Below the pieces are notes generated by a model. The model did not search any database. It was not told the origin of the DNA and saw only the letters and a list, made by a program, of their open reading frames with translations. This document shows, one piece after another, positions 1-64,000 of a stretch of 64,000 nucleotides of DNA. This DNA comes from Escherichia coli (GTDB taxonomy: Bacteria; Pseudomonadota; Gammaproteobacteria; Enterobacterales; Enterobacteriaceae). Location of the stretch: assembly GCF_024298765.1 (NCBI RefSeq), contig NZ_CP101210.1. One strand, 5' to 3'. A program made the translations under genes and the position numbers. Positions within the stretch are counted from its first letter, which is position 1. Each line of letters begins with the position of its first letter.

Positions 1-1308
<1,308 letters not shown>

Positions 1309-1312
1309 CCCT

Positions 1313-1334
1313 GACGGCCTCTGCGGAGGCCGTC
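1313..1334. terminator. Putative bidirectional hairpin between convergent pntB and tqsA
   Basis: Inverted repeat GACGGCCTC-tgcg-GAGGCCGTC immediately after the pntB stop, followed by a T-rich stretch. Confidence 0.45.
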
Positions 1335-2367
1335 ACTCTTTATTGAGATCGCTTAACAGAACGGCGATGCTTTGACCTCCCGCTGTTTGTTCAAGCGCAA
1401 TTTTGACAATAATTGTCAACGGCACGGAAAGCAGCATACCCACCGGTCCTAACAACCATCCCCAAAAAATCAACGACAAAAATACCACCAATGTCGAAAG
1501 CCCCAGCCCACGTCCCATGATGCGCGGCTCCAGAATATTGCCGAAGACCAGATTAATCAGCAGATATCCCGCCAGCACCAGCAACGCTTCGTAGAAGCCA
1601 TTAAACACCAGTACCTGAGCAATAGGGGGGATTGCCGCGAGAACTGAACCAATATTCGGGATGTAATTAAGCGCAAAGGCCAGCAATCCCCAGACAAAAG
1701 CGAAGCGAACATCGAGTGCGGCGAGCATCGCCCATGCGACCAGGCCGGTGATGATGCTGATGGCTGTTTTCAGCACCAGATAATGAGACACACTGTCAAT
1801 CGCACGCTGAATCGCCGCCATCCCTTCAACCGGACGCGCCATCATTTGCTGAAATTTCCCGGGCAATTGTGGCACTTCGAGCAGCATAAACAGCACCGTC
1901 AGCAGCAATAAAAAGATTGATGACATGGCATTAGATAACTGCGTCAATAAGTTGGTGAGCAACGTCATCGCCGCGTTCGGATCAATGTAATGCGCCAGTT
2001 GGTCAACTGAGACATCAATCCCTACGCGTTGCAACAACGGTTCAATCGCTTTCAGTGGCGTCATAATAGAGTTGCGATATTGCGGTAACGTCCGCGTCAA
2101 CTCATTGAGCGCGGAACCCAGATAAGCTAACAGCAACACCATCGCCATCACGATGATGGTCATCAAAATTGACACTGCCAGTACACGCGGCACACGCCAG
2201 CGGACCATGTGTTGCACCAGCGGGTTAAGAATAACAGCAATAAATAATGCGAGAATAAACGGCACGATGATCTCGGCGGCAAAACGGATACCGCAGAGAA
2301 TAATGACCAGCATTCCCAACATAATGACGATTTTTAGGCCATTGAGCGTGATGATCGGCTTTGCCAT
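1333..2367 (-). CDS. tqsA: AI-2 exporter family membrane protein (344 aa)
   Basis: 344-aa hydrophobic ORF; length and position next to pntB match recalled TqsA (YdgG). Confidence 0.88.
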
Positions 2368-2777
2368 GCTTGTCCCCGTTTTTTCTTCCTTGGCTAATAA
2401 TAATGTCTTTTTCGCTCCGTCATCATAACGAAAATCAAACCGCTCAGGTAAAGAAGTGAAAATATTTTGAGTTAATTCTTAAGCTATGATACAAATCAGG
2501 CGTGTTCAACTACCGAGGACAATTATCATCCGCGATGACGAGAAGCAACACTGCGGATAATTGTAATATTATGGACAATTTGTTCAGGACGTTATTTTCT
2601 ACATTTACCCATCTTCGTACCTCATCCACTATCTTGCTCGTAGGTGAGCAGCACTGGCGCAACGCGCTTTAGTCCTTTCTTCTGCCAAAACTTGCGCTAA
2701 GCGCGGGCTTGACCACTTTACTTTGGTTTCGCTGAATTAAGCGAAAATTAAAATAATTCTCTTGCAGGAGAAGGGCA

Positions 2778-3143
2778 ATGTATATTTATTGGATTTTATT
2801 AGGTCTGGCTATTGCTACAGAAATTACCGGTACGCTGTCCATGAAATGGGCGAGCGTCAGTGAGGGAAATGGCGGCTTTATTTTAATGCTGGTGATGATT
2901 TCTCTGTCGTATATATTTCTCTCTTTCGCCGTTAAAAAGATCGCCTTAGGCGTAGCTTATGCGCTGTGGGAAGGTATCGGTATTTTATTTATTACCTTGT
3001 TTAGCGTTTTGTTATTCGACGAAAGTTTATCTCTGATGAAAATTGCCGGGTTAACCACCCTGGTCGCCGGGATTGTGTTGATCAAATCAGGTACCCGTAA
3101 AGCGCGTAAACCTGAACTGGAGGTGAACCATGGCGCAGTTTGA
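2778..3143 (+). CDS. mdtJ: SMR-family spermidine exporter subunit (121 aa)
   Basis: 121-aa four-helix small multidrug resistance-like ORF; 14-nt overlap with the next SMR gene as expected for mdtJI. Confidence 0.9.
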
Positions 3144-3459
3144 ATGGGTTCACGCCGCCTGGCTGGCATTGGCAATCGTGCTGGAAATCGTTGCTAACGT
3201 CTTTTTGAAATTTTCTGACGGCTTTCGTCGCAAAATATTTGGCTTGCTCTCTCTGGCGGCGGTGCTGGCTGCCTTTAGTGCGCTTTCTCAGGCCGTTAAA
3301 GGGATCGACTTGTCTGTCGCTTATGCATTGTGGGGCGGATTTGGTATTGCCGCCACGTTAGCCGCAGGTTGGATCTTGTTTGGTCAACGGTTAAATCGTA
3401 AAGGCTGGATTGGCCTGGTGCTGCTGTTGGCTGGAATGATCATGGTGAAACTTGCCTGA
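3130..3459 (+). CDS. mdtI: SMR-family spermidine exporter subunit (109 aa)
   Basis: 109-aa SMR-like ORF translationally coupled to mdtJ. Confidence 0.9.
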
Positions 3460-3497
3460 TGAACACGCTGCCCGCGCTGTCGGGCAGCGTTTGAACA

Positions 3498-4319
3498 TTA
3501 TTTTTGCGACAGTTGATCCAGCTTGTCGCGAAAACCAGTAACAGAAATGGCCCGGTTATCGGCGCGCCAGCGATCTTTCGCGGCAGGAGCCGAACTTTGC
3601 ACCCCAATTAATTGCCAGCCGTCATCGGTATGCAACATCAGAGGCGAACCGCTGTCACCCGGCAAGGTATCGCACTGATGCGACATCACCGACGTTTGCG
3701 CCCAGCCAGTCACTTCACAGTTTTGATGACTGTACAACGTATCGAGATGATCTTCAGGGTATCCCGCCTGAGTCACTTTACGACCTGCCGCTTTTAATGC
3801 GGCGGTAAGCGTGGCTTTATCTCCCTCAAATAACGGCAATGGTGTAATGCCAGAAGGGGGATTACGTAGCACAATCAAACCGAAGTCCCACGGCGCAGCT
3901 GCGGGAGGAACAATCCAACCATCCCCATCTGCTTTTAACCGCTTTCCCAGTGTCGGATCAACGCGGCCTTCTATGTCGTGGATCTCATAGCGCCAAAGAC
4001 CTTTATTTGACACGAAACGCAGCGCTACCGCTTTATCGGCTTTACCCTTTGGCGGCGTCAATAAACAGTGTCCTGCCGTTAATGCCAGATTGGGTGCAAT
4101 CAGCGTCGCTGTACATAAATTGCCGCTGGCCGTTTCCAGTTGGCCAACCGCATCCCACGGTGATTGGGTCGTGTCATTCACTGGCACACGATCATCATGA
4201 CCAAAAAACAGGGTGCTGACCTCATCGTTTGCCGATTTGGCAACGTCTGGTTTATCTGCAAACACAAAAGCAGACGTCAAACTAATTGCACCCAACACTA
4301 CAGCAATGGTTCTACGCAT
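3498..4319 (-). CDS. ydgD: Secreted trypsin-like serine protease (273 aa)
   Basis: N-terminal signal peptide; TAGHC and GDSGSP motifs typical of the chymotrypsin fold. Confidence 0.85.
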
Positions 4320-4594
4320 ATCACACTCTGGTGGGTAATTATGATTATTAAAAGCAAACCCTCATAAATACTATAGACGGGACGGGATGAAAGTGGGAGT
4401 AAAATCAGATAACTACGATCAGGAAAGATAAAAACGGGCGGCAATCAGTGCGCATAAAATAAGGATGATAAGAATGAACTCAAAGCGATAACGGCCCACC
4501 ATACTACCCTCCGCTAAAGGCGGTGCTAAACGTTACCCGTTTAGCACCGTAATTTTCAGGCGCGAGGGGGCGCGCCAGCATTACTGTTGAAAAC

Positions 4595-4903
4595 TTACGC
4601 TGCGGGTTGTGCAGCAGGTTTTGCCGGTTGCTGATGGCTGTGTTTCTTGGCGTGTTTCTTCGCTGCCTGCGCTTTTTGTTCAGGAGCTTTCTGTTCAGCT
4701 TTGGCATTTTTATGATGCTTTTTAGCCGCCTGCGCTTTCTGGGCAGGTGCTGCTTTATGCTGTTTTTTATGATGTGTGGTTTTCGCAGGCGCTGCTTTGG
4801 TGGTCGTCGCAGTCGGAGCAGGTGTGGTCGCAGTCTCTGCAGCAAAGGCAGCAGAAGACAGACCCATAGCAGCGGCAACAACCAGAGCTAATACTTTTTT
4901 CAT
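4595..4903 (-). CDS. asr: Acid shock protein (102 aa from third in-frame Met)
   Basis: Signal peptide [21 protein letters not shown] followed by Lys/Ala/His-rich repeats; the ORF extends nine codons further upstream to 4930. Confidence 0.85.
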
Positions 4904-5327
4904 TGTCATACCCTCAATTTGTTTTTTCATTTAACCCCACTGCGGGGCCGTTGAAATAACTATATCCCTGGGAATGGCAGACTTCCGTGAGTGGTTGGTT
5001 TCAGCGTGTAACGATATGTACAAACGCTGAATAAATTACAGCGTTGATAATAACGTATTGTGACTTAAGGAAAATTCATCTACCAATAATAGTAGTCTTG
5101 ATCGTGTTAACTATTTTACTACTTACAAAGCGGTAGAATAACTGCGCATCAGTAATAAATGACACACAGCAAAATGAATCCGTTTATTTGGGTACTTATA
5201 ATCCTGATGACACTAGATGCGCTGCGGGAATTGGCTGGCGCTTCGTCTATTTTAGGATGGCTATTAACGTTGGTTTGAGCAGGCAATAAGTCCGGACGGG
5301 TATTTACCTCAGTCCGGACTTATTTTT

Positions 5328-6581
5328 TCAGGCGTGCAGACGATGATGCAAACGCGTCCCGACCAGCAGAGCAATGACCAGCATCAGAGCAATAAATGCG
5401 CCGACGCCGTTCCAGCCATAGTTATGCCAGAAAACACCACCCAGCGTCCCGGCAATACTCGACCCCAGATAGTAACTGAACAGATACAGCGAGGAGGCCT
5501 GGCCTTTAGCGCGTTTTGCGCGGGGGCCGATCCAGCTGCTGGCTACTGAGTGGGCTGCGAAGAATCCGGCTGAGAAGAGTAACATTCCGGCAAAGATCAG
5601 CCACAGCGAGCTAAATAAGGTCATCAGTAAACCAAACAGCATAACCCCCGTCGAAAACAACATCACCGGACCGCGCCCATAGCGGGTGGTCATGGTTCCG
5701 GCTTTGGGTGAGCTCCATGTACCGGTCAAATAAGCCAGCGATAATAAGCCAACCACGGCCTGGCTGACATGCCAGGGGGAGAGCATCAACCGATAGCCGA
5801 CGTAATTAAACAGCGTGACGAACGACCCCATCAGCAAAAAGCCTTCTGCGAACAATAACGGTAATCCCCGGTCACGCCAGTGCAGACGAAAGTTGATGAA
5901 TAACGTCTTAGGGCGCAGTGAAGTCGGGCGAAAATGGCGTGATTCAGGGAGGATTTTCCAGAACATTAACGCCGAGGCCAGCGCGAAACAACCGATTGCC
6001 GCCAGCGCAATTCGCCAGTTGAAAAAGTCCGTGAAGACACCGCTAATTAAGCGTCCGCTCATGCCGCCAATTGAGTTGCCGCTGATATACAACCCCATCG
6101 AAAAGGCCACGAAACTGGGGTGGATTTCCTCGCTAAGATAAGTCATGCCAACAGCTGCTACGCCACTTAACGAAAGCCCAATCAAGGCGCGCATAATCAA
6201 AATGCCGTGCCAGCTGGTCATCATTGTCGAAAGTAACGTACAAATGGAGGCCAACAGTAGCGCCGTGACCATCACTGGTTTGCGACCAATGGCATCGGAT
6301 AACGGGCCAGTAAACAGCAAACCGATAGCCAACATCGCCGTGGAAATGGACAGTGAAATACTACTGTTCGCGGGCGTTAAGCCAAACTCCTGCGAAAGCA
6401 CCGGAAGGATAGGTTGCACACAATAGAGAAGTGCGAAGGTTGCCAGTCCGGCAGAGAACAGCGCCAGGGTGACGCGCATAAATTGCGGCGTACCGCGTTT
6501 AATAAATTGATTTGGCTGAGAAATGCTTTGCTTGTCAGTGTCGCTTGCCGGAGCGCCATCAACAGTTGTAGTACGGCTCAC
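5328..6581 (-). CDS. ynfM: MFS transporter (417 aa)
   Basis: 417-aa multi-helix ORF; synteny with ynfL. Confidence 0.85.
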   Translation of the reverse strand: MSRTTTVDGAPASDTDKQSISQPNQFIKRGTPQFMRVTLALFSAGLATFALLYCVQPILPVLSQEFGLTPANSSISLSISTAMLAIGLLFTGPLSDAIGRKPVMVTALLLASICTLLSTMMTSWHGILIMRALIGLSLSGVAAVGMTYLSEEIHPSFVAFSMGLYISGNSIGGMSGRLISGVFTDFFNWRIALAAIGCFALASALMFWKILPESRHFRPTSLRPKTLFINFRLHWRDRGLPLLFAEGFLLMGSFVTLFNYVGYRLMLSPWHVSQAVVGLLSLAYLTGTWSSPKAGTMTTRYGRGPVMLFSTGVMLFGLLMTLFSSLWLIFAGMLLFSAGFFAAHSVASSWIGPRAKRAKGQASSLYLFSYYLGSSIAGTLGGVFWHNYGWNGVGAFIALMLVIALLVGTRLHHRLHA

Positions 6582-6687
6582 TTGAAATCCTTGCTAAATA
6601 TGCCTGTGGATCAGGCTTATGAATAGATTAGGAAAATCGAATTGTTCTGTCTAATATATTAATAATCTCAAATAAGATGTTTTAAAT

Positions 6688-7581
6688 ATGAATATTGAAC
6701 TTCGTCATCTGCGTTACTTTGTTGCTGTTGCAGAAGAGCTGCATTTCGGGCGCGCCGCTGCCCGCCTGAATATTTCGCAACCGCCGCTAAGTCAGCAGAT
6801 TCAGGCGCTGGAGCAACAAATTGGTGCCCGACTGCTGGCACGAACTAATCGCAGTGTATTGCTGACGGAAGCAGGAAAACAGTTTCTTGTAGATAGTCGG
6901 CAAATCCTGTCTATGGTGGATGATGCTGCCGCTCGCGCTGAAAGGCTGCATCAGGGCGAAGCGGGGGAGTTGCGCATTGGTTTTACTTCGTCCGCTCCTT
7001 TTATTCGGGCGGTGTCCGATACGTTATCGCTGTTTCGCCGTGATTATCCCGATGTCCATTTACAAACCCGCGAAATGAACACTCGCGAGCAAATCGCTCC
7101 GCTCATTGAAGGAACGCTGGATATGGGATTGCTGCGTAACACAGCGTTACCGGAGACGCTTGAACACGCAGTCATCGTCCATGAACCGCTTATGGCGATG
7201 ATCCCGCACGATCATCCCCTGGCAAATAACCCGAGTGTAACGCTGGCTGAACTGGCGAAAGAACCCTTTGTCTTTTTTGATCCGCACGTAGGGACAGGGC
7301 TGTATGACGATATTCTCGGGCTGATGCGACGTTACAATTTGACGCCCGTCATCACTCAGGAGGTGGGTGAGGCAATGACCATCATCGGTCTGGTTTCCGC
7401 TGGTCTGGGTGTTTCAATTTTGCCTGCGTCATTTAAACGTGTTCAGCTCAACGAAATGCGCTGGGTGCCGATTGCTGAAGAGGATGCGGTTTCTGAAATG
7501 TGGTTGGTCTGGCCGAAACACCATGAACAAAGTCCGGCTGCGCGTAACTTTCGTATTCATCTGCTGAATGCTCTCAGGTGA
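6688..7581 (+). CDS. ynfL: LysR-family transcriptional regulator (297 aa)
   Basis: N-terminal LysR HTH (MNIELRHLRYFVAVAEELHFGRAAARLNISQPPLSQQIQALE); divergent from ynfM. Confidence 0.88.
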   Translation: MNIELRHLRYFVAVAEELHFGRAAARLNISQPPLSQQIQALEQQIGARLLARTNRSVLLTEAGKQFLVDSRQILSMVDDAAARAERLHQGEAGELRIGFTSSAPFIRAVSDTLSLFRRDYPDVHLQTREMNTREQIAPLIEGTLDMGLLRNTALPETLEHAVIVHEPLMAMIPHDHPLANNPSVTLAELAKEPFVFFDPHVGTGLYDDILGLMRRYNLTPVITQEVGEAMTIIGLVSAGLGVSILPASFKRVQLNEMRWVPIAEEDAVSEMWLVWPKHHEQSPAARNFRIHLLNALR

Positions 7582-7715
7582 GGGAAATTTCAGCGAAAAA
7601 GCCCGAAAAATGTGCTGTTAATCACATGCCTAAGTAAAAATTTGACGACACGTATTGAAGTGCTTCACCATAGCCTACAGATTATTTCGGAGCGCGAAAA
7701 TATAGGGAGTATGCG

Positions 7716-8936
7716 GTGGTTGCTGAAAATCAGCCTGGGCACATTGATCAAATAAAGCAGACCAACGCGGGCGCGGTTTATCGCCTGATTGATCAGCTTG
7801 GTCCAGTCTCGCGTATCGATCTTTCCCGTCTGGCGCAGCTGGCTCCTGCCAGTATCACTAAAATTGTCCGTGAGATGCTCGAAGCACACCTGGTGCAAGA
7901 GCTGGAAATCAAAGAAGCGGGGAACCGTGGCCGTCCGGCAGTGGGGCTGGTGGTTGAAACTGAAGCCTGGCACTATCTTTCTCTGCGCATTAGTCGCGGG
8001 GAGATTTTCCTTGCTTTGCGCGATCTGAGCAGCAAACTGGTAGTGGAGGAGTCGCAGGAACTGGCGTTAAAAGATGACTCGCCATTGCTGGATCGTATCA
8101 TTTCCCATATCGATCAGTTTTTTATCCGCCACCAGAAAAAACTTGAGCGTCTGACTTCGATTGCCATAACCTTGCCGGGAATTATTGATACGGAAAATGG
8201 TATTGTACATCGCATGCCGTTCTACGAGGATGTAAAAGAGATGCCGCTCGGCGAGGCGCTGGAGCAGCATACCGGCGTACCGGTTTATATTCAGCATGAT
8301 ATCAGCGCATGGACGATGGCTGAGGCCTTGTTTGGTGCCTCACGCGGGGCGCGCGATGTGATTCAGGTGGTTATCGATCACAACGTGGGGGCGGGCGTCA
8401 TTACCGATGGTCATCTGCTACACGCAGGCAGCAGTAGCCTCGTGGAAATAGGTCACACGCAGGTCGACCCGTATGGGAAACGCTGTTATTGCGGGAATCA
8501 CGGCTGCCTCGAAACCATCGCCAGTGTGGACAGTATTCTTGAGCTGGCACAGCTGCGTCTCAATCAATCCATGAGCTCGATGTTACATGGACAGCCGTTA
8601 ACCGTGGATTCATTGTGTCAGGCGGCATTGCGCGGCGATCTACTGGCAAAAGACATCATTACCGGGGTGGGCGCGCATGTAGGGCGCATTCTTGCCATCA
8701 TGGTGAATTTATTTAACCCACAAAAAATACTGATTGGCTCACCGTTAAGTAAAGCGGCAGATATCCTCTTCCCGGTCATCTCGGACAGCATCCGTCAGCA
8801 GGCCCTTCCTGCGTATAGTCAGCACATTAGCGTTGAGAGTACTCAGTTTTCTAACCAGGGTTCGATGGCAGGGGCTGCGCTGGTAAAAGACGCGATGTAT
8901 AACGGTTCTTTGTTGATTCGTCTGTTGCAGGGTTAA
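7716..8936 (+). CDS. mlc: ROK-family global repressor Mlc (406 aa), GTG start
   Basis: 406-aa ROK-family ORF with the CxCGxxGC zinc motif (CYCGNHGCLE); GTG start at 7716. Confidence 0.93.
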   Translation: MVAENQPGHIDQIKQTNAGAVYRLIDQLGPVSRIDLSRLAQLAPASITKIVREMLEAHLVQELEIKEAGNRGRPAVGLVVETEAWHYLSLRISRGEIFLALRDLSSKLVVEESQELALKDDSPLLDRIISHIDQFFIRHQKKLERLTSIAITLPGIIDTENGIVHRMPFYEDVKEMPLGEALEQHTGVPVYIQHDISAWTMAEALFGASRGARDVIQVVIDHNVGAGVITDGHLLHAGSSSLVEIGHTQVDPYGKRCYCGNHGCLETIASVDSILELAQLRLNQSMSSMLHGQPLTVDSLCQAALRGDLLAKDIITGVGAHVGRILAIMVNLFNPQKILIGSPLSKAADILFPVISDSIRQQALPAYSQHISVESTQFSNQGSMAGAALVKDAMYNGSLLIRLLQG

Positions 8937-9060
8937 CATTTTTTAACTGTTCTACCAAAATTTGCGCTATCTCAATTTGGGCCAGGAAAGCATAACTTAG
9001 ACTTTCAAGGTTAATTATTTTCCTGGTTTATATTTGTGAAGCATAACGGTGGAGTTAGTG

Positions 9061-9756
9061 ATGCTGAAGCGTTTCTTTATTACCGGTACAGACACTTCTG
9101 TAGGGAAAACGGTGGTTTCCCGCGCATTGCTACAAGCGTTAGCCTCCCAGGGAAAAACGGTTGCGGGATATAAACCCGTAGCGAAGGGGAGCAAAGAGAC
9201 ACCCGAAGGGCTGCGTAATAAAGATGCCCTGGTGTTGCAGAGTGTTTCAACCATCGAACTGCCTTATGAAGCAGTTAATCCTATCGCGTTAAGCGAAGAA
9301 GAAAGTAGCGTGGCGCACAGTTGCCCAATCAATTACACCCTCATTTCAAACGGCCTGGCAAACCTGACCGATAAAGTCGATCATGTCGTGGTAGAAGGGA
9401 CTGGCGGCTGGCGCAGTCTGATGAATGATTTGCGTCCGCTCTCTGAATGGGTGGTGCAGGAACAACTGCCGGTATTGATGGTTGTCGGTATTCAGGAAGG
9501 TTGCATTAACCATGCACTACTAACAGCTCAGGCGATTGCCAACGACGGGCTGCCGCTCATTGGCTGGGTGGCTAACCGAATCAATCCAGGACTGGCGCAT
9601 TATGCGGAAATCATTGATGTGCTCGGTAAAAAACTTCCGGCACCGCTCATTGGTGAACTGCCTTATCTGCCGCGCGCCGAACAGCGTGAACTGGGGCAAT
9701 ACATCCGCTTAGCTATGCTTCGCAGTGTGCTGGCGGTAGATAGAGTCACGGTGTAA
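9061..9756 (+). CDS. ynfK: Dethiobiotin synthetase paralogue (231 aa)
   Basis: [18 protein letters not shown]-loop typical of BioD; ATG at 9061 preceded by GGAG; the ORF track begins at an upstream GTG. Confidence 0.85.
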
Positions 9757-10965
9757 CGTCCGCGAAATTACCGACGCAATTACGCAGGCAATCAATAAAC
9801 CGGGGAGTAGCTGATACTCCCCGGTCATTTCACATATCATCAACGTCGACATAATCGGCGCGTGCGTGGTTGCCGCCAACAGTGTCGCCATCCCGGTCAA
9901 TCCGAGTAAAAGCGTAATTTCTTCGCCATCAGGGAACCATAATCCCAGGCTACGACCATACAACATGCCAATGGCAAGACCGATAAATAGCGTCGGTGTA
10001 AAGACACCACCGGGCGCGCCAGAACCACTACTCGCCAGCACGGCAAACAGTTTACAGAGGAAGATCCCGGCAATGATCATTAACAGTGGCGGGGCGGTTA
10101 AAAAGGATTGTACGGTGCTATAGCCGTTGCCCCACACTGCAGGTGTGAACAGGGAAAGCAGACCCACGATCAACCCGCCCAGTGCCAGTTGCCAGGGCGG
10201 CGCAAGTTTGAGACTTACAAATCCACGATGACAGGCGTTCATCAACGTTAACAACAGTGGTCCGCACAGACCTGCCAGCACACCTGTACTGATAATCAGC
10301 GCATAGTCACGAGCCTGAACCGTCACTGAGAGTTGTACGCTGTAGAGTAACGCGTCGCTATGATTAATCAGATTGCTAACCAGCAACGCCACGACGGCGG
10401 AAATAATCACCGGGCCGAGAGAGGCCAACATCATAGTGCCAAACAGCACTTCGGCTATAAATAAACTGCCAGCAAGCGGGGCGCGATAGGCCGCAGCCAT
10501 TCCCGCCGCAGCTCCACAGGCGATCCATAATTTCCACTCCTGGCGTGGCGTAAAACGTTGCGCAAAACAGGAGGCGGCAAGGGCAGCTAAAAGAATCATC
10601 GCACCTTCGCGACCAATTGCACTGCCGCTGGTTACTACCAGCAGCGAGGCAAGGGATTTAACCAGGCTTGCTGCGTAATCAAACTGCCCATCGGTTTGCA
10701 ACGCTTCCATGTAATCGGTCGGCGCATGAGGGCGTTGCTGGGTAAATTTCTGCCAGCCCATCAGCAACAAACCCGCCGCCAGTCCGCCGAGCGCCGGAGT
10801 TAGCAGCCGTCGCCAGGGGGAAAGATTTGTCGCTGCATTGACCAGACTGCCGGAGTCATTATTGAGGAACAACCACTCCAGTAGCAGCATTGCATGACGA
10901 AACCCGGCAACGGCAAAGGCCGCAAGAATACCGACGACTGTTGCGATAAGCAGACGGCGGAACAT
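9709..10965 (-). CDS. clcB: ClC-family voltage-gated chloride channel (418 aa)
   Basis: Multi-helix ClC-like ORF; start placed at Met21 of the track ORF ([12 protein letters not shown]) to give the expected 418 aa. Confidence 0.83.
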
Positions 10966-11158
10966 AGTGCGCAGATCCGGATAGATGTGTAGATGATGCA
11001 TGAGCAGAAATGGGCAATGAAACACGGGCGACTATTTTGCGGCAAAAGAGGCCAGCCGCAAAAGCAGTGCGTGCTTTAAGAGATAAAAAACGTGACACTG
11101 TAACCTATTATTGCCGAATTGCGCGTAATCGCCACCATCCGGCAATATTACGGTGATC

Positions 11159-11773
11159 CTATCGAAAGAGTGGTTTAACCGCGACAGGAATCAACAGTTG
11201 TGATTGCCATTGCGCCAGCGTTAAGCGAGCCAGTTCCCCCAGTGCACGGTAGAAAGGGTGTTCTGCTTTTTCGATAAAAACGTCAAGAAATCGTGTTGAC
11301 CACGGAAAAAGGTGCCATGCCAGCAATTCTTCGCATTCTGTCTGGCGACCATTCTCCGCCAACCACGCAGCCATCAACAGCAGTGAACCAAAATGATCTT
11401 CCGGTTCGTTTTGCTTCATTTCAAACTGAATGCCTTTCTCGCGCATCCACTGACGAAGTGCCAATGTTGAATCGCCAAACAGCACAGATTCGCGATCCAG
11501 CCAGACCGATCCCCACGGCGGAGACGGCAGTGCCCACGGGCCGACAAACAAACGCTGCCAGGCCTGGGCGTGAGTCTCTTCACACTGTGTCTGAAAAGCC
11601 GTCACCAGCGGCGCTAATGACGCTTCTGGTAGAGGCCACTGAGTTTCCCAGCCGTCACGGGTGAGTACCGCAACCAGAGGTGCGGCTTCCGCACTCTCTG
11701 GAGCGTAATAAAACAGCGCGCCCAACACGCGCGCCGCGACAGAAAAATTATCTTGCTGTGAAAAATGGGTCAT
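11159..11773 (-). CDS. dmsD: Tat proofreading chaperone for DMSO reductase (204 aa)
   Basis: MTHFSQQDNFSVAARVLGALFYYAPES N-terminus; lies downstream of ynfEFGH. Confidence 0.9.
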   Translation of the reverse strand: MTHFSQQDNFSVAARVLGALFYYAPESAEAAPLVAVLTRDGWETQWPLPEASLAPLVTAFQTQCEETHAQAWQRLFVGPWALPSPPWGSVWLDRESVLFGDSTLALRQWMREKGIQFEMKQNEPEDHFGSLLLMAAWLAENGRQTECEELLAWHLFPWSTRFLDVFIEKAEHPFYRALGELARLTLAQWQSQLLIPVAVKPLFR

Positions 11774-11815
11774 TCCTAACATCCTGAAATGTGCGGGTTG
11801 CCCCGCACCAATTTG

Positions 11816-12670
11816 TTAACCTGCAATAGCCATTCCTACCGTCATGTGCAGGCCATAAAAGAGCACACGCCCGATCATCTCACCGCCAAGTATGAGGATT
11901 AGCCCCAGAATAAGTCCGGCAACGTGAGGTTCACGGCGACGAATGAGCGGACAAAGCCAGCATCCTAGACCTGTGCATAACAATACCACACGCCAGACCT
12001 GTAAGGAGGCGTAATCTGGTACCAGTGCGCTGGCTTGTTGTACGGATGAGTGAATAGACGCCAGAGACAAACCTTGCAGCACAATCACCCCGGCACAAGC
12101 GATCAGCGCCAGAACGCTAATGATGGCAAATGGTGTGGTATTAAATGTAACGCGGGCTGCCCGCAGAATTGTGGCAGCAAGTATTGGACCGCTCAACAAT
12201 ACTGTCAGGAAGAAAGCCAGCGTAGTGTAACCGTTATACCAGGTTGGCACTGTGTCGATTTGATACACGCAGGTCATCATCCAGACGAAAATGACGCCGA
12301 GCGCCATGCTGACAAGTAACCAGAGTTTCCCCAACGCTTGCGGCATTTTACCGATGACTGCCACCAGCCACCATAATCCGCCAACGGCAAAAAATATGGA
12401 ACCGGCAGCAATCTCGTTACTCAGACCAGAAGCTCCGATTCGATTCAGCGAGTTAAACGCTCGCAGTGGCGATCCCAGGTGCATGACAGAGGCAATAAAC
12501 CCGATGCCCATCAACAGCCAGAGGAAAAACATGCCACGGACAATACGCTGACGGTCTGCGTCATTATTGGCGGCGAACCAGCCAATTCCGCTAACAATCA
12601 GCGCGCCTACTACGCATTGACCCAATACGGTAAAGATAACCAGTGGCCATTCATGCCATCCATTTCCCAT
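11816..12670 (-). CDS. ynfH: DMSO reductase-type membrane anchor subunit (284 aa)
   Basis: Start at internal MGNGWHEWPLVIF; hydrophobic DmsC-like protein; abuts the ynfG stop. Confidence 0.85.
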   Translation of the reverse strand: MGNGWHEWPLVIFTVLGQCVVGALIVSGIGWFAANNDADRQRIVRGMFFLWLLMGIGFIASVMHLGSPLRAFNSLNRIGASGLSNEIAAGSIFFAVGGLWWLVAVIGKMPQALGKLWLLVSMALGVIFVWMMTCVYQIDTVPTWYNGYTTLAFFLTVLLSGPILAATILRAARVTFNTTPFAIISVLALIACAGVIVLQGLSLASIHSSVQQASALVPDYASLQVWRVVLLCTGLGCWLCPLIRRREPHVAGLILGLILILGGEMIGRVLFYGLHMTVGMAIAG

Positions 12671-12671
12671 T

Positions 12672-13289
12672 TTACACTTCCTCCGGATTAGCCAGATAAC
12701 CAGTGGTATCGCCGGTCGGGCGGCTGTTGGCGTTAGGTTTGATAACGATATTGGGTTTTGTGAAATGCGCGCGCGGTAGTGGCGCGACGGCAGCCAGAGT
12801 GCCGTGCTTCTGGCGCAGCTCTTCAATTGGACCGAACTCAAGTGCACGCAGCGGGCAGGATTCGACACATATGGGTTGTTTCCCCTCGGCGACGCGCGAA
12901 TAACAACCATCGCACTTCGTCATGTGTCCTTTTTCAGCATTGTACTGTGGCGCGCCGTACGGACAAGCCATGTGGCAGTAGCGGCAGCCGATACAAACAT
13001 CTTCATCAACCACCACAAAGCCATCTTCACGCTTATGCATTGCGCCGCTGGGGCAGACTTTTGTACATGCGGGGTCATCGCAATGGTTACAGGAGATGGA
13101 GAGATAATAAGCGAACACGTTCTGGTGCCAGACGCCATTATCTTCCTGCCAGTCGCCGCCAGCATATTCATAAATACGGCGGAAACTGACTTCCGGGCCA
13201 AGATCTTTAAAATCTTTGCACGCCAGTTCGCAGGTTTTACAGCCAGTACAGCGGCTGGAATCGATAAAAAATCCATATTGTGTGGTCAT
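12672..13289 (-). CDS. ynfG: DMSO reductase-type 4Fe-4S ferredoxin subunit (205 aa)
   Basis: Four CxxCxxCxxxCP ferredoxin motifs (CTGCKTCELAC, CNHCDDPACTKVCP, CIGCRYCHMACP, CDGCYSRV). Confidence 0.92.
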   Translation of the reverse strand: MTTQYGFFIDSSRCTGCKTCELACKDFKDLGPEVSFRRIYEYAGGDWQEDNGVWHQNVFAYYLSISCNHCDDPACTKVCPSGAMHKREDGFVVVDEDVCIGCRYCHMACPYGAPQYNAEKGHMTKCDGCYSRVAEGKQPICVESCPLRALEFGPIEELRQKHGTLAAVAPLPRAHFTKPNIVIKPNANSRPTGDTTGYLANPEEV

Positions 13290-13299
13290 GGGCTACTCC

Positions 13300-15723
13300 T
13301 TAAACCTTTTCGATCTGGACAAGATTGCTGTGCGACGGGTTTCCCTTTGCCAGCGGTGAAGGGCGGTGAGAGGTCAGAATATTGATACTGCCGCCGTGAT
13401 CGACCCGGTCACCAAACATATCCGCTTTAAGCCACGCACCTTGCCCGATGGCGGTAACGCCAGGCAGAATACGCGGAGTCACTTTTGCGGCAATCAGCAT
13501 TTCTCCATTATTGTTAAATACCCGCACGGTATCGCCATGACGGATACCGCGTGCCTGAGCATCAATAGGGTTGATCCACACCTCTTGTGGGCAGGCCTGC
13601 TGTAACACATCAATATTGCCGTAGCTGGAGTGGGTACGCGCTTTGTAGTGGAAGCCCGTTAGCTGCAGTGGATAGGTTTTCCGCAGGGGATCGTCCCAGC
13701 CATCAAAACCTGGGGTATACGCAGGAAGGGGATGAATAATTTCATCTTTTTTCAATTCCCAGGTATCCGCAATCGTCGCCAGTCGTTCAGAATAAATTTC
13801 GATTTTCCCCGAAGGTGTTTTCAACGGGTTTGCCTGTGGATCTTCACGGAATGCGCGGAAAGCGACGTAGTGTTCTTCAGGGCATTTTTTCTTAAAGATC
13901 CCGGTCGTTTTCATCTCCTCGTAGTCGGGCATCTCAGGGTTACGTTCCTTCGTTTTCGCATGGAGATATTTGATCCATTCGTGCTGACTGCGGCCTTCAG
14001 TAAAGGTTTGATAAACGTCTGGTCCTAAGCGTTTGGCAACTTCGCTCAGCATCCAGTAGATGGGTTTGCGTTCAAATTTTGCTGAGGTTGCGGGTTGGGC
14101 GAGGATCACATAGCCCATATTCCCGGCAGATTCATGAGAGATAAGGTCTTCTTGCTCTGTTGGCATCAGGTCGGGCAACAGGATATCGCAATACTTAGCC
14201 GAGGCAGTAATGAAGTGGTCAATGCCAACAATCATCTCGCACTTGCTGTCATCCTGAAGCACCTCATGGGTGTGATTGATGTCGCCATGTTGATTGATCA
14301 ATGTGTTACTGGCGTAGCACCATAAAAACTTGATGGGGACATCCAGTTTTTCTTTTCCACGAACACCATCACGGGTCGCGGTCATTTCCGTACCGTGGTC
14401 GATGGCATCTGTCCATGTAAAGACGGAAATCTGCGTTTTAACAGGATTCTCAAGCATCGGGAACCATTCTACCCCCAGATCCCAGCTACCTTCGCGTACA
14501 CCTGAGTTGCCGCCGTTTATGCCGACGTTACCGGTGAGAACGGAAAGCATGGCAATAGCGCGGGACGTTTGTTCGCCGTTGGAGTGTCGTTGTGGCCCCC
14601 AACCCTGACAAATATAAGCAGGTTTTGCTGAACCGATCTCTCGTGCCAACTGGATAATTTTTTCTGCCGGTATGCTGGTGATTTTTGCTGCCCATTCCGG
14701 CGTTTTAGCTATGCCGTCAGGCCCTTCGCCCAGAATATAGGCTTTATAATGCGCGTTACGTGGTGCGTTGGCGGGCAGCGTTTTTTCATCGTAACCAACA
14801 CAATATTTGTCGAGAAATGGCTGATCGACCATGTTTTCAGTAATCAGTACCCAGGCAATCGCACAGGCCAGTGCTCCATCGGTGCCAGGGCGAATGGGCA
14901 GCCATTCATCTTCACGTCCGGCAGCTGTGTCGTTATAACGTGGATCGATGACGATCATGCGTGCATTTGAACGTTCGCGGGCTTGCTCGACGTAGTAAGT
15001 GACACCACCGCCGCTCATCCGCGTTTCTGCCGGGTTATTTCCGAACATAACGACCAGTTTCGTATTGGCGATATCATCCGGGCTGTTGCCATCATTGGCA
15101 CCGAACATATAACTCATTGCGGCACTGATTTGAGCGGTACTGTAGCTGCCATAGCGACTGAGAAAACCACCGCAAGAGTTCATCAGACGGTACGGGACGT
15201 TCGAGTTGGTGATGTTTCCGCCATCTACGCCTGTTCCGTACAGGACATGTACAGCCTCATTGCCGTATTCTTTCAGGATCCGCCGAAGATTATCACTGAT
15301 GATATCCAGGGCTTCATCCCAACTTATCCGTTCAAATTTACCTTCACCGCGCTTGCCGACACGCTTCATGGGATATTTCAACCTATCAGGATGATTCATC
15401 CGTCGGCGGATAGAGCGCCCGCGTAAACACGCTCGAACCTGATGATTACCGTAGACGTCGTCACCTGTCGTATCAGACTCCACCCAGTACACGGTGTCAT
15501 CTTTCACATGCAAACGTAACAGACAGCGGCTCCCGCAGTTAACGGTGCAGGAACTCCAGACCGCTTTCTCTTCTACCGGTGCCTCTGCCGCTCGGACCAT
15601 TTGGGAAAATGGCAGAGTGAAAGCACTGCTTGCCAGCGCGAGACTGCCAAGTGCGGAGGTTTTCATCAGACTTCTACGGCTGATTTCAGCCTTCATGAGC
15701 GCCTCTGTGGTATGGATTTTCAT
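13300..15723 (-). CDS. ynfF: Molybdopterin oxidoreductase catalytic subunit, DmsA paralogue (807 aa)
   Basis: Twin-arginine signal (SRRSLMKTSALG) and Cys-cluster CTVNCGSRC; tandem paralogue of ynfE. Confidence 0.9.
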   Translation of the reverse strand: MKIHTTEALMKAEISRRSLMKTSALGSLALASSAFTLPFSQMVRAAEAPVEEKAVWSSCTVNCGSRCLLRLHVKDDTVYWVESDTTGDDVYGNHQVRACLRGRSIRRRMNHPDRLKYPMKRVGKRGEGKFERISWDEALDIISDNLRRILKEYGNEAVHVLYGTGVDGGNITNSNVPYRLMNSCGGFLSRYGSYSTAQISAAMSYMFGANDGNSPDDIANTKLVVMFGNNPAETRMSGGGVTYYVEQARERSNARMIVIDPRYNDTAAGREDEWLPIRPGTDGALACAIAWVLITENMVDQPFLDKYCVGYDEKTLPANAPRNAHYKAYILGEGPDGIAKTPEWAAKITSIPAEKIIQLAREIGSAKPAYICQGWGPQRHSNGEQTSRAIAMLSVLTGNVGINGGNSGVREGSWDLGVEWFPMLENPVKTQISVFTWTDAIDHGTEMTATRDGVRGKEKLDVPIKFLWCYASNTLINQHGDINHTHEVLQDDSKCEMIVGIDHFITASAKYCDILLPDLMPTEQEDLISHESAGNMGYVILAQPATSAKFERKPIYWMLSEVAKRLGPDVYQTFTEGRSQHEWIKYLHAKTKERNPEMPDYEEMKTTGIFKKKCPEEHYVAFRAFREDPQANPLKTPSGKIEIYSERLATIADTWELKKDEIIHPLPAYTPGFDGWDDPLRKTYPLQLTGFHYKARTHSSYGNIDVLQQACPQEVWINPIDAQARGIRHGDTVRVFNNNGEMLIAAKVTPRILPGVTAIGQGAWLKADMFGDRVDHGGSINILTSHRPSPLAKGNPSHSNLVQIEKV

Positions 15724-15783
15724 CATTACTCACTTATTGCTTTTCAAACAAAATGTCATGCCAGAATTTATGGTTGTAGTGGG

Positions 15784-18210
15784 TTATATTTTTTCGATCT
15801 CGACCAGATTAGTGTGCTGCGGGTTTCCCTTCGCCAGTGGTGAAGGGCGCAGAGTGGTTAGCGTATTCACACAGCCGCCATGGTCGATTTTATCGCCAGA
15901 CATATTGGCCTCGTGCCAGGCTCCCTGGCCCATAGCGCTAACCCCAGGGAGAATGCGTGGTGTCACTTTGGCTGGTAGCCGAACTTCGCCACGATGGTTA
16001 TACACCCGCACCATATCGCCGTTGGCAATCCCACGTTTCTGTGCGTCAATAGGGTTGATCCACACCTCCTGACGGCAGGCAGCCTTCAGGACATCAATGT
16101 TGCCGTAGGTCGAGTGAGTACGGGATTTGTAATGGAAACCAAACAGTTGCAGTGGAAAAGTACTACGTTCAGGGGAGTCCCAGCCTTCAAAGGTTGAGGC
16201 ATAAACCGGCAGTGGGCTTATCACTTCATCTTTTTCCAGTTCCCAGGTACGGGCAATTTCCGCCAGCTTGCTGGAATAAATTTCAATCTTACCGGAAGGC
16301 GTTTTAAGTGGATTTGCCTCGGGGTCGTCACGAAATGCTTTGTAGGCGACAAAATGACCATTGGGATCTTTACGCTTATAGATACCCATTTTTTTCAGTT
16401 CGTCGTAAGACGGTAACGCCGGATCTTTGGCAAGCATTTTGGCGTACAGATGTTGTAACCATTGTTCCTGCGTGCGACCTTCTGTGAACTTTTGATAGAC
16501 GTCAGGTCCAAGACGTTTCGCGACCTCACTCAGGATCCAGTAAATCGGTTTGCGTTCGAATTTTTCGCTGGTGACTGGCTGAAGGAAAATGAGATATCCC
16601 ATGTTACCGGCGTAGTCGTTAGGAATAATATCTTCCTGCTCAACGGTCATCAGGTCTGGCAGCAGAATGTCGGCATATTTTGCCGATGAGGTCATAAAGT
16701 TTTCGATGACCACAATCATTTCGCATTTCGATTCGTCCTGCAGAATTTCATGCGTTTTGTTGATGTCAGAATGCTGATTAACCAGGGTATTTCCCGCGTA
16801 GTTCCAGATGAACTTAATGGGCACATCCAGTTTATCTTTGCCCCGGACGCCGTCGCGGATTGCCGTCATTTGCGGGCCATGATCGATAGCATCCGTCCAG
16901 CTGAAGCAGGAGATTGACGTTTTGACCGGATTATCCAGCACCGGCAGGCGTTCTATGGTAATGGTATAGGTCGATTCACGCGCGCCACTATTCCCGCCGC
17001 TGATGCCGACATTGCCCGTCAGAATAGGCAACATCGCAATAGCGCGTGCAGTCAGCTCGCCGTTTGCCTGGCGTTGCGGTCCCCAGCCCTGGCAGATATA
17101 AGCGGGTTTTGCTGTGCCAATTTCACGCGCCAGTTTGATGATACGGTCCACCGGGATACCGGTAATTTGCGAAGCCCACTGCGGCGTTTTCGCTGTTTTG
17201 TCGTCTCCTTCACCAAGAATATAGGCTTTATAGTGACCATTTTTTGGTGCATCTGCGGGTAAGGTTTTTTCGTCATAGCCGACGCAGTATTTATCGAGAA
17301 AAGGTTGATCAACGAGATTTTCGTTAATCAATACCCAGGCAATACCCGCAACCAGCGCGGCATCGGTGCCCGGGCGAATAGGAAGCCATTCGTCTTCACG
17401 ACCGGCAGCCGTATCGGTATATCGCGGATCGATAACAATCATTTTTGCGTTCGATTTCTCGCGCGCTTTTTCAAGAAGATAAGTGATGCCACCACCGCTC
17501 ATGCGGGTTTCTGCCGGGTTGTTACCAAACATCACGACCAGCTTGCTGTTTTCAATATCCGTTGTGCTGTTGCCATCATTACTGCCGTAGGTGTAGGGCA
17601 TGGCACAGGAGATTTGCGCGGTGCTGTAGGAGCCATACTGGTTGAGTGAACCGCCGTAGCAGTTCATCAGGCGTTTGACCGCCGAGGCGGATGGCGAAGA
17701 GCGGGTCATATTGCCGCCAACAATCCCCGAAGAGTACTGAATATATACAGCCTCATTGCCATATTGTTCGACGGTTTTTTTCAGGCTACTGGCGATAGTA
17801 TCCAGGGCTTCATCCCAGCTAATCCGTTCGAATTTGCCTTCGCCGCGTTTGCCCACGCGTTTCATTGGGTAATTCAAGCGGTCGGGATGATTAATACGCC
17901 GACGGATGGAGCGACCGCGCAAACAGGCGCGTACTTGATGATTGCCATACTCATCGCTGCCGGTGTTGTCAGTTTCCACCCAGGTCACTTCATTATCTTT
18001 AACATGTAGACGAAGTGCACAGCGGCTACCACAGTTGACGGAACAGGCACCCCAGACCACTTTTTCGCTGGCTTGTTGTACCGCTGCCGCTGCACTGCGC
18101 AGGGTGAACGGTAAAGAAAAACCGCCTGCAGCCAGCGCCAGAGAACCTATCGCGGTAGATTTAACGAGTGTTCTGCGGCTGATGCCCACCATTTGTTCAT
18201 TTTTGGACAT
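15784..18210 (-). CDS. ynfE: Molybdopterin oxidoreductase catalytic subunit, DmsA paralogue (808 aa)
   Basis: Twin-arginine signal (SRRTLVKSTAIG) and CSVNCGSRC; highly similar to ynfF along its whole length. Confidence 0.9.
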   Translation of the reverse strand: MSKNEQMVGISRRTLVKSTAIGSLALAAGGFSLPFTLRSAAAAVQQASEKVVWGACSVNCGSRCALRLHVKDNEVTWVETDNTGSDEYGNHQVRACLRGRSIRRRINHPDRLNYPMKRVGKRGEGKFERISWDEALDTIASSLKKTVEQYGNEAVYIQYSSGIVGGNMTRSSPSASAVKRLMNCYGGSLNQYGSYSTAQISCAMPYTYGSNDGNSTTDIENSKLVVMFGNNPAETRMSGGGITYLLEKAREKSNAKMIVIDPRYTDTAAGREDEWLPIRPGTDAALVAGIAWVLINENLVDQPFLDKYCVGYDEKTLPADAPKNGHYKAYILGEGDDKTAKTPQWASQITGIPVDRIIKLAREIGTAKPAYICQGWGPQRQANGELTARAIAMLPILTGNVGISGGNSGARESTYTITIERLPVLDNPVKTSISCFSWTDAIDHGPQMTAIRDGVRGKDKLDVPIKFIWNYAGNTLVNQHSDINKTHEILQDESKCEMIVVIENFMTSSAKYADILLPDLMTVEQEDIIPNDYAGNMGYLIFLQPVTSEKFERKPIYWILSEVAKRLGPDVYQKFTEGRTQEQWLQHLYAKMLAKDPALPSYDELKKMGIYKRKDPNGHFVAYKAFRDDPEANPLKTPSGKIEIYSSKLAEIARTWELEKDEVISPLPVYASTFEGWDSPERSTFPLQLFGFHYKSRTHSTYGNIDVLKAACRQEVWINPIDAQKRGIANGDMVRVYNHRGEVRLPAKVTPRILPGVSAMGQGAWHEANMSGDKIDHGGCVNTLTTLRPSPLAKGNPQHTNLVEIEKI

Positions 18211-18408
18211 AACTCACTCCCTGTTCTTTATCGTTATATAAAAGTTTATATATTGAATATTTAGCGCGCTAACAATAGAGGGAGTCTACCTATTTTGGGT
18301 TAAGAATTATTAATCCATATCAATAGAAGGGTATGAGTAATAAGGTGGGATTATGTTGTATATTCAAATCGCCGGATGTGTCGTATCCGGCGTGCAGTCG
18401 ATAATGTA

Positions 18409-18714
18409 TTACTGCGGTTCGGCAGGCGCGCCATCCTGGGTAGACTGCGCGGGAGCAGAGACGTTACCGCTGGTGGTGCGGGTGTAGAGAATTTTATGCG
18501 TATCATTAGCGCAATGCCCGACGACCTGGGAATCAGGCTGATCAACCTGGTCATTGGGTACAATACTTAACGTGAAGCTGCTTTCGGGTACGCCATTATT
18601 GATAATGCGCTGTGATATATCGCTCTGTATGCGCTCACAGGATCCCGGCGCGGCGAGTACCGCGGGTGAGGCGAGGGCGAGCAGAAGCGCGGCACAGCAG
18701 GTTGAGCGTTTCAT
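18409..18714 (-). CDS. ynfD: Small secreted protein (101 aa)
   Basis: Signal peptide MKRSTCCAALLLALASPAVLA; start placed at Met15 of the track ORF. Confidence 0.78.
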   Translation of the reverse strand: MKRSTCCAALLLALASPAVLAAPGSCERIQSDISQRIINNGVPESSFTLSIVPNDQVDQPDSQVVGHCANDTHKILYTRTTSGNVSAPAQSTQDGAPAEPQ

Positions 18715-18821
18715 CATAAGCTCCTTACGCGAAGATAACTTCTTTAAGCATAGCATTTAACGTGTAAAGTACTGTATTTGCTACTATGATTGAGAATCAT
18801 CTCTACTCTCTGGTGACTGTT

Positions 18822-19532
18822 GTGAAATACAAATTACTGCCATGCTTACTCGCGATATTCCTCACAGGATGTGACCGCACAGAGGTAACACTTTCATTTA
18901 CCCCTGAGATGGCCAGTTTCTCTAATGAATTCGATTTTGATCCGCTGTGTGGTCCGGTAAAAGATTTCACTCAGACATTAATGGATGAGCAAGGTGAAGT
19001 GACGAAACGTGTTTCGGGGACTTTGTCGGAAGAAGGCTGTTTTGATTCACTCGAATTACTGGATCTGGAAAATAATACCGTGGTTGCCCTGGTACTGGAC
19101 GCCAATTATTACCGTGATGCCCAGACACTGGAGAAGAGAGTTCGTTTGCAGGGAAAATGCCAGCTAGCAGAATTACCTTCTGCCGGGGTGAGCTGGGAAA
19201 CCGATGATAATGGCTTTGTGATTAAAGCCAGCAGCAAACAGATGCAGATGGAATATCGCTATGATGATCAGGGGTATCCGCTGGGTAAAACCACGAAAAG
19301 TAACGACAAAACATTATCTGTCAGCGCTACGCCATCAACGGATCCGATCAAAAAATTAGATTACACAGCGGTTACTTTACTGAATAATCAAAGGGTTGGT
19401 AATGTAAAACAGAGCTGTGAATATGACAGTCACGCCAATCCGGTGGACTGTCAGCTAATCATTGTTGATGAAGGAGTAAAACCCGCCGTCGAACGGGTTT
19501 ACACCATCAAAAATACTATCGATTATTATTAA
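18822..19532 (+). CDS. ynfC: Lipoprotein (236 aa), probable GTG start
   Basis: Lipobox LTGC after a hydrophobic leader (KYKLLPCLLAIFLTGC); GTG at 18822 gives the recalled 236 aa. Confidence 0.72.
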   Translation: MKYKLLPCLLAIFLTGCDRTEVTLSFTPEMASFSNEFDFDPLCGPVKDFTQTLMDEQGEVTKRVSGTLSEEGCFDSLELLDLENNTVVALVLDANYYRDAQTLEKRVRLQGKCQLAELPSAGVSWETDDNGFVIKASSKQMQMEYRYDDQGYPLGKTTKSNDKTLSVSATPSTDPIKKLDYTAVTLLNNQRVGNVKQSCEYDSHANPVDCQLIIVDEGVKPAVERVYTIKNTIDYY

Positions 19533-19534
19533 TG

Positions 19535-20095
19535 CTATTGTGCGGTCGGCTTCAGGAGAGTCTGACCCGGTGTTTTGTGCTCTGCCAGATACTGATGCTG
19601 GAATATGCACATGCGAATGGCATTACGATATTGACCATTAATAAAGAACTCATGCATCAATTCACCTTCAACCGTAAAGCCAAGCTTGCGGTAAATGTGA
19701 ATCGCTTTTTCATTCTCTTTATCGACGATCAGATACAGCTTATAGAGATTGAGAACGGTGAAGCCATAGTCCATTGCTAATTTTGCGGCACGCGTTGCCA
19801 GACCTTTCCCCTGATATTCCGGGGAGATAATTATCTGAAATTCTGCGCGGCGATGAACATGGTTAATTTCCACCAGCTCCACCAGACCGGCTTTTTCGCC
19901 GTCACATTCCACCACAAAGCGCCGTTCGCTCTGATCGTGAATATGCTTATCGTACAGATCAGAGAGTTCAACAAAGGCTTCGTAGGGTTCCTCAAACCAG
20001 TAACGCATCACACTGGCGTTATTGTCGAGTTGATGTACATAGCGTAAATCTTCACGCTCCAGCGGGCGTAGCTTAACACTGTGGGCGCTTGGCAT
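19535..20095 (-). CDS. speG: Spermidine N1-acetyltransferase (186 aa)
   Basis: Full-length match to the recalled SpeG sequence ([41 protein letters not shown]...); GNAT fold. Confidence 0.95.
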
Positions 20096-20129
20096 AACGT
20101 GTCCTTACATTCCTTAAATCAATAACAGG

Positions 20130-20471
20130 TTAGGGGGTAATAACGCGGCCAGTTCGACGGTCCAGGCAGCGCAAAGTATTTGGCTCCCAGTAGGCATTGA
20201 TGTTGGCGCTTTGCTCACATTTATCGCGGTTATCAAAAGCAGCGTCGGCTTTATCCCACTCTTTTTCAGTGCGTTTATTCACTTTCTGGCGCAGATTACG
20301 CGTGTCATTCCATTGCTCTTTTTCCATAGCGGCGCGCTGGCGGCTTTGTGCACTGTCGCCAGACTCAATCACCAGTTTGTTATTTTCGGCATGAACAGTT
20401 GTGCTCAATGCCAGTGCGCAAGGCAGCAGAAAAGCGAGCAGGCCGATTCGTTTGCTGAGAGTGATTTTCAT
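20130..20471 (-). CDS. ynfB: Secreted protein of unknown function (113 aa)
   Basis: Signal peptide followed by a charged region; synteny with speG and ynfA. Confidence 0.8.
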
Positions 20472-20605
20472 AATTCATTCCCTGTATGAATGATTAAAGC
20501 TGATTCTACACCATCCACTGCGAACGCAAAACGTTCAAGGAGGGTGTTTATATTGATGATATTATGTCGCCCTATAACTATACGTGATGTCAATAAGTGA
20601 CAAAG

Positions 20606-20932
20606 ATGATTAAAACAACGTTACTATTTTTTGCTACTGCGCTGTGTGAAATTATTGGATGCTTTCTGCCCTGGTTGTGGTTAAAACGAAACGCCAGTAT
20701 CTGGCTGTTGCTTCCGGCGGGGATTTCACTGGCGCTGTTTGTCTGGTTGTTAACGTTGCATCCTGCGGCGAGTGGGCGTGTTTACGCCGCTTATGGTGGC
20801 GTTTATGTCTGCACGGCGTTGATGTGGCTGCGCGTTGTGGATGGCGTGAAACTGAGTCTTTATGACTGGACGGGGGCGTTGATTGCGCTTTGCGGCATGT
20901 TGATCATTGTTGCGGGCTGGGGGCGCACGTAG
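20606..20932 (+). CDS. ynfA: Small inner-membrane protein (108 aa)
   Basis: Four-helix hydrophobic ORF beginning [26 protein letters not shown]. Confidence 0.8.
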
Positions 20933-21137
20933 GAATATAAATCCCTTTTATCAATAAGATACGAGGATGTGTCAGCTGACAAAAGGTATTCTATTTCATC
21001 TTTTGTCAACCATTCACGGCGCAAATATACGCCTTTTTTTGTGATCACTCCGGCTTTTTTTGATCTTCATACTTGTATGGTAGTAGCTCAGTTGCGTAGA
21101 TTTCATGCATCACGACAAGCGATGCAAGGAATCGAAC

Positions 21138-22352
21138 ATGAAGATCGTAAAGGCTGAAGTTTTTGTTACCTGTCCGGGGCGTAATTTCGTCACATTAAAA
21201 ATCACCACTGAGGACGGTATTACGGGCCTTGGGGATGCCACCCTAAATGGACGTGAGCTTTCCGTGGCCTCTTATTTGCAGGATCACCTTTGTCCGCAGC
21301 TTATTGGTCGCGATGCACACCGTATCGAAGATATCTGGCAGTTTTTCTATAAAGGTGCTTACTGGCGTCGCGGCCCGGTGACGATGTCGGCCATTTCAGC
21401 GGTTGATATGGCGCTGTGGGATATTAAAGCCAAAGCTGCCAACATGCCGCTTTACCAGTTACTCGGCGGCGCGTCTCGTGAAGGGGTGATGGTTTATTGC
21501 CATACCACCGGTCACAGTATTGATGAAGCTCTGGATGATTATGCTCGTCATCAGGAGCTGGGATTCAAAGCCATCCGCGTGCAGTGCGGAATCCCTGGTA
21601 TGAAAACCACCTACGGCATGTCGAAAGGTAAAGGTCTGGCTTATGAACCCGCAACTAAAGGACAGTGGCCGGAAGAGCAGCTGTGGTCGACGGAGAAATA
21701 CCTCGATTTCATGCCGAAATTGTTTGACGCGGTACGTAACAAGTTTGGTTTTAATGAACATTTGCTGCATGACATGCACCATCGCTTAACGCCTATTGAA
21801 GCGGCGCGCTTTGGTAAAAGCATTGAAGATTATCGCATGTTCTGGATGGAAGACCCGACGCCTGCGGAAAACCAGGAATGCTTCCGTCTCATTCGCCAAC
21901 ATACCGTCACACCCATCGCGGTGGGTGAAGTCTTCAACAGCATCTGGGACTGCAAGCAACTGATTGAAGAGCAACTTATCGATTATATCCGTACCACGCT
22001 GACCCATGCAGGCGGAATTACCGGTATGCGCCGGATTGCCGATTTTGCTTCGCTGTATCAGGTACGTACTGGCTCACACGGTCCTTCCGATTTGTCACCA
22101 GTCTGCATGGCTGCGGCGCTGCACTTTGATCTGTGGGTCCCCAATTTCGGTGTCCAGGAGTACATGGGTTATTCCGAACAAATGCTTGAAGTCTTCCCGC
22201 ACAACTGGACTTTCGATAACGGCTATATGCATCCGGGAGACAAACCGGGTCTTGGCATCGAATTCGATGAAAAGCTGGCGGCGAAATATCCCTATGAACC
22301 TGCTTATCTGCCAGTCGCACGTCTGGAAGATGGCACGCTGTGGAACTGGTAA
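21138..22352 (+). CDS. rspA: Enolase-superfamily mannonate dehydratase-like starvation-sensing protein (404 aa)
   Basis: [41 protein letters not shown]-terminus; AAGGA RBS before the ATG at 21138. Confidence 0.9.
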
Positions 22353-22363
22353 GGAGTAAGATA

Positions 22364-23383
22364 ATGAAAAGCATTTTAATTGAAAAACCGAATCAACTGG
22401 CAATTATCGAACGCGAAATACCCACCCCGTCAGCGGGTGAAGTACGAGTAAAAGTGAAACTTGCCGGAATTTGTGGTTCAGATAGCCATATTTATCGTGG
22501 GCATAATCCTTTTGCGAAATATCCGCGCGTCATTGGTCATGAATTCTTTGGCGTCATTGATGCAGTGGGTGAAGGCGTGGAAAGCGCCAGAGTCGGTGAA
22601 CGCGTTGCTGTCGATCCGGTGGTCAGCTGTGGGCATTGCTATCCGTGCTCTATAGGTAAGCCGAACGTTTGTACGACACTGGCTGTATTAGGTGTGCACG
22701 CTGACGGTGGTTTCAGTGAATATGCCGTGGTTCCGGCAAAAAATGCGTGGAAAATTCCTGAAGCAGTGGCCGATCAATATGCGGTGATGATCGAACCTTT
22801 TACCATTGCGGCTAACGTTACCGGTCATGGTCAACCGACTGAAAATGATACCGTTCTGGTTTACGGTGCCGGTCCAATCGGCCTGACGATCGTTCAGGTA
22901 TTAAAAGGCGTCTATAACGTTAAAAATGTGATTGTTGCCGATCGCATTGATGAACGACTGGAAAAAGCGAAAGAGAGCGGGGCAGACTGGGCGATTAATA
23001 ACAGCCAGACACCGCTTGGCGAGAGTTTCGCTGAAAAAGGCATCAAGCCGACATTAATTATCGATGCGGCTTGTCATCCTTCTATCCTGAAAGAGGCTGT
23101 AACGCTGGCTTCTCCAGCGGCACGTATTGTATTGATGGGCTTCTCCAGTGAACCGTCTGAAGTGATTCAGCAAGGAATTACCGGAAAAGAACTCTCTATT
23201 TTCTCTTCACGCTTAAATGCAAATAAATTTCCGGTCGTTATCGACTGGTTAAGTAAAGGGTTAATTAAACCAGAAAAATTAATTACCCATACGTTTGATT
23301 TCCAGCATGTTGCTGATGCCATTAGTTTATTTGAACAGGATCAAAAACATTGCTGCAAAGTCTTACTCACTTTTTCTGAATAA
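22364..23383 (+). CDS. rspB: Zn-dependent alcohol dehydrogenase-family oxidoreductase (339 aa)
   Basis: GHEFFG zinc-binding motif and GAGPIG Rossmann motif; AAGGAG RBS. Confidence 0.9.
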   Translation: MKSILIEKPNQLAIIEREIPTPSAGEVRVKVKLAGICGSDSHIYRGHNPFAKYPRVIGHEFFGVIDAVGEGVESARVGERVAVDPVVSCGHCYPCSIGKPNVCTTLAVLGVHADGGFSEYAVVPAKNAWKIPEAVADQYAVMIEPFTIAANVTGHGQPTENDTVLVYGAGPIGLTIVQVLKGVYNVKNVIVADRIDERLEKAKESGADWAINNSQTPLGESFAEKGIKPTLIIDAACHPSILKEAVTLASPAARIVLMGFSSEPSEVIQQGITGKELSIFSSRLNANKFPVVIDWLSKGLIKPEKLITHTFDFQHVADAISLFEQDQKHCCKVLLTFSE

Positions 23384-23440
23384 TACCAATAACGGCGAGT
23401 AAGTAGTACGCATCTTACCTCTTTTTTAGAGATAACCATT

Positions 23441-23533
23441 ATGACAATAGAAAAACACGAAAGAAGCACTAAGGATTTGGTGAAAGCAGCAGTATCGGGA
23501 TGGCTGGGCACTGCGCTTGAATTTATGGATTTC
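23441..23533 (+). pseudogene. ydfJ: 5' fragment of an MFS transporter gene interrupted by prophage insertion
   Basis: Encodes MTIEKHERSTKDLVKAAVSGWLGTALEFMDF, recalled as the YdfJ N-terminus, then diverges into phage DNA and terminates within a few codons. Confidence 0.6.
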
Positions 23534-23570
23534 AAGAGTCATACGTGTCAACTATTTGATAAATATTAAA

Positions 23571-24866
23571 TTAATTTTTCATTGCTTCGTTATGGGGCAT
23601 GGTTGGGGCAAACTCGCTTAACTGTGTATTTAACAAAGCTACCTGTGCATTATTGTTTTCAGACATCCATTTTCCGTATACCTGAAATACCATTTGCGCA
23701 TCTGCATGGCCCATCTGGTTTGCTATAAATGCCGGGTTAGCACCAGCTGTCAGCGACCAGCAGGCATAAGTATGTCTCGACTGATATGATTTTCGATGGC
23801 GGAGTCCGGCACGTTTTATCGCTGCGTCCCACATCTGCCTTATTGAGTCAACGGTAAAATGGTCACCATAATTTTTTACTCTCGCTGACACTTCAGGTTG
23901 AAAAACAAAGGTGCATTTTTGTTTTTCTGTTCTGCCATACTCTCTGAGGTGAACATCAATGATATGCTCTTTGCTCAGTCTCGTTAATGTCATCTGACTC
24001 CGGAGAGCGTCGATTGCTGGCTTAATAAGATGAATGACCCGATTGGTTCCCGCCTGTGTTTTTGGTACCGTGAAACGGTCTTTTGCTAAATTTCTCCTGA
24101 TCATCATTGTTCCATTTTTCAGATCTATGTCCTCCCATCCAAGTGCACACAGCTCACCAGGGCGAACGCCAGTATAAACAGAAACACACCATAAATTTTT
24201 TGCTTGCTGATTTCTGCACGCATCGATAAGACGGATAAATTCCTCCCGCGAAAGAGGATCCGGAATGGTTCTTGATTCCTTTAATGGCGAGATCCCCTTA
24301 AACGGATTATCTGGCAGGTAACCGTTATCAACACCAAACTGGAACACGGCGTTAAGATTTGTCATGTAATTATTTACAGTTACAGCCGATCTCCCTGGTT
24401 GTGTAACAATATAGTTACTTTTGGGGATCTGGTATCCAGTCAGTAGCTCTTTACGAACCTCCAGTAATTTTTCTTTATTAATCGATGAGGCAAGATTTTT
24501 TTCACCGATTATGCTCAGGATATTTTTGATGACGGCACGGTATGTGTTGAGTGATGTTTTGGCGACTTCAGTTTCTTTCAGTGCCAGAAATTTTTCAGCC
24601 AGTTCTTTTATGGTTAAATCTTGTCGGGCCTCACCAAATTTTTCCAGATTGCGTGAGGAGGGAAACTGTTTTGCATAGTCGAAAACACCAGTTTTTATTG
24701 CGTAACAAACAGAGGAGCGTAGTTCACCTGCAACGCGCCTGTTTTTTGCTGTGTCAGGAACCCCCAGATTTTCCCTGACTCTTACGCCTTTATAAACAAA
24801 CCAGATACGTAATTTCCCTCCATGGTTTTCCACGCCTGTCGGATATTTCATTTCAACTTCTCTCAT
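23571..24866 (-). CDS. intQ: Phage tyrosine integrase (431 aa; possible alternative start at 24851)
   Basis: C-terminal catalytic region with RHTYACW...GH and tyrosine-recombinase R/H/Y spacing; gene ends at the host junction. Confidence 0.9.
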   Translation of the reverse strand: MREVEMKYPTGVENHGGKLRIWFVYKGVRVRENLGVPDTAKNRRVAGELRSSVCYAIKTGVFDYAKQFPSSRNLEKFGEARQDLTIKELAEKFLALKETEVAKTSLNTYRAVIKNILSIIGEKNLASSINKEKLLEVRKELLTGYQIPKSNYIVTQPGRSAVTVNNYMTNLNAVFQFGVDNGYLPDNPFKGISPLKESRTIPDPLSREEFIRLIDACRNQQAKNLWCVSVYTGVRPGELCALGWEDIDLKNGTMMIRRNLAKDRFTVPKTQAGTNRVIHLIKPAIDALRSQMTLTRLSKEHIIDVHLREYGRTEKQKCTFVFQPEVSARVKNYGDHFTVDSIRQMWDAAIKRAGLRHRKSYQSRHTYACWSLTAGANPAFIANQMGHADAQMVFQVYGKWMSENNNAQVALLNTQLSEFAPTMPHNEAMKN

Positions 24867-24885
24867 TAGTTAGTGTGGCTTTTAG

Positions 24886-25137
24886 TCAAGTAAGATGACG
24901 TCTTGGTCTCGCTGATGCCTGGCGCTCAATCCAGCGATCAATTTCTTCCAGGTTGTAAAAGCATGGACTGTTATCCCATGGCATACTGTCATGAGCGACA
25001 TGCTTATATTCCCTTCCTTCCATAAACGATTTTTCCCGGGCCTTTTTTAACGTACCTTTTTTTATTCCTTTCAGCGCAATTAACTGCTCTTCGGATACCC
25101 ATTTGCCGGGAGAGACAATCATGATTACTTCGCTCAT
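24886..25137 (-). CDS. Putative excisionase / small DNA-binding protein
   Basis: Small basic ORF immediately upstream of and co-directional with int; assigned from position and size only. Confidence 0.55.
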   Translation of the reverse strand: MSEVIMIVSPGKWVSEEQLIALKGIKKGTLKKAREKSFMEGREYKHVAHDSMPWDNSPCFYNLEEIDRWIERQASARPRRHLT

Positions 25138-25209
25138 CGATTTCTTTATCTCTTACATCAGACGAGCGCCGGTTGCAGAATACCAGTCACAACCGGCGAC
25201 AGTTGAACA

Positions 25210-27681
25210 TTAAGAATCAGCCTGACTCGGGATCAGTTTTTGCCAGATAACTGAAACGTATTTTGCCTGGTAACGGGCGTCATCAAGTGCATTATGGCGC
25301 TCACCTTCGAATGGAATAGCCGTTCTGGCATCGAAGTCTATGGCTTTCCCCAGCTCAACGATTGTGCGTACATCGCGATCGTTGTAGTAACGCCACGGGC
25401 AGGGGATCCCCTGCCGTTCGTATGAACGGCGCAAAATCGTGTTGTCGAAGTTGGCTCCATTTCCCCAAACCTGAACAAAAAATTCACTGGAGTTTTCGTC
25501 GATAAATTCCCGCAATTGTAACAGTGCATCATCTAACGGGATTTCATCGGTCATAATGGCAGATTGCGCTTCGCGTGATTGCTTAAGCCACCATTTAATG
25601 GTGTCCCGATCAATGACTCCGCCAGCAGTTTCCAGATCGATAGTCTTACTAAATTCCGGTCCCATATCTCCGGTTTGCGGATCGAAAAATATTGCACCTA
25701 TTGAGATGATCGGGGCATCAGGATTTTTTCCCATGGTTTCAAGGTCGATCATTAGATGGTCACACGTCCTGCTGGTGGATGTGATTTCGTGATGACCGTT
25801 CACCTTAATTGAGTGATCTGCCGTCTCGCCAGTTTCATTATCGCTATTGTGATGCTGATTGCCGCCAGTGTTCTCCTTGTGTGGATGTTCAGCGCCTTCC
25901 ATTTCCTCCGGATCATCTTCCTGAACTTCAACCTGATACTCTTCATCGAATGTTTCTTGGTATGTTGCGTCGCCCATCACCGCGCCACAATCAGGGCAGT
26001 TGCCGCCGCCGGTCTGACCGCAGGCGGTGCAGACTTTTTCCACTTCCTGTTGCGCCACTGGTTCAGGCTGTTTCGTTTCTGGCTCGTTTTGTAACGCATT
26101 TGTGCTGTTTTGTTCCGCTTTTTGGTAGTTCCGTTCCGATTCATGCTGGTTCTGGTTCACAGAATCGCGGGTCTGGATCCCCTTAACCCATTTCGGATCA
26201 TTCGGGTCACTAATCCCTTCAACAAATTCACCACGTGATGCAGCAAGCAACTTATCGGCGTCAGGCTGGCTGATATTGGCTGCCTGCATAATTTTGTTTA
26301 CTTCGTCAGCGGTAACTTTTATCGGCTCTGGTTGTTCTGAATCTTCAGCGGTATCTACATTTTGCGGTAAGCCCGTGTATGTGCCATTTTTTCGGGCAAA
26401 ATATTCTTCTTTTGTGATTTCAGTGGCGCCAGCAGCCAGTGCCTTATCCAGACCAGAAAGTTTGTTTGCGCGACCGTATTTTTCTCCGTCCTTATCTGCG
26501 AAGAGGAAATAGAACGGCCCCTCACGCTCTACAGATGGTTCAGCTTCCGGCGCGGTTTCATTTTTTGGGATATCAGATACCTCAGTTTCCACTGCATCAG
26601 TTTGTGTTTCTGATGACTGGAGAACATCAACAGTGCCCAGGTCTGTTTCTTCATTCTCAAACACGCCCTTTGTCGTCAGGTATTCGCAGATATATTTGTT
26701 CAGTGCTATGGGATCTTTGTGAATGTCGATCGGACGCTCACGGACAAGGCCAAAAATAGTCTGGCGGTCGTAGCGAAGGGCATCAGGCTGTTTGCGCATT
26801 GATGCCGAGATACGCTTCCAGTCTTCGCGGTCGTTGTCGATAACTTCTTTTTTTGCCCAGCGATGGATGCTGCCGTCAATGTTTCCGGCATCCACATCAC
26901 CAGGCCAGAGAGCGTAGGCCAGTTCGTCATCCAGTGTTTTCCATGTCTGCTTGTATTCGCGATGAATGGCAGCAATGACCGGGCTGATTTTTCCTGTTGA
27001 ATTTTCAGTGTACTGTTGATTGGCTCTGGCGCGGGCGAGATCAACAACAGACGTGTATTTTCCGGTTTCCTTGCGTTCACCTTCGCGACGTTTTTTCCAG
27101 ATGCGCATCTCTGCCTGAATTTCGGGCCATTTAGCACCAGGAATACATTTATGCTTAACCCACCCAATGGCGTGCAACTTAAGCTCCGGATACATGGCGT
27201 TAACTTCTGGCATTTTCATCAACGCTTCAACGATATGTCCGTCGAATGTTGCCATGTCTTCCTGCAACAATTCCTGTGCGCTAATAACCATATCAACGGT
27301 GATGTTTTCACATGTGTCGAACTTAACCATGACAGCGTTCTGTACTTCAGGGGCCAGCTTGTCAAAAGTGACGTTCATCGGATCGGATTCAGTCTCAACC
27401 GGGACAAAAGAAGCAGACTCCTCATCCCAGCGGTTTTCCTGCATATATTCAGCATCCCATGAATCGAGGGCAGGGCGGGGTATGCCAGGTTTATCCTCGC
27501 AGACAATAAATTTATAAGCGCAGTCCTGAGCAGCCGGATAATGTTCCAGGAACTGCCAGTGAAATTTTGCTCGAGCACGGCGTTCGTCGCCAGCTTCAAT
27601 GGCTGTGGCTACAGCCACAGCGCCTTCTTCCCTTGTTGCCAGTTCGTCAGGAATAGCGGCGCAAATAAAGACTTTACTCAT
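25210..27681 (-). CDS. Large prophage exonuclease-like protein (823 aa) with central zinc ribbon and C-terminal DnaQ-like 3'-5' exonuclease domain
   Basis: C-terminal motifs DLETMG, WGNGANFDNTIL and HNALDDARY fit the DEDDh exonuclease pattern; CTACGQTGGGNCPDCG zinc ribbon mid-protein; occupies the position of the decayed ydfE in K-12 Qin. Confidence 0.7.
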   Translation of the reverse strand: MSKVFICAAIPDELATREEGAVAVATAIEAGDERRARAKFHWQFLEHYPAAQDCAYKFIVCEDKPGIPRPALDSWDAEYMQENRWDEESASFVPVETESDPMNVTFDKLAPEVQNAVMVKFDTCENITVDMVISAQELLQEDMATFDGHIVEALMKMPEVNAMYPELKLHAIGWVKHKCIPGAKWPEIQAEMRIWKKRREGERKETGKYTSVVDLARARANQQYTENSTGKISPVIAAIHREYKQTWKTLDDELAYALWPGDVDAGNIDGSIHRWAKKEVIDNDREDWKRISASMRKQPDALRYDRQTIFGLVRERPIDIHKDPIALNKYICEYLTTKGVFENEETDLGTVDVLQSSETQTDAVETEVSDIPKNETAPEAEPSVEREGPFYFLFADKDGEKYGRANKLSGLDKALAAGATEITKEEYFARKNGTYTGLPQNVDTAEDSEQPEPIKVTADEVNKIMQAANISQPDADKLLAASRGEFVEGISDPNDPKWVKGIQTRDSVNQNQHESERNYQKAEQNSTNALQNEPETKQPEPVAQQEVEKVCTACGQTGGGNCPDCGAVMGDATYQETFDEEYQVEVQEDDPEEMEGAEHPHKENTGGNQHHNSDNETGETADHSIKVNGHHEITSTSRTCDHLMIDLETMGKNPDAPIISIGAIFFDPQTGDMGPEFSKTIDLETAGGVIDRDTIKWWLKQSREAQSAIMTDEIPLDDALLQLREFIDENSSEFFVQVWGNGANFDNTILRRSYERQGIPCPWRYYNDRDVRTIVELGKAIDFDARTAIPFEGERHNALDDARYQAKYVSVIWQKLIPSQADS

Positions 27682-27774
27682 TTTGTTTTAACCTCATGAC
27701 AGATTTAAGGATGAACAAATCCCTGCCATTGCTGGCATATAAGAATGAAACCGGATATTTATTACGGAACTGTT

Positions 27775-27966
27775 TTAAAGACCTGCCGGGATTTCGATAT
27801 TATCCTGGTGAATAACTTTATCGACCGGGTAACAGTTACCGGGAATTTTCTGTTCGGTTGCTGCTGTCATACACTCCTGCATTGTCCTGTGAACACTGAC
27901 TGCAATATCAACTGGCTCTCCGGAAACAAGAAAAACTGTCAGAACAAGCGCAAATGCTGAATTCAT
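27775..27966 (-). CDS. ydfD: Small membrane/secreted protein (63 aa)
   Basis: MNSAFALVLTVFLVSGEPVD hydrophobic N-terminus; directly downstream of dicB as in Qin. Confidence 0.7.
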   Translation of the reverse strand: MNSAFALVLTVFLVSGEPVDIAVSVHRTMQECMTAATEQKIPGNCYPVDKVIHQDNIEIPAGL

Positions 27967-28151
27967 TGTGCACATCCTTTTGGCATCAGACGTAAACGAG
28001 CCAGCATTGAAACAATGCATATTTTATTTAATAGCTCCCGTTCTTGTTTTCTCTTGTTAATGGCATCTTCAGTAAATACAGGGTTACTGATAGTGACACC
28101 AATTTCAAAACAACCTTCAGACGTATTAACGTTTGGTAATAACGTTTTCAT
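27963..28151 (-). CDS. dicB: Cell-division inhibitor DicB (62 aa)
   Basis: MKTLLPNVNTSEGCFEIGVTISNPVFTEDAINKRKQERELLNKICIVSMLARLRLMPKGCAQ matches recalled DicB; lies downstream of dicF. Confidence 0.85.
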   Translation of the reverse strand: MKTLLPNVNTSEGCFEIGVTISNPVFTEDAINKRKQERELLNKICIVSMLARLRLMPKGCAQ

Positions 28152-28320
28152 TATCGCGTCCTCAACAATGAATTTTGTGATGCAGTGCCTGGTGCCTCCA
28201 GGTGACGTTAACCAGTTAACAATTAACGCCGGATACAGAGAATCCACCCATAACACTGTTTTTGGTTTTAACTGTTCCGCGTGCGCTTAGCCGCATTCAC
28301 CGCATCACAAAATTCACTTT

Positions 28321-28378
28321 AAAAACGGCGGCAGAGCAGTCACGGAGTAAAACTGATACCGCCAAACGTCACCAGAAA
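28321..28378 (-). ncRNA. dicF: DicF small RNA
   Basis: Reverse complement of 28327-28378 reads TTTCTGGTGACGTTTGGCGGTATCAGTTTTACTCCGTGACTGCTCTGCCGCC, the recalled DicF sequence, ending in a GGCGG/CCGCC hairpin and U-tract. Confidence 0.85.
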
Positions 28379-28653
28379 ATTGATAACAGAGGGCGTTGCA
28401 GCGGGGTTGTCACTTAAGCGTATGGTCAACCTGACAACTCGGTGTCCTCAACGGGGAAGGAATAACCCTGCCATACTTACCGCCGCGCCATTTCGCGGGT
28501 TGCCACAACCGGAAGCGCACGGTCGAATTAAATTTAACGACACCGTACAGTGAGACGAACTTCGCCGTGCGCTTTCGTGTTGTGTGCCTGCTTTTAACCA
28601 CGTCAGGCGAGGTGGTATCCTTCTTATTCCGAATAACCAAGAAGGAAATCTAT

Positions 28654-28854
28654 ATGACTAAAGAAGAATTTGTCTCTTATATTTTTGATAAAACGGTTGA
28701 AATGTATGCCGCTACTTACGGGTCCTGTAATCCTCTGAATAAACCAGAGGGGAAAGATGATTTCGACAAAATTTACCGCTTCTTGGAGGACCGCTATATC
28801 AAAAGGTTAGAGGACGCAGGGATCAAATCCCCAGTGAAGTCACCATTGTCCTGA
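28654..28854 (+). CDS. Hypothetical 66-aa protein on the strand opposite the dicA operon
   Basis: ATG preceded by AAGGAAA RBS; lies in the spacer between ydfB/C and dicF; its 3' end overlaps the convergent ydfB/C-like ORF. Confidence 0.3.
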   Translation: MTKEEFVSYIFDKTVEMYAATYGSCNPLNKPEGKDDFDKIYRFLEDRYIKRLEDAGIKSPVKSPLS

Positions 28855-29200
28855 GAACTTGCAGGACGTCATGATCGTAACTTCCATCCAAACCGCGACG
28901 GCAAATTGCTTCTCGTATTACCGGAAGCAGTTCGCTGGAAATCTCGGTGCATATTTCACCTGATAATACGCCTGGCTCAAGTGAGAATATTGGTGAACTT
29001 ACGGTCTTGGTCTCGACAGTTTCAGAGTCAGTGCCAACATTATAAAGCTCAACGAAAGCGGTCTTGATTTTCCGGGCCAGATCTTTTGCTGGCTCGCTTG
29101 CAATATCTTTCCCGATTTCTCGCAGCACAGAATGCAATGTATGAGCTGCTGTTTTCTGTACATCAGACGGTAAATCTTTAAATTCCATCGTCAGCCTCAT
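28823..29200 (-). CDS. YdfB/YdfC-like protein, single unsplit ORF (125 aa)
   Basis: Start overlaps the ydfA stop by one base; sequence (MEFKDLPSDVQKTAAHTLHSVLREIG...) spans what are two short genes in K-12. Confidence 0.6.
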   Translation of the reverse strand: MRLTMEFKDLPSDVQKTAAHTLHSVLREIGKDIASEPAKDLARKIKTAFVELYNVGTDSETVETKTVSSPIFSLEPGVLSGEICTEISSELLPVIREAICRRGLDGSYDHDVLQVLRTMVTSLGI

Positions 29201-29352
29201 CAGTCAGTGTTTCTGGCTAACCAGCAACGCGCGCCAGATTCGGTTTTAAACGTTTTGCTTTTGGTATATGTCATCGCGGTGAACGTACCGTCCTGGTTGG
29301 GGAACACGCCACATACCAGAGATTCGCTGTTGCCAAGATCGATAGTATCCAT
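29200..29352 (-). CDS. ydfA: Small protein YdfA-like (50 aa)
   Basis: MDTIDLGNSESLVCGVFPNQDGTFTAMTYTKSKTFKTESGARCWLARNTD; first gene downstream of dicA. Confidence 0.65.
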   Translation of the reverse strand: MDTIDLGNSESLVCGVFPNQDGTFTAMTYTKSKTFKTESGARCWLARNTD

Positions 29353-29466
29353 GCTGACCTCATTTCCCCTTAACGCCGGGGTCGCGGAACTGTTTGCTGA
29401 GAACACCGTGCGGTGTCTTGATGGAAAGTAATTTAGAATAACCTAACATGAGAGGCAAGTGTTTTT

Positions 29467-29484
29467 TGTTAGATTGATCTAACA
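29467..29484. promoter_or_regulatory. Operator-like palindrome TGTTAGA-n4-TCTAACA downstream of dicA
   Basis: Perfect inverted repeat TGTTAGATTGATCTAACA; same half-sites as the palindrome in the dicA-dicC intergenic region. Confidence 0.45.
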
Positions 29485-29520
29485 AAAAGAGTGGGCGCAA
29501 CTAATCACTTGAAAAGAATG

Positions 29521-29928
29521 TTATTTTATTGATTTATTTTTACGCGCTTTAAGCATTTCTTCGAAGAGTTTGTTGAAGTTTTCTACTCTTGCGCGCATTT
29601 CAGACAGCAAGGCTTCCTGCTCGGAAGATGGAAGAGCATCGAATAATTCGATCAATTCTTTGTGGTTGGGAGTTAGCTCTGTTTCCACATGAAGTTCTTG
29701 TGCAGGCACTGGTGCCTTGTCTTCGTCACCAAACATTAGCCATGTAGGTGAGCACTTCAGAGCATCCGCTAAAGCAAACAATCGTTTTCCGACTGGCTGG
29801 GTTTCGTCTCTTTCCCATTGTGAAATTGTGACGTGAGCAACTCCAGCGAGGCGCGCAGCTTCTCGTTGTGTTAAGCGTAATTCTTTTCGTCGCGCCAGAA
29901 CTCGCTGGCCTAGGGTTCTTGTATCCAT
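29521..29928 (-). CDS. dicA: Prophage repressor DicA (HTH_XRE, 135 aa)
   Basis: HTH RLAGVAHVTISQWER and C-terminal ...EMRARVENFNKLFEEMLKARK match recalled DicA; divergent from dicC. Confidence 0.9.
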   Translation of the reverse strand: MDTRTLGQRVLARRKELRLTQREAARLAGVAHVTISQWERDETQPVGKRLFALADALKCSPTWLMFGDEDKAPVPAQELHVETELTPNHKELIELFDALPSSEQEALLSEMRARVENFNKLFEEMLKARKNKSIK

Positions 29929-29950
29929 AGTTAGGTAATTCTAATTTTTC

Positions 29951-29995
29951 TTGACTTAGGTATCCCGCGCACAATAATGTTAGAAAAGTCTAACA
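29951..29995 (+). promoter_or_regulatory. Putative dicC promoter with overlapping operator palindrome
   Basis: TTGACT, a 17-bp spacer, then ATAATG; the perfect palindrome TGTTAGAAAAGTCTAACA at 29978-29995 overlaps the -10 element. Confidence 0.5.
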
Positions 29996-30005
29996 AGAGG
30001 GGGCT

Positions 30006-30236
30006 TTGATGCTTAAAGTTGACGCAATTACTTTTTTTGGCAGCAAAACAAAGCTTGCCAATGCCGCAGGAGTGAGACTGGCAAGTGTTGCTGCTTGGGG
30101 GATACTGGTTCCTGAAGGTCGCGCGATGCGTCTACAGGAGGCATCTGGCGGGGAGCTTCAGTATGATCCCAAAGTTTATGACGAATATCGTAAGACGAAG
30201 CGGGCGGGGCGGTTGAACAATGAAAATCACTCCTGA
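30006..30236 (+). CDS. dicC: Cro-like regulator DicC (76 aa)
   Basis: ...GRAMRLQEASGGELQYDPKVYDEYRKTKRA matches recalled DicC; divergent from dicA. Confidence 0.85.
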   Translation: MMLKVDAITFFGSKTKLANAAGVRLASVAAWGILVPEGRAMRLQEASGGELQYDPKVYDEYRKTKRAGRLNNENHS

Positions 30237-30741
30237 ACAGGCTCGTGAGGCTCTGGATGCCTGGATATGTCGACCAGGAATGACACAGGAGCAGGCGACG
30301 ATATTAATCACTGAAGCATTCTGGGCTTTGAAAGAGCGCCCGAACATCGATGTTCAGCGTGTCACATATGAAGGTGGCGCGGTTGATCAGCGAGCGCTTA
30401 GCGTTAATCGAGTGAAGATATTCGAACGCTGGAAGGCTATCGACACCAGGGATAAGCGTGAAAAGTTCACAGCGCTAGTGCCTGCAATTATGGAGGCTAT
30501 CCGGATTAGTGATTTCAGGTTGTATCGTGAGATCAGTGATGGAAAAAGTATTACGTACATGATCGCCGGGTTAAATAAAGAATATGGCGATGTGGTGGAA
30601 TCCGGACTGCTTTTTGCAGATCCTGCCGTTGTAGATCGTGAAACTGACGAACTTATAGAAAAAGCAATTGCTTTCAAGCTTGCGTATCGACAGCAATACC
30701 AACAAAAAGCTGGATGGAATTATGAGTCTTCTTTTTGCTGA
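30220..30741 (+). CDS. Hypothetical early-region protein (173 aa)
   Basis: ORF overlapping the dicC 3' end and coupled to the replication gene; no family recognised. Confidence 0.5.
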   Translation: MKITPEQAREALDAWICRPGMTQEQATILITEAFWALKERPNIDVQRVTYEGGAVDQRALSVNRVKIFERWKAIDTRDKREKFTALVPAIMEAIRISDFRLYREISDGKSITYMIAGLNKEYGDVVESGLLFADPAVVDRETDELIEKAIAFKLAYRQQYQQKAGWNYESSFC

Positions 30742-31687
30742 ACGCCCACTGGTTATAAACACGCAGCTGGCAATGAAAATCGGCTTAAACGAAGCCATTG
30801 TTTTGCAACAACTGCACTACTGGTTGAGAGATACCAACTCCGGTATGGAATGTGATGGTGTTCGCTGGATTTATAACACAACGGAACAATGGCTGGAACA
30901 GTTCCCATTCTGGTCAGAGTCAACGTTAAAGCGCGCGTTTGCAAGTCTGAAAACGCTGGGGCTTTTGCGTTGTGAAAAGCTCAATAAATCAAAGCGCGAT
31001 ATGACCAATTTCTACACGATCAACTATGGGAGCGAGCTTTTAGATGGTGGCAAATTGAACGAATCCATCGGTTCAAAATGCGCCGCTCCATCAGGTCAAA
31101 ATGACACGATGGAAGAGGTCAAAATGAAACGCTCCATTGGTTCAAAACGACCCAATGTCATCGGGTCAAAATGGCCTGATGATCTTACAGAGAATACAAC
31201 AGAGATTACTACAGAGAATAAAAACACTTTTCGTCCGGAAGCTTCGCAACCGGACCCGCAGACGACTGAACAGGATTTTTTAACCCGGAACCCCGACGCG
31301 GTTGTGTTTAGTGTGAAAAAACGCCAGTGGGGTAGCAGGGAGGATCTGGCGTGTGCGCAGTGGATTTGGGGGCGGATCGTGAACCTTTACGAACAGGCTG
31401 CCAGCGACGATGGAGAGATCATGCGACCAAAAGAGCCTAACTGGACAGCCTGGGCCAATGACGTGCGCACAATGCGGATGCTGGATGGCAGAAGCCACAG
31501 ACAAATTTGCGAAATGTTTGGTCGGGTACAGCGGGATCCATTCTGGGTAAAAAACATCATGAGCCCGTCAAAACTCCGCGAAAAATGGGACGAACTGGTC
31601 ATCCGCCTGGGACGTTCACCTGTACAGCGTTGTGTGAATCATATTTCTGAACCGGATACAGAAATTCCGCCTGGTTTCAGGGGATAA
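30722..31687 (+). CDS. Putative phage replication initiation protein (321 aa)
   Basis: ATG at 30722 overlaps the upstream stop; N-terminal region (LKRAFASLKTLGLLRCEK) resembles phage replication-initiator winged-helix domains; assigned mainly by position. Confidence 0.55.
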   Translation: MSLLFAERPLVINTQLAMKIGLNEAIVLQQLHYWLRDTNSGMECDGVRWIYNTTEQWLEQFPFWSESTLKRAFASLKTLGLLRCEKLNKSKRDMTNFYTINYGSELLDGGKLNESIGSKCAAPSGQNDTMEEVKMKRSIGSKRPNVIGSKWPDDLTENTTEITTENKNTFRPEASQPDPQTTEQDFLTRNPDAVVFSVKKRQWGSREDLACAQWIWGRIVNLYEQAASDDGEIMRPKEPNWTAWANDVRTMRMLDGRSHRQICEMFGRVQRDPFWVKNIMSPSKLREKWDELVIRLGRSPVQRCVNHISEPDTEIPPGFRG

Positions 31688-31727
31688 GTGTTGATTTCAG
31701 GTCATGAGATAATTTTAAGGGGGACTT

Positions 31728-32129
31728 GTGGCAAAAGTTTTTACACAAGAAGAGCGGGAAAAAATTAAAGGGCAGGTTGTTGAACTCGTACGCCGGAGTG
31801 GGCGTGAGACGTTACGGCAACTGGAAGTCAAGACAGGTGCGACAAGATATCTGATGAGCGTTCTCGCAAGAGAGCTGGTTGCCAGCGGCGATGTATACAA
31901 CTCTGGTTACGGGTTATTCCCGTCTGAACAGGCGCGTAAGGACTGGCAAAATGCCCGTAAAAAGCTCTCAAGGGCAAAGCTGAAGAAACCATCTGCGGTT
32001 GATCCGGACCTTATCTGGTCATTACCTGACGGAGAAATACGTCGCTACGACAGGCGTCAGAACATAATCTGCCGCGAGTGCCGGAAGAGTGAAGTTATGC
32101 AGCGCATACTGGCATTTTATCAGGGATAA
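31728..32129 (+). CDS. Hypothetical basic protein (133 aa), GTG start
   Basis: GTG preceded by AAGGGGGA RBS; C-terminal CxxC; no family recognised. Confidence 0.45.
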   Translation: MAKVFTQEEREKIKGQVVELVRRSGRETLRQLEVKTGATRYLMSVLARELVASGDVYNSGYGLFPSEQARKDWQNARKKLSRAKLKKPSAVDPDLIWSLPDGEIRRYDRRQNIICRECRKSEVMQRILAFYQG

Positions 32130-32662
32130 TGTTAGATATTTTAGACGTTACTAGATTAAAAAGCATTAGTTCAGGAGTGAATTGACATTCTCATTTTTCA
32201 TGGCACAGGGTAGATCTGGCGTGGTTGTCCGCTTTGTGCCAACAGCGGACGTTACTAACGAAACTGTGAGTTAAAAACGGGAGCTGGTCACCTCCATCCC
32301 GCGAAATGGAATTCAAAAATGCCCTCATGTACGGTACTTCTAGTCTGATGTGAGCATTTTCGTGGATTTTTTCGAGCCACTCCAACGAATGATTACATTC
32401 AGTTTCGGGCACTAAAACGTCATAAATCCGCAAGTTGAGGAGTAGCGATCAGCCAATTGGTTAAAAAACAGCTTTAATTCCCTTTTTCAAGCAGGCTCCT
32501 TGTCGCACGTCTGGTGCATCCAATTCATTTCAGTTACCCTGATGCCATACTGGCACGGACTAGCTCTCTTAATTGGCGCTGGTTTGTTAACCTTGTCCGC
32601 TGTCGGGTCTTTGTAAGTTGTAATTCCTAAACTAGCATAATTTTATTATAAGGCCTCTTACT

Positions 32663-33688
32663 ATGCACATTTTATCTGTTTCAAAAAAGGAAGTTGGAAG
32701 AGCTGGGGATAGATTAGTTTCTCAGTTTGGTACAGGTGAAAAATATAAAGAGGAAGATGTACAAATTCTTCATGAGTGGAGGATGTTGCATTTATATCCT
32801 TTAAGTAAAATACAATTTTATATGGAAAGAGAGGCTATTTCCTTAAACAAAAATGCGTTACTATCCTCTAGAATTAAGAGGATGCCTTCCATTGTTACTA
32901 AGCTTTCTAGATTTCCTGATATGAAGTTAAATAAGATGCAGGATCTTGGTGGGTGCCGGGCTATTTTAAATAATCTGGATCAAGTGTATGATTTAGTTAA
33001 TAAAATAAAATCATCTAAATTCTCACATGAACTAGTTAGAATGGATGATTACATGATAGACGTGAAAGATTCTGGTTATAGAAGCTTTCATATGGTCTAT
33101 TCATTCCAAAATAAAAAATTTCCATCTTTAAATGGGTTGCGCATTGAAATGCAAATAAGAACAGCTATTCAACATAGCTGGGCTACAGCAGTTGAAATGG
33201 TTGGTTTGTTTCGAAAGGAATCATTGAAATCTGGTTTTGGTGATGCAAGATGGCTTAGGTTTTTTGAATTGGTATCAGAGCTTTTTTATAAACTTGAGTA
33301 TGAAAAAGAACCATCTGGGAGTTATATAAAAATATCAGAAGAATTAAGTTATTTATCCGTCGAGTTGAATGTTTTCGATATATTAGCTGCTTACAATGCC
33401 GTAGTTAGCCATATTGAGGGTAGCAAAAAATATGATAAAGGACTTTGCATAATTGTTGTTGATACCATAAAGCGGAATATAAATATAAAGAGCTTCGAAA
33501 ATCACAATCATGCGAAGGCGGCAGAAGCTTATGTCGAGTCTGAAAAATACTGCGCGGAAAATAAAGGCTGTGAAGTGGCTATGGTTTCTGTTAGTTCAAT
33601 TAGTGAATTAAAAAATGCATATCCTGCTTACTTTTTAGATACGAAAACTTTTTTAAATTATCTCAGTAGGTATGTTTTTATAAAATAA
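32663..33688 (+). CDS. RelA/SpoT-homologue synthetase-domain protein (341 aa); candidate fused toxSAS toxin-antitoxin
   Basis: All four synthetase motifs present: RIKRMPSIVTK (RxKxxxSxxxK), DLGGCR (DxxGxR), GYRSFH, EMQIRTAIQHSWA (ExQIRT...W). About 130-aa C-terminal extension, no adjacent partner ORF, and much lower GC than the flanks. Confidence 0.75.
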   Translation: MHILSVSKKEVGRAGDRLVSQFGTGEKYKEEDVQILHEWRMLHLYPLSKIQFYMEREAISLNKNALLSSRIKRMPSIVTKLSRFPDMKLNKMQDLGGCRAILNNLDQVYDLVNKIKSSKFSHELVRMDDYMIDVKDSGYRSFHMVYSFQNKKFPSLNGLRIEMQIRTAIQHSWATAVEMVGLFRKESLKSGFGDARWLRFFELVSELFYKLEYEKEPSGSYIKISEELSYLSVELNVFDILAAYNAVVSHIEGSKKYDKGLCIIVVDTIKRNINIKSFENHNHAKAAEAYVESEKYCAENKGCEVAMVSVSSISELKNAYPAYFLDTKTFLNYLSRYVFIK

Positions 33689-34121
33689 AAAATGTTATCT
33701 GGAGTGGTCTGAATTCTACTAACTTAGTTTTTTCAGACCGCTTCTGACCACAATGGCCTGTGAGGTTCTGCTGCTAGTCAACATAAAATAACAAAGCCGG
33801 CAGGTGGTGGTTGTTGTAAAGTTATTCAATGACATTCATGGAGGCTTAAGCGAATTATTTGTCCCTGGTCGGTATGGTGGCAACAGCTTGTTGCGAGAAT
33901 TTGGCTAATTTGGACTGACTTCCGCTCCTTGCTCAAAGCGGACTAGAAGGTTAGCTTGTGTCGGACTTTGCGTATTAAAAGAAGTGCTGGTGGTGACTAG
34001 TGGTTGAGCCCCATTTCCACAGAAAAAATCAGAGAAACTATACCCAATAGTTGTATTGAATCACTGACGAGACAGCCTCATATTCATCAGGACTGGTGTA
34101 CGTCCAATACAGGAGGTTGTG

Positions 34122-34211
34122 GTGCTGGTTCTCAAATGTGCGCTGGCTATTACGGCTGTAATGGCGATTTATTGTCTTGCTATTGTTCTTATGGATCGCC
34201 TTTCTGACTGA
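34122..34211 (+). CDS. Possible 29-aa hydrophobic micro-ORF
   Basis: AGGAGG five nt before a GTG; encodes VLVLKCALAITAVMAIYCLAIVLMDRLSD; may be spurious. Confidence 0.2.
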   Translation: MLVLKCALAITAVMAIYCLAIVLMDRLSD

Positions 34212-34422
34212 TTTCATATTGGCGAGGTAAAGGTAGTTAAGTAGAATGGCTGCGGGTGCTTGAGGCTATCTGCCTCGGGCATGAACACCAAAGGCAGATA
34301 GAGAAAAGCCCCAGTTAACATTACGCGTCCTGCAAGACGCTTAACATTAATCTGAGGCCAATTTCATGCTAGACACATGTAGGTTAGCCTCTTACGTGCC
34401 GGAAGGCAAGGAGAAGCAGGCT

Positions 34423-34578
34423 ATGAAGCAGCAAAAGGCGATGTTAATCGCCCTGATCGTCATCTGTTTAACCGTCATAGTGACGGCACTGGTAACGAGG
34501 AAAGACCTCTGCGAGGTACGAATCCGAACCGGCCAGACGGAGGTCGCTGTCTTCACAGCTTACGAACCTGAGGAGTAA
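34423..34578 (+). CDS. hokD: Hok-family type I toxin (51 aa) with overlapping mok-like frame starting at 34366
   Basis: MKQQKAMLIALIVICLTVIVTALVTRKDLCEVRIRTGQTEVAVFTAYEPEE matches recalled HokD; AAGGAGAAG RBS; upstream in-frame extension resembles mok. Confidence 0.85.
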   Translation: MKQQKAMLIALIVICLTVIVTALVTRKDLCEVRIRTGQTEVAVFTAYEPEE

Positions 34579-34648
34579 GAGACCCGGCGAGGGAGAAATC
34601 CCTCGCCACCTCTGATGTGGCAGGCATCCTCAACGCACCCGCACTTAA

Positions 34649-34670
34649 CCCGCTTCGGCGGGTTTTTGTT
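34649..34670 (+). terminator. Rho-independent terminator after hok
   Basis: CCCGC-ttcg-GCGGG hairpin followed by TTTTTGTTTTT. Confidence 0.6.
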
Positions 34671-34794
34671 TTTATTTTCAACGCGTTTGAAGTTCTGGAC
34701 GGTGCCGGAATAGAATCAAAAATACTTAAGTAGCGCGCAGGGATAAGAGGGATGGTCCCTTAAAGGGGAGAGCTAATTATCCGGAAGGATTCTG

Positions 34795-35046
34795 ATGATG
34801 AACATCGAAGAACTGCGTAAAATTTTTTGTGAAGATGGCCTCTATGCTGTGTGCGTTGAAAATGGAAATCTTGTTAGTCATTACCGCATTATGTGTTTGC
34901 GAAAGAATGGGGCTGCGTTAATTAATTTTGTGGATGGTCGAGTGACAGACGGATTTATCTTGCGCGAAGGTGAGTTTGTCACTTCATTACAGGCACTGAA
35001 AGAGATCGGAATAAAAGCAGGCTTTTCAGCTTTTGCAGAAGAATAA
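34795..35046 (+). CDS. rem: Rem-like prophage protein (83 aa)
   Basis: 83-aa ORF between hokD and ydfU, as in Qin; identity assigned by position and length. Confidence 0.7.
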   Translation: MMNIEELRKIFCEDGLYAVCVENGNLVSHYRIMCLRKNGAALINFVDGRVTDGFILREGEFVTSLQALKEIGIKAGFSAFAEE

Positions 35047-35112
35047 ACTCATCTACAATCTTGCGCGGGGCTGAACTCCCGCTGAGTAACACCGTGCCAC
35101 CGGAGAAAACCG

Positions 35113-35391
35113 ATGGCACGCAACGTAAAATATTACAATTCTGATAATTCGCCCGTTCTTGCCTGCACGCACGGGCGGTATTCTCACGCATTCAAGTCTG
35201 AATGGTTCCAGCACCCTCCATGCACTGCAGAACAGGCCGAATGGCTGATTCATTCTTACTGCAGGCGCGGGTTCGAGGTTAAGAAAGCTCTCAGTCTCGA
35301 CTATCGGCACTGGATAATCTCTGTCAGGCTGCCTTATTCCGAACGCCCACCACGTGCGTCCCGCACTTTCCAGCAACGGATCTGGAGGTAA
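35113..35391 (+). CDS. Hypothetical 92-aa protein
   Basis: GGAG RBS; its stop TAA sits immediately before the GTG start of ydfU, suggesting coupling. Confidence 0.35.
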   Translation: MARNVKYYNSDNSPVLACTHGRYSHAFKSEWFQHPPCTAEQAEWLIHSYCRRGFEVKKALSLDYRHWIISVRLPYSERPPRASRTFQQRIWR

Positions 35392-35392
35392 C

Positions 35393-36442
35393 GTGCGGGT
35401 ATTACTTAGACCTGTTCTGGTGCCTGAGCTTGGGCTGGTGGTCCTTAAGCCGGGCCGTGAATCCATACAGATATTTCATAATCCTCGAGTGCTGGTGGAA
35501 CCGGAACCAAAAAGCATGCGTAATCTGCCATCCGGAGTCGTTCCTGCCGTTCGCCAGCCGCTGGCGGAAGACAAAACATTGCTGCCGTTTTTTAGTAACG
35601 AACGGGTGATTCGTGCTGCTGGCGGCGTTGGCGCATTGTCTGACTGGCTATTACGTCATATTACATCCTGCCAGTGGCCTAATGGCGATTACCATCACAC
35701 TGAAACAGTCATTCACCGTTATGGTACCGGCGCAATGGTGTTGTGCTGGCACTGCGACAACCAACTGCGTGACCAGACATCGGAATCACTGGAGCTGCTT
35801 GCTCAACAAAATCTGACAGCATGGGTGATTGACGTCATCCGTCACGCAATAAGCGGTACGCAGGAGCGGGAATTATCTTTGGCTGAATTATCCTGGTGGG
35901 CGGTCTGCAATCAGGTGGTGGATGCACTACCTGAGGCTGTATCGCGTCGTTCGCTGGGATTACCAGCGGAAAAAATCTGCTCGGTGTACCGCGAAAGCGA
36001 CATCGTACCGGGAGAGCAGACCGCCACCAGCATATTGAAACAACGCACAAAAAATCTTGCACCGTTGCCTTACGCCCACCAGCAACAAAAACCACCACAG
36101 GAAAAGACGGTGGTAAGCATCAACGTTGATCCAGAGTCTCCGGAATCTTTCATGAAGCTGCCTAAACGTCGCCGCTGGGTTAAGGAGAAATACACTCGTT
36201 GGGTTAAGACACAGCCGTGTGCTTGCTGCGGTATGCCAGCCGACGATCCGCATCATCTGATTGGTCACGGGCAGGGCGGAATGGGAACAAAAGCACATGA
36301 TCTCTTTGTGTTGCCTTTGTGCAGAAAGCATCACAACGAGCTGCATACGGATACAGTGGCATTTGAAGAGAAGTATGGCTCCCAACTGGAGCTGATATTT
36401 CGTTTTATCGATCGCGCGCTGGCAACTGGCGTACTGGCGTAA
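35393..36442 (+). CDS. ydfU: DUF968-type prophage protein (349 aa), GTG start
   Basis: GGAGG RBS before GTG at 35393; C-terminal CACCGMPADDPHH...CRKHHNELH Cys/His cluster; position upstream of quuQ. Confidence 0.72.
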   Translation: MRVLLRPVLVPELGLVVLKPGRESIQIFHNPRVLVEPEPKSMRNLPSGVVPAVRQPLAEDKTLLPFFSNERVIRAAGGVGALSDWLLRHITSCQWPNGDYHHTETVIHRYGTGAMVLCWHCDNQLRDQTSESLELLAQQNLTAWVIDVIRHAISGTQERELSLAELSWWAVCNQVVDALPEAVSRRSLGLPAEKICSVYRESDIVPGEQTATSILKQRTKNLAPLPYAHQQQKPPQEKTVVSINVDPESPESFMKLPKRRRWVKEKYTRWVKTQPCACCGMPADDPHHLIGHGQGGMGTKAHDLFVLPLCRKHHNELHTDTVAFEEKYGSQLELIFRFIDRALATGVLA

Positions 36443-36455
36443 GTGGAGAACGAGC

Positions 36456-37208
36456 ATGAACCTTGAAGCCTTACCAAAATATTACTCCCCAAAATCTCCA
36501 AAATTGAGCGATGACGCTCCAGCGACAGGCACCGGTTGTTTAACAATTACGGATGTAATGGCAGCGCAGGGGATGGTGCAGTCGAAAGCACCACTTGGGT
36601 TGGCCTTATTTCTGGCAAAAGTTGGTGTTCAGGACCCTCAGTTTGCGATTGAAGGCCTGCTAAATTACGCGATGGCACTGGATAACCCGACATTGAACAA
36701 ATTGAGTGAAGAAATCCGGTTACAGATTATTCCTTACCTCGTGAATTTTGCCTTTGCTGATTACTCCAGGTCTGCGGCAAGTAAGGCTCGCTGTGAGCAT
36801 TGTTCAGGTACGGGATTTTATAATGTATTGCGCGAAGTGGTGAAACACTACAGACGCGGGGAATCTGTAATCAAGGAAGAATGGGTGAAGGAACTATGTC
36901 AGCATTGCCATGGTAAGGGCGAAGTCAGCACAGCGTGCAGAGGGTGTAAGGGTAAAGGGATTGTTCTGGATGAAAAAAGAACCCGGTTTCATGGCGTACC
37001 GGTATATAAGATTTGTGGGCGTTGTAATGGAAACCGATTTAGTCGTTTACCGACCACGCTGGCACGACGTCATGTCCAGAAGCTGGTACCAGACCTGACC
37101 GATTATCAGTGGTATAAGGGGTATGCGGACGTCATTGATAAACTGGTAACAAAGTGCTGGCAGGAAGAAGCATACGCGGAAGCGCAATTGAGGAAGGTGA
37201 CGAGATAA
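36456..37208 (+). CDS. quuQ: Late-gene antiterminator Q-like protein (250 aa)
   Basis: Cys-rich zinc-binding region (CEHCSGTGF...[21 protein letters not shown]...CGRCNG); followed by a terminator as in a pR'-tR' unit. Confidence 0.85.
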
Positions 37209-37315
37209 ATGATTTTTGCTGAAGATGGCGACATGATGTTTGCATTTTTCAAAAAACATGGATAAGATTCTCTCAACGATGGGCTTTGTGTATCCGACGT
37301 TTAGAAAAAAGTAGA

Positions 37316-37340
37316 AAACCCGCTTATAAGCGGGTTTTTG
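37316..37340 (+). terminator. Rho-independent terminator downstream of Q (tR'-like)
   Basis: AAACCCGC-ttataa-GCGGGTTT hairpin followed by TTTTG. Confidence 0.6.
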
Positions 37341-37382
37341 TGCTTTAAATGGGGCAATAGAGATATTGAATCTCATCCCGGG

Positions 37383-37573
37383 ATAAACATTGGCAGTTGA
37401 AGGTCCACGCGAACCATTTATCCGGCAAAATTCCACGCGTAATCCTGTGGTAATTTCTTCTGCATCTCGAAGATTGAGAGCTGAAACGTGAAGCTGGGCA
37501 TCGATACGCCATCGGATGGGAATATAAGACCTTTGCTGCTTTTGTAGTCAAAGTTTTTGACAATTCCTGTCAT
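37383..37573 (-). pseudogene. cspF: Cold-shock protein CspF-like gene with internal frameshift
   Basis: From the ATG at 37573 the frame reads [22 protein letters not shown]; the rest of the CspF-like sequence ([10 protein letters not shown]...[20 protein letters not shown]) continues in another frame and has no in-frame stop at the expected position. Confidence 0.55.
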
Positions 37574-37883
37574 TTTAGGGGACAGAAAAACTCCTTAATA
37601 CTGATAACCTGGTGCACCATACACACGTTCCTGGAGAAAACTACTTTTTTGATAGGGTTGAAGGTGGCTGGATGTCTAAAATAAACATTGCTTCATATGT
37701 TCAACTATGAGTTAATGACTGCGTCGGTTTGAAGAACAGACGATATACGAAGTAGTTTACTAAAGCAGTTCTCATTTCAGGTGTTATTCACTTATTCCTT
37801 CTTTGAGTCTCTCCAATTAAGTACGAAGTCGTTTCTGTTATGCAAACCATTTATGCCGAAAGGCTCAAGTTAAGGAATGTAGA

Positions 37884-38099
37884 ATGTCAAATAAAATGAC
37901 TGGTTTAGTAAAATGGTTTAACGCTGATAAAGGTTTCGGCTTTATTTCTCCTGTTGATGGTAGTAAAGATGTGTTTGTGCATTTTTCTGCGATTCAGAAT
38001 GATAATTATCGAACCTTATTTGAAGGTCAAAAGGTTACCTTCTCTATAGAGAGTGGTGCTAAAGGTCCTGCAGCAGTAAATGTCATCATTACTGATTAA
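37884..38099 (+). CDS. cspB: Cold-shock protein CspB (71 aa)
   Basis: [71 protein letters not shown]; long AT-rich 5' leader typical of csp genes. Confidence 0.95.
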
Positions 38100-38382
38100 A
38101 ATTCATCGCTCGTCTGTATACGATAACGAAGAAGGCTGATGCCTGAGTAGAGATACGGACAGAGTAGTGAATATTGGATCTCTTTAATAAAAAGTAAGGA
38201 GGTCCAATACATGAAACAATGGCCAGCATATTTGGCAAAATCTTAATCAGGAAAAGTATGCTAACCATTGTGGTGAAGTGCAGGTTTGCTGCATGAATAG
38301 TTTTACAGCAGAAGCTAACTGCTGGCATGGCAAAACAAAGTGCGTAAGTGGATGACTCCCACAAAAAGCACCACAATCTCAA

Positions 38383-38404
38383 ACCCGCTCAGGCGGGTTT
38401 TTTA
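38383..38404 (+). terminator. Rho-independent terminator after cspB
   Basis: CCCGC-tcag-GCGGG hairpin followed by TTTTTTATT. Confidence 0.65.
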
Positions 38405-38462
38405 TTATCTGCTTTAAATATATTATTAAAATATAAAAAATACTTGTTACTAATAAAATCAA

Positions 38463-38633
38463 TCAGGCTACAGCTTTAAGATTTGTCTGGAATACTTTGT
38501 TGCAATGAGGGCAGATCAAAAGGGCACCTTTTTGTACTCTTGAAAAACTGTGTTCTGACTCTTGGGTGCAGTTTGGGCAGGAACATTTAACGAGATAATT
38601 ACGGCGTGATTTTGAGTCTTTACGTTCTGACAT
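38463..38633 (-). CDS. Small zinc-ribbon protein, YdfK/YnaE-like (56 aa; family assignment tentative)
   Basis: MSERKDSKSRRNYLVKCSCPNCTQESEHSFSRVQKGALLICPHCNKVF with CxxC...CxxC. Confidence 0.5.
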   Translation of the reverse strand: MSERKDSKSRRNYLVKCSCPNCTQESEHSFSRVQKGALLICPHCNKVFQTNLKAVA

Positions 38634-38852
38634 AGGCTTTTCCTGTATAAATGGCCGTATACAGTACACTAAATATGAAAACATTTCTCGTATTATTATT
38701 TTATATATGACTTTCTTTCAAAATAATTACTCACATTTTTAATGTGTATGTTTCTTTAGCGCCGTTGAGAACAACGTGTGCTGTCAAAACTACCCCGTAG
38801 ACTCCGATCTTTTCAAACATATTGCACCATCCGTGTACATCGGGGTGAGGAT

Positions 38853-39068
38853 ATGAAATCAATGGATAAGTTAACAACAGGTGTTGCCTATGGCACATCG
38901 GCGGGTAATGCTGGTTTCTGGGCATTGCAGTTACTCGATAAAGTAACTCCGTCACAGTGGGCTGCAATCGGTGTGCTGGGTAGCCTGGTTTTTGGCCTGC
39001 TGACGTATCTGACAAATCTTTATTTCAAGATTAAAGAAGACAGGCGTAAGGCTGCGAGAGGAGAGTAA
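38853..39068 (+). CDS. essQ: Class II pinholin (phage 21 S-like), dual start giving 71 and 68 aa
   Basis: [71 protein letters not shown]; two in-frame Met three codons apart, as in the S21 antiholin/holin pair. Confidence 0.85.
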
Positions 39069-39072
39069 TCCA

Positions 39073-39380
39073 ATGACTCAAGACTATGAACTGGTTGTGA
39101 AAGGAGTCCGTAATTTTGAGAATAAAGTTACGGTAACTGTAGCCTTACAGGACAAAGAACGCTTTGACGGTGAAATTTTTGACCTGGATGTCGCCATGGA
39201 CCGTGTTGAAGGAGCTGCGCTGGAGTTTTATGAGGCAGCAGCCAGAAGGAGCGTCCGGCAAGTCTTCCTGGAAGTAGCAGAAAAATTGTCAGAAAAAGTT
39301 GAGTCTTATCTGCAGCATCAGTACTCCTTTAAGATTGAAAATCCTGCCAATAAGCACGAGCGTCCTCATCATAAATATCT

Positions 39381-39384
<4 letters not shown>
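39073..39384 (+). CDS. ydfR: Prophage protein YdfR (103 aa)
   Basis: 103-aa ORF between holin and endolysin, overlapping the endolysin start. Confidence 0.78.
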
Positions 39385-40408
<1,024 letters not shown>

Positions 40409-40771
40409 GGTAATATTAAATCGGAACATTTACATCGCGGAATGTAAAATTTAAATAAAAAGGACTCTTCCATGAGCCAAAATTCCTGAAATCTTAAGGG
40501 TAAGATAAAAGGTCTTAATCAGAATGACACGTTTTATTAATAAATAAAGCTATTCTTTCATTGCTGTGTTTTTCTTTACAAAAGTAATCCTTGCTATGGG
40601 TGGTTAATCATGCGTTAATGGTGTTCTGGTTTGTTACAAATTTATCTGAAGCAGTCATTTTTATAATTTTATTATTTGTACCTCTTGAGATTTCCTTGTT
40701 GGTTTTTCTCTCTGATATTTTTTTTTCGGACCATTCTGCCCAAGGGCTAATTTCTTCAAAAGGTAATAATT

Positions 40772-40984
40772 ATGTCTAACAAAATGACTGGTTTAGTGAA
40801 ATGGTTTAACCCTGAAAAAGGTTTTGGTTTCATCACGCCGAAAGATGGCAGCAAAGATGTGTTTGTCCATTTCTCAGCAATTCAGAGCAACGATTTCAAA
40901 ACATTAACTGAGAATCAGGAAGTTGAATTTGGTATTGAGAACGGACCTAAAGGTCCTGCCGCTGTTCATGTAGTGGCGCTTTGA
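40772..40984 (+). CDS. cspI: Cold-shock protein CspI (70 aa)
   Basis: [70 protein letters not shown]. Confidence 0.95.
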
Positions 40985-41190
40985 GGTAGACAATATTACA
41001 AACCATATTCACTTTAGATGCCCGTGTTGTCATGGTTCCCAGTATAGAACATCATCTTTTGATGTTTCTGACATGAATCCTTTCGGGGCAAAATGTATCT
41101 TTTGTAAATCAATGATGATTACATTTGATAATATTTCACAATACTTAAATGCCAGCCGTCTGTCGTTGGATTTAAAAAAGTGAAAATGAA

Positions 41191-41211
41191 GGCTCCTTCG
41201 GGAGCTTTTTT
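41191..41211 (+). terminator. Rho-independent terminator
   Basis: GGCTCC-ttcg-GGAGC hairpin followed by TTTTTT. Confidence 0.55.
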
Positions 41212-41255
41212 GCTTGGTGTCTATTCGATGGATACTCACATACTACGGTAACATC

Positions 41256-41486
41256 ATGAAAAAAATCATAGTTTTTTTTAACTCTGAACCAGCAGTGGTA
41301 GTGTCAGCGATGACTGGAGTTAACACCATCATGCGTGAATATCCAAATGGCGAAAAAACACACCTTACTGTAATGGCCGCAGGGTTTCCATCTCTGACCG
41401 GAGATCATAAAGTCATTTATGTAGCCGCGGATCGACATGTTACTTCAGAAGAAATTCTGGAAGCAGCAATAAGGCTCTTGAGTTGA
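41256..41486 (+). CDS. Hypothetical 76-aa protein
   Basis: ORF MKKIIVFFNSEPAVVVSAMTG...; weak RBS; no family recognised. Confidence 0.3.
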   Translation: MKKIIVFFNSEPAVVVSAMTGVNTIMREYPNGEKTHLTVMAAGFPSLTGDHKVIYVAADRHVTSEEILEAAIRLLS

Positions 41487-41657
41487 TTTGATGCTATTGC
41501 ATTGATAATTCAGGAAAATTCTCTTTGTCTGTTTGTGTAAAATTTAGACTATCGTATGTTGATTATTGCGATGTTTCATCTTATCTTTTACACGTTTGCA
41601 CCATATAATCGACTTACTGTGTAACTGGAAAGTCATAACAGACTAAAAGAGGAAATG

Positions 41658-41831
41658 ATGAATATTGAAGACTTAAAAACAAAAGCAGAAGCAGATATTT
41701 CTGAATATATAACAAAAAAAATTATTGAACTTAAGAAAAAGACCGGGAAAGAAGTTACCAGTATTCAGTTTACCGCACGGGAAAAAATGACGGGTCTTGA
41801 AAGCTATGATGTCAAGATTAATTTAATCTGA
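41658..41831 (+). CDS. gnsB: GnsA/GnsB-family protein (57 aa)
   Basis: MNIEDLKTKAEADISEYITKKIIELKKKTGKEVTSIQFTAREKMTGLESYDVKINLI; AAGAGGA RBS; below the 60-aa cutoff of the ORF track. Confidence 0.75.
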   Translation: MNIEDLKTKAEADISEYITKKIIELKKKTGKEVTSIQFTAREKMTGLESYDVKINLI

Positions 41832-41982
41832 TGTATTCAATAATAAAGTTTATCCATAAACCTCGTTTTTACGGGGTTTTGTTATATTTGAATGGTTCCG
41901 AATATCTAAATCACAATTGTTGATGGTTTTTATTAAACCAATGCAGTCCGGCTCAGGAGTGAGAGAAGCCGGACGTTATGGT

Positions 41983-42393
41983 TTAGCGTGGTAAGATCTG
42001 TGTAGTTTTCTGGATGCTTTCAGTAAATAGTAATGAGTTATCAAAGGCATAGTAATATCTTTGGTGTTCCTGGATATTTGTAACCCATCGGAAAACTCCT
42101 GCTTTAGCAAGATTTTCCCTGTATTGTTGAAATGTGATTTCTTTTGATTTCAACTTATTATAGGAGGTCTCTATAAGATGTTTGTTTCTGGAGAATTTAA
42201 CATTTACAACCTTTTTGAGTCCTTTTACTAACACTATGTTGTCGTTTTCTAACACAATGTGAATATTATCTGTGGCTAAATAGTAAATATAAAGTGAGAC
42301 ATTGTGACGTTTTAGCTCAGAATAAAATAATTCACAGTTTAAATCTTTACGCACTTGATCGAATATTTCTTTAAAAATGGCAGCCTGAGCCAT
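41983..42393 (-). CDS. ydfO: DUF1398/YdfO-like protein (136 aa from internal Met)
   Basis: GGAAGG RBS before the ATG at 42393; AT-rich gene; family assignment from memory, moderate. Confidence 0.55.
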
Positions 42394-42593
42394 TGGTAAA
42401 CCTTCCATGTGATACGATGGCGCGTAGTTTGCGTAACAAAGTTGAGCCTTGCTGGCATCCAGGAGGGATATGCAACCGACAGATGTATGTAAGGTCGATG
42501 TACTCAAACTTTCATACTTTTCCTCTTTTATGCAGAAAGATTTGAAGTAATATTTTAACCGCTAGATGACGAGCAAACGCATGGAGCGACAAA

Positions 42594-42800
42594 ATGAATA
42601 AAGAACAATCTGCTGATGAACTCTCGTTGGATCTGATTCGTGTAAAAAATATGCTTAATAGCACCATTTCTATGAGTTACCCGGATGTTGTAATCGCATG
42701 TATAGAACATCAGGTGTCTCTGGAAGCATTCAGGGCAATTGAGGCAGCGTTGGTGAAGCACGATAAGAATTCGAAGGATTATTCCCTGGTGGTTGACTGA
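42594..42800 (+). CDS. Hypothetical 68-aa protein
   Basis: GGAG RBS eight nt before the ATG; divergent from the ydfO-like gene. Confidence 0.4.
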
Positions 42801-43159
42801 GCACCATAACTGCTAATCATTCAAACTATTTAACCTGTGACAGAGTCAATGTCGCATTCTGTCACTGTCAGGCTAATACAGAGCTGCAATTCAACTACTG
42901 CAATGTCCTCGTAATTAGGTGAATTTACATATCGTCCTGTTCGGATGCCGGCTGCATTGCTGAAGATGAGGCATTTATGGTTCGCATATTTTCCCCTCAT
43001 GCTCGTCAGTCCTGTGCGTAGGAAGAAACAGGACACTCACACTAATTTGTGTGGGCATGCTGTGATGTCCTTCTGAATTATTCCTATGCCATTATGTAAA
43101 GCGCTGTATCAGATGCTCGTCACGGCTGTCAGGCTGTCGGGTCCTCCCGGTGGGGGCCC

Positions 43160-43200
43160 CTGCCACGGGGCGGGAGCGTCGCGGAAAAAGGCTAGTTTTT
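43160..43200. other. Putative cos site (cosN-cosB-like) upstream of terminase
   Basis: ACGGGGCGGGAGCGTCGCGG followed by an A/T-rich tract resembles the lambda cos junction (ACGGGGCGGCGACCTCGCGG), about 170 bp before the small terminase. Confidence 0.5.
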
Positions 43201-43353
43201 GAAATTTCATTCGTCATCACCACTACTGTAATAGATTGATATTACAGTGTTTTTATTTTTGTGGTGTCGATTTTGATTGTTTTTTGTTCATCACTAACAC
43301 CGTTTGCCTAAAGTTGTTCGCAAGATGCATGTTTAAAACATTCTGGAGCGGGT

Positions 43354-43848
43354 ATGGATCGAGAGTTAAAAAATCTGACGCTGAATATCAGTCAACTGGC
43401 GGCACTGTCAGGTGTACATCGCCAGACTGCTGCGGCAAGGCTGCAAAATCTACCCGTTGCAGGGGGGCATGAAAGCAACCTCAAGCTTTATCGGGTGGTT
43501 GATATTGTGTCGGCATTTCTGGCATTACCACCGCCGGTTGCAGAAAGCGAAATGGATGCGCATGAGCGCAAAGCCTGGTATCAGTCTGAACGTGAGCGTC
43601 TTAAGTTCGAACAGGAAACGGCACAACTCATTCCGGCCAGTGATGTCAGACGGGAGTTTGCCATCTGGGCAAAAGCGGTCGTGCAGGTGCTGGAGACATT
43701 ACCGGATATTCTTGAACGTGACTGCGGTCTGCAGCCTGCCGCTGTGAGCCGTGTTCAGTCCATTATTGATGATCTGCGCGATCAGATAGCCCTGCGGGTG
43801 ACTGAAGCAGGTGCGGATGATGAGGAGGAATTACAGCAGGAGGAGTAA
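43354..43848 (+). CDS. Terminase small subunit (Nu1-like, 164 aa)
   Basis: N-terminal HTH (LTLNISQLAALSGVHRQTAAARLQ), acidic C-terminus, overlaps the large-terminase start. Confidence 0.8.
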   Translation: MDRELKNLTLNISQLAALSGVHRQTAAARLQNLPVAGGHESNLKLYRVVDIVSAFLALPPPVAESEMDAHERKAWYQSERERLKFEQETAQLIPASDVRREFAIWAKAVVQVLETLPDILERDCGLQPAAVSRVQSIIDDLRDQIALRVTEAGADDEEELQQEE

Positions 43849-45950
43849 TGCTGAATCAGGAAACCGCAAAGGCAGCACGAACCGATTCAGGTTATATCCT
43901 TCGCGCACCGAGACGAATGCGGGTTGCTGATGCCGTTGCTCAGTATATGCGGGTGCCCCTGGGGGCAGGGAACTCAGTCCCGTGGGATCCGCTGGTGGCA
44001 CCGTATGTTATTGAGCCGATGAACTGCCTGGCCTCGCGTGAATACGACGCAGTGATATTTGTTGGCCCGGCACGAACCGGCAAGACTATCGGCCTGATTG
44101 ACGGCTGGGTGATTTACAACGTGATTTGCGATCCTGCTGATATGCTGATCATTCAGATGACGGAGGAAAAAGCCCGCGAACACTCCAAAAAACGACTCGC
44201 CAGAACGTTTCGCGTCAGCCCGGAAGTGGTCAGTCGCCTGAGTCCGAACAAAAATGACAACAACGTTTATGACAGAACATTCCTTGCTGGTAACTACCTG
44301 AAAATCGGCTGGCCGTCAGTCAATATCATGTCCTCATCAGATTATAAATGCGTCGCGCTGACGGATTATGACCGTTTTCCGGAAGATATTGATGGCGAGG
44401 GGGATGCTTTCTCTCTTGCCTCAAAACGTACCACAACATTTATGTCCAGTGGTATGACGCTGGTGGAGAGTTCCCCCGGCAGGGATGTGAAGGATGTGAA
44501 ATGGCGACGGACTTCACCGCATGAGGCTCCACCAACCACGGGGATACTGTCGCTCTATAACCGTGGTGATCGCCGTCGCTGGTACTGGCCCTGTCCATAC
44601 TGTGGTGAGTATTTTCAGCCCTGCGGCGATGTGGTTGCTGGTTTCCGTGATATTGCCGATCCCGTGCTGGCAAGTGAGGCGGCTTATATTCAGTGTCCTT
44701 CCTGTTCAGGACGGATTATGCCTGAACAAAAACGTGAGCTGAACGGACGTGGGGTCTGGTTGCGGGATGGTGAATCCATCAATGCGGATGGCAGTCGTTA
44801 TGGTGATCCCCGACGCTCACGTATTGCGTCATTCTGGATGGAGGGGCCGGCAGCTGCTTACCAGACACTCTCGCAACTCGTTTACAAACTGCTTACTGCA
44901 GAACAGGAATACGAGACAACCGGAAGTGAAGAAACACTCAAGACGGTTATCAATACCGACTGGGGATTACCTTATCTTCCCCGCGCCAGCATGGAGCAAC
45001 GAAAAAGTGAACTGCTTGAGCAGCGGGCAGAGCCAGTTCCTTCCCGCAGTGTGCCGGATGGCGTTAATTTCCTTGTGGCGACAGTGGATGTGCAGGCGGG
45101 ACGTCATCGCCGTTTTGTGGTTCAGGTAACGGGCTATGGCAGCCGTGGCGAACGCTGGATTATTGATCGTTACAACATCACGCAGTCATTGCGCGGTGAC
45201 AGCGACGGGGAGAGCCAGCGAATTGATCCGGCCAGCTATCCGGAAGACTGGGATGTCCTGCTGACGGATGTTTTTCATAAAAGCTGGCCGCTGGCCTCCG
45301 ATCCTTCTCAACAAATGCGACTGATGGCAATGGCGGTGGACTCCGGCGGTGAAGACGGGGTCACTGATAATGCCTATAAATTCTGGCGTCGTTGCCGTCG
45401 TGATGGCCTTGGTAAACGTATTTACCTGTTTAAGGGCGACAGCATCCGGCGCGCAAAACTGATCACCCGTACATTCCCTGATAACACCGGACGAACGGGC
45501 CGACGGGCGCAGGCCGCAGGTGATGTGCCGCTCTGGCTTCTTCAGACGGATGCACTGAAAGACCGGGTGAATAACGCGTTATGGCGTGACTCGCCAGGTC
45601 CCGGCTATGTGCATTTCCCTGACTGGCTGGGGAGCTGGTTTTACGACGAACTGACGTATGAAGAGCGGAGCAGTGACGGGAAATGGAGTAAGCCAGGTCG
45701 CGGTGCCAACGAAGCTTTTGACCTGATGGTGTATGCCGAGGCTCTGGTCATTCTGCATGGATACGAAAAGATCCGCTGGCCGGATGCACCGGAGTGGGCG
45801 AGCCGGGAAACCTGGCTGGAGTGTGTCCCGGACAGTACCGAACCGTCACCCACACCGGAACCGGTATCCACGCCTGTTAAAAAACAAAAACGGAAGAAAA
45901 CAGTAACTGACGATGTTAACCCCTGGCTGACTTCCGGAGGATGGTTATGA
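43848..45950 (+). CDS. Terminase large subunit (gpA-like, 700 aa)
   Basis: Walker A-like VGPARTGKT; size and position after Nu1. Confidence 0.9.
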   Translation: MLNQETAKAARTDSGYILRAPRRMRVADAVAQYMRVPLGAGNSVPWDPLVAPYVIEPMNCLASREYDAVIFVGPARTGKTIGLIDGWVIYNVICDPADMLIIQMTEEKAREHSKKRLARTFRVSPEVVSRLSPNKNDNNVYDRTFLAGNYLKIGWPSVNIMSSSDYKCVALTDYDRFPEDIDGEGDAFSLASKRTTTFMSSGMTLVESSPGRDVKDVKWRRTSPHEAPPTTGILSLYNRGDRRRWYWPCPYCGEYFQPCGDVVAGFRDIADPVLASEAAYIQCPSCSGRIMPEQKRELNGRGVWLRDGESINADGSRYGDPRRSRIASFWMEGPAAAYQTLSQLVYKLLTAEQEYETTGSEETLKTVINTDWGLPYLPRASMEQRKSELLEQRAEPVPSRSVPDGVNFLVATVDVQAGRHRRFVVQVTGYGSRGERWIIDRYNITQSLRGDSDGESQRIDPASYPEDWDVLLTDVFHKSWPLASDPSQQMRLMAMAVDSGGEDGVTDNAYKFWRRCRRDGLGKRIYLFKGDSIRRAKLITRTFPDNTGRTGRRAQAAGDVPLWLLQTDALKDRVNNALWRDSPGPGYVHFPDWLGSWFYDELTYEERSSDGKWSKPGRGANEAFDLMVYAEALVILHGYEKIRWPDAPEWASRETWLECVPDSTEPSPTPEPVSTPVKKQKRKKTVTDDVNPWLTSGGWL

Positions 45951-46159
45951 ATCAGAATGATATTGAAGCCATGATTCAGCGTTATACGGAAGCTGAAATG
46001 GCGGTGCTGGACGGAAAATCCGTCACTTTTAATGGTCAGCAGATGACCATGGAAAACTTATCTGAGATCCGGCAGGGGCGGCAGGAGTGGGAGCGCCGCC
46101 TTGCGGCTCTGATTACACGACGACGGGGGCATCCCGGGTACCGGCTGGCGAGGTTCTGA
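45941..46159 (+). CDS. Head-tail joining protein (gpW-like, 72 aa)
   Basis: Small ORF between terminase and portal, overlapping both. Confidence 0.6.
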   Translation: MVMNQNDIEAMIQRYTEAEMAVLDGKSVTFNGQQMTMENLSEIRQGRQEWERRLAALITRRRGHPGYRLARF

Positions 46160-47667
46160 TGGCAATTCTTGATGATGTGATTGGCGTTTTTTCACCAGGA
46201 TGGAAAGCGGCAAGGCTGCGTTCCCGAGCGGTGATCCAGGCTTATGAGGCCGTAAAAACGACGCGGACACACAAAGCCCGACGGGAGAACCGAACTGCCG
46301 ACCAGTTAAGCCAGTACGGGGCCGTGTCGTTACGTGAGCAGGCCCGTTACCTTGATAACAACCACGATCTGGTCATTGGTGTATTTGACAAGCTGGAAGA
46401 ACGGGTGGTGGGGAAAAACGGGATTATTGTCGAGCCACATCCGGTATTACGCAATGGTGCCATTGCCCGTGACTTGGCAGCGGAGATACGTACCCGATGG
46501 AGTGAATGGTCTGTCAGTCCGGAAGTCACCGGGCAGTTTACCCGTCCGATGCTGGAACGTCTGATGCTGCGTACCTGGCTGCGCGATGGTGAGGTGTTTG
46601 CCCAGATGGTTTCCGGGCGCATAAACAGCCTGACGCCTTCTGCCGGTGTTCATTTCTGGCTGGAGGCGCTCGAGCCGGACTTTATTCCCATGACCAGTGA
46701 TGAGAGCAACAGGCTGAATCAGGGCGTGTTTGTTGATGACTGGGGGCGTCCCGAAAAATATCTGGTGTATAAAAGTCGTCCTGTATCCGGACGGCAGATG
46801 GAAACCAAAGAAGTGGATGCAGAGCGAATGCTGCATCTTAAATTTGTTCGCCGTCTGCACCAGATGCGCGGGACGTCTTTATTGTCCGGTGTGCTGATCC
46901 GCCTCAGCGCCCTGAAAGAGTATGAAGATTCTGAGCTGACTGCAGCAAGGATCGCCGCTGCTCTGGGGATGTACATCCGGAAAGGCGACGGACAGAGCTA
47001 TGAAACGGATGGTAATGACAGCAAGGAGAATGAACGCGAGCTTACCATTCAGCCAGGCATTATTTACGACGATCTGAAACCCGGCGAAGAAATCGGAATG
47101 GTGAAGTCGGATCGTCCCAATCCTAACCTTGAAACTTTTCGTAATGGTCAGTTGCGTGCCGTGGCGGCGGGCAGTCGTCTGAGTTTTTCCAGTACGGCAC
47201 GCAACTATAACGGCACTTACAGCGCCCAGCGTCAGGAACTGGTTGAGTCTACTGATGGCTACCTGATCCTGCAGGACTGGTTTATTGGTGCCGTCACCCG
47301 CCCGATGTATCGTGCATGGCTGAAACAGGCTGTGGCATCCGGTGTTATCAGGCTACCCCGCGATCTTGACCGTTCTTCACTGTATACCGCGGTGTATTCC
47401 GGACCAGTGATGCCGTGGATTGACCCTGTTAAGGAGGCTGAGGCCTGGAAAATCCAGATTCGTGGTGGAGCGGCGACAGAATCAGACTGGGTACGTGCTG
47501 GTGGTCGTAATCCGGATGATGTCAAACGTCGGCGCAAGGCCGAAATTGATGAAAACCGCAAGCTGGATCTGGTATTTGATACCGATCCGGCCAGTGATAA
47601 AGGAGGCAGCAGTGCCGCAACGAAACGACAGGAGCCGCAGCACACCGACGACCAGTCCGAAGAATAA
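46159..47667 (+). CDS. Portal protein (gpB-like, 502 aa)
   Basis: ATG overlaps the gpW stop; size and position typical of a lambda-like portal. Confidence 0.85.
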   Translation: MAILDDVIGVFSPGWKAARLRSRAVIQAYEAVKTTRTHKARRENRTADQLSQYGAVSLREQARYLDNNHDLVIGVFDKLEERVVGKNGIIVEPHPVLRNGAIARDLAAEIRTRWSEWSVSPEVTGQFTRPMLERLMLRTWLRDGEVFAQMVSGRINSLTPSAGVHFWLEALEPDFIPMTSDESNRLNQGVFVDDWGRPEKYLVYKSRPVSGRQMETKEVDAERMLHLKFVRRLHQMRGTSLLSGVLIRLSALKEYEDSELTAARIAAALGMYIRKGDGQSYETDGNDSKENERELTIQPGIIYDDLKPGEEIGMVKSDRPNPNLETFRNGQLRAVAAGSRLSFSSTARNYNGTYSAQRQELVESTDGYLILQDWFIGAVTRPMYRAWLKQAVASGVIRLPRDLDRSSLYTAVYSGPVMPWIDPVKEAEAWKIQIRGGAATESDWVRAGGRNPDDVKRRRKAEIDENRKLDLVFDTDPASDKGGSSAATKRQEPQHTDDQSEE

Positions 47668-47680
47668 TTCCTGGTTCAGG

Positions 47681-49639
47681 ATGCAGGCTGGTCACCAGAG
47701 TGACGCGGATATTTATATTTATGACGAGATTGGTTTCTGGGGTGTTACAGCGAAGCAGTTTATCAGTGATCTGAATGCACTGGGCGATATCACCCACATT
47801 AATCTCCATATTAATTCACCGGGTGGCGATGTCTTTGAAGGCATCGCCATTTTTAATGCGCTGAAAACACATGGAGCGTCCATTACCGTTTATGTCGACG
47901 GTGTGGCGGCGTCAATGGCGTCGGTCATTGCGATGGTGGGAAACCCGGTCATTATGCCGGAAAACACTTTCATGATGATTCATAAACCATTTGGCTTTAC
48001 GGGCGGTGATGCGGAGGACATGCGCACCTATGCCGACCTGCTCGATAAAGTTGAGGCGGTTCTGTTACCCGCTTATGCACAGAAAACCGGGAAAACCACC
48101 GATGAAATTGCTGCCATGCTGGCGGATGAGACCTGGATGTCCGGTGCCGAATGTCTGGCACATGGATTTGCTGATCAGGTAACGCCAGCCGTTAAGGCAA
48201 TGGCATGTATTCAGTCAAAACGTACAGAGGAATTTAAAAAGATGCCGGAATCCATTCGAAACATGATTACTCCGCCACGCAACAGTGCTCCACGCGTACA
48301 GGATGATGAACCTGCAGCCTCCCGGACGCCAGTGCAGGCAGCAGCACCCGTGGTGGATGAAAACAGTATCCGTGCGCAGGTACTGGCAGAGCAAAAAGCG
48401 CGTGTAAACGGTATTAATGATCTGTTTGCCATGTTTGGCGGGCGTTATCAGACGCTGCAGGCTCAGTGTCTTGCCGATCCTGAATGTTCGCTGGAGCAGG
48501 CCCGCGAAAAGCTGTTGAACGAGATGGGGCGCGAGTCCACGCCATCCAATAAAAATACCCCGGCTCATATTTATGCCGGTAACGGTAATTTTGTGGGGGA
48601 CGGGATCCGCCAGGCGCTGATGGCGCGTGCCGGATTTGAAAAAACCGAACGTGATAATGTCTACAACGGGATGACCCTGCGTGAATATGCCCGTATGTCA
48701 CTGACTGAACGGGGTATTGGGGTTTCCAGTTATAACCCGATGCAGATGGTCGGTGCGGCGTTCACACACAGTACGTCTGACTTCGGTAATATTCTGCTGG
48801 ATGTTGCGAACAAAGCCATTCTGCAGGGCTGGGAAGATGCTCCTGAAACCTATGAACAGTGGACGCGGAAAGGTCAGTTGTCTGATTTTAAAATTGCCCA
48901 TCGTGTGGGTATGGGGGGCTTCAGTGCTCTGCGTCAGGTGCGTGAAGGGGCGGAATATAAATACGTCACCACCGGAGATAAACAGGCCACTATTGCACTG
49001 GCGACCTATGGCGAGCTGTTCAGTATCACCCGTCAGGCCATTATCAATGATGATCTGAATATGCTGACCGATGTCCCGATGAAGCTGGGCCGTGCGGCGA
49101 AATCCACCATTGCCGATCTGGTTTATGCCATTCTGACGTCTAACCCGAAAATCTCCACAGATAATGTAAGTCTGTTCGATAAAGCGAAACATGCAAACGT
49201 ACTGGAGAGCGCTGCAATGGACGTGGCATCGCTGGATAAAGCCCGCCAGTTGATGCGCGTTCAGAAAGAGGGGGAGCGTCATCTGAATATTCGTCCTGCG
49301 TTCGTACTGGTACCGACGGCGATGGAGTCTGTTGCTAACCAGGTCATTCGCTCCTCAAGTGTCAAGGGGGCTGACATTAACGCCGGTATTATTAACCCGG
49401 TGAAAGATTTTGCGACCGTTATTGCAGAGCCTCGTCTTGATGATAACAGCCAGACCACCTTCTACCTGGCTGCGTCCAAAGGCTCCGATACGATTGAAGT
49501 GGCTTATCTCAACGGTGTGGATACGCCATATATTGATCAGATGGAGGGCTTCAGTGTGGATGGCGTGACAACGAAAGTGCGTATTGACGCCGGTGTCGCG
49601 CCAGTTGATCACCGCGGTCTGGTGAAATGTACGGCGTAA
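47681..49639 (+). CDS. Fused prohead protease (ClpP/S49-like) and HK97-fold major capsid protein (652 aa)
   Basis: N-terminal third has ClpP-like features (INSPGGDVFEGIAIFNAL, MASVIAMVGNP); C-terminal two-thirds resembles a major capsid protein. Confidence 0.78.
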   Translation: MQAGHQSDADIYIYDEIGFWGVTAKQFISDLNALGDITHINLHINSPGGDVFEGIAIFNALKTHGASITVYVDGVAASMASVIAMVGNPVIMPENTFMMIHKPFGFTGGDAEDMRTYADLLDKVEAVLLPAYAQKTGKTTDEIAAMLADETWMSGAECLAHGFADQVTPAVKAMACIQSKRTEEFKKMPESIRNMITPPRNSAPRVQDDEPAASRTPVQAAAPVVDENSIRAQVLAEQKARVNGINDLFAMFGGRYQTLQAQCLADPECSLEQAREKLLNEMGRESTPSNKNTPAHIYAGNGNFVGDGIRQALMARAGFEKTERDNVYNGMTLREYARMSLTERGIGVSSYNPMQMVGAAFTHSTSDFGNILLDVANKAILQGWEDAPETYEQWTRKGQLSDFKIAHRVGMGGFSALRQVREGAEYKYVTTGDKQATIALATYGELFSITRQAIINDDLNMLTDVPMKLGRAAKSTIADLVYAILTSNPKISTDNVSLFDKAKHANVLESAAMDVASLDKARQLMRVQKEGERHLNIRPAFVLVPTAMESVANQVIRSSSVKGADINAGIINPVKDFATVIAEPRLDDNSQTTFYLAASKGSDTIEVAYLNGVDTPYIDQMEGFSVDGVTTKVRIDAGVAPVDHRGLVKCTA

Positions 49640-49725
49640 ACGTCGCAGACAACAACTCTGATGGCCCGTAAGGGCTTTTTTTGTACCTGAAATCAGCCTC
49701 TGAACGGGGCTGTGCGGAGACAGTT

Positions 49726-50049
49726 ATGGCAAAGAATTTTGTAGAAGAAGGAAAAACGGTGGCGATTGTTGCCAGTGCAGCCATCAGCAGCGGAGATCTG
49801 GTGCAGGTGGGTGATGTTTTTGCGGTGGCGCTGACCGATATTCCACAGGGTGAAACAGGCGACGGCATGACCGAAGGTGTGTTTATCCTGCCTAAACTGA
49901 AAACGGATGACATGAAAACGGGTAAGAAGGTTTATCTGAAGTCCGGAAAAGTTCAGCTGACTAACAGCGGCTCTGATCCGCTGGTCGGGGTTGTCTGGGC
50001 AGATGCCGGAACCAGTGCAGAAGAAGTGCCGGTAAAACTCAATGTCTGA
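49726..50049 (+). CDS. Small head protein (decoration or head-completion candidate, 107 aa)
   Basis: GGAG RBS; position after the capsid gene. Confidence 0.5.
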   Translation: MAKNFVEEGKTVAIVASAAISSGDLVQVGDVFAVALTDIPQGETGDGMTEGVFILPKLKTDDMKTGKKVYLKSGKVQLTNSGSDPLVGVVWADAGTSAEEVPVKLNV

Positions 50050-50317
50050 TCCCTTTTCCCGGCTGGCAGCGCGTATGGATGCGATCACGGTCAGAAAGAT
50101 GGGAAAGACAGCCTCGATTAATGATGTCGATATGGCTGTGATCCCGGACGAAACACTTGCAGAGCTGAATGCTCTGTCCGGACCTGCGGTCTCTCTGGTG
50201 GTGTTTTCTTCGGGATACCGCCCACGGCGCGGGGATCGCGTTGTTTATGACGGACAACAATGGACGGTCACACGGCATGAACGTTTTAACGGTAAGCCAA
50301 TGATCTTTATTGAGTAA
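50042..50317 (+). CDS. Head-tail joining protein candidate (FII-like, 91 aa)
   Basis: Position between the head genes and the gpZ-like gene. Confidence 0.45.
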   Translation: MSDPFSRLAARMDAITVRKMGKTASINDVDMAVIPDETLAELNALSGPAVSLVVFSSGYRPRRGDRVVYDGQQWTVTRHERFNGKPMIFIE

Positions 50318-50328
50318 AGAGGTGTGGG

Positions 50329-50907
50329 ATGAAGGGGCTTGAGAATGCCATCCGCAATCTGAACAGCCTTGATACCCGTATGGTGCCACAGGCCAGCGCA
50401 TGGGCGATAAACCGTGTGGCACAGAAAGCGGTCTCGGTTGCCACCCGGCAGGTTGCCGGGAATACCGTTGCGGGAGATAACCAGGTGAAAGGGATCCCCC
50501 TGAAACTGGTACGTCAGCGTGTCCGGGTGTTTAAAGCCAGTCCGTCAGGAAAAATGACGGCCAGGATCCGCGTTAACCGGGGCAATCTGCCCGCCATTAA
50601 GCTGGGGACAGCCCGGGTCAGACTGGCCCGGCGTGGTGGAAAACTGCAGTACCGTGGCAGTGTGCTGAAGGTGGGTAAATATCTTTTCCGGGATGCGTTT
50701 ATTCAGCAACTGGCGAATGGTCGCTGGCATGTGATGCGGCGTATTGATGGCAAAAATCGTTACCCCATTGATGTGGTGAAAATCCCGCTTTCCAGACCGC
50801 TGACACAGGCATTTGAAGATGCCCGCGACCGCATCATTGCTGCGGAAATGCCGAAACAGCTGGGGTATGCACTGAAACAACAACTGAGGTTATGGCTGAC
50901 CCGATGA
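50329..50907 (+). CDS. Tail completion protein (gpZ-like, 192 aa)
   Basis: Length equals lambda gpZ; position before gpU. Confidence 0.6.
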   Translation: MKGLENAIRNLNSLDTRMVPQASAWAINRVAQKAVSVATRQVAGNTVAGDNQVKGIPLKLVRQRVRVFKASPSGKMTARIRVNRGNLPAIKLGTARVRLARRGGKLQYRGSVLKVGKYLFRDAFIQQLANGRWHVMRRIDGKNRYPIDVVKIPLSRPLTQAFEDARDRIIAAEMPKQLGYALKQQLRLWLTR

Positions 50908-51305
50908 ACCGACATACACAAATCCGCCAGGCCGTACTGGCACGCCTTCGGGAACAGTGTGGAGACAGCGCCACGTTTTTTGACGGGCTTCCGGCATTTA
51001 TTGATGCGCAGGAACTGCCTGCCGTGGCGGTGTGGCTGAGTGATGCTCAGTACACCGGAAAAATGACGGATGAAGATGACTGGCAGGCTGTTCTGCATAT
51101 TGCTGTCTTCATCCGGGCACAGGCACCGGATTCAGAGCTGGATATGTGGATGGAGAGCACCATTTTCCCGGCCCTGAATGATATACCGGCACTTTCCGGA
51201 CTCATCGACACCCTGATCCCTCTCGGTTTTAACTATCAACGTGATAATGAGATGGCCACCTGGGCGATGGCGGAAATCACGTACCAGATCACGTACACGA
51301 ATTAA
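50904..51305 (+). CDS. Tail terminator protein (gpU-like, 133 aa)
   Basis: ...ATFFDGLPAFIDAQELPAVAVWLSDAQYTG...DSELDMWMES...IPALS resembles recalled lambda gpU; ATGA overlap with gpZ. Confidence 0.85.
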   Translation: MNRHTQIRQAVLARLREQCGDSATFFDGLPAFIDAQELPAVAVWLSDAQYTGKMTDEDDWQAVLHIAVFIRAQAPDSELDMWMESTIFPALNDIPALSGLIDTLIPLGFNYQRDNEMATWAMAEITYQITYTN

Positions 51306-51316
51306 AGGAGGTGGCA

Positions 51317-52060
51317 ATGACCACACCAAATCCACTGGCAAAAACGAAAGGTGCGGGAACGACGTTCTGGATGTACACCGGCAAGGGCGATGCGTTTGCG
51401 AACCCTTTATCGGACACTGACTGGCTGCGTCTTGCGATGGTGAAGGATCTGCAACCTGGCGAAATGACCGCTGATGCAGAAGATGACACTTATCTCGATG
51501 ATGAAGATGCAGACTGGAAAACGACAACCCAGGGGCAGAAATCCGTCGGTGATACTTCGGCGACGCTGGCCTGGCGTCCGGGTGACAGCGGGCAGAAAAA
51601 ACTGGTTCAGTTGTTCGACTCCGGTGAAGTCTGCGCGTTTCGTATCAAATATCCCAACGGCACTGTTGATGTTTTCCGTGGCTGGCTGAGCTCACTGGGT
51701 AAAACCATTGCCTCAAAAGACGTGATGACCCGCACAGTGAAAATCAGCGGTGTGGGGCGTCCGTATCTGGCAGAGGAAGGCACTGAAACAGTGAGCGTTA
51801 CCGGGCTGACGGTGGCACCGGCATCTGCCAGTGTAAAAGTGGGAGCAACCACCACGCTGACCTTTACAGTAAAACCTGACGGAGCCAGTGACAAAGCGAT
51901 CAGTGTGCATTCGACAGATCCACAGACTGCCACGGTGACCCTGAACGGGCTTGTGGCCACGGTGAAAGGCGTGAAGCAGGGCAGTGTCAGCATTGTGGGC
52001 ATGACTTCTGACGGCGATTTTGTGGCAGTGGCTGCGGTGGCTGTCAGCGCCGCAGGTTAA
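51317..52060 (+). CDS. Major tail protein (gpV-like, 247 aa)
   Basis: KGAGTTFWMYTGKGDAFANPLSDTDWLRLAMVKDLQPGEMTA...YLDDEDADW...NGTVDVFRGW matches recalled lambda gpV; AAGGAGG RBS. Confidence 0.92.
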   Translation: MTTPNPLAKTKGAGTTFWMYTGKGDAFANPLSDTDWLRLAMVKDLQPGEMTADAEDDTYLDDEDADWKTTTQGQKSVGDTSATLAWRPGDSGQKKLVQLFDSGEVCAFRIKYPNGTVDVFRGWLSSLGKTIASKDVMTRTVKISGVGRPYLAEEGTETVSVTGLTVAPASASVKVGATTTLTFTVKPDGASDKAISVHSTDPQTATVTLNGLVATVKGVKQGSVSIVGMTSDGDFVAVAAVAVSAAG

Positions 52061-52080
52061 CAGGACGATACTCATCATTT

Positions 52081-52105
52081 GCCCCGGTTATCCGGGGCTT
52101 TTTTG
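52081..52105 (+). terminator. Hairpin with U-tract after the major tail gene
   Basis: GCCCCGG-ttat-CCGGGGC followed by TTTTTT. Confidence 0.45.
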
Positions 52106-52120
52106 CAGGTGGAGAACATG

Positions 52121-52507
52121 ATGTTTCTGAAACAGGGCACGTTTAATTATGAAAAGCAGTCCGTGGTGCTCAGTGAGCTGTCCGGGCTGCAGAGAATTGA
52201 ATATCTGGCGTTTGTTCAGCAGCGAACGGCAAAGTTTGATGCCGAAGAGGGAGAACTGCCGGAGGCTGAACGACAGATTGCTTTTCTGCGGATGGGGATG
52301 GATATCAATGCCTGGCTGGTTTCCCGCTCACTGTGGAATGCGGAACAGTCTCAGGATGTTGAGACGCTTTGCGCATCCGTTATTACAACATGGTCGTATG
52401 ATGCCCTGGGAGCGGGGGCGGAGATGGTTCTGTCGCTGAGCGGTATGGGAGCCATTGAGAATGCCGGGGATTTGGAGCATGAGGTGCTGACGCCGGAAAA
52501 GTCCTGA
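52121..52507 (+). CDS. Tail assembly chaperone (gpG-like)
   Basis: MFLKQGTF... with ...LSELSGLQRIEYLAF resembles lambda gpG; GGTGGAG RBS. Confidence 0.8.
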   Translation: MFLKQGTFNYEKQSVVLSELSGLQRIEYLAFVQQRTAKFDAEEGELPEAERQIAFLRMGMDINAWLVSRSLWNAEQSQDVETLCASVITTWSYDALGAGAEMVLSLSGMGAIENAGDLEHEVLTPEKS

Positions 52508-52845
52508 CGCGGGAAATGCAGTTTGTCATGCGGCTTGCCCGGGAGTTCCGGCGGGCAGACTGGCGGCGGATGCTGTCGGAAATGTCGGCCACTGAGCTTG
52601 GTGAGTGGGGCGATTATTTCCGGATGCAGAGCTTCAGTGATGTGTGGATGGATGCGCAGTTTGCCTCGCTGAAGGCATTGATCGTGAGAATGGTGTCCGG
52701 TAGCAGTGATGCTGCGGTGGCTGATTTCAGCCTTTTACCGGAAGAGAACGGGATACCGGAGCGAACGGACGAAGAACTGATGCATCTTGGGGAAGGTATT
52801 TCCGGAGGTGTGCGTTATGGACCAGATAGCCAACCTGGTCATTGA
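52495..52845 (+). CDS. gpT-like portion of a G-T fusion reached by -1 frameshift
   Basis: Frame -1 relative to G is open from the A-AAG site at the end of G through to 52845; G/GT is a conserved arrangement in lambda-like tail modules. Confidence 0.6.
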   Translation, partial: GKVLTREMQFVMRLAREFRRADWRRMLSEMSATELGEWGDYFRMQSFSDVWMDAQFASLKALIVRMVSGSSDAAVADFSLLPEENGIPERTDEELMHLGEGISGGVRYGPDSQPGH

Positions 52846-55800
52846 TTTGGGGATTGATGCGGCAGAGTTTAAAAATGAAATTCCCCGTATCAAAAACCTT
52901 CTGAATGGTGCAGCCAGCGATGCAGAACGGTCTTCTGCCCGTATGCAGCGTTTTATGGAGCGTCAGACTCAGGCCGCCCGGCAGACAATGCAGGCGGCTT
53001 CTTCGGCTGCAACAGCCGCATCCGTCCATGCGCAGACGGTGGAGAAGAGCGCACAGGCTCATGAACGCATGGCCCGCGAGGTGGAGCAAACCCGCCAGCG
53101 TATGGAGGCACTGAGCCAGAAAATGCGCGAGGAACAGGCGCAGGCCATGGCTCTGGCGGAGGCTCAGGATAAAGCGGCTGCCGCGTTTTATCGTCAGATT
53201 GACAGTGTGAAACAGGCCAGTGCGGGGCTGCAGGAATTACAGCGTATTCAGCAGCAGATCCGACAGGCCAGAAACAGTGGCGGGATTGGTCAGCAGGATT
53301 ATCTGGCGCTGATTTCTGAGGTTACGGCGAAAACCCGTGTTCTTACGCAGGCTGAGGCAGAGGCTACCCGACAGAAAGTGGCGTTTATCCGTCAGCTTAA
53401 AGAGCAGGCAACCCGCCAGAATCTTTCTTCTTCTGAGTTGCTTCGTGCTAAGGCTGCCCAGCTGGGGGTAAGCAGTGCTGCAGAAGTGTATATCCGCAAA
53501 ATGGAGCAGGCAGGAAAAGCCACGCATTCGCTGGGTCTGAAAAGTGCAGCGGCCCGCCAGGAGATAGGCGTTCTGATAGGTGAACTGGCTCGCGGCAATT
53601 TAGGTGCGCTGAGGGGATCCGGGATAACGCTGGCTAACCGTGCCGGATGGATAGACACACTGATGTCACCGAAAGGCATGATGCTGGGCGGGGTTATTGG
53701 CGGTATTGCCGCGGCCGTCTATGGTCTGGGTAAAGCCTGGTATGATGGTCAGAAGGAGGGGGAAGAATTTAACCGCCAGTTGTCGCTGACGGGGCATTAT
53801 GCCGGAGTCACTGCCGGGCAGCTGTGGACGCTCAGTCGTGCTATTTCCGGGAATGGTATTACGCAACATGCTGCAGCCGGTGCGCTGGCTCAGGTGGTGG
53901 GGAGTGGTGCATTTCGTGGAAACGATATCGGTATGGTGGCGAGAGCTGCCGCACAGATGGAGCGATCGGTTGGCCAGTCGGTCAGCGATACCATAAATCA
54001 GTTTAAGCGGCTGAAGGATGATCCTGTAAATGCCGCGAAGGCTCTGGACAATGAGCTGCATTTTCTTACTGCCACTCAGCTTGAGCAGATACGCGTCCTT
54101 GGGGAACAGGGGCGGTCCAGTGATGCGGCACGGATAGCCATGTCTGCACTGGCAGAGGAAACCGGTCGGCGTACTGCGGATATTGATAATAACCTCAATG
54201 CGCTGGGCAGTACGCTGAAGTATCTGTCTGATTTATGGAGTAGTTTCTGGGATGCGGCCATGAATATTGGTCGTGAAGACTCGCTGGATGAACAGATTTC
54301 CGCTTTACAGGAGAAAGTGTCGCGGGCGAAAAGACTCCCCTGGACGGCATCATCTTCTCAGGTTGAGTACGATCAGCAGCGTCTTAACGAGCTTCAGGAG
54401 AAAAAACGCCAGAAGGATTTGCAGGATGCAAAAGAGCAGGCAGAGCGCAATTATCAGGAGCAACAGAAACGCCGTAATGCTGAAAATGCTGCACTGAACC
54501 GGATGAATGAAACGGAAGCAGCACGACATCAGCGTGAAATTGCGCGTATTAATGCCATGCAGTACGCCGATCAGGCTGTCAGGGATGCGGCGATACAACG
54601 TGAAAATGAACGTTACGAGAAAGCCCTGGCATCCGGTAAGAAAAAAACACGCGAACCCCGTAATGATGAGGCCACCCGGTTATTGCTGCAGTACAGTCAG
54701 CAACAGGCACAGGTGGAAGGACAGATTGCTGCTGCCAGACAGTCAGCAGGCATTGCCACGGAAAGGATAACAGAAGCGCATAAACAGCTTCTGGCTCTGC
54801 AGCAGCGCATCAGCGACCTGGACGGGAAAAAACTGACGGCAGATGAAAAGAGTGTGCTGGCCCGTAAAGATGAACTGATTCAGGCACTGACGCTGCTGGA
54901 TGTAAAACAGCAGGAGCTTCAGAAACAGACGGCACTCAACGAGCTGAAGAAAAAAACAATTCAGCTGACCAGTCAACTGGCTGAAGAAGAGCGCGCTCAG
55001 CGTCAGCAACATGACCTGGATATCGCCACGGTGGGTATGGGTGATCAGCAGCGGCAGCGATATCAGGTACAACTGAGTCTTCGCCAGAAATACCAGCAAC
55101 AGCTGGAGCAGTTGAGGCGGGATAGTGAGCAGAAAGGAACATATAACACGGATGACTACAGAAAGGCCGAGCAGGCGCTGACGGAGAGCCTGAACCGACA
55201 ACTGAATGAGAATCGCCGTTACTGGCAACAGCTTGAAGTTGTGCAGGGTAACTGGAAAAACGGAGTCCTGCGTGCATTTCAGGATTTTACCGTGGATGCA
55301 GATAATACGGCAGGAACAGCAGAACAGGTGTTCTCGTCAGCCTTCAGCAACATGGGAAATGGCCTGGCAACTTTTGTCACTACCGGCAAACTCAATTTCA
55401 AATCCTTCACCTCTTCTGTGCTGTCAGATATGGCGAAAATCCTGGCGCAGGCAACCATGATGAAATCGATAAAAGGGATTGGCAGTGTACTGGGATTTGA
55501 TCTCAGCAGCCTTTCCCTGAATGCCAATGGGGGGATTTATCAGTCTGCTGATTTGAGTCGTTACAGTGGCACGGTGGTTAACCGTCCGACGTTTTTTGCT
55601 TTTGCAAAAGGCGCGGGTGTGATGGGGGAAGCGGGGCCTGAAGCCATTCTGCCTCTGCGTCGTGGTGCTGACGGTAAGCTGGGGGTTGTGGCGGATATTG
55701 GCGGTTCAGGTATGGCGATGTTTGCCCCGCAGTACAACATCGAGATCAATAACGATGGCACGAACGGGCAGATAGGTCCGGCTGCCCTGAAGGTGGTTTA

Positions 55801-55882
55801 TGACCTTGGGAAAAAAGCGGCAGCGGACTTTATGCAACAGCAGGCCCGTGATGGTGGTCGGTTAAGTGGAGCATATCGGTAA
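52817..55882 (+). CDS. Tail tape measure protein (gpH-like, 1021 aa)
   Basis: Long coiled-coil-rich Ala/Gln/Glu/Arg protein; GGAGGTG RBS; position after G-T. Confidence 0.85.
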   Translation: MDQIANLVIDLGIDAAEFKNEIPRIKNLLNGAASDAERSSARMQRFMERQTQAARQTMQAASSAATAASVHAQTVEKSAQAHERMAREVEQTRQRMEALSQKMREEQAQAMALAEAQDKAAAAFYRQIDSVKQASAGLQELQRIQQQIRQARNSGGIGQQDYLALISEVTAKTRVLTQAEAEATRQKVAFIRQLKEQATRQNLSSSELLRAKAAQLGVSSAAEVYIRKMEQAGKATHSLGLKSAAARQEIGVLIGELARGNLGALRGSGITLANRAGWIDTLMSPKGMMLGGVIGGIAAAVYGLGKAWYDGQKEGEEFNRQLSLTGHYAGVTAGQLWTLSRAISGNGITQHAAAGALAQVVGSGAFRGNDIGMVARAAAQMERSVGQSVSDTINQFKRLKDDPVNAAKALDNELHFLTATQLEQIRVLGEQGRSSDAARIAMSALAEETGRRTADIDNNLNALGSTLKYLSDLWSSFWDAAMNIGREDSLDEQISALQEKVSRAKRLPWTASSSQVEYDQQRLNELQEKKRQKDLQDAKEQAERNYQEQQKRRNAENAALNRMNETEAARHQREIARINAMQYADQAVRDAAIQRENERYEKALASGKKKTREPRNDEATRLLLQYSQQQAQVEGQIAAARQSAGIATERITEAHKQLLALQQRISDLDGKKLTADEKSVLARKDELIQALTLLDVKQQELQKQTALNELKKKTIQLTSQLAEEERAQRQQHDLDIATVGMGDQQRQRYQVQLSLRQKYQQQLEQLRRDSEQKGTYNTDDYRKAEQALTESLNRQLNENRRYWQQLEVVQGNWKNGVLRAFQDFTVDADNTAGTAEQVFSSAFSNMGNGLATFVTTGKLNFKSFTSSVLSDMAKILAQATMMKSIKGIGSVLGFDLSSLSLNANGGIYQSADLSRYSGTVVNRPTFFAFAKGAGVMGEAGPEAILPLRRGADGKLGVVADIGGSGMAMFAPQYNIEINNDGTNGQIGPAALKVVYDLGKKAAADFMQQQARDGGRLSGAYR

Positions 55883-56211
55883 TGGAGACGTTTCACTGGA
55901 AAGTGCGCCCGGATATGAATGTGGTATCAGAGCCGAAAGTGGTGACAGTGAAGCTGGGCGATGGTTATGAACAGCGTCGTGCGGCGGGACTGAATAACCA
56001 GTTGTCGACTTACAGCGTGACGATACGTGTTCGTAAATGTGAACACCCATCTTTAAAAGCCTTTCTGGAACGGCACGGTGGCGTCCGCGCATTTCAGTGG
56101 ACGCCACCTTATGACTGGAAACCGATTAGGGTGGTTTGTCGTAAATGGTCGGCAAGCGTGGGGGCGCTGTGGGTAACCATAACGGCAGATTTTGAACAGG
56201 TCGTGGCATAG
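55882..56211 (+). CDS. Minor tail protein (gpM-like, 109 aa)
   Basis: Length equals lambda gpM; start overlaps the tape-measure stop. Confidence 0.85.
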   Translation: METFHWKVRPDMNVVSEPKVVTVKLGDGYEQRRAAGLNNQLSTYSVTIRVRKCEHPSLKAFLERHGGVRAFQWTPPYDWKPIRVVCRKWSASVGALWVTITADFEQVVA

Positions 56212-56220
56212 GAGGCTCTG

Positions 56221-56919
56221 ATGCAGGATATTCCACAGGAAACACATCATGAGACGACACGCCTCACTCAGTCAGCCCAGGTGGTGCTCTGGGAAATCGA
56301 TCTGACAGAGGTCGGTGGTGAACGTTATTTTTTCTGTAATGAGCAGAACGAAAAAGGTGAGCCGGTTACCTGGCAGGGGCGGCAGTATCAGGCATACCCC
56401 ATTCAGGGGACGGGATTTGAACTGAATGGCAAGGGCAGTGCTGCCCGTCCGACACTGACGGTTTCTAACCTGCACGGCATGGTCACCGGGATGGCGGAAG
56501 ACCTGCAGAGTCTGGTCGGCGGAACGGTGGTCAGGCGTAAGGTTTACGCCCGTTTTCTGGATGCGGTGAACTTCGTCAACGGAAACAGCGACGCCGATCC
56601 GGAGCAGGAGGTGATCAGCCGCTGGCGCATCGAGCAGTGCAGCGAACTGAGTGCGGTCAGTGCCTCCTTTGTACTGTCCACACCGACGGAAACGGATGGT
56701 GCCGTTTTTCCGGGGCGCATCATGCTGGCTAATACCTGCACCTGGACCTATCGCGGTGATGAGTGCGGTTATCACGGTCCGGCTGTCGCGGATGAATATG
56801 ATCAGCCGACGTCCGATATCACGAAGGATAAATGCAGCAAATGCCTGAATGGCTGTAAGTTTCGCAATAACGTCGGCAACTTTGGCGGCTTCCTTTCCAT
56901 TAACAAACTTTCGCAGTGA
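56221..56919 (+). CDS. Minor tail protein (gpL-like, 232 aa)
   Basis: Length equals lambda gpL; C-terminal Cys cluster (CSKCLNGCKF). Confidence 0.85.
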   Translation: MQDIPQETHHETTRLTQSAQVVLWEIDLTEVGGERYFFCNEQNEKGEPVTWQGRQYQAYPIQGTGFELNGKGSAARPTLTVSNLHGMVTGMAEDLQSLVGGTVVRRKVYARFLDAVNFVNGNSDADPEQEVISRWRIEQCSELSAVSASFVLSTPTETDGAVFPGRIMLANTCTWTYRGDECGYHGPAVADEYDQPTSDITKDKCSKCLNGCKFRNNVGNFGGFLSINKLSQ

Positions 56920-56924
56920 ATCCC

Positions 56925-57668
56925 ATGACAGAGACAGAATCAGCGATTCTGGCGCACGCCCGGCGATGTGCGCCAGCGGAGTCGTGCGGCTTCGTGGTGA
57001 GAACGCCGGAAGGGGAAAGATATTTTCCCTGCGTGAATATCTCCGGTGAGCCGGAGGCGTATTTCCGGATGTCGCCGGAGGACTGGCTGCGGGCAGAGAT
57101 GCAGGGTGAGATTGTGGCGCTGGTCCACAGCCACCCCGGTGGTCTGCCCTGGCTGAGTGAGGCCGACCGGCGGCTGCAGGTGCAGAGTGATTTGCCGTGG
57201 TGGCTGGTCTGCCGTGGGGAGATTCATAAATTCCGCTGTGTGCCGTATCTCACCGGGCGGCGCTTTGAGCACGGGGTGACGGACTGTTACACGCTGTTCC
57301 GGGATGCTTACCATCTGGCGGGGATTGAGATGCCGGATTTTCATCGCGAGGATGACTGGTGGCGTCACGGTCAGAATCTCTATCTGGATAATCTGGAGGC
57401 CACAGGGCTGTATCAGGTGCCGTTGTCAGCGGCGCAGCCGGGCGATGTGCTGCTGTGCTGTTTTGGTTCATCGGTGCCGAATCATGCCGCCATTTACTGT
57501 GGTGACGGCGAGCTGCTGCACCATATTCCTGAACAACTGAGCAAACGAGAGAGGTATACCGACAAATGGCAGCGACGCACACACTCCCTCTGGCGTCACC
57601 GGGCATGGCACGCATCTGCCTTTACGGGGATTTACAACGATTTGGCTGCCGCATCGACCTTCGTGTAA
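56925..57668 (+). CDS. Tail assembly protein (gpK-like, MPN/JAB plus NlpC/P60 domains)
   Basis: HSHP motif (JAB-like) and a Cys/His region typical of NlpC/P60. Confidence 0.8.
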   Translation: MTETESAILAHARRCAPAESCGFVVRTPEGERYFPCVNISGEPEAYFRMSPEDWLRAEMQGEIVALVHSHPGGLPWLSEADRRLQVQSDLPWWLVCRGEIHKFRCVPYLTGRRFEHGVTDCYTLFRDAYHLAGIEMPDFHREDDWWRHGQNLYLDNLEATGLYQVPLSAAQPGDVLLCCFGSSVPNHAAIYCGDGELLHHIPEQLSKRERYTDKWQRRTHSLWRHRAWHASAFTGIYNDLAAASTFV

Positions 57669-58213
57669 AAACGGGGGCTGAAGCCATCCGGGCGTTGTCC
57701 ACACAGCTCCCGGCGTTTCGTCAGAAACTGAATGACGGCTGGTATCAGGTGCGCATTGCTGGGCGTGATGCAGGTGAAACCGAATTATCTGCCCGTCTTA
57801 ATGAGCCGCTGGCAAATGGTGCCGTGATCCACATCGTGCCGCGTCTGGCGGGAGCTAAAAGTGGCGGTGTGTTTCAGGTGGTGCTGGGGGCGGCGCTGAT
57901 TGCTGTGGCATGGTGGAACCCTGTGGGCTGGCTGGGTGCCGCGGCTGTATCGGGCATGTATGCGGCAGGGGCCAGTATGATCCTGGGTGGTGTGGCCCAG
58001 ATGCTGGCACCGAAAGCCCGGACGCCCACAGCGACCAGCACGGATAACGGTAAGCAGAACACCTATTTTTCATCACTGGATAACATGGTTGCCCAGGGCA
58101 ATGTTCTGCCTGTTCTGTACGGTGAAATGCGTGTGGGGTCTCGTGTGGTTTCTCAGGAGATCAGCACGGCAGATGAAGGGGACGGTGGTCAGGTTGTGGT
58201 GATTGGCCGCTGA
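57566..58213 (+). CDS. Tail assembly protein (gpI-like, 215 aa)
   Basis: ...GAKSGGVFQVVLGAALIAV...NGKQNTYFSSLDNMVAQGNVLPVLYGEMRVGSRVVSQEI resembles recalled lambda gpI; overlaps the 3' end of K. Confidence 0.8.
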   Translation: MAATHTLPLASPGMARICLYGDLQRFGCRIDLRVKTGAEAIRALSTQLPAFRQKLNDGWYQVRIAGRDAGETELSARLNEPLANGAVIHIVPRLAGAKSGGVFQVVLGAALIAVAWWNPVGWLGAAAVSGMYAAGASMILGGVAQMLAPKARTPTATSTDNGKQNTYFSSLDNMVAQGNVLPVLYGEMRVGSRVVSQEISTADEGDGGQVVVIGR

Positions 58214-58273
58214 TGCAAAATGTTTTATGTGAAACCGCCTCCGGGCGGTTTTGTCGTTTATGGAGCATGACGA

Positions 58274-61200
58274 ATGGGCAAAGGCAGCAGTAAGGGGCAT
58301 ACCCCGCGCGAAGCGAAGGACAACCTGAAATCCACGCAGTTACTGAGTGTGATCGATGCCATCAGCGAAGGGCCGATTGAAGGTCCGGTGGATGGATTAA
58401 AAAGCGTGCTGCTGAACAGTACACCGGTGCTGGACAGTGAGGGGAATACCAACATCGCCGGTGTCACGGTGGTGTTCCGGGCAGGTGAACAGGAGCAGAC
58501 ACCGCCGGAGGGATTTGAATCCTCCGGATCCGAGACGGTGCTGGGTACGGAAGTGAAATACGACACGCCGATCACCCGGACCATCACGTCTGCAAACATC
58601 GACCGTCTGCGCTTTACCTTCGGTGTGCAGGCACTGGTGGAAACCACCTCAAAGGGGGACCGGAATCCATCGGAAGTCCGCCTGCTGGTTCAGATACAAC
58701 GTAACGGTGGCTGGGTGACGGAAAAAGACATCACCATTAAGGGCAAAACCACCTCGCAGTATCTGGCCTCGGTGGTGGTGGGTAACCTGCCGCCGCGCCC
58801 GTTTAATATCCGGATGCGCAGGATGACGCCGGACAGCACCACAGACCAGCTGCAGAACAAAACGCTCTGGTCGTCATACACCGAAATCATCGATGTGAAA
58901 CAGTGCTACCCGAACACGGCACTGGTCGGCGTGCAGGTGGACTCGGAGCAGTTCGGCAGCCAGCAGGTGAGCCGTAATTATCATCTTCGCGGACGCATTC
59001 TGCAGGTGCCGTCGAACTATAACCCGCAGACGCGGCAATACAGCGGTATCTGGGACGGAACGTTTAAGCCAGCATACAGCAACAACATGGCCTGGTGTCT
59101 GTGGGATATGCTGACCCATCCGCGCTACGGCATGGGGAAACGTCTTGGTGCGGCGGATGTGGACAAATGGGCGCTGTATGTCATCGGCCAGCATTGCGAG
59201 CAGTCGGTGCCGGACGGTTTTGGCGGCACGGAGCCGCGCATCACCTGTAATGCGTACCTGACCACACAGCGTAAGGCGTGGGATGTTCTCAGTGATTTCT
59301 GCTCGGCGATGCGCTGTATGCCGGTATGGAACGGGCAGACGCTGACGTTCGTGCAGGACCGACCGTCGGATAAGGTGTGGACCTATAACCGCAGTAATGT
59401 GGTGATGCCGGATGATGGCGCGCCGTTCCGCTACAGCTTCAGCGCCCTCAAGGACCGCCATAATGCCGTTGAGGTGAACTGGATTGACCCGAATAACGGC
59501 TGGGAGACGGCGACAGAGCTTGTGGAGGACACGCAGGCCATTGCCCGTTACGGTCGTAACGTCACGAAGATGGATGCTTTTGGCTGTACCAGCCGGGGGC
59601 AGGCACACCGCGCCGGGCTGTGGCTGATTAAAACGGAGCTGCTGGAAACGCAGACCGTGGACTTCAGCGTGGGCGCAGAAGGGCTTCGCCATGTACCGGG
59701 CGATGTCATTGAAATCTGCGATGATGACTATGCGGGCATCAGCATCGGCGGGCGCGTGCTGGCGGTGAACAGCCAGACGCGGACACTGACGCTCGACCGT
59801 GAAATCACGCTGCCATCCTCCGGTACCACGCTGATAAGCCTGGTTGACGGAAGTGGCAATCCGGTCAGCGTGGAGGTCCAGTCCGTCACCGACGGCGTGA
59901 AGGTAAAAGTGAGCCGTGTTCCTGACGGCGTTGCCGGATACAGCGTGTGGGGGCTGAAGCTGCCGACGCTGCGCCAGCGCCTGTTCCGCTGCGTGAGTAT
60001 CCGTGAGAACGACGACGGCACGTATGCCATCACCGCCGTGCAGCATGTACCGGAAAAAGAAGCCATCGTGGATAACGGGGCGCACTTTGACGGCGACCAG
60101 AGCGGCACGGTGAACGGGGTCACGCCGCCAGCGGTGCAGCACCTGACCGCAGAAGTCACCGCAGACAGCGGGGAATATCAGGTGCTGGCGCGCTGGGACA
60201 CGCCGAAGGTGGTGAAGGGGGTGAGTTTTATGCTTCGCCTGACCGTGGCCGCGGATGACGGCAGTGAGCGGCTGGTCAGCACGGCCCGGACGACGGAAAC
60301 CACATACCGCTTCACGCAACTGGCGCTGGGGAACTACAGGCTGACAGTCCGGGCGGTAAATGCGTGGGGACAGCAGGGCGATCCGGCATCGGTATCGTTC
60401 CGGATTGCCGCACCGGCAGCGCCGTCACAGATTGAGCTGACGCCGGGCTATTTTCAGATAACTGCCACGCCGCATCTTGCGGTTTATGATCCGACGGTAC
60501 AGTTTGAGTTCTGGTTCTCGGAAACGCGGATTACCGATATCAGGCAGGTTGAAACCACAGCCCGCTACCTTGGCACGGGGCTGTACTGGATAGCCGCCAG
60601 TATCAATATCAAACCGGGCCATGATTATTACTTTTATATCCGCAGTGTGAACACCGTTGGCAAATCGGCATTCGTGGAGGCCGTCGGTCGGGCGAGCGAT
60701 GATGCGGAAGGTTACCTGGATTTTTTCAAAGGCAAGATAACCGAATCCCATCTCGGCAAGGAGCTGCTGGAAAAAGTCGAGCTGACGGAGGATAACGCCA
60801 GCAAACTGGAGGAGTTTTCGAAAGAGTGGCAGGACGCTAACGATAAGTGGAATGCCATGTGGGGCGTCAAAATTGAGCAGACCAAAGACGGCAAACATTA
60901 TGTCGCGGGTATTGGCCTCAGCATGGAGGACACGGAAGAAGGCAAGCTGAGCCAGTTTCTGGTTGCCGCTAACCGTATCGCGTTTATTGACCCGGCAAAC
61001 GGGAATGAAACGCCGATGTTTGTGGCGCAGGGCAATCAGATATTTATGAACGACGTGTTCCTGAAGCGCCTGACGGCCCCGACCATTACCAGTGGTGGAA
61101 ATCCACCGGCATTTTCCCTGACGTCAGACGGAAAGCTGACCGCTAAAAATGCGGATATCAGTGGCAGTGTGAATGCGAACGCCGGGACGCTCAACAATGT

Positions 61201-61687
61201 CACGGTAAATGAAAACTGTACGATTAAGGGCATGCTGGAGGCGACTCAGGTCAGAGGTGACTTCGTTAAAGCTGTATCCAAATCATTCCCGAAACAGGCT
61301 GGTACGTGGGGTAATACGGAAACACCAAACGGGACGGTTACAGTCACCATCAGCGATGATCATAACTTTGACCGTCAAATCATTATTCCGCCCATTATCT
61401 TTAACGGAATAGCGTATAGCGATCCGGGAAGTGGTAATAACCCGGGAGGTACAAGATACACGGGTTATGGTTTTGAAGTTCGCAAAAACGGTGTATTAAT
61501 CGCATCCAGAGAAACTAAAGGGGCCATTCCCGGTAGCTACAGTGCGGTTATTGATATGCCGAGTGGCAGGGGAAGCGTCACTCTGGAGTTTAAGGTTTTC
61601 CATAAAGGCAATCAGTGGGCAGGTAATATCACCGACTGTACGGTGATTGTGACCAAAAAAGCCGCTTCCGGCATCAGTATTCGTTGA
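58274..61687 (+). CDS. Central tail fibre / host-specificity protein (gpJ-like, 1137 aa)
   Basis: Size and N-terminus ([26 protein letters not shown]...) match recalled lambda gpJ. Confidence 0.9.
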
Positions 61688-61756
61688 AATTGTTATAACC
61701 CATATAAGGGCACCAGAAATGGTGCCTTTTTTATTGCAGAAAAGCGAGAGGTAATT

Positions 61757-62356
61757 ATGCGTAAAGTTTGTGCAGCAATTTTGTCCGCAGCCATTTGTCT
61801 GGCCGTATCCGGTGCGCCTGCATGGGCATCTGAACATCAGTCCACGCTGAGCGCGGGGTATCTTCATGCCTCGACCAACGTTCCCGGCAGCGATGATCTG
61901 AACGGGATTAACGTGAAATACCGTTATGAGTTTACGGATACGCTGGGGATGGTGACGTCATTCAGCTATGCAGGAGACAAGAATCGCCAGCTGACCCGTT
62001 ACAGCGATACCCGCTGGCATGAAGATTCTGTGCGTAACCGCTGGTTCAGCGTGATGGCGGGGCCCTCTGTGCGCGTGAATGAATGGTTCAGTGCGTATGC
62101 GATGGCGGGCGTGGCTTACAGCCGTGTGTCGACTTTTTCCGGGGATTATCTCCGCGTAACTGACAACAAGGGGAAAACGCATGATGTGCTGACCGGAAGT
62201 GATGACGGTCGCCACAGCAACACGTCTCTGGCGTGGTGGGCTGGCGTGCAGTTTAACCCGACCGAATCCGTGGCCATTGATATTGCTTATGAAGGTTCCG
62301 GCAGTGGTGACTGGCGCACTGATGGTTTCATCGTGGGTGTCGGTTATAAGTTCTGA
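61757..62356 (+). CDS. lom: Lom/Ail-family outer-membrane beta-barrel protein (199 aa)
   Basis: Signal peptide, alternating beta-strand pattern, C-terminal ...GVGYKF; position after J. Confidence 0.85.
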   Translation: MRKVCAAILSAAICLAVSGAPAWASEHQSTLSAGYLHASTNVPGSDDLNGINVKYRYEFTDTLGMVTSFSYAGDKNRQLTRYSDTRWHEDSVRNRWFSVMAGPSVRVNEWFSAYAMAGVAYSRVSTFSGDYLRVTDNKGKTHDVLTGSDDGRHSNTSLAWWAGVQFNPTESVAIDIAYEGSGSGDWRTDGFIVGVGYKF

Positions 62357-62382
62357 TTAGCCAGGTAACACAGTGTTATGAC

Positions 62383-62410
62383 AGCCCGCCGTTTCAGGCG
62401 GGCTTTTTTG
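62383..62410 (+). terminator. Rho-independent terminator after lom
   Basis: AGCCCGCC-gtttca-GGCGGGCT hairpin followed by TTTTTTG. Confidence 0.6.
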
Positions 62411-62420
62411 TGGGGTGAAT

Positions 62421-64000
62421 ATGGCAGTAAAGATTTCAGGTGTACTGAAAGACGGCACAGGAAAACCGGTACAGAACTGCACAATCCAGCTGAAAGCAAA
62501 ACGTAACAGCACCACGGTGGTGGTGAACACGCTGGCATCTGAAAATCCGGATGAAGCCGGGCGTTACAGTATGGACGTTGAGTACGGTCAGTACAGCGTT
62601 ATTCTGTTGGTGGAGGGATTCCCGCCGTCACATGCCGGGACCATCACCGTGTATGAAGATTCTCAACCCGGTACGCTGAATGATTTTCTCGGTGCCATGA
62701 CGGAGGATGATGCCCGTCCGGAGGCACTGCGCCGTTTTGAGCTGATGGTGGAAGAGGTGGCGCGTAACGCGTCCGCAGTGGCACAGAACACGGCAGCCGC
62801 AAAGAAGTCAGCCAGCGATGCCGGCACATCTGCCCGTGAGGCGGCAACCCATGCGACTGATGCTGCAGACTCAGCACGCGCAGCCAGCACGTCAGCCGGA
62901 CAGGCCGCGTCGTCGGCTCAGTCAGCGTCTTCCAGCGCAGGAACGGCATCAGCAAAGGCCACTGAAGCGGAAAAAAGTGCTGCCGCTGCAGAGTCCTCAA
63001 AAAGCGCGGCAGCTACCAGTGCCGGTGCCGCGAAAACGTCTGAAACGAATGCTTCAGCGTCACAACAATCAGCCGCCACTTCTGCATCCACCGCGACCAC
63101 GAAAGCGTCAGAAGCAGCCACTTCAGCACGGGATGCGTCGGCCTCAAAAGAGGCAGCGAAATCATCAGAAACGAACGCAGCCTCGAGCGCCAGTAGTGCC
63201 GCTTCCTCGGCAACGGCGGCAGCAAATTCTGCGAAGGTGGCAAAAACGTCCGAGACGAACGCCAGGTCTTCTGAAACGGCAGCGGGACAGAGCGCCTCAG
63301 CTGCGGCAGGCTCAAAAACAGCGGCTGCATTATCTGCCAGTGCCGCGTCAACAAGTGCCGGGCAGGCCTCAGCCAGTGCCACCGCCGCCGGAAAATCGGC
63401 AGAAAGTGCTGCATCGTCTGCTTCAACAGCCACAACGAAGGCTGGCGAAGCCACTGAACAGGCCAGCGCAGCAGCGAGTTCTGCTTCCGCAGCGAAGACA
63501 TCCGAAACGAACGCGAAAGCGTCGGAAACCAGCGCAGAATCCTCAAAAACGGCTGCCGCATCGTCAGCCAGTTCGGCGGCGTCATCGGCATCATCTGCGT
63601 CTGCTTCAAAAGATGAGGCGACCAGACAGGCGTCAGCAGCAAAGGGCAGCGCCACGACGGCATCCACGAAGGCGACAGAGGCAGCTGGCAGTGCGACGGC
63701 GGCAGCTCAGAGCAAAAGTACGGCGGAATCCGCGGCAACGCGCGCCGAGACAGCGGCAAAACGGGCAGAGGATATTGCATCCGCCGTGGCGCTTGAGGAT
63801 GCGAGCACGACGAAAAAGGGGATAGTCCAGCTAAGCAGCGCGACCAACAGCACTTCCGAGTCACAGGCGGCAACGCCAAAAGCCGTTAAGGCCGCGTATG
63901 AGCTGGCTAACGGGAAATACACCGCACAGGATGCAACGACAGCACAGAAAGGGATAGTTCAGCTTAGCAACGCGACCAACAGCACATCTGAAATGCTGGC
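62421..64000 (+). CDS. Side tail fibre protein (Stf-like), 3' end outside window
   Basis: MAVKISGVLKDGTGKPVQNCTIQLKAKRNSTTVVVNT... matches recalled lambda Stf N-terminus; frame stays open through the Ala/Ser-rich repeat region to the window end. Confidence 0.85.
   Translation, partial: MAVKISGVLKDGTGKPVQNCTIQLKAKRNSTTVVVNTLASENPDEAGRYSMDVEYGQYSVILLVEGFPPSHAGTITVYEDSQPGTLNDFLGAMTEDDARPEALRRFELMVEEVARNASAVAQNTAAAKKSASDAGTSAREAATHATDAADSARAASTSAGQAASSAQSASSSAGTASAKATEAEKSAAAAESSKSAAATSAGAAKTSETNASASQQSAATSASTATTKASEAATSARDASASKEAAKSSETNAASSASSAASSATAAANSAKVAKTSETNARSSETAAGQSASAAAGSKTAAALSASAASTSAGQASASATAAGKSAESAASSASTATTKAGEATEQASAAASSASAAKTSETNAKASETSAESSKTAAASSASSAASSASSASASKDEATRQASAAKGSATTASTKATEAAGSATAAAQSKSTAESAATRAETAAKRAEDIASAVALEDASTTKKGIVQLSSATNSTSESQAATPKAVKAAYELANGKYTAQDATTAQKGIVQLSNATNSTSEML

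Follow-up and report, generated by a model that had tools for sequence, protein, structure and literature searches.

The tandem ynfE and ynfF genes of Escherichia coli: an old paralogous pair with rare in-frame fusions

Two closely related genes lying side by side on one strand raise the question of whether they still exchange sequence. In a stretch of 64,000 nucleotides of Escherichia coli DNA (contig NZ_CP101210.1; hereafter the window), an earlier note pointed to two adjacent genes for paralogues of the catalytic subunit DmsA that share extensive nucleotide identity, and regarded them as a likely site of homologous recombination or assembly ambiguity. The reading that we favor, and to which we give as a whole a probability of about 0.96, is that the region consists of ynfE and ynfF, ancient tandem paralogues that head the E. 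coli ynfEFGH-dmsD operon. The pair in the window is ordinary; it belongs to a textbook operon that is already known.

The list of open reading frames contains two adjoining minus-strand frames of 808 aa at exactly 13300-15726 and 15784-18210. The frame of ynfF reaches 15726 by taking in one extra in-frame ATG 5' of the annotated start, which is the second ATG. Gene names are those of the RefSeq annotation of a near-identical genome, E. coli strain 104 (NZ_CP029164.1); over the first 31,974 bases, only four SNPs separate the window from it, one of them in ynfF (14209). The 5.5-kb ynfEF region finds matches in thousands of E. coli chromosomes, with strain 104 at a reported 100.0%. On the minus strand, the annotation of strain 104 gives the order ynfD, then ynfE, ynfF, ynfG, ynfH and dmsD, and then clcB. 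The features of the locus are as follows.

ynfE, 15784-18210, minus strand: first gene of the operon, 808 aa, selenate/tellurate reductase subunit (open reading frame and RefSeq annotation)
ynfF, 13300-15723, minus strand: second gene, 807 aa, paralogous catalytic subunit (open reading frame and RefSeq annotation)
ynfE-ynfF spacer, 15724..15783, minus strand: 60 nt with the ribosome-binding region of ynfF, a Shine-Dalgarno-like AAGTGAG 5' of ATGATG
ynfG, 12672..13289, minus strand: four-cluster ferredoxin-type electron-transfer subunit (Pfam Fer4_11 and related families, annotation)
ynfH, 11816..12670, minus strand: DmsC-type membrane anchor or quinol oxidase subunit (Pfam DmsC, 6e-127, annotation)
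dmsD, 11159..11773, minus strand: NarJ-family Tat proofreading chaperone for the signal peptides of DmsA, YnfE and YnfF (Pfam Nitrate_red_del, annotation)
candidate FNR site TTGATATGGATTAA, 18310..18323, minus strand: pattern match that departs from TTGAT-N4-ATCAA at one position and lies about 106 nt 5' of the ynfE ATG

The arrangement is that of an operon: the five genes from ynfE to dmsD are co-directional, with spacers of 60, 10, 1 and 42 nt, and no terminator-like site was found in the ynfE-ynfF or ynfF-ynfG spacer. The element TTGATATGGATTAA is a candidate anaerobic activator site for the operon promoter, and FNR control of ynfEFGH is stated in PMC10845959, which cites Xu, Busby and Browning (2009). 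In K-12, translation of ynfF is repressed by the small RNA RyhB, as measured with a -60..+24 fusion (PMC4666370).

The two products can be told apart by family models. Both show the Pfam domain order Molybdop_Fe4S4, Molybdopterin, Molydop_binding, and both pass the subfamily model TIGR02166 (dmsA_ynfE) with 1283 and 1397 bits for the two proteins against a cutoff of 778, while both fall short of the DmsA-specific model (1321 and 1343 bits, cutoff 1600). The ynfE product passes NCBIfam NF041885 selenate_YnfE (1796.9 bits, cutoff 1675) and fails NF041884 selenate_YnfF (1476.4 bits, cutoff 1650); the ynfF product passes NF041884 (1771.2 bits) and fails NF041885 (1478.3 bits). Judged by their motifs, both proteins would be Tat substrates, since each carries a S/T-R-R-x-F/L-x-K motif, an h-region and an AxA-type cleavage site. 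The twin-arginine motif is SRRTLVK at aa 11-17 of YnfE (window 18160-18180) and SRRSLMK at aa 16-22 of YnfF (window 15661-15681), and the A-x-A sites lie at aa 40-43 and 47-49, respectively. A four-Cys motif for the FS0 [4Fe-4S] cluster, C-x3-C-x3-C-x27-C, spans aa 56-96 of YnfE and aa 60-100 of YnfF. Counted off the alignment, Ser196 of YnfE (in G-S-Y-S-T-A-Q) is aligned to Ser147 of the Rhodobacter sphaeroides DMSO reductase 1eu1, the Mo ligand of that enzyme, and YnfF carries the same Ser196 in the 808-aa numbering. The earlier note thus had the essentials of the locus right: the two adjacent 807/808-aa genes are borne out by open reading frames and annotation, save that its end at 15726 takes in the one extra ATG; DmsA paralogy and predicted Tat dependence agree with the Pfam and NCBIfam scores, the amino-acid identity of 70% and the twin-arginine motifs; and annotation, family models and literature uphold the known, not novel, ynfEFGH arrangement with its gene identities, order and strand.

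Comparison with known systems leads to the same picture. The window resembles the ynfEFGH-dmsD operon (ynfEFGHI) of K-12 and Salmonella in its genes, their order and strand, the lengths of 808 and 807 aa, the flanks (ynfD upstream, clcB downstream) and the FNR-like site; its DNA is about 98% identical to that of K-12-derived strains, with no difference of substance. In DmsABC, whose dmsA is a paralogue elsewhere in the genome, subunit A has the Tat signal, FS0 and the Mo-bisMGD with Ser ligand in the same way as YnfE and YnfF; subunit B holds four [4Fe-4S] clusters, subunit C is the anchor and DmsD is the chaperone, again as in the ynf operon. However, DmsABC has one catalytic gene and the ynf operon two, and the substrate of DmsABC is DMSO, whereas that reported for ynfEF is selenate or tellurate. 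The nearest solved structures by sequence are Rhodobacter DorA (1eu1/1dmr) and TorA (7l5i), at E-values of about 1e-72 to 1e-76; the sequence search found no solved structure of a DmsA/YnfE-type subunit. DorA and TorA share the Mo-bisMGD fold with YnfE and YnfF, and the Ser Mo-ligand aligns, but they are soluble periplasmic DMSO/TMAO reductases that lack the N-terminal FS0 Cys cluster as well as FeS and anchor subunits.

As for function, an E. coli strain deleted for ynfEF is unable to reduce selenate (PMC12724226), and the operon product is described as a membrane-bound selenate reductase facing the periplasm (PMC5203670). In Salmonella, DmsD binds the signal peptides of DmsA, YnfE and YnfF, and YnfF adds little to the activity; YnfE is considered the chief catalytic subunit (PMC5203670). 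Tellurate reduction has also been ascribed to the ynfEF genes (Fujita et al. 2021, as related in a citing paper). It is the genetics that suggests selenate as the physiological substrate. Taken with the motifs, these reports are consistent with a model in which a membrane-bound molybdoenzyme of the DmsABC type, facing the periplasm, would take either YnfE or YnfF as its catalytic (A) subunit. Each preprotein would have its twin-arginine signal peptide proofread by DmsD, would bind one [4Fe-4S] cluster (FS0) and Mo-bis-MGD via the Ser ligand, and would be exported folded by Tat, probably along with YnfG. Both would then dock on a common YnfG, the FeS relay, and YnfH, the menaquinol-oxidizing anchor; use of YnfGH by both catalytic subunits is what we infer from this layout. 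Anaerobically, with the operon activated by FNR, the enzyme would reduce selenate and tellurate, with most of the activity reported for YnfE.

Whether such a pair is prone to recombine depends on how alike the copies still are. At the protein level, 563 of 799 aligned residues (70%) are identical (BLASTP, E=0). The dot-plot comparison proposed earlier, carried out with blastn, gave a single diagonal, that is, one colinear HSP between the genes, nt 157-2420 against nt 145-2420, at 70.4% identity (1037 bits). The longest exact run in register is 23 nt (ynfE 16046-16068, ynfF 13562-13584), and the two genes have no 24-mer in common at any position. A run of at least 23 nt arises in 24% of codon-column shuffles (p=0.24), so the observed run is not significant. 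Where both genes use the same codon family at a four-fold-degenerate site (268 sites), the bases agree at a rate of 0.40, while composition alone would predict 0.27; these sites are near saturation. Neither the longest-run permutation nor the profile of four-fold-site identity gave a signal of gene conversion between ynfE and ynfF, and no local block of high identity was present. The long tracts (well over 25 bp) and conversion mosaics of recombination-prone or concertedly evolving repeats are therefore lacking in this pair. The identity described in the earlier note as extensive does extend over the genes as a single colinear match, but it amounts to just about 70% and nowhere exceeds 23 nt of exact agreement.

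The two S. enterica paralogues, YnfE and YnfF, share 71% identity (PMC5203670). As this pair is equally diverged, and as each E. coli protein is assigned to its own NCBIfam model and not to the other, the sequences point to a duplication that would be older than the split of Escherichia and Salmonella, with no later homogenization or concerted evolution. The same figures bear on assembly. With 70% identity and no common 24-mer, k-mer assemblers and read mappers would not confuse the copies, and 5,126 of 5,322 locus-bearing genomes match the 4.9-kb ynfF-ynfE query in one place over 80% or more of its length. The suggested assembly ambiguity is not credible.

The census behind these figures covered 5,426 complete E. 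coli genomes, in which non-homologous deletions and IS elements account for most structural variation at the locus. The commonest variant, found in 546 genomes (10.1%), is a 1570-bp remnant of ynfF produced by two clean internal deletions (window 13382-13655 and 14430-15009), whose ends are without homology and which do not involve ynfE. This ST131-type remnant is carried by EC958, the ST131 reference strain. UPEC 536, F11 and others have lost about 6.4 kb between a point within ynfH and one just upstream of ynfE; the junction shows exact microhomology of about 3 nt. All ynfEF sequence is absent from 104 of the genomes, and in some others IS100, IS1, IS1203 or ISEc52 has inserted at the locus or adjoins a deletion there. 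Exchange between ynfE and ynfF was considered as the source of the ST131-type and UPEC 536-type deletions and was rejected because their endpoints lie at non-homologous positions, with microhomology of at most about 3 nt. Across most genomes, the ynfF coding sequence keeps 95-99% identity.

A second, much rarer kind of variation does involve both genes. Unit-length in-frame ynfE'-'ynfF fusions occur in 10 of the 5,426 complete genomes (~0.2%) and go back to two independent events. They came to light with a hybrid probe made of the 3' 1200 nt of ynfF and the 5' 1200 nt of ynfE, in which the top rows exposed single 2427-bp genes spanning both halves. This probe also joined normal genomes (2,367 records), because megablast runs on through the 70%-identical paralogous half; the reciprocal probe (ynfF 5' and ynfE 3') likewise joined normal genomes, its halves adjoining across the spacer. 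The count therefore rests on a flank-only probe, whose halves can join only across a loss of about 2.2 kb or more. It matched 15 genomes, 10 of them with the exact unit-length span: 8 of the ECONIH4 type and 2 of the JCC-EE 7 type.

In both ECONIH4 and JCC-EE 7, one single 808-aa gene lies between ynfD and ynfG. The crossover intervals, in window coordinates, are as follows.

8-nt tract AACGGCGA, ynfE 17057..17064 = ynfF 14573..14580, minus strand: ECONIH4-type crossover interval
14-nt tract AACCCGGCAGAAAC, ynfE 17507..17520 = ynfF 15023..15036, minus strand: JCC-EE 7-type crossover, alignment columns 706-719

The ECONIH4 gene resembles ynfE as far as about nt 1146 and ynfF from about nt 1155 onward, switching in the 8-nt tract at aa ~383-386. 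A few F-like bases lie upstream of an E-specific patch at this junction, so the crossover interval is bounded only to roughly 8-25 nt; these bases could reflect either polymorphism between alleles or a mosaic tract left by heteroduplex repair. In JCC-EE 7, the switch falls inside the 14-nt tract at gene nt 691-704 (aa ~231-236). Both fusion types are in register and in frame and keep all cofactor motifs, and they combine the ynfE promoter and signal peptide with the C-terminal domains of YnfF. With the same genes around them, the exact chimeric proteins recur in other public assemblies: the ECONIH4 type is listed in 141 index blocks, ENA and draft NCBI assemblies among them, and the JCC-EE 7 type in four contigs, with a Logan run assembly among these. 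The identical breakpoints across independent projects and short-read assemblies show that the fusions are alleles passed on by descent, not products of assembler collapse. The two genes thus do undergo unequal exchange, far more rarely than they decay by non-homologous routes. A narrow search of the literature found no mention of these fusions.

How the fusions arose admits two explanations. At odds that we place only a little short of even, they may stem from RecA-independent replication slippage or template switching at microhomologies and not from strict homologous (homeologous) recombination. The crossover tracts of 8 and 14 nt fall under the minimal efficient processing segment of RecA in E. 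coli, which Shen and Huang in 1986 reportedly put at roughly 23-27 bp, and Lovett and co-workers are said to have described RecA-independent deletion between close tandem repeats. The other deletions at the locus also use little or no homology. On the other hand, both events are exactly in register, although 129 of the 179 maximal exact matches of at least 8 nt between the genes are out of register, and the possibly mosaic ECONIH4 junction would fit heteroduplex repair. Two in-register picks would occur by chance with p ~0.08, so the argument from register is a weak one between homeologous recombination and slippage. Selection or ascertainment of in-frame products could also account for in-register fusions.

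The broader proposal, that ynfE and ynfF form a hotspot at which frequent RecA exchange, gene conversion or assembler collapse makes the arrangement in any assembly suspect, is highly improbable. Unequal exchange does classically act on tandem direct repeats spaced about 2.5 kb, and unit-length in-frame fusions do exist. But the copies are only 70% identical, no exact run goes beyond 23 nt, no 24-mer is common to both, long identical tracts are not in excess (p=0.24), four-fold sites are near saturation, and each protein fits its own orthologue model alone. Moreover, 10 fusions from two events stand against 546 ynfF double deletions and 104 genomes without ynfEF, and the fusion alleles recur with the same breakpoints in independent projects and short-read assemblies. 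As a frequent process the proposal is largely refuted, and to call the pair a likely site of homologous recombination, although not wrong, overstated what the rare fusions bear out. Gene conversion gave no signal, and decay is commoner.

That either gene in the window is itself a decaying, non-functional copy hardly deserves belief: ynfE and ynfF do rank among the most often pseudogenized metabolic genes of E. coli (PMC13322260), ynfF is broken in ~10% of complete genomes and the share of YnfF in selenate reduction by Salmonella is small (PMC5203670), but both frames in the window are full length and free of internal stops, with all cofactor motifs intact and scores above the strict NCBIfam cutoffs, and the ynfF coding sequence is retained at 95-99% identity in most genomes.

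We thus return to ynfE and ynfF as old tandem paralogues, which would have diverged to ~70% identity after an old duplication without concerted evolution. In the window, both genes are intact and the pair is stable. E. coli at large can mostly dispense with the pair, whose decay is chiefly due to non-homologous deletion and IS insertion; only very rarely would the pair collapse, by in-register unequal exchange at identical tracts of 8-14 nt, into one in-frame ynfE'-'ynfF chimera. The chimeras may also be functional, each a selenate reductase encoded by one gene that has taken the place of the two-gene arrangement in its lineage, although we think this less likely than not.

The case offers a calibration: identity of 70% between tandem paralogues is no ground for an assembly warning, and the ynfEF locus in E. 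coli varies mainly via decay, not through exchange between the copies. For those who work on the enzyme, it may help to know that ynfF is broken in EC958 and in ~10% of complete E. coli genomes. The chimeras, if true, would mean that in-register exchange can take place between 70%-identical copies at tracts of 8-14 nt. The two lineages with in-frame YnfE/YnfF chimeras could provide material for natural domain swaps which, if the chimeras are functional, would help to map what sets YnfE apart from YnfF.

Ten complete E. coli genomes carry, in place of the ynfE-ynfF pair, a single in-frame ynfE'-'ynfF fusion gene encoding 808 aa. These natural fusions are of two independent kinds, typified by strains ECONIH4 and JCC-EE 7, and both fusion genes were also found in additional public assemblies. 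The relevant features are as follows.

Fusions and deletions affecting ynfEF (window coordinates unless a locus is named)
L007 (ECONIH4 locus) 3001-5427: ynfE'-'ynfF fusion
L008 (JCC-EE 7 locus) 3001-5427: ynfE'-'ynfF fusion
17057-17064/14573-14580: fusion crossover tract
17507-17520/15023-15036: fusion crossover tract (14 nt; JCC-EE 7)
13382-13655: clean internal ynfF deletion of 274 bp, ST131 type (relative to L002 and L012, loci with this ynfF)
14430-15009: clean internal ynfF deletion of 580 bp, ST131 type (relative to the same loci)
~12003-18369: UPEC 536-type deletion, ~6.4 kb (relative to L011, the UPEC 536 locus)
18364-18392, minus strand: GC-rich hairpin GCCGGAT-ACGACAC-ATCCGGC, followed by GATTT

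A far more widespread alteration is confined to ynfF: the ST131-type allele, with both the 274-bp and the 580-bp deletion, is a frameshifted remnant of 1570 bp. It was counted in 546 of the 5,426 complete genomes (about 10%), among them that of the ST131 reference strain EC958, and ynfE is intact in these genomes. In a 2025 study, 'ynfF' expression was measured in EC958, and YnfF was counted as one of seven functional S-/N-oxide reductases (PMC12096835). The right end of the 580-bp deletion (15010) is separated by 13 nt from the JCC-EE 7 tract at 15023-15036, and the segment encoding the conserved FGNNPAETRMSGGG motif holds both; this closeness is probably a coincidence.

The window also contains features outside the ynfEF pair. 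According to the annotation of the matching genome, bioD (+) and clcB (-) converge so that their 3' ends share 48 nt (9709-9756), and a lambdoid prophage, beside rspB, fills the remainder of the window and continues past its end.

Prophage features
23571-64000: lambdoid prophage; gene order integrase, xis, exonuclease, dicB, ydfD, cI/cro-like repressors; then hokD, cold-shock genes, lysis cassette; then terminase, tail-fibre genes
about 32663-33688: RelA/SpoT-domain protein, prophage cargo
within 23571-64000: Ail/Lom-family outer-membrane protein, prophage cargo

The ynfEF sequence is wholly absent from 104 genomes. In a strain group including UPEC 536, F11 and A0 34/86, one ~6.4-kb deletion, with a microhomology of ~3 nt at its junction, removes the 5' part of ynfH, ynfG, ynfF, and ynfE with its promoter. 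One endpoint falls inside the 18364-18392 hairpin, which comes immediately 3' of ynfD, on the upstream side of the ynfE promoter, and is probably the ynfD terminator, insulating that promoter. These strains retain dmsD, as would be expected because DmsA still requires it.

Follow-up and report, generated by a model that had tools for sequence, protein, structure and literature searches.

The question raised by this locus is whether the host sequence that breaks off downstream of rspB in Escherichia coli ends at the attachment site of a prophage inserted into ydfJ and, if so, whether that prophage is a relic like the Qin element of K-12 or could still excise. The whole stretch of 64,000 nucleotides analysed here (the window) was compared with isolated phages, with near-identical bacterial genomes and with 5426 complete E. 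coli genomes, a genome being counted when it covered at least 80% of the query. The junction is very probably the attL of one complete prophage, lambda-like and about 44.5 kb long, of the Tritos/mEp460_ev081 type, which would represent the undecayed form of K-12 Qin and is most likely still active.

The final host gene ahead of the junction is rspB (22364-23383, plus strand), assigned from its open reading frame (ORF) and the PGAP annotation of a near-identical genome (L001, 553-1572). An ORF of 42 codons (ydfJ', 23441-23569, plus strand) starts 57 nt downstream of the rspB stop (23383); it reads MTIEKHERSTKDLVKAAVSGWLGTALEFMDFKSHTCQLFDKY and consists of 31 ydfJ codons followed by 11 prophage-derived ones. 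Residues 1-31 are those of the intact YdfJ N-terminus, in agreement with the original prediction that this N-terminus opens an ORF downstream of rspB, and the ORF then diverges. Homology to ydfJ stops after position 23533, 37 nt ahead of the stop codon of the integrase gene (int), and was found not to run on past the junction, in line with the proposed interruption of ydfJ. The predicted loss of homology was thus correct, but the ORF itself had been said to terminate about 35 bp ahead of the integrase stop, a distance that fits the end of homology: the ORF ends (23569) 1 nt away from the stop of the convergent integrase. K-12 YnfP (ynfP, b4534; translation MTIEKHERSTKDLVKAAVSGWLGTALEFMDFKSHAC) is an allele of this remnant ORF, and the rspB-ydfJ'-int junction (window 23000-24000) was covered in 2661 of the 5426 genomes. 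A promoter and terminator scan (23200-25400) and a repeat search (23350-23750) returned nothing above shuffled expectation, and no terminator was detected in the scanned region between the convergent ends of ydfJ' and int.

In a four-way alignment of attL, attR, attB and attP, attL occupies positions 23518-23536 (TGAATTTATGGATTTCAAG), its left part coming from attB and its right part from attP. The att consensus, TGAATT(T)ATGGATTTC(A/C)AG, is an imperfect 19-bp sequence over the same interval, a length that fits the 18/19-bp att published for the PPydfJ prophages (PMC8112680). Within it lies an identical core of 11 bp (TTATGGATTTC, 23523-23533), the sole exact repeat of at least 11 bases common to both prophage ends; the core had originally been placed at 23530-23545, about 7-12 bp too far to the right. 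The attB sequence (...gcgctTGAATTTATGGATTTCCAGttat, 19 bp) and the attP sequence (...acctgTGAATT-ATGGATTTCAAGagtc, 18 bp) differ at two places: on the left by an indel of one T, and on the right by a mismatch of A and C. In attL the T-run is that of attB and the A/C position that of attP, and in attR the assignment is reversed; because the two ends carry these reciprocal variants, strand exchange by a tyrosine recombinase would have taken place within the 11 identical bases. A k-mer search of the reconstructed attP gave a single plausible motif, TGGGGCA, present as two adjacent copies in the P' arm within the 3' end of int (23593-23610, plus strand) and as a third copy in the P arm, outside the window. 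Since its window-wide count (7, with 10 expected) is not above chance, and since the available attP copies are too alike (99%) for conservation to be informative, TGGGGCA is kept as a speculative candidate arm-type Int-binding site only.

Because the far end of the prophage lies outside the window, attR is known from near-identical genomes. Strain FDAARGOS_1287 differs from the window at 14 positions over 22189-64000, and strain APEC E956 at 12 positions over 23001-64000. In both, the prophage runs about 4 kb past the window (stf, tfa, a Pin-type invertase, ydfK and ynfT) and ends at a ydfJ gene annotated as "missing N-terminus". The attR and the remainder of ydfJ are located at window-equivalent positions 67977-67994, as seen in these two genomes and not in the source sequence, with 44,469 bp between the att copies. 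The second ydfJ fragment and the direct repeat that had been predicted for the far end are thus both present in two genomes with 12-14 differences over 41-42 kb.

From these ends, the expected recombination products were reconstructed by joining the host flanks (attB, 601 bp) and the prophage ends (attP, 600 bp). The attB reconstruction reads through as full-length YdfJ and is found with 100% identity in five genomes, where the gene is annotated as intact "ydfJ: MHS family MFS transporter"; at least 80% of it was covered in 2011 of the 5426 genomes. The comparison with an uninterrupted ydfJ that had been proposed as a check therefore shows the joined flanks to be an intact ydfJ in real genomes. 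The attP reconstruction occurs as a contiguous sequence, with 98.8-99.3% identity, in the phages mEp460_ev081 (ev081), Tritos, HannyBb and PhiR42_1. Strain CT30, with an uninterrupted ydfJ, shows 3 mismatches in 23.2 kb to the reconstructed empty site and is continuous across the junction, so that occupied and empty states coexist on nearly one chromosomal backbone.

At the junction, the original prediction of a full-length int accompanied by xis and a full-length exonuclease gene was borne out by ORFs and annotation. The tyrosine integrase (23571-24851, minus strand; Pfam domains, catalytic motifs and relatives) has 426 aa with the PGAP start, or 431 aa from an alternative upstream ATG at 24866. 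It contains an N-terminal arm-binding domain (PF12167 Arm-DNA-bind_2, E 4e-23, residues 9-72), a SAM-like core-binding region and a Phage_integrase catalytic domain (PF00589, E 9e-18), with the catalytic residues R230, K264, R359 and H382 and the nucleophile Y392 (426-aa numbering; aligned with Tn1549 Int). The usual first-His position is taken by Y356, which is probably harmless because Int of viable relatives has the same residue. Among its 426 residues, 2 substitutions separate it from Int of Tritos, 2 from that of PhiR42_1 and 4 from that of ev081, none of them catalytic. The intQ remnant of K-12, in which the first 30 codons are missing and a gap is present, is 97.2% identical over residues 31-426. 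The excisionase Xis (24886-25137, minus strand, 83 aa; phrog_539 excisionase, E 9e-35) differs from Xis of ev081 and Tritos by 1 substitution in 83 residues, and the full-length exonuclease (25210-27681, minus strand, 823 aa) is 99% identical, with 100% cover, to its counterparts in PhiR42_1 and Tritos. PADLOC gave no matches for Int and the exonuclease, and a tRNA scan found no tRNA; the integrase is therefore not tRNA-targeting.

K-12 covers 31% of the exonuclease gene, its ydfE being a truncated pseudogene thereof. The decay of K-12 Qin had been stated correctly, with intQ and ydfE both pseudogenes and an IS2 remnant between them, and the contrast to K-12 stands; the intact module is no distinguishing mark, being the common state. 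At least 80% of the 4.2-kb ydfJ'-int-xis-exonuclease module was covered in 2282 of the 5426 genomes (49% of it is covered in a K-12 derivative), which makes K-12 the odd one out and the intact form the norm.

The remainder of the prophage is likewise complete. Beyond the exonuclease gene lie ydfD, dicB and the DicF sRNA (27775-28377, minus strand, with DicF at 28326-28377; annotation, and Rfam DicF at 72.5 bits, the gathering score being 48), followed, after the repressor gene, by a Cro/DicC-like regulator, a CII-like YdaT, an O-like replication initiator and a DUF977 protein (30009-32129, plus strand; PHROGs). The Cro/DicC-like regulator is 76-86% identical over its full length to its counterparts in ev081 and PhiR42_1, and the O-like, YdaT and DUF977 proteins are 93-99% identical to theirs, also over their full length. 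The late antiterminator Q (ydfT, 36456-37208, plus strand) shows 98-99% identity to that of PhiR42_1, Tritos and K-12, and the lysis cassette (38853-40408, plus strand), comprising the holin gene essD, ydfR, the lysozyme gene rrrQ and rzpQ, shows 99-100% identity to those of PhiR42_1 and Tritos. A block of genes coding for the small and large terminase subunits, portal, protease-capsid fusion, connectors, a lambda-like tail (Z, U, V, G, T, H, M, L, K, I and J) and lom extends over 43354-62356 (plus strand; annotation). It is collinear with ev081 as one block (97.3% identity), and each of its genes is full length and 93-100% identical to a gene of ev081 and/or Tritos, in keeping with the original prediction that the terminase and a complete head-tail module had been retained. 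A side tail fibre gene (62421-64000, plus strand; annotation) runs off the window, and in the near-identical genomes the prophage continues to window-equivalent position 67991 with tfa, pin, ydfK, ynfT and attR.

The cos site that had been said to be retained also has a candidate. A probable cosN (GGGCGGGAGCGT, 43168-43179, plus strand) is deduced from the ends of the Tritos record, which abut exactly here, and not from a measured DNA end. The cosN of phage lambda is GGGCGGCGACCT, which the candidate in the window resembles. An alternative position at 43329, where the mEp460_ev081 record starts, was rejected: the record simply opens 25 nt ahead of the terminase gene, and in the window its two termini are contiguous, so that this start is an arbitrary linearisation.

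Taken over the whole element, 38.5 of 44.5 kb are collinear with the 45.9-kb ev081 genome at 91-97% identity. The fifty-odd phage-function genes are untruncated, and each has a counterpart with 87-100% identity in ev081, PhiR42_1 or Tritos; among them are the non-repressor regulators, the O-like and DUF977 genes, Q, holin-lysozyme-Rz, terminases, portal, protease-capsid, connectors and tail. The exceptions to this range of identity are the repressor (full length, a different allele), a cargo gene and the mosaic middle of the side tail fibre gene. This gene-by-gene comparison found no inactivating lesions in any phage-function gene, so that lesions elsewhere in the prophage, which would have spoken against the original prediction, did not appear. 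The status of PhiR42_1 and ev081 as isolated phages is taken from database records and from the statement that Ev081 is an infant-gut phage (PMC9928086). The element also carries morons, namely cold-shock genes, hok/sok, dicB/DicF and a CapRel-like defence gene; one of them, cspF, is a frameshifted pseudogene.

The immunity repressor differs from those of the isolated relatives. It is encoded at 29521-29928 (minus strand) and belongs to the DicA family (NCBIfam NF007257 DicA, 224.7 bits with a cut-off of 101, full length). Its 135 residues contain a helix-turn-helix only: the Pfam search detected HTH_3 and no Peptidase_S24 self-cleavage domain. The CI/LexA-type repressor with Peptidase_S24 that characterises SOS-inducible lambdoid phages is thus not the one found here. 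Identity is 52-57% to the repressors of ev081, PhiR42_1 and K-12, and 30-57% to those of isolated relatives. In the phage collection, the only close match to its immunity type was a "phage Rac" record of 8 kb, a fragment with 94% identity; none of the complete phage genomes there has this type, and no antirepressor was identified in the prophage. RecA-stimulated self-cleavage of the repressor is the classical route of mitomycin C induction. Because a DicA-type repressor lacks the domain for this reaction, induction of the prophage by mitomycin C is doubtful, and spontaneous induction at a low level would be expected to be likelier than a strong response to SOS induction or mitomycin C. SOS-based induction tests may consequently give a false negative. 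Tritos is produced spontaneously, with 2.8e6 encapsidated genomes/mL, was recovered as one plaque isolate on MG1655 hsdR- and forms siphovirus particles by TEM; ciprofloxacin induction in LF82 was reported for two other prophages only and not for Tritos (PMC9928086). As its repressor differs, Tritos is only a guide to induction here.

Taken together, the element has the features of a Qin-site prophage: an int-end junction within ydfJ next to rspB, a far end with ydfJ and the repeat in two near-identical genomes, attB and attP joins, and an IntQ-orthologous Int. In the mechanism that we propose, Int would act as a heterobivalent tyrosine recombinase with arm-binding, core-binding and catalytic domains, and would have recombined the phage attP (TGAATT-ATGGATTTCAAG, located some 37 bp beyond the stop codon of int) with attB (TGAATTTATGGATTTCCAG, ydfJ codons 27-33). 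Integration would sever ydfJ from its promoter and its first 28-31 codons, the remainder being annotated as a pseudogene by PGAP, and would leave the 42-codon ORF of which K-12 YnfP is an allele. In the source genome, the att repeat TGAATTATGGATTTCCAG and the ydfJ 3' fragment would be expected about 44.5 kb downstream of attL. Int together with the adjacent Xis could carry out the reverse reaction and restore ydfJ exactly. With all its regulatory, replication, lysis, packaging and virion-assembly genes intact, the prophage has most likely remained active as a temperate phage, a conclusion drawn from gene integrity.

The alternative that survives best is that the prophage is intact in sequence but locked, as a result of a non-coding control defect or a missense change, and persists as a domesticated carrier of morons. 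A repressor without a self-cleavage domain and the failure to identify an antirepressor would agree with this, as would the frequent "grounding" of Qin-site elements (PMC6379469) and the near-unchanged presence of the element in numerous APEC strains and isolates from humans, a pattern consistent with stable vertical inheritance. We consider a cryptic state the less probable reading, because the 50-odd phage-function genes are near-identical to genes of isolated phages, the attL and attR cores are perfect with arms 99% identical to a functional attP, and the near-isogenic backbone with an empty, intact ydfJ points to recent gain or precise loss.

It is far less probable that integration and precise excision serve as a reversible switch for a ydfJ-ydfI transport/oxidoreductase unit ("active lysogeny"). 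Two features hint at such a role, namely the in-frame Met29 codon of ydfJ within the att core and the retention of the native ydfJ promoter and start by the remnant ORF (YnfP); from the empty site of CT30 it follows only that a single lineage can be found in either state, and not that a switch operates.

A composite or tandem cluster such as those at ydfJ in O157:H7 and O26, in which the left int and the right end would come from different elements, has precedent in ydfJ clusters of two to four prophages (PMC8112680) and in sizes up to 97 kb (PMC6379469), yet it is hardly credible here. Between the att copies there is a single int and each module occurs once, so that a tandem cluster is ruled out; no second att core, int gene or duplicated head or tail module was seen within this interval, and the prophage is collinear from end to end with the single ev081 genome. 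Finally, that the YdfJ-like ORF arose by chance or mis-assembly and marks no true host-phage junction is suggested by its shortness only and is refuted by the same junction in 2661 complete genomes, by the natural occurrence of both the attB and the attP reconstruction and by the same attL and attR in K-12.

The reading of the junction as a prophage-host boundary in ydfJ is thus supported, for a prophage that is real, common and already well known at a well-documented site. Little of this is new, as the ydfJ site, the 18/19-bp att, an occupancy of about half of the strains and the viability of phages with this integrase have been published (PMC8112680, PMC6379469, PMC9928086). Qin integration was placed at the 5' end of ydfJ with the loss of 28 codons, and Qin-site prophages of 11 to 97 kb were found in 48% of 638 strains (Ramisetty and Sudhakari 2019, PMC6379469). 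The value for annotation is that the exact attL and the crossover interval are fixed, that the small K-12 ORF ynfP is simply a remnant of ydfJ, and that the prophage in the window can be flagged, from its sequence, as a probable live phage and not a Qin-like relic.

Compared with phage lambda, the prophage has the same kind of heterobivalent tyrosine integrase with an N-terminal arm-binding domain, an xis gene immediately upstream of int, an attP adjoining int and a short core identity with attB. It differs from lambda in its att sequence, in a target that lies within a coding gene and not in an intergenic region, and in its repressor, which is of the short DicA type whereas lambda has the S24-bearing CI. 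The PPydfJ prophages of STEC (O26:H11 11368, O157:H7 and O177:H25) occupy the same chromosomal locus. Their att sites of 18 or 19 bp, with attP amplified by PCR from O26:H11 strain 11368 (Nakamura et al. 2021, PMC8112680), match the 19-bp attB and 18-bp attP found here, and excision has been documented for PPydfJ-R of strain 11368 by the attP PCR product (PMC8112680). The STEC elements harbour the type III effector loci nleC and nleG, are commonly found in clusters and in many cases have integrases inactivated by IS elements; neither effector genes nor secondary attB-in-prophage sites were noted in the present prophage.

K-12 Qin lies at the same ydfJ site with intQ', ydfE', dicA/dicC/dicB/DicF, relBE, hokD, cspB/F/I, essQ-rrrQ-rzpQ and pinQ, and the cores and flanks of its attL and attR are identical to those of the window prophage in the four-way alignment. 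The two share dicB, ydfD, hokD, rem, ydfU, ydfT, cspB, cspI, the lysis genes, gnsB, ydfK and ynfT at 96-100% identity. K-12 Qin lacks xis, 69% of the exonuclease gene, the replication genes and the entire packaging, head and tail module, all of which are present in the window prophage; in addition, IS2 cuts intQ and ydfE, and relBE/flxA are inserted. The repressor of the window prophage is a different DicA allele (57%), and a CapRel-like gene occupies its moron slot.

The closest relatives are Tritos (LF82 prophage 3, OV696610.1) and mEp460_ev081 (LR597641.1), both of which have a different repressor (30-52%) and also carry other morons between the replication genes and hokD. Tritos also differs in its small terminase subunit (42% identical), its large subunit (87.5%) and its tail-fibre set, and its head-tail genes from gpW-like to gpJ are 95-100% identical except for the tail terminator gpZ (79.6%). 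With ev081, 87% of the window prophage aligns collinearly, the Q/rusA region being different, both terminase subunits are 99% identical, and the 18 head-tail genes from gpW-like to gpJ are 93-100% identical; the attP of both phages is 99% identical to that of the window prophage.

The 42-aa ORF that remains of ydfJ at the left end of the prophage (window 23441–23569, plus strand) is the counterpart of the K-12 "protein YnfP" (b4534; 36 aa, positions 24729–24839, minus strand, in the K-12 Qin region L004), which consists of ydfJ codons 1–31 joined to attP-arm sequence of the prophage. The window allele encodes 42 aa versus 36 aa in K-12, because the TAA of K-12 is CAA in the window. To represent the empty site, the left flank of the window was joined to the right flank of L001, the near-identical genome covering the far prophage end. 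The avian isolate CT30, in which the ydfJ site is empty, differed from this reconstruction by three substitutions in 23.2 kb (the left flank being compared over window 3001–23533). The ynfG gene of CT30 is split by an IS1 insertion. CT30 and the window strain form a natural near-isogenic pair for testing prophage effects. Within the 3' end of int, two copies of TGGGGCA (window 23593–23610, plus strand), spaced by 4 bp and 60–77 bp from the att core, and one further copy in the opposite attP arm (L001 ~46034), are possible arm-type Int-binding sites, a role for which the motif has no statistical support.

Upstream of dicB (window 27963–28151) and ydfD (27775–27966) lies a full-length DicF sRNA (28326–28377; Rfam, 72.5 bits), all on the minus strand, showing that the complete phage carries the Qin cell-division-inhibition cassette, which here is part of the early-left operon that leads to xis and int. 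Of the early-region blocks that lack nucleotide similarity to the related phage mEp460_ev081, the immunity region (window 29436–30105) is the main one. Its repressor is a DicA allele to which the phage collection offers a single close match (94%), in an 8-kb record that bears the name "phage Rac", and from these comparisons it looks as if no complete isolated phage genome yet represents this immunity type. In the prophage, a cspA-type thermoregulator 5' leader precedes each of the cold-shock genes cspB and cspI (window 37723–38146 and 40625–41011, plus strand), and a cspF remnant (~37383–37585, minus strand), frameshifted in near-identical genomes, is the only pseudogene annotated there within the prophage; ydfJ at attR is likewise marked.

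Past the window edge (window-equivalent 62421–66644; L001 40610–44833), a side tail fibre gene and tfa are followed by a Pin-type serine invertase gene in convergent orientation, an arrangement suggesting that the tail-fibre segment is invertible. The invertase is 85% identical to PinQ of K-12, and PinQ-driven inversion in Qin has been reported to block T2 adsorption (2025; PMC12529663).

A hokD toxin gene is present with a sok antisense RNA (window 34254–34578, plus strand), the latter matching its Rfam model over positions 1–157 of 157 (117 bits). None of relBE, ydfV and flxA, which lie upstream of hokD in K-12 Qin, is annotated at this locus; according to the literature, the K-12 hokD was shortened by the relBE insertion. 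The variable moron slot between hokD and the replication genes holds a gene for a 341-aa RelA/SpoT-domain protein (window 32663–33688, plus strand), probably an abortive-infection defence gene carried by the prophage. Along its entire length the protein aligns with CapRel(SJ46), a fused toxin-antitoxin of solved structure (PDB 7ZTB/9ERV; E = 2.6e-34), and it also matches PDC-S33, one of the candidate defence families of PADLOC (E = 5e-119). The gene is absent from mEp460_ev081, from the related phages PhiR42_1 and Tritos and from K-12 Qin, all of which carry different cargo at this slot.

Follow-up and report, generated by a model that had tools for sequence, protein, structure and literature searches.

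The exo gene of an intact Qin/Tritos-type lambdoid prophage (44-kb) in Escherichia coli encodes a RecE-family protein that carries a DEDDh domain in place of the PD-(D/E)XK domain plus recT. The gene lies on the minus strand of the stretch of 64,000 nt analyzed here (contig NZ_CP101210.1; hereafter the window), and the best overall explanation of it, to which we assign a probability of about 0.5, is that its product would combine the RecE scaffold with a 3'-5' exonuclease acting on DNA ends in phages that rely on host RecBCD. Because two thirds of the protein belong to the scaffold of RecE (exonuclease VIII), exo is not an unrelated lone nuclease. A preliminary description, made from the sequence of the locus, had presented it as a lone exonuclease, which stands insofar as there is no annealing partner, but had missed that residues ~246-625, including a cysteine ribbon, are homologous to RecE.

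Genomic setting and architecture of the exo product

The ORF starts with ATG, is intact and encodes 823 aa, and its translation and the RefSeq CDS product WP_001695751.1 ('exonuclease') show 100% identity, the latter being found in E. coli strain 104 and in many other genomes; PHROG 2082, likewise named 'exonuclease', matches the protein from end to end. As the preliminary description had it, the ORF is located between xis and ydfD and bears the motifs listed there. It belongs to an early-left operon with the gene order dicA-like repressor, DicF, dicB, ydfD, exo, xis and int:

25210..27681, minus strand: exo, RecE-family scaffold plus DEDDh exonuclease (ORF; RefSeq WP_001695751.1)
24886..25137, minus strand: xis, directly downstream of exo, in the slot held by recT in RecE-type phages
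23571..24851, minus strand: int, from the annotation
27775..27966, minus strand: ydfD (lysis protein), same operon, directly upstream of exo
27963..28151, minus strand: dicB (division inhibitor), same operon, upstream of exo
28326..28377, minus strand: DicF sRNA, same operon, upstream (Rfam RF00039, 72.5 bits, E = 4e-15)
29521..29928, minus strand: DicA/CI-like repressor, at which the leftward early region begins

A scan for promoters and terminators around exo on the coding strand, by a weak consensus test, returned nothing above chance. The gene comes after the toxic genes dicB and ydfD, at the distal end of an early-left operon that is repressed, and is probably silent in lysogens. The prophage also bears other defence-like accessory genes, for example a PDC-S33 candidate.

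The protein consists of three folded N-terminal domains (D1-D3) separated by disordered acidic linkers, followed by a GISDPNDPKW motif, a four-cysteine ribbon and the DEDDh exonuclease domain:

27061..27681, minus strand: D1, the 'N1' head, aa 1-207, alpha/beta plus helical (Pfam YdfE_N in newer releases)
26662..26949, minus strand: D2, module N2, aa 245-340, helical, common to RecE-type proteins (AF2 pLDDT >90)
26377..26520, minus strand: D3, module N3, aa 388-435, a small beta-beta-alpha-beta-alpha domain (AF2 pLDDT ~90-96; dN/dS 0.05)
26185..26247, minus strand: signature motif LAAsRGEFVEGISDPNDPKWV, aa 479-499 (83-87% identity at depth ~44)
25987..26031, minus strand: CxxC-x7-CxxC putative zinc ribbon, aa 551-565, common to RecE
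25762..25971, minus strand: acidic linker, aa 571-640, predicted to be disordered (net charge -16; pLDDT 35-50; dN/dS 0.85)
25243..25758, minus strand: DEDDh (DnaQ-fold) exonuclease domain, aa 642-813 (PF16473; catalytic D646, E648, D746, H796 and D801)

The acidic character noticed earlier for the N-terminal region extends to the whole protein, every segment of which has a negative net charge. No known structural relative of D1 was found, and no SSAP-like fold (that of a single-strand annealing protein) is seen in the predicted N-terminal model. D2, at which the match to the NCBIfam RecE model begins (aa 246), has a dN/dS of 0.16. The signature motif hardly varies, whether in RecE-type or in DEDDh-type proteins, with ten of its positions conserved at 97-100% among 100 sequences. 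The CxxC...CxxC pattern, which the preliminary description had read as a zinc ribbon, is indeed a conserved four-cysteine motif, its two pairs (C551/C554 and C562/C565) being kept in 80-84 of ~85 family members; AF2 pLDDT is only 52-62 here, and the zinc ribbon is thus a call from sequence. Across the protein, dN/dS values of 0.05-0.23 in the folded domains contrast with 0.6-0.85 in the linkers; these domains, together with the active site, are under purifying selection.

Judged by its residues, the C-terminus forms a DEDDh 3'-5' exonuclease domain of the two-metal type that is complete, none of the catalytic positions being missing, and the enzymology predicted from them is close to certain. 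Residues 642-813 cover positions 2-177 of the 177-position Pfam model PF16473 (Rv2179c-like 3'-5' exonuclease), with E = 1.8e-67 and 226.9 bits against a cut-off of 27, and the domain is modelled with an AF2 pLDDT of ~90. In a Foldseek search its top match was T4 DexA (8KEL; E = 1.7e-11), followed by RNase T, Orn and REXO2, and phmmer also matched the protein to DexA 8KEL (1e-6). Residues D646-L-E648 of Exo I, within DLETMG, align with DexA D7/E9 (D in 71/73 relatives, E in 73/73); D746 of Exo II, within WGNGANFD746NTIL, aligns with DexA D119 and is invariant in 67 relatives; and Exo III (H796-NALD-D801-ARY) matches DexA H186-x4-D191, with both residues invariant in 65 relatives, a correspondence set by inspection, MAFFT having misplaced that stretch. 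The DnaQ fold and all five catalytic residues are therefore common to DexA and the exo product. DexA and most of its phage homologues are, however, stand-alone proteins of ~180-230 aa, whereas here the domain makes up the C-terminal quarter of 823 aa and lacks the extra loops of DexA. Overall, the substrate is likely to be DNA rather than RNA.

Exchange of the nuclease domain and absence of recT

Upstream of the exonuclease domain the protein resembles RecE. The NCBIfam RecE model NF007259 matches aa 246-625, although only through model positions 271-602 and with 282.9 bits against an equivalog cut-off of 1269, and the RecE of Rac-SA53 shares 74% identity over aa 474-621, a segment that includes the signature motif and the CxxC..CxxC ribbon. 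By BLASTP and megablast, the likeness to recE extends no further than aa 621 / nt 1856 (window ~25819), ending exactly where the RecE nuclease domain starts, which marks the domain-swap junction. Correspondingly, the Pfam model of the RecE PD-(D/E)XK nuclease (PF12684) gave no match in the 823-aa protein, and phmmer with two RecE nuclease tails gave none either. The profile searches that the preliminary description had suggested for the separate domains thus assigned the C-terminus to PF16473 and aa 246-625 to RecE, and the C-terminal motifs fit DEDDh exonucleases as it had supposed.

The modularity of the family was exposed by an exhaustive search for representatives, whereas a plain homologue search gave near-identical E. 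coli copies only. All four combinations of head and tail exist, i.e., an N1 or RecE-type head joined to a DEDDh or PD-(D/E)XK tail; in one member (P0128), RecE 1-616 is followed by a DEDDh tail. The exo product and Rac RecE share the non-catalytic scaffold, the long acidic linkers and a distal early-left position just before xis/int. They differ in that Rac RecE bears a PD-(D/E)XK 5'-3' nuclease (RecE 564-866) and the window protein a DEDDh 3'-5' exonuclease, in that RecT is the partner of RecE in Rac whereas the window prophage lacks recT, and in that aa 1-245 of the window protein form an alternative head module not found in Rac RecE. For these reasons (a DEDDh domain, no recT and an NCBIfam score below the cut-off), the label 'exodeoxyribonuclease VIII' in phage records is misleading as to the chemistry.

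The lack of an annealing partner between int and dicB, noticed from the start, applies to the entire prophage: no RecT/Bet/Erf gene is present in its annotation or was found in PHROG scans of the small early-region ORFs. Among relatives, recT is absent from all 75 DEDDh-tailed loci (0/8 phages or contigs and 0/67 IMG/VR loci) and present at all 13 PD-(D/E)XK-tailed loci (4/4 and 9/9 IMG/VR), in a census that is not phylogenetically independent and is skewed to E. coli prophages near the query; the IMG/VR loci were found with an alignment of 50 aa around the motif. As 0/75 DEDDh-tailed relatives have recT, its absence is systematic and not a local deletion, and wherever the swap occurs the DEDDh-tailed gene is followed directly by xis/int. 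This arrangement differs from lambda Red and RecET, in which a 5'-3' exonuclease that leaves a 3' tail is encoded beside an SSAP: the window gene is predicted to have the opposite polarity and has no SSAP gene.

The same kind of module has been described as the 'Tritos' class, which Table 1 of Zheng et al. (Genome Res 2025, PMC12315714) lists for four phages as positive for a nuclease, negative for SAP, SSB and anti-RecBCD, and Chi-rich. The window prophage has the same features, including at least 4 top-strand Chi sites, with the absence of Gam, Abc2 and SSB taken from the PGAP annotation, and the gene of Tritos itself shares 99.1% nucleotide identity with exo and is flanked by the same genes. 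Thus, the nuclease-only Tritos-type module was already catalogued in 2025 and the gene family is already known; the main text of that paper describes neither the chimeric RecE/DnaQ architecture nor a functional test (PMC12315714). The arrangement is also found in viable phages, namely Tritos, mEp460, HannyBb and PhiR42_1. The prophage contains 10 Chi sites against 1.47 expected, a number reached in 0/100 shuffles, of which 8 are on the plus strand (the late-gene strand) and 2 on the minus strand. One of the 10 lies within exo:

25771..25778, plus strand: Chi site GCTGGTGG inside exo

Relatives of the exonuclease domain also occur unfused. The P22-like Rec module of Bas106 encodes a stand-alone DnaQ-like exonuclease of 182 aa in the early-left recombination region, with 58.7% identity to the C-terminal domain and the gene order Erf, SSB, HNH, exo and Abc2; epsilon34 is another P22-like stand-alone case (cited in PMC12315714). 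The place of this homologue inside a P22-like Rec module points to a function in DNA metabolism, although such modules, unlike the window prophage, have an annealing protein and an anti-RecBCD function beside the exonuclease. Nothing could be learned from the genes around the stand-alone homologues of a Yersinia phage and of Pseudomonas phage PAE1.

Proposed role at DNA ends and alternative explanations

In the reading that we favor, exo would, as recE and lambda exo are, be transcribed from the early-left promoter once the prophage is induced or a cell infected. The target to which the scaffold would direct the enzyme, be it a DNA structure or a partner, would be that of RecE, with double-strand DNA ends as the most likely candidate. 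Since the non-catalytic scaffold has been assigned no function even in RecE (PMC11611040), its targeting of DNA ends is a supposition. Once there, the DEDDh domain, probably a dimer like DexA and RNase T, would remove nucleotides from DNA 3' ends. The enzyme would most probably serve as an SSAP-independent end-processing accessory for recombination-dependent lytic growth on the host RecBCD-Chi-RecA pathway; it might, for instance, trim 3' tails and so keep ends fit for RecBCD, or edit 3' ends in some other way. An accessory role independent of an SSAP is suggested because the phage has neither an annealing protein nor a RecBCD inhibitor and is Chi-rich. This specific biological role is the weakest step of the reading and is offered tentatively: according to the main text of Zheng et al., 3'-5' exonucleases usually inhibit homologous recombination (PMC12315714), so that a pro-recombination accessory role is not the obvious expectation. 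At stake are how Chi-rich phages without an annealing protein and a RecBCD inhibitor manage recombination-dependent growth, why a normally recombination-suppressing type of nuclease fills the recombination slot, and what the N-terminal region of RecE contributes, as in RecET direct cloning.

More speculatively, and with less likelihood than not by a wide measure, the RecE-family scaffold could be a reusable delivery platform for interchangeable nuclease heads which, despite their opposite polarity, would be brought to one and the same DNA structure or host partner; the DEDDh-headed form would then define a new, annealase-independent mode of phage DNA-end processing. If true, this would imply either cooperation with RecBCD-Chi, with 3' tails blunted for loading, or a weapon against the 3' ends of competitor phages, and the partner would reveal what the N-terminal two thirds of RecE does.

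Among the alternatives, a function in defence or inter-phage exclusion is rather unlikely. Here the DEDDh domain would degrade the DNA of phages that compete or superinfect, with modified bases as one conceivable target. This is what was reported for EcD ('HREX'), a stand-alone DexA homologue from E. coli that, when plasmid-borne, is reported to cleave 5hmC DNA and protect against T4 and was proposed as a nuclease of phage-bacterium conflict (PMC12153337). The exo domain has the same catalytic fold as EcD, DexA is its top structural match, the accessory genes of the prophage include the defence-like PDC-S33 candidate, and the very high prevalence of exo in E. coli would fit a benefit to the host. 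EcD is, however, a different, stand-alone protein with a single domain, and the window protein lacks the hallmarks of the 5hmC-specific class, in which W and D/E are present and D90 is absent (PMC12153337). The equivalent of DexA W152 is Y766 (Y in 42, T in 13, C in 11 and W in 1 of 67 relatives); that of D169 is A788 (A/T/V in relatives), in a region of uncertain alignment with D782 and D784 nearby; and that of D90, the tetramer-forming residue whose absence defines the EcD class, is D718, which is invariant in 67 relatives. Additionally, PADLOC-DB v2 gave only a 23-residue match to a generic exonuclease effector (12 bits, E = 0.024), the distal position of exo and the lack of a promoter-like site leave little expression to be expected in a lysogen, and defence leaves the RecE scaffold at the recE position unexplained. 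Identity of exo with EcD itself was considered and rejected, the EcD primers encoding a protein that starts with MIDTET... and ends with ...TIPETY. When viral contigs were queried with the 20-mer core of an EcD primer, there was one chance match, in an unrelated GC-rich contig; the EcD gene may be codon-optimised.

It is improbable that the protein is an exoribonuclease of the Rv2179c type that serves the processing or turnover of phage or host transcripts or of sRNAs such as DicF, encoded nearby. The Pfam family takes its name from Rv2179c, a 3' exoribonuclease of M. tuberculosis, NCBI often names the gene '3'-5' exoribonuclease', and RNase T, Orn and REXO2 rank next after DexA among the structural matches. 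On the other hand, the top match in both sequence and structure is a DNA exonuclease, T4 DexA; the domain replaces a DNA exonuclease on the scaffold of a recombination protein; and a stand-alone homologue is encoded in a Rec module, with SSB/HNH on one side and Abc2 on the other.

Anti-defence, which the preliminary description had raised, appears very improbable. During lytic growth, the enzyme would then destroy a nucleic acid or signal of host immunity, with retron msDNA, DRT-made cDNA and linear oligonucleotide signals as conceivable targets. Early-operon timing is typical of counter-defence genes, and a single-strand 3'-5' exonuclease could remove ssDNA immune molecules; nevertheless, no homology to described anti-defence proteins was found, a literature search on ydfE, Rv2179c and DEDDh anti-defence returned nothing on the function of exo or its family, and two features, the large conserved scaffold of RecE and the strict replacement of the RecE nuclease plus recT, point to DNA-end metabolism rather than to msDNA or a small molecule as the target.

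Prevalence and nomenclature

The gene is among the most widespread early genes of E. coli prophages, being present in 4799/5426 complete E. coli genomes (88%), often in several copies, and in these prophages a DEDDh head appears to be more frequent than the alternative. Matches were found at 10637 places in total, while a copy covering at least 80% of the gene occurs in 3547 records only. In E. coli K-12, we take the copies to be truncated only, namely ydfE (Qin) and exoD (DLP12), N-terminal fragments of the same family without the exonuclease domain, unlike the intact gene of the window. That exo is a mere relic, left by the decay of a recET module in which recT was lost and a useless domain gained, would fit these presumed K-12 remnants and the many partial copies, but it is strongly disfavored and scarcely credible given intact ORFs in >3500 genomes and in viable phages, the low dN/dS of the folded domains, catalytic residues that are near-invariant to invariant across 65-73 relatives, and the retention of the same fusion on two different N-terminal heads.

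Database names are inconsistent ('exonuclease', '3'-5' exoribonuclease' and 'exodeoxyribonuclease VIII'), and annotation of exo as exonuclease VIII should not be taken to imply a RecE-like activity in recombineering. The new Pfam families PF27430 (YdfE_N) and PF27432 (YdfE_C), named after ydfE, match close homologues of the window protein.

The exonuclease domain and its RecE-type scaffold

The gene called exo here (25210-27681, - strand) is an uninterrupted 823-codon ORF with an ATG start, and the features ascribed to its product in the preliminary description are all present: the motifs DLETMG, WGNGANFDNTIL and HNALDDARY, two CxxC pairs (C551/C554 and C562/C565) and an acidic character, with a negative net charge in each segment. 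The C-terminal DnaQ-like exonuclease proposed there is likewise borne out, by a Pfam match to the whole PF16473 model (Rv2179c-like 3'-5' exonuclease; aa 642-813, E 1.8e-67) and by alignment of the motifs with the catalytic residues of T4 DexA (8KEL), the sole solved protein reached by sequence search (E 1e-6). With the published DexA residues as reference (PMC12153337), the DEDDh set corresponds to D646, E648, D746, H796 and D801 (the H-x4-D stretch placed by inspection), residues that are invariant in 65-73 distinct relatives. In an AF2 model of aa 461-823 the domain has a pLDDT of ~90, and Foldseek gives DexA as its top hit (E 1.7e-11), with RNase T, oligoribonuclease, REXO2 and a CRISPR-associated DnaQ domain next in line. 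Because Pfam, DexA, AF2/Foldseek and the invariant catalytic residues agree, the predicted enzyme class, a DEDDh 3'-5' exonuclease, is secure. The domain has homologues in 1312 phage records, most of them stand-alone genes; one, in the P22-like phage Bas106 (58.7% identity), lies in the Rec module between SSB/HNH and Abc2, adjoining Erf. Such contexts favor DNA rather than RNA as the predicted substrate.

What the preliminary description overlooked is that the rest of the protein is, by NCBIfam and BLASTP, a RecE scaffold, so that in exo the RecE nuclease has been exchanged for one with the opposite predicted polarity. The NCBIfam exodeoxyribonuclease VIII equivalog aligns aa 246-625 with model positions 271-602 of 877 (283 bits, far under the 1269-bit cut-off), and aa 474-621, cysteine ribbon included, are 74% identical to RecE of phage Rac-SA53 (BLASTP), a similarity that ends precisely at the start of the RecE nuclease domain and is matched at the DNA level over nt 1453-1856 of exo. 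AF2 (68-sequence alignment) models aa 1-460 with a mean pLDDT of 83 and resolves, with confidence, three domains (aa 1-207, 245-340 and 388-435) separated by disordered acidic linkers. When aa 1-640 were searched exhaustively with phmmer in a set of 1.84 billion representative proteins, only 247 relatives came back, and the family is therefore a narrow one of enterobacterial phage proteins. Segment mapping on its long members reveals a combinatorial architecture:

Modules of the scaffold family, from N- to C-terminus
N-terminal head: one of two, 'N1' (as in exo) or the Rac RecE head
Middle modules: common to the family
Motif-plus-ribbon segment: common to the family
Tail: one of two, DEDDh or PD-(D/E)XK

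All four head/tail combinations were found among the long relatives; one of these, P0128, shares 72% identity with RecE across residues 1-616, after which a DEDDh tail takes over. By Pfam, PF12684 (PDDEXK nuclease) is present in 12 of 46 long relatives and PF16473 in six. In newer releases of Pfam the scaffold goes under the names YdfE_N and YdfE_C, from ydfE, the truncated remnant in K-12, a strain without an intact copy of the gene. Several of the long relatives (P0136, P0170 and P0212 among them) show neither a DEDDh nor a RecE tail detectable with the seeds used, and published 'RecE-2' proteins, which are RecE-related, have no nuclease domain whatever by AlphaFold 3; a third scaffold class, tail-less or otherwise tailed, may thus exist.

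A signature motif and the exchange of tails

Among the non-catalytic elements of the family, a signature motif is the best conserved:

aa 479-498 (window 26185-26247, - strand): LAAxRGEFVEGISDPNDPKW, present as well in all 80 RecE-family IMG/VR loci

Its family-wide form, LAAxRG[ED][FY]V[ED]GISDPNDPKW, is near-invariant in RecE-type and DEDDh-type proteins, ten of its positions being 97-100% conserved with either tail in proteins otherwise 20-30% identical (pLDDT ~80, AF2). The four ribbon cysteines are kept in 80-84 of ~85 family members, in a region where AF2 confidence is low. The only role stated for the RecE N-terminal domain in a 2023 review is the enhancement of linear-linear recombination (PMC11611040). 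Within that region, the motif looks to be a site that binds a partner or is otherwise functional.

The motif was used to retrieve 80 IMG/VR loci, in which tails and RecT were classed by local phmmer plus a Pfam check. The sample leans to E. coli prophages and query-like motifs, and its loci are not phylogenetically independent.

Tail type and RecT in the IMG/VR loci
DEDDh-tailed: 67 loci (800 nt or more downstream in 58 of them); RecT in 0
PD-(D/E)XK-tailed: 9 loci; RecT in 9, adjacent
Cut by a contig end: 4 loci; outside the RecT tally

The DEDDh tail and recT are thus anti-correlated in this census with zero exceptions, and the lack of a recombinase partner suggested earlier for exo proves to be general. 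In agreement with this, RecT is the next gene in all four PD-(D/E)XK-tailed relatives inspected individually (Rac-SA53, P0198, P0224 and P0131; the P0224 neighbor matches PHROG RecT-like at 1.5e-97, and for that of P0131 the E value is 2e-58). A search for a RecT/Bet/Erf-type gene near exo found no annotated single-strand annealing protein (SSAP) in the prophage; xis follows instead. Indeed, xis and/or int directly follow the gene not just in the window but also in three phages (Tritos, mEp460 and vB_EcoS-640R1) and on other contigs that carry four divergent relatives with a DEDDh tail. Because tail type and RecT presence track each other in all classed loci, the exchanged unit is [PD-(D/E)XK domain + recT] versus [DEDDh domain]. 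Among the 76 classifiable loci, DEDDh-tailed proteins outnumber canonical RecE+RecT by 67 to 9, and on the DEDDh tail the two heads occur in similar numbers (32 and 31).

Prevalence, selection and annotation

Of 5426 complete E. coli genomes, 4799 have matches to exo, at a median of two places per genome, and 3536 carry a copy that spans 80% or more of it. E. coli strain 104 (NZ_CP029164) and many more genomes, avian isolates predominating, match exo and its surroundings at 100% identity; in them PGAP names the product 'exonuclease' or '3'-5' exonuclease'. The exo allele is 91.8% identical in nucleotide sequence to that of mEp460; between the two, dN/dS ranges from 0.05 to 0.23 in the nuclease, the motif and the folded domains and from 0.6 to 0.85 in the linkers. 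This pattern, the prevalence and the presence of exo in isolated phages mark it as a working gene. Between the same alleles (L006:6001-8472 in mEp460), dS varies more than 10-fold along the gene, from 0.05 in the DEDDh domain to 0.57-0.67 around aa 341-438, which indicates intragenic recombination, mosaic at module boundaries.

The object itself is already known, as a ubiquitous annotated family (YdfE_N / YdfE_C / Rv2179c-like) whose nuclease-only module type has been catalogued, and its existence will not surprise a specialist; the present analysis contributes the explicit reading as a re-tailed RecE scaffold, the family signature motif and the strict DEDDh-tail/recT anti-correlation. This DEDDh-tailed gene is labeled 'exodeoxyribonuclease VIII / dsDNA exonuclease' in several deposited phage genomes (PV340562, OV696610, ON470612 and others), and '3'-5' exoribonuclease' by NCBI PGAP. 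Both labels overclaim, and exodeoxyribonuclease VIII implies the wrong nuclease chemistry.

Prophage setting and biological role

The host element is an intact lambdoid prophage of ~44 kb at the Qin site of the E. coli chromosome, between rspB and ydfJ. Its leftward early region runs DicA/CI-like repressor, small ORFs, DicF, dicB, ydfD, exo, xis, int, and the part 5' of exo is dense in host-toxic functions, the prophage carrying DicF, dicB, ydfD and hokD.

29521-29928: DicA/CI-like repressor
28326-28377, - strand: DicF sRNA (Rfam, 72.5 bits)
34423-34578, + strand: hokD type I toxin

Lying downstream of dicB and ydfD, both toxic, exo is presumably silent in lysogens. A scan of the coding strand from the repressor to xis, in itself weak evidence, found no sigma-70-like site, consistent with expression from the early-left promoter alone.

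PGAP annotates no SSAP, SSB, Gam or Abc2 in the prophage, which contains 10 Chi octamers (GCTGGTGG) against 1.47 expected, a number reached in 0 of 100 shuffles. Eight lie on the late-gene (+) strand and two on the other.

Chi, + strand: 25771, 33986, 35434, 35491, 39799, 43991, 44459, 47497
Chi, - strand: 36024, 36076

Four of the top-strand sites are situated in the interval from the replication genes to the lysis genes, close to the right-hand end of the virion map. In Table 1 of Zheng et al. (Genome Res 2025, PMC12315714), the four phages of the 'Tritos' class have a nuclease, lack SAP, SSB and anti-RecBCD genes and are all Chi-rich, and the authors argue that such phages depend on host RecBCD. 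The prophage shows this same pattern, and its Chi wealth fits the published link between Chi abundance and the lack of anti-RecBCD or SAP genes. The exo product is thus most likely an SSAP-independent 3'-5' DNA-end exonuclease that would act in the lytic growth of Chi-rich phages relying on host RecBCD/RecA; its enzymology is well supported, and the biological role is what we infer.

A defence or anti-defence nuclease, as the preliminary description had suggested, is possible but unsupported: PADLOC gave no match for exo, and the literature yielded no anti-defence role for its family. In a 2025 paper, the stand-alone E. coli DexA homologue EcD is reported to cleave 5hmC DNA exclusively and to confer protection from T4; its class is recognized there by Trp at 152 and an acidic residue at 169 (DexA numbering), with Asp90 lost (PMC12153337). 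EcD is another protein, and identity with exo was rejected. The exo product also differs from the EcD-type class at all three positions, with the alignment uncertain at 169, a negative outcome likewise contributed here.

DexA W152: Y766 in the exo product; Y, T or C in relatives (W in 1 of 67)
DexA D169: A788; A, T or V in relatives (alignment uncertain)
DexA D90: D718; invariant D in relatives

Elsewhere in the prophage, the post-replication region encodes a 341-aa RelA/SpoT-domain protein (32663-33688, + strand) within a low-GC island (32-40% GC versus ~47% nearby). A full-length match to PDC-S33, a candidate defence family in PADLOC (E 5e-119), makes this gene a likely prophage-borne defence or toxin moron.

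Follow-up and report, generated by a model that had tools for sequence, protein, structure and literature searches.

A small gene facing the dicF precursor of a Qin-like prophage as one half of a convergent two-gene cassette

Does the small open reading frame that faces the dicF precursor transcript in some Escherichia coli prophages encode a protein, and does it belong with dicF at all? Few genes of cryptic prophages are established to influence host division, metabolism and phage resistance; dicF and dicB are two of them, and to our knowledge their regulation has been worked out in K-12 only. The DNA analyzed here (the window) is a stretch of 64,000 nucleotides from E. coli contig NZ_CP101210.1, in which a frame of 66 codons, hereafter ORF66, lies in the spacer upstream of dicF on the opposite strand. 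A preliminary description made from the sequence had considered two origins for it, an inserted cargo gene or a chance frame in the long dicF leader.

The dicF-dicB operon and the edge of K-12 homology

Between 25.2 and 29.9 kb, the minus strand of the window carries the early-left operon of a lambdoid prophage of the Qin/mEp460 type, and a cro/dicC-like gene and ydaT are found on the plus strand, divergent from it. The order along the operon is dicA-like gene, ydfA-like gene, a 121-aa gene, a gap of 445 bp, DicF, dicB, ydfD and an exonuclease gene:

29521-29928, minus strand, dicA-like HTH repressor of the operon (RefSeq annotation of the identical record)
29200-29352, minus strand, ydfA-like DUF1391 gene, first of the early-left (dicB) operon (Pfam PF07151, E=1.1e-26; RefSeq CDS)
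28823-29188, minus strand, gene for a 121-aa protein of phrog_33007, the partner of ORF66 discussed below
28378-28595, minus strand, dicF precursor leader common to the K-12 and O157 Qin-like prophages (megablast)
28326-28377, minus strand, DicF sRNA, mature form of 52-53 nt with its terminator hairpin (Rfam RF00039)
27963-28151, minus strand, dicB, 62-aa cell-division inhibitor (Pfam PF05358, E=1.9e-40, positions 1-62 of 62)
27775-27966, minus strand, ydfD
25210-27681, minus strand, full-length exonuclease gene, 823 aa

DicF scores 72.5 bits against RF00039 (gathering threshold 48) over model positions 1-52 of 52, and is the only match in a permissive Rfam scan of 28200-29500; the preliminary description had named the RNA correctly but placed it one base off, at 28327-28378. 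The 62-aa DicB that it reported, directly downstream of dicF, agrees with the full-length PF05358 match and with RefSeq, which labels it dicB on a 100% identical chromosome. The spacer was likewise given as about 445 bp, which is the distance between the DicF 5' end (28377) and position 28823, where the minus-strand gene upstream stops. That upstream gene had been called ydfB/C-like, and this assignment does not hold, as BLASTP with the 125-aa ORF as query against K-12 YdfB and YdfC returned no match at E<=10 and the gene belongs to phrog_33007.

The exonuclease gene (25210-27681, minus strand) is full length in the window, unlike its IS2-truncated counterpart in K-12 and the partial one in BL21, and the window prophage is therefore more intact than K-12 Qin. 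It matches phage mEp460_ev081, where the counterpart of the dicA-like repressor is labelled 'Phage repressor protein C2'.

Much of this layout is shared with the K-12 Qin dicBF operon (ydfA-ydfB-ydfC-dicF-dicB-ydfD): the dicA-like gene, ydfA, the leader hairpin, DicF, DicB and YdfD are common to both, at ~93% or better. The difference lies between ydfA and the leader, where K-12 has ydfB and ydfC and no opposite-strand gene, whereas the window has the unrelated 121-aa gene and ORF66. Aligning the spacer with K-12 and other prophages, a check put forward in the preliminary description, we found that DNA homology to K-12 (93.5% identity) is confined to window positions 28200-28595 and missing from about 28596 to 29200, and that ORF66 is conserved and under purifying selection, as detailed below. 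Past ~28595, the leader is followed by ydfC and ydfB in K-12, by another gene pair in O157:H7, and by ORF66 with the 121-aa gene in the window; the Qin prophage of E. coli B/BL21 agrees with the window, not with K-12. By megablast, the dicB-dicF-leader segment is present in 4717 of 5426 complete E. coli genomes. This comparison shows that the insert of the window occupies the K-12 ydfB-ydfC site, directly upstream (in the operon sense) of the dicF leader.

The shared leader folds into a long hairpin at about 28513-28574, with 190 nt between its base and the DicF 3' end. In K-12, a 190-nt DicF species is generated by RNase III, on which DicF maturation depends, and an internal promoter was not detected in the operon (PMC10448788). 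The hairpin base coincides with the 5' end expected for this product, and we infer the RNase III site to be placed there. The leaders of K-12 (locus L002, about 2900-2960) and O157 (locus L003) hold ~60 additional nt with a GC-rich hairpin, CCGGATGCGCACCCGTGTCCGG (alignment columns 400-458), absent from the window. At the far end of the leader, the junction sequence GCGCTTTCGTGTTGTGTGCCTGCTTTT (28568-28595) is common to ORF66-containing cassettes without dicF and, in more loosely matching variants, to K-12 and O157. This junction may link mosaic modules during recombination, or the operon transcript may carry a site there.

Coding capacity and spread of ORF66

ORF66 consists of 66 codons and a stop, and the ribosome-binding site noticed in the preliminary description is well placed:

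28654-28854, plus strand, ORF66, gene for a 66-aa protein (WP_000159335.1, phrog_34441)
28642-28646, plus strand, Shine-Dalgarno AAGGA, read from the sequence, 7 nt ahead of the ATG

Its product, first described as unrecognized, already has a RefSeq accession and a PHROG number, both without a function: the identical protein is annotated as WP_000159335.1 in strain 104 and in BL21, and the match to phrog_34441 extends over positions 1-66 of 66 (E=1.5e-50). A literature search by protein accession gave no match.

The length of such a frame is in itself no proof of a gene, because the same 445-bp gap also holds unconserved ORFs of 51, 57 and 76 codons. We therefore relied on conservation. A word-indexed search and an exhaustive HMMER profile search found homologs of 65-73 aa with 47-89% identity, spread over at least seven prophage lineages. 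They come from E. coli, Shigella and Cedecea and from metagenomic enterobacterial prophages (metagenome-assembled Logan contigs); the HMMER search, over 1.8 billion representatives, retrieved no more than about 10 members of the family and no relative with an annotation. Pairwise dN/dS values (Nei-Gojobori) range from 0.11 to 0.27, with differences concentrated at third positions (e.g. 12/14/28 by codon position). In all seven lineages the ORF66 frame is the sole stop-free one of six, and its ATG and length are retained together with a Shine-Dalgarno sequence (AAGGA or GGAGG). Homologs, selection, the single open frame and the retained start signals together argue that ORF66 is a genuine protein-coding prophage gene under selection. 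The idea that its conservation is a by-product of that of the overlapping gene was ruled out, the overlap covering only 32 of its 201 nt.

A chance frame in the untranslated dicF leader would fit the 51-76-codon ORFs that arose by chance in the same gap, and the fact that no domain was found in ORF66. Yet such a frame would hardly show dN/dS of 0.11-0.27, nor remain intact and the sole open one in seven lineages down to 47% identity, nor occur in prophages without dicF and outside the K-12-homologous leader, and we take this reading to be refuted by the comparison. Of the two origins first proposed, it is the inserted cargo gene that agrees with the data, with the refinement that the inserted unit is a cassette of which ORF66 is one part: the spacer ceases to be K-12-like past ~28595.

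The ORF66 segment is present in 397 of the 5426 complete E. coli genomes, nearly always with >=99% identity. Carriers include BL21 and BL21 Star(DE3), both E. coli B derivatives, and O111:H- 11128, and the gene is also found in phage mEp460_ev081. In prophages without dicF it occurs beside cI- or cro-type repressors. Since the K-12/O157 homology ends near 28595 and ORF66 is found without dicF, we consider it cargo that lies outside the K-12-type dicF leader. This is the distribution of an accessory gene, present in some related prophages only (397 versus 4717 of 5426 genomes) and bounded by mosaic junctions.

Disrupted copies were seen only in two loci (L034, 3001-3051, and L035, 1957-2007), where ORF66 is interrupted after codon 15 by an insert beginning GGTGATGCTGCCAACTTACTGATTTAGTG..., which we take to be an IS1 terminal inverted repeat.

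The convergent partner and pairs of the same architecture

ORF66 had been regarded as an orphan. On the contrary, it forms one half of a conserved convergent cassette, to which the gene upstream of the spacer contributes its C-terminal domain as the other half:

28826-28960, minus strand, C-terminal domain (~45 aa) of the partner, found with ORF66 in every lineage
28568-28960 (approximate), no strand assigned, mobile two-gene cassette comprising junction, promoter region, ORF66 and partner C-domain (extent of homology, K-12/O157 edge)

The 121-aa partner is composite. Its N-terminal ~55 aa form a domain that we call MEFKDLP, common to phrog_9419, phrog_1363, phrog_2151 and phrog_6937, and its C-terminal domain has the consensus ..E.LPVIREAI.RRGLDG.YDH.VLQVLRTMVTSLG. 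In the window, the 3' ends of partner and ORF66 overlap by 32 nt. We examined seven independent contexts in detail and 18 IMG/VR loci, and in every full-length case (~10 distinct sequences, 25 loci) ORF66 converges on the partner C-domain, with a coding overlap of 32-56 nt wherever the partner stop could be placed. What precedes the C-domain varies: it is fused to the MEFKDLP N-domain in the window and two other loci (L012, L013), attached to an unrelated N-terminus in two more (L006, L007), and stands essentially alone as a 63-aa protein in L008 and L036 and, in Cedecea (L004), as an ORF left uncalled. Between more divergent copies, the C-domain shows pN of 0.26 versus pS of 0.75. A profile search with it returned only the 63-aa stand-alone form.

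The flanks of ORF66 also vary between contexts, about half of which lack dicF, and the two-gene cassette is thus independent of dicF. In Cedecea it lies in the early-right operon, between cro and a cII-like gene. In all contexts the partner follows the direction of the early operon and ORF66 the opposite one. Homology between contexts extends from near 28568-28590 to near 28960, which delimits a cassette of ~370 bp; from these sequence comparisons, ORF66 and the last ~45 codons of the partner make up a swappable two-gene unit.

The constant association of the two genes could come simply from their overlap and tight linkage. ORF66 would then be a stand-alone moron expressed in the lysogen, with, for example, a superinfection-exclusion, anti-phage or host-modulating role, and its link to the partner would be physical only. 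The movement of ORF66 between early-left and early-right operons agrees with this reading, as does its placement on the opposite strand with a promoter-like motif of its own, reminiscent of lambda sieB. The conserved partner segment, however, reaches ~100 nt past the 32-nt overlap and is kept even where the N-terminal fusion is different or absent, and a second, unrelated cassette, that of phrog_4274, behaves alike. We regard the stand-alone moron as possible but rather doubtful.

This second cassette occupies the corresponding slot of O157:H7 (L003, 3017-3865), where a 70-aa plus-strand ORF of phrog_4274 adjoins a 212-aa gene of phrog_2151 that has only its first ~55 residues in common with the window partner. 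The phrog_4274 ORF is kept in E. albertii and Salmonella, with 77% identity and differences of 9/8/23 by codon position. In Salmonella (L039, 2476-3627) it adjoins a stand-alone ORF that matches the last 117 aa of the O157 partner with 79% identity, and the N-domain gene is separate, on the other side of the phrog_4274 ORF. A third pair is found in phage Evi (L011, 2510-3128), upstream of a dicF copy and kil: a 135-aa protein of phrog_1363, which carries the MEFKDLP N-domain, and a 77-aa one of phrog_10348, overlapping by 23 nt. The O157:H7 and Evi pairs thus share slot, geometry and MEFKDLP N-domain with the window pair, whereas neither their small ORFs nor the C-termini of their partners are related by sequence to those of the window pair. 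There are exceptions to the pattern: two Stx2 phages have the N-domain gene without an annotated convergent ORF.

The records of Evi (L011, 3423-3614) and mEp460_ev081 (L010, 4784-4939) also contain a 'hypothetical protein' CDS antisense to dicF itself (window 28262-28417, plus strand), checked by translation in Evi and assigned from its position in mEp460_ev081. The Evi CDS is almost certainly a mis-annotation.

ORF66 as an annotated hypothetical protein with a PHROG number was already known, as were dicF, dicB and the leader. What the present analysis adds is the purifying selection on ORF66, the replacement of ydfB-ydfC, the dicF-independent convergent cassette, and two unrelated cassettes that are alike.

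Expression signals, predicted structure and a possible role

Two features upstream of ORF66 bear on its expression:

28594-28621, plus strand, candidate ORF66 promoter: TTAACC (28594-28599), a 16-nt spacer and the TG-extended -10 TGgTATCCT (28613-28621)
28597-28646, no strand assigned, two short conserved inverted repeats: ACCAC/GTGGT (28597-28616) and TCCTTCTT/AAGAAGGA (28618-28646)

The motif TGnTA(T/C)(C/T)CT is retained in seven of seven lineages (by eye and by alignment), and the -10 candidate predicts a 5' end near 28626-28631 and an unstructured leader of ~25 nt. A consensus scanner reported no promoter upstream of the ORF66 start, the candidate lying below its threshold, and no terminator in 28200-29500, hence none after ORF66. 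A literature search for transcription-start-site maps of BL21 yielded no usable data. Judging by the conserved motif, transcription of ORF66 probably starts at a promoter of its own with this TG-extended -10. The result from K-12, where an internal promoter of the operon went undetected (PMC10448788), speaks against it, but K-12 lacks the cassette. In the second inverted repeat the Shine-Dalgarno sequence pairs with the -10 region, and this repeat would sequester it if transcription began further upstream than predicted. Covariation in both repeats is weak, and wobble pairs and covariation are mixed as to strand.

In the window, the early transcript has to pass through all of ORF66 in antisense before it arrives at dicF and dicB, so that transcription of ORF66 could lower leaky DicF and DicB. 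The locus might then act mainly as RNA, that is, as an antisense RNA or roadblock curbing leaky read-through into dicF, dicB and ydfD, or as an RNase III substrate, with the peptide secondary. ORF66 being wholly antisense to the dicF precursor transcript is in keeping with this, as are the 3' ends overlapping by 32-56 nt with no intrinsic terminator predicted after ORF66, and the RNase III dependence of DicF maturation in K-12 (PMC10448788). Purifying selection at the protein level is nonetheless clear, the cassette is retained in prophages without dicF or dicB, and the covariation in the hairpins is weak and not strand-specific, which makes a mainly RNA-level role quite unlikely.

The closest parallel for the position of ORF66 is sieB of phage lambda, which is also an opposite-strand gene in the early-left operon, near the immunity region, converging on an early gene; sieB (plus strand) adjoins N (minus strand) stop to stop and is expressed from the prophage. 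The resemblance ends with position, SieB being a membrane-associated protein of ~184 aa and ORF66 a soluble one of 66 aa that resembles SieB neither in sequence nor in profile searches. We accordingly rejected ORF66 as a SieB homolog (no Pfam, PHROG or NCBIfam SieB match, no membrane segment), and likewise as a relative of YdfB/C.

Convergent genes with overlapping 3' transcripts are also known from type I toxin-antitoxin systems, e.g. bsrG/SR4 of B. subtilis and ralR/RalA of the Rac prophage. As in toxin-antitoxin and effector-immunity pairs, the ORF66 cassette consists of two small, tightly linked, convergent genes of a prophage early region that overlap at their 3' ends and pass on as a unit, and a variable C-terminal domain is exchanged together with a small neighbor. 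It differs from toxin-antitoxin systems in having no toxin or antitoxin domain and no hydrophobic peptide, and in that ORF66 is protein-coding and not an RNA antitoxin. From these comparisons ORF66 appears to be a prophage accessory gene in a sieB-like slot, and not a member of the SieB, YdfB/C, toxin-antitoxin or defense families.

Searches for function were consistent with this. No significant match came from Pfam, NCBIfam or PADLOC for the two window proteins or for their O157 and Evi analogues; in particular, Pfam and NCBIfam found no toxin or antitoxin domain in ORF66 or its partner, and PADLOC no family at E<=0.1 for either of them or the O157 pair. Sequence searches of the PDB returned nothing meaningful. 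The AF2 model of ORF66 is a helical hairpin (pLDDT 82.8, helices 3-22 and 31-54), confident but generic, with a proline-rich tail predicted to be disordered. There is no membrane segment (maximum 19-residue hydropathy 0.31), a result which, like the lack of a PADLOC match, speaks against a stand-alone moron. Foldseek found no match with E<1 to this model in the PDB or BFVD; Rop, at rank 3 with a probability of 0.04, was rejected as noise. We also modelled ORF66 and partner as a single-chain fusion (30-residue linker, paired alignment of 10 rows), which gave pLDDT 48 and pTM 0.29. This showed no sign of a complex, a point in favor of a stand-alone moron; as the artificial fusion was of low confidence, however, it neither supports nor excludes one. 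In the same low-confidence model, the partner is predicted to form two helical hairpins, one at each terminus, joined by a disordered linker.

Our best guess is that ORF66 is a small protein expressed from the prophage and functionally tied to its convergent partner. ORF66 would be transcribed from its own promoter, against the early-left operon repressed by DicA, and would therefore be made in the repressed prophage, as lambda sieB is. Accessory loci are often expressed during lysogeny, according to a statement in PMC7067206. The helical hairpin of ORF66 may then act on or with the C-terminal helical hairpin of the partner; one example would be an early lytic function that ORF66 neutralizes or modulates. 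Because the 3' ends overlap and the operon transcript covers ORF66 fully in antisense, the two expression states would also be mutually antagonistic, and convergent transcription might dampen read-through into dicF, dicB and ydfD. For this explanation as a whole, in which ORF66 is a cassette half with its own promoter, made in the lysogen and acting on or with the partner C-domain, we estimate a probability of about 0.4.

A bolder version would make ORF66 and the partner C-domain a cognate pair, with an effector domain encoded in the early operon and a small opposite-strand protein that neutralizes it in the repressed prophage. Such a pair would belong to a larger class of swappable convergent cassettes, hitherto undescribed, in the early operons near the immunity region of enterobacterial lambdoid prophages. 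Convergent pairs unrelated to one another were seen in three cases (window, O157:H7, Evi), and an effector domain either fused to the MEFKDLP N-domain or standing alone recalls the architecture of polymorphic toxins and their immunity proteins. Even so, we hold this version to be unlikely.

Whatever the role of the pair, ~7% of complete E. coli genomes, including the B/BL21 lineage and an O111 EHEC, carry a different module upstream of dicF, with a conserved gene antisense to the precursor. Should ORF66 be transcribed, the rules that govern DicF and DicB production in K-12 need not apply to these strains, and if the pair is functional, an early-gene C-domain with a convergent small ORF would amount to a small prophage module of a new type.

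Other elements were noticed further along the plus strand of the window. A sok antitoxin RNA (Rfam, 117 bits) at 34254-34428 points to a module of the hok/sok type in this prophage region, and two matches to the cspA-type thermoregulator 5' UTR, at 37723-38146 (159 bits) and 40625-41011 (113 bits), indicate two cold-shock-protein genes.

Follow-up and report, generated by a model that had tools for sequence, protein, structure and literature searches.

The dicA-dicC-dicBp immunity region of the Qin cryptic prophage of Escherichia coli K-12 is said to have been described by Bejar et al. in 1986 and 1988. In the immC region of Salmonella phage P22, 18-bp palindromic operators are found at the rightward and leftward early promoters that flank the repressor gene, a layout which is also that of the DNA considered here.

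The K-12 region was studied by Yun et al. 2012 (PMC3441716) and Ragunathan et al. 2023 (PMC10448788), and operators like those of lambda PR and PL have been described on both sides of dicA (PMC10448788). The literature on this strain contains three operators predicted from the sequence, two of which, Om and Oa, did not bind DicA (PMC10448788, PMC3441716). Oc, located in the dicA-dicC promoter region, is bound by DicA in vivo, with repression of dicC and activation of dicA; a single A-to-C change in its CTAACA half-site leads to loss of DicA binding, and Oc cloned alone gives DicA-dependent repression (PMC3441716). The ydfA-dicF-dicB transcript has its own DicA-repressed promoter, dicBp, situated upstream of ydfA and between dicA and ydfA, and a dicBp-lacZ fusion placed away from the prophage increased 22-fold on deletion of dicA and so was still under DicA control (PMC10448788). 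The Rem protein of K-12 is an antirepressor that relieves the repression of dicBp by DicA (PMC10448788). A gSELEX paper gives the DicA target only as the dicB operon. For DicC of K-12 the strongest ChIP-seq signal lies at the dicA locus, where a DicC site is present to either side of dicA; the motif is palindromic, TTNG...CNAA.

The window, by which we mean the whole 64-kb stretch of E. coli DNA that was analysed, corresponds to a Qin-like lambdoid prophage with a DicA-like repressor, DicC, ydfA, DicF, dicB, ydfD and rem. The 1151 bp around the operators studied here (29150-30300) match the chromosome of E. coli strain 104 at 100% identity; in that chromosome the counterpart is a prophage adjoining rspB with genes for an integrase, an excisionase, an 823-aa exonuclease, ydfD, dicB, ydfA, an HTH repressor, a Cro/CI-family gene, a YdaT-family gene, hokD and rem. 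At least 80% of the query region was covered by a place in about 562 of 5426 complete E. coli genomes. The genes that concern the switch are the following:

29521-29928, minus strand: dicA-like repressor gene, 135 aa, 57% identical to K-12 DicA over the same 135 aa, Pfam HTH_3 at residues 12-64
30009-30236, plus strand: dicC (Cro-like), 86% identical to K-12 DicC, Pfam P22_Cro
29200-29352, minus strand: ydfA (DUF1391), first gene of the dicBp operon, from the RefSeq annotation of the identical record and Pfam
28326-28377, minus strand: DicF small RNA, Rfam RF00039, 72.5 bits against a gathering score of 48
27963-28151, minus strand: dicB, cell-division inhibitor, Pfam DicB (E=2e-40) and RefSeq annotation of the identical record
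27775-27966: ydfD, after dicB, from the RefSeq annotation of the identical record
34795-35046, plus strand: rem, by annotation only ('protein Rem' in the 100%-identical record), homologue of the K-12 antirepressor

The first-pass annotation had recognised here an immunity switch of the DicA/DicC type, and this identification is borne out by the HTH_3 repressor, the P22_Cro-type DicC and the downstream ydfA, DicF and DicB. The N-terminal domain of the repressor matches the solved N-terminal domain of P22 c2 (E=1e-18), and a Pfam search of the 135-aa protein found no Peptidase_S24 domain, the HTH being the only domain recognised; K-12 DicA likewise lacks the RecA-stimulated self-cleaving C-terminal domain (PMC10448788). 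From the gene content of the identical record, the Rfam and Pfam matches and the identities of DicA (57%) and DicC (86%), the prophage is, on sequence grounds, a more complete relative of K-12 Qin that carries a divergent DicA allele.

Other elements were observed to the right of the switch. A protein with a RelA/SpoT domain is annotated at about 32663-33688 on the plus strand (9514-10539 of the strain 104 locus L001 in the identical RefSeq record); its gene may serve in defence or encode a small alarmone synthetase toxin. Just upstream of rem, a Sok antitoxin RNA (34254-34428, plus strand, Rfam 117 bits) adjoins hokD (about 34423-34578), the two constituting a type I toxin-antitoxin pair.

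Two palindromes, TGTTAGATTGATCTAACA at 29467-29484 and TGTTAGAAAAGTCTAACA at 29978-29995, flank the repressor gene, with the sequences and positions that the first-pass annotation had given. Their description there as a 7-4-7 unit (TGTTAGA-n4-TCTAACA) has to be revised, as the seventh base of the half-site (A/T) is variable in relatives and the conserved unit is TGTTAG-N6-CTAACA. This unit, with 12 specified bases, has two perfect matches in the 64-kb window and none in 100 dinucleotide-preserving shuffles of the window; since the analytic expectation is 0.004 per 64 kb, a chance origin of the palindromes is ruled out. Using the same unit with up to 3 mismatches, we searched for weaker sites in the window and in the K-12 locus (L002), and the same four sites were obtained in the same order in both, including two that had been overlooked in the first pass (29431-29448 and 29929-29946):

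29431-29448, minus strand: ObP, proximal dicBp operator, TGTTAGGTTATTCTAAAT, 2 mismatches, in the promoter spacer with its right half over the -10; K-12 counterpart at 3211-3228 of L002, 2 mismatches
29467-29484, no strand: ObD, distal dicBp operator, perfect, ending 8 bp upstream of the predicted -35 with its centre at about -52; K-12 counterpart at 3246-3263 of L002, 2 mismatches
29929-29946, plus strand: Oa-type core-only site, AGTTAGGTAATTCTAATT, 3 mismatches, abutting the dicA start codon; K-12 counterpart at 3707-3724 of L002, 3 mismatches
29978-29995, no strand: Oc-type operator, perfect, covering the -10 and predicted start of the dicC promoter (dicCp); K-12 counterpart at 3757-3774 of L002, 0 mismatches

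The probability of finding the weaker sites by chance is about 0.005 for ObP (within 60 bp on either side of the left palindrome, from which it is 36 bp distant) and about 0.03 for the Oa-type site (within the dicA-dicC intergenic gap). One extra site with 2 mismatches (42237-42254) was taken as a chance match, being located inside a 174-aa ORF, with 2.4 such sites expected per 64 kb.

The right palindrome is associated with the promoter of dicC:

29951-29978, plus strand: dicC promoter (dicCp), -35 TTGACT, 16-nt spacer, -10 AATAAT, 10 of 12 consensus matches in the promoter scan

The TTGACT -35 proposed in the first pass is indeed present at 29951-29956, and the ATAATG proposed as -10 is the register adjoining the one that the scan prefers, AATAAT at 29973-29978 with the 16-nt spacer. 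Similarly, the 77 bp given for the dicA-dicC gap hold with a TTG start at 30006 and become 80 bp with the RefSeq ATG of dicC at 30009. That the palindrome overlaps the dicC promoter was correctly seen: it begins on the last base of the AATAAT and spans the expected start site. It has the same TGTTAG/CTAACA half-sites as K-12 Oc (TTGTTAGTCATAACTAACAA) and occupies the same position, its centre being at -58.5 from the ATG of dicA; by inspection, the K-12 counterpart of dicCp is TTGACT-17-TATCTT.

The left palindrome lies, together with ObP, at the position of dicBp:

29430-29458, minus strand: predicted dicBp, -35 TTGCCT (29458-29453), 17-nt spacer, -10 TAAATT (29435-29430), predicted start at about 29423

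The putative dicBp hexamers were assigned by homology and inspection, as they agree with the consensus at 8 of 12 positions and the scanner, with its threshold of 9/12, made no call. By alignment, K-12 dicBp reads TTGACC - 17 nt - TAATCT, and the -35, the 17-nt spacing and the -10 are conserved across six alleles; the literature examined gave no mapped start site for dicBp. Because the left palindrome stands 8 bp upstream of the predicted -35, with its centre at about -52, it would be a distal dicBp operator and not a site inside a transcript initiated at dicA. The first-pass annotation had placed under its control a dicA-ydfA-dicF-dicB transcript, a proposal that we do not retain, since the K-12 operon has its own promoter and the left palindrome is at the homologous spot upstream of the -35. 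Alignment with K-12 gives instead a separate, predicted dicBp with operators between dicA and ydfA, followed by ydfA, DicF, dicB and ydfD. The right half of ObP, CTAAAT, doubles as the -10 (CTAAAT/TAAATT), so that a perfect CTAACA is not possible at this site.

We then considered the conservation of these sites in 80 IMG/VR loci with DicA relatives of 65-100% identity, of which 48, with 12 distinct DicA proteins, belong to the class of the window, characterised by a helix 2 reading 'TQR..'. Among these 48 loci, all but one of the half-site columns of Oc contain a single base, the exception being due to one locus with CTAACG, and the left half-site of both ObD and ObP is invariant save for its outermost base; by comparison, 2-4 different bases occur per column in the centre (six columns) and in the flanks of the three operators. 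ObD stands at its position wherever a locus of this class retains the ydfA side, mostly as a perfect site, and the ObD-ObP spacing is 35-37 bp in every allele. A second DicA class, about 66% identical, has a helix 2 'SQAALG', as in P22 c2, and an identical helix 3. This class contains no TGTTAG sites: its Oc is CCTTAG-N6-CTAAGG, its ObD (A/G)CTTAG... and its ObP (T/C)CTTAG...CTAAAT. At all three operators, the base 5' of TTAG is thus G in the 'TQR..' class (IMG/VR loci L003-L053 in this comparison) and C in the 'SQAALG' class (L054-L082). The switch of operator type with DicA class amounts effectively to one evolutionary event between two clades and is suggestive, not a statistical proof. One and the same IMG genome harbours both classes (L013 and L077), a coexistence to be expected of heteroimmune prophages. 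The DicA of the window and that of K-12, which share the same half-sites at only 57% protein identity, are on this basis predicted to be homoimmune.

It is very probable that a dimer of the DicA-like repressor has its primary high-affinity operators in the two palindromes, each at a separate promoter, as are OR and OL in lambdoid phages. Their assignment as repressor operators, already made in the first pass, agrees with their K-12-like half-sites and layout and with their conservation among relatives, and binding by the DicA allele of the window is suggested by this conservation and by the change of operator with DicA class. DicA dimers would occupy Oc and ObD first. At Oc, DicA would block the rightward dicC promoter and, as in K-12, stimulate the weak leftward dicA promoter, and at ObD it would probably help a second dimer to load onto the weaker ObP, 35-37 bp away, whose occupancy would exclude RNA polymerase from dicBp and keep the division inhibitors silent. 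Such short-range cooperation between ObD and ObP is plausible, with the reservation that a centre-to-centre distance of 35-37 bp corresponds to about 3.4 helical turns and is not obviously favourable for cooperative dimers. Rem (34795-35046) would relieve the repression by DicA, and DicC bound to core sites, including Oa over the start of dicA, would shut off dicA and give the reverse state of the switch. In lambda, Cro acts at OR3, to which DicC at Oa may be likened.

Compared with the K-12 Qin immunity region, the window has the same gene order (dicC divergent from dicA, then ydfA, DicF, dicB and ydfD, with rem further to the right), the same four sites at nearly the same distances (window/K-12: 49/50 bp for Oa-Oc, 36/35 bp for ObD-ObP and 511/511 bp for Oc-ObD), identical TGTTAG/CTAACA half-sites at Oc and a DicC that is 86% identical. 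It differs by its DicA, only 57% identical, and by its distal dicBp operator, which is perfect in the window and has 2 mismatches in K-12. The integrase, excisionase, full-length exonuclease and full-length YdaT-family gene present in this prophage are truncated or disrupted in K-12, and in the place of ydfB and ydfC, between ydfA and DicF, stands an unrelated ORF of about 121 aa (28823-29188, minus strand), for which Pfam gave no match. The RefSeq annotation also contains a small ORF on the opposite strand that overlaps the end of the 121-aa one (5505-5705 of the strain 104 locus L001).

With P22 immC, the window shares a repressor N-terminal domain homologous to that of c2 and a Cro of the P22_Cro family; by contrast, its repressor lacks a RecA-cleavable Peptidase_S24 domain, and its half-site sequence is different. 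Classical lambda/P22 regions have tripartite operators (O1-O2-O3) at both OR and OL; with up to 3 mismatches allowed, two sites per control region were recognised in the window. The locus is of the Qin type, with an HTH repressor of about 135 aa that has no self-cleavage domain, a divergent P22_Cro-type gene and, by annotation, Rem encoded in the prophage, and not of the classical lambda/P22 CI type with a self-cleaving Peptidase_S24 repressor. It resembles the lambda OL-OR system, with its loop formed by a CI octamer, in that the repressor gene is flanked by high-affinity operators, each located at an early promoter, and in the bistable repressor/Cro logic. Unlike lambda, the operators are separated by 0.5 kb and not 2.3 kb, their phase is not conserved, and Qin-type induction is by the antirepressor Rem and not by RecA cleavage (PMC10448788).

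Two perfect operators with identical half-sites on either side of the repressor gene could also be read as a long-range loop, in which DicA dimers on Oc and ObD form a tetramer, enclose dicA and tighten the repression of both promoters, as does lambda CI at OL-OR. The start-to-start distance of 511 bp, the same in the window and in K-12 despite the 57% identity of their DicA proteins, speaks for this reading, but it is largely due to the fixed length of the 408-bp gene, and the distances recorded elsewhere (509, 511, 515, 518 and 519 bp in the class of the window, 549-579 bp in the second class) have no common helical phase, whereas a lambda-type loop implies a constrained distance or phase. 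In addition, the 135-aa DicA has no C-terminal domain of the lambda/P22 type, neither operator needs the other in cis in K-12, as seen with the displaced dicBp-lacZ fusion and with Oc cloned alone, and a literature search for looping by DicA, or for DicA tetramers or higher oligomers, found nothing. We therefore consider a loop improbable and do not follow the first-pass annotation in its suggestion of looping control through two spaced operators, as no phase is conserved and the K-12 operator regions work apart.

Still less probable, and indeed very unlikely, is that the left palindrome works mainly as RNA, forming a hairpin where the dicA message ends and acting there as terminator or stabiliser. 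The palindrome does extend to arms of 12 nt (29463-29474 / 29477-29488), begins 37 nt past the dicA stop and folds at -9.6 kcal/mol (z = -3.8), and no other terminator is predicted between dicA and dicBp. The dicA-sense strand, however, continues with AAAAAACAC, without a U tract, and the stem is A/T-rich; the homologous K-12 site, TGTTAGCTATAGCATACA, is not palindromic yet keeps the TGTTAG half-site, and a role as hairpin does not explain why the half-site is the same as that of Oc and varies with the DicA class. For the lack of a U tract and the non-palindromic K-12 site, termination was rejected as the main function of the left palindrome, for which we retain that of DicA operator.

No intrinsic terminator was predicted between the dicA stop and dicBp (29436-29521, minus strand), and there may be some read-through from dicA into ydfA. 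In other alleles (e.g. L044 and L055), a clear GC hairpin directly follows dicA, with a T run next to it in L044. Read-through from dicA into the toxic operon may depend on DicA acting as a roadblock at ObD/ObP.

The leader between the predicted dicBp start and ydfA (29360-29425, minus strand) is conserved across DicA alleles, with the succession CATCAAG, a hairpin, CTCAG, GTTCCGC and a second hairpin (CCCC..GGGG). The first hairpin (core 29403-29416) is kept with differing stems (GACACC/GGTGTTC, AATCACC/GGTGATT, AACAC/GTGTT and GAAA.CAC/GTG.TTTC). These hairpins were judged from single-sequence folds, since indels kept the first one unaligned in RNAalifold. The leader has no match to an Rfam family; an antitermination signal of the nut/put kind and an RNase III site are both conceivable.

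DicC has also to be taken into account. Between the two DicA classes only 5 of its 75 residues differ (about 93% identity) and its HTH segment is identical, which fits a protein that reads only the shared core of the ChIP-seq motif. That the palindromes are operators of DicC exclusively is the least credible of the readings, for although the K-12 DicC ChIP-seq peak with its TTNG...CNAA motif puts one site on each side of dicA, the outer half-site bases follow the DicA class and DicC hardly changes between the classes, direct binding of Oc by DicA in vivo is known from K-12 (PMC3441716), and use of the same sites by both DicA and DicC, as in lambda, is to be expected, so that this reading stands only in its exclusive form.

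The Oa-type site is conserved in all alleles and does not vary with the DicA class: the base 5' of its TTAG is A or T in both classes, in agreement with the K-12 report that DicA does not bind Oa. In inverted orientation, Oa and ObP of the window are identical at 16 of 18 positions (29930-29947 and 29430-29447, respectively), central spacer included, with the common sequence GTTAGGT(T/A)ATTCTAA, a resemblance that recurs in several other alleles and is absent in K-12. It is possible that Oa is a site for DicC, and ObP and Oa may be the preferred DicC sites. More tentatively, we suggest that DicA reads the outer half-site bases (G or C next to TTAG), which would define at least two coexisting immunity classes, and that the near-invariant DicC reads only the TTAG-N6-CTAA core with a preference for Oa and ObP; this combined proposal is a possibility that we do not favour over its contrary. 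If it were true, heteroimmune prophages that share a cell could have their switches flipped by a single Cro-like protein.

An OR/OL-like operator pair of this kind is already on record for the Qin-type immunity region; the window has it with a divergent DicA allele and with a distal dicBp operator that is unusually perfect. As the K-12 operators flanking dicA and the separate dicBp have been known since the 1980s and were revisited in 2012-2024, no new principle is involved. What is added is the placing of the left palindrome upstream of the predicted -35 of dicBp, the identification of the weak partner sites, the occurrence of the same half-sites with a DicA only 57% identical to that of K-12, and a second DicA class in which three operators have changed correspondingly. 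The DicA switch decides the expression of the division inhibitors DicB and DicF and of the lysis protein YdfD, and their expression affects the filamentation, phage resistance and viability of E. coli.
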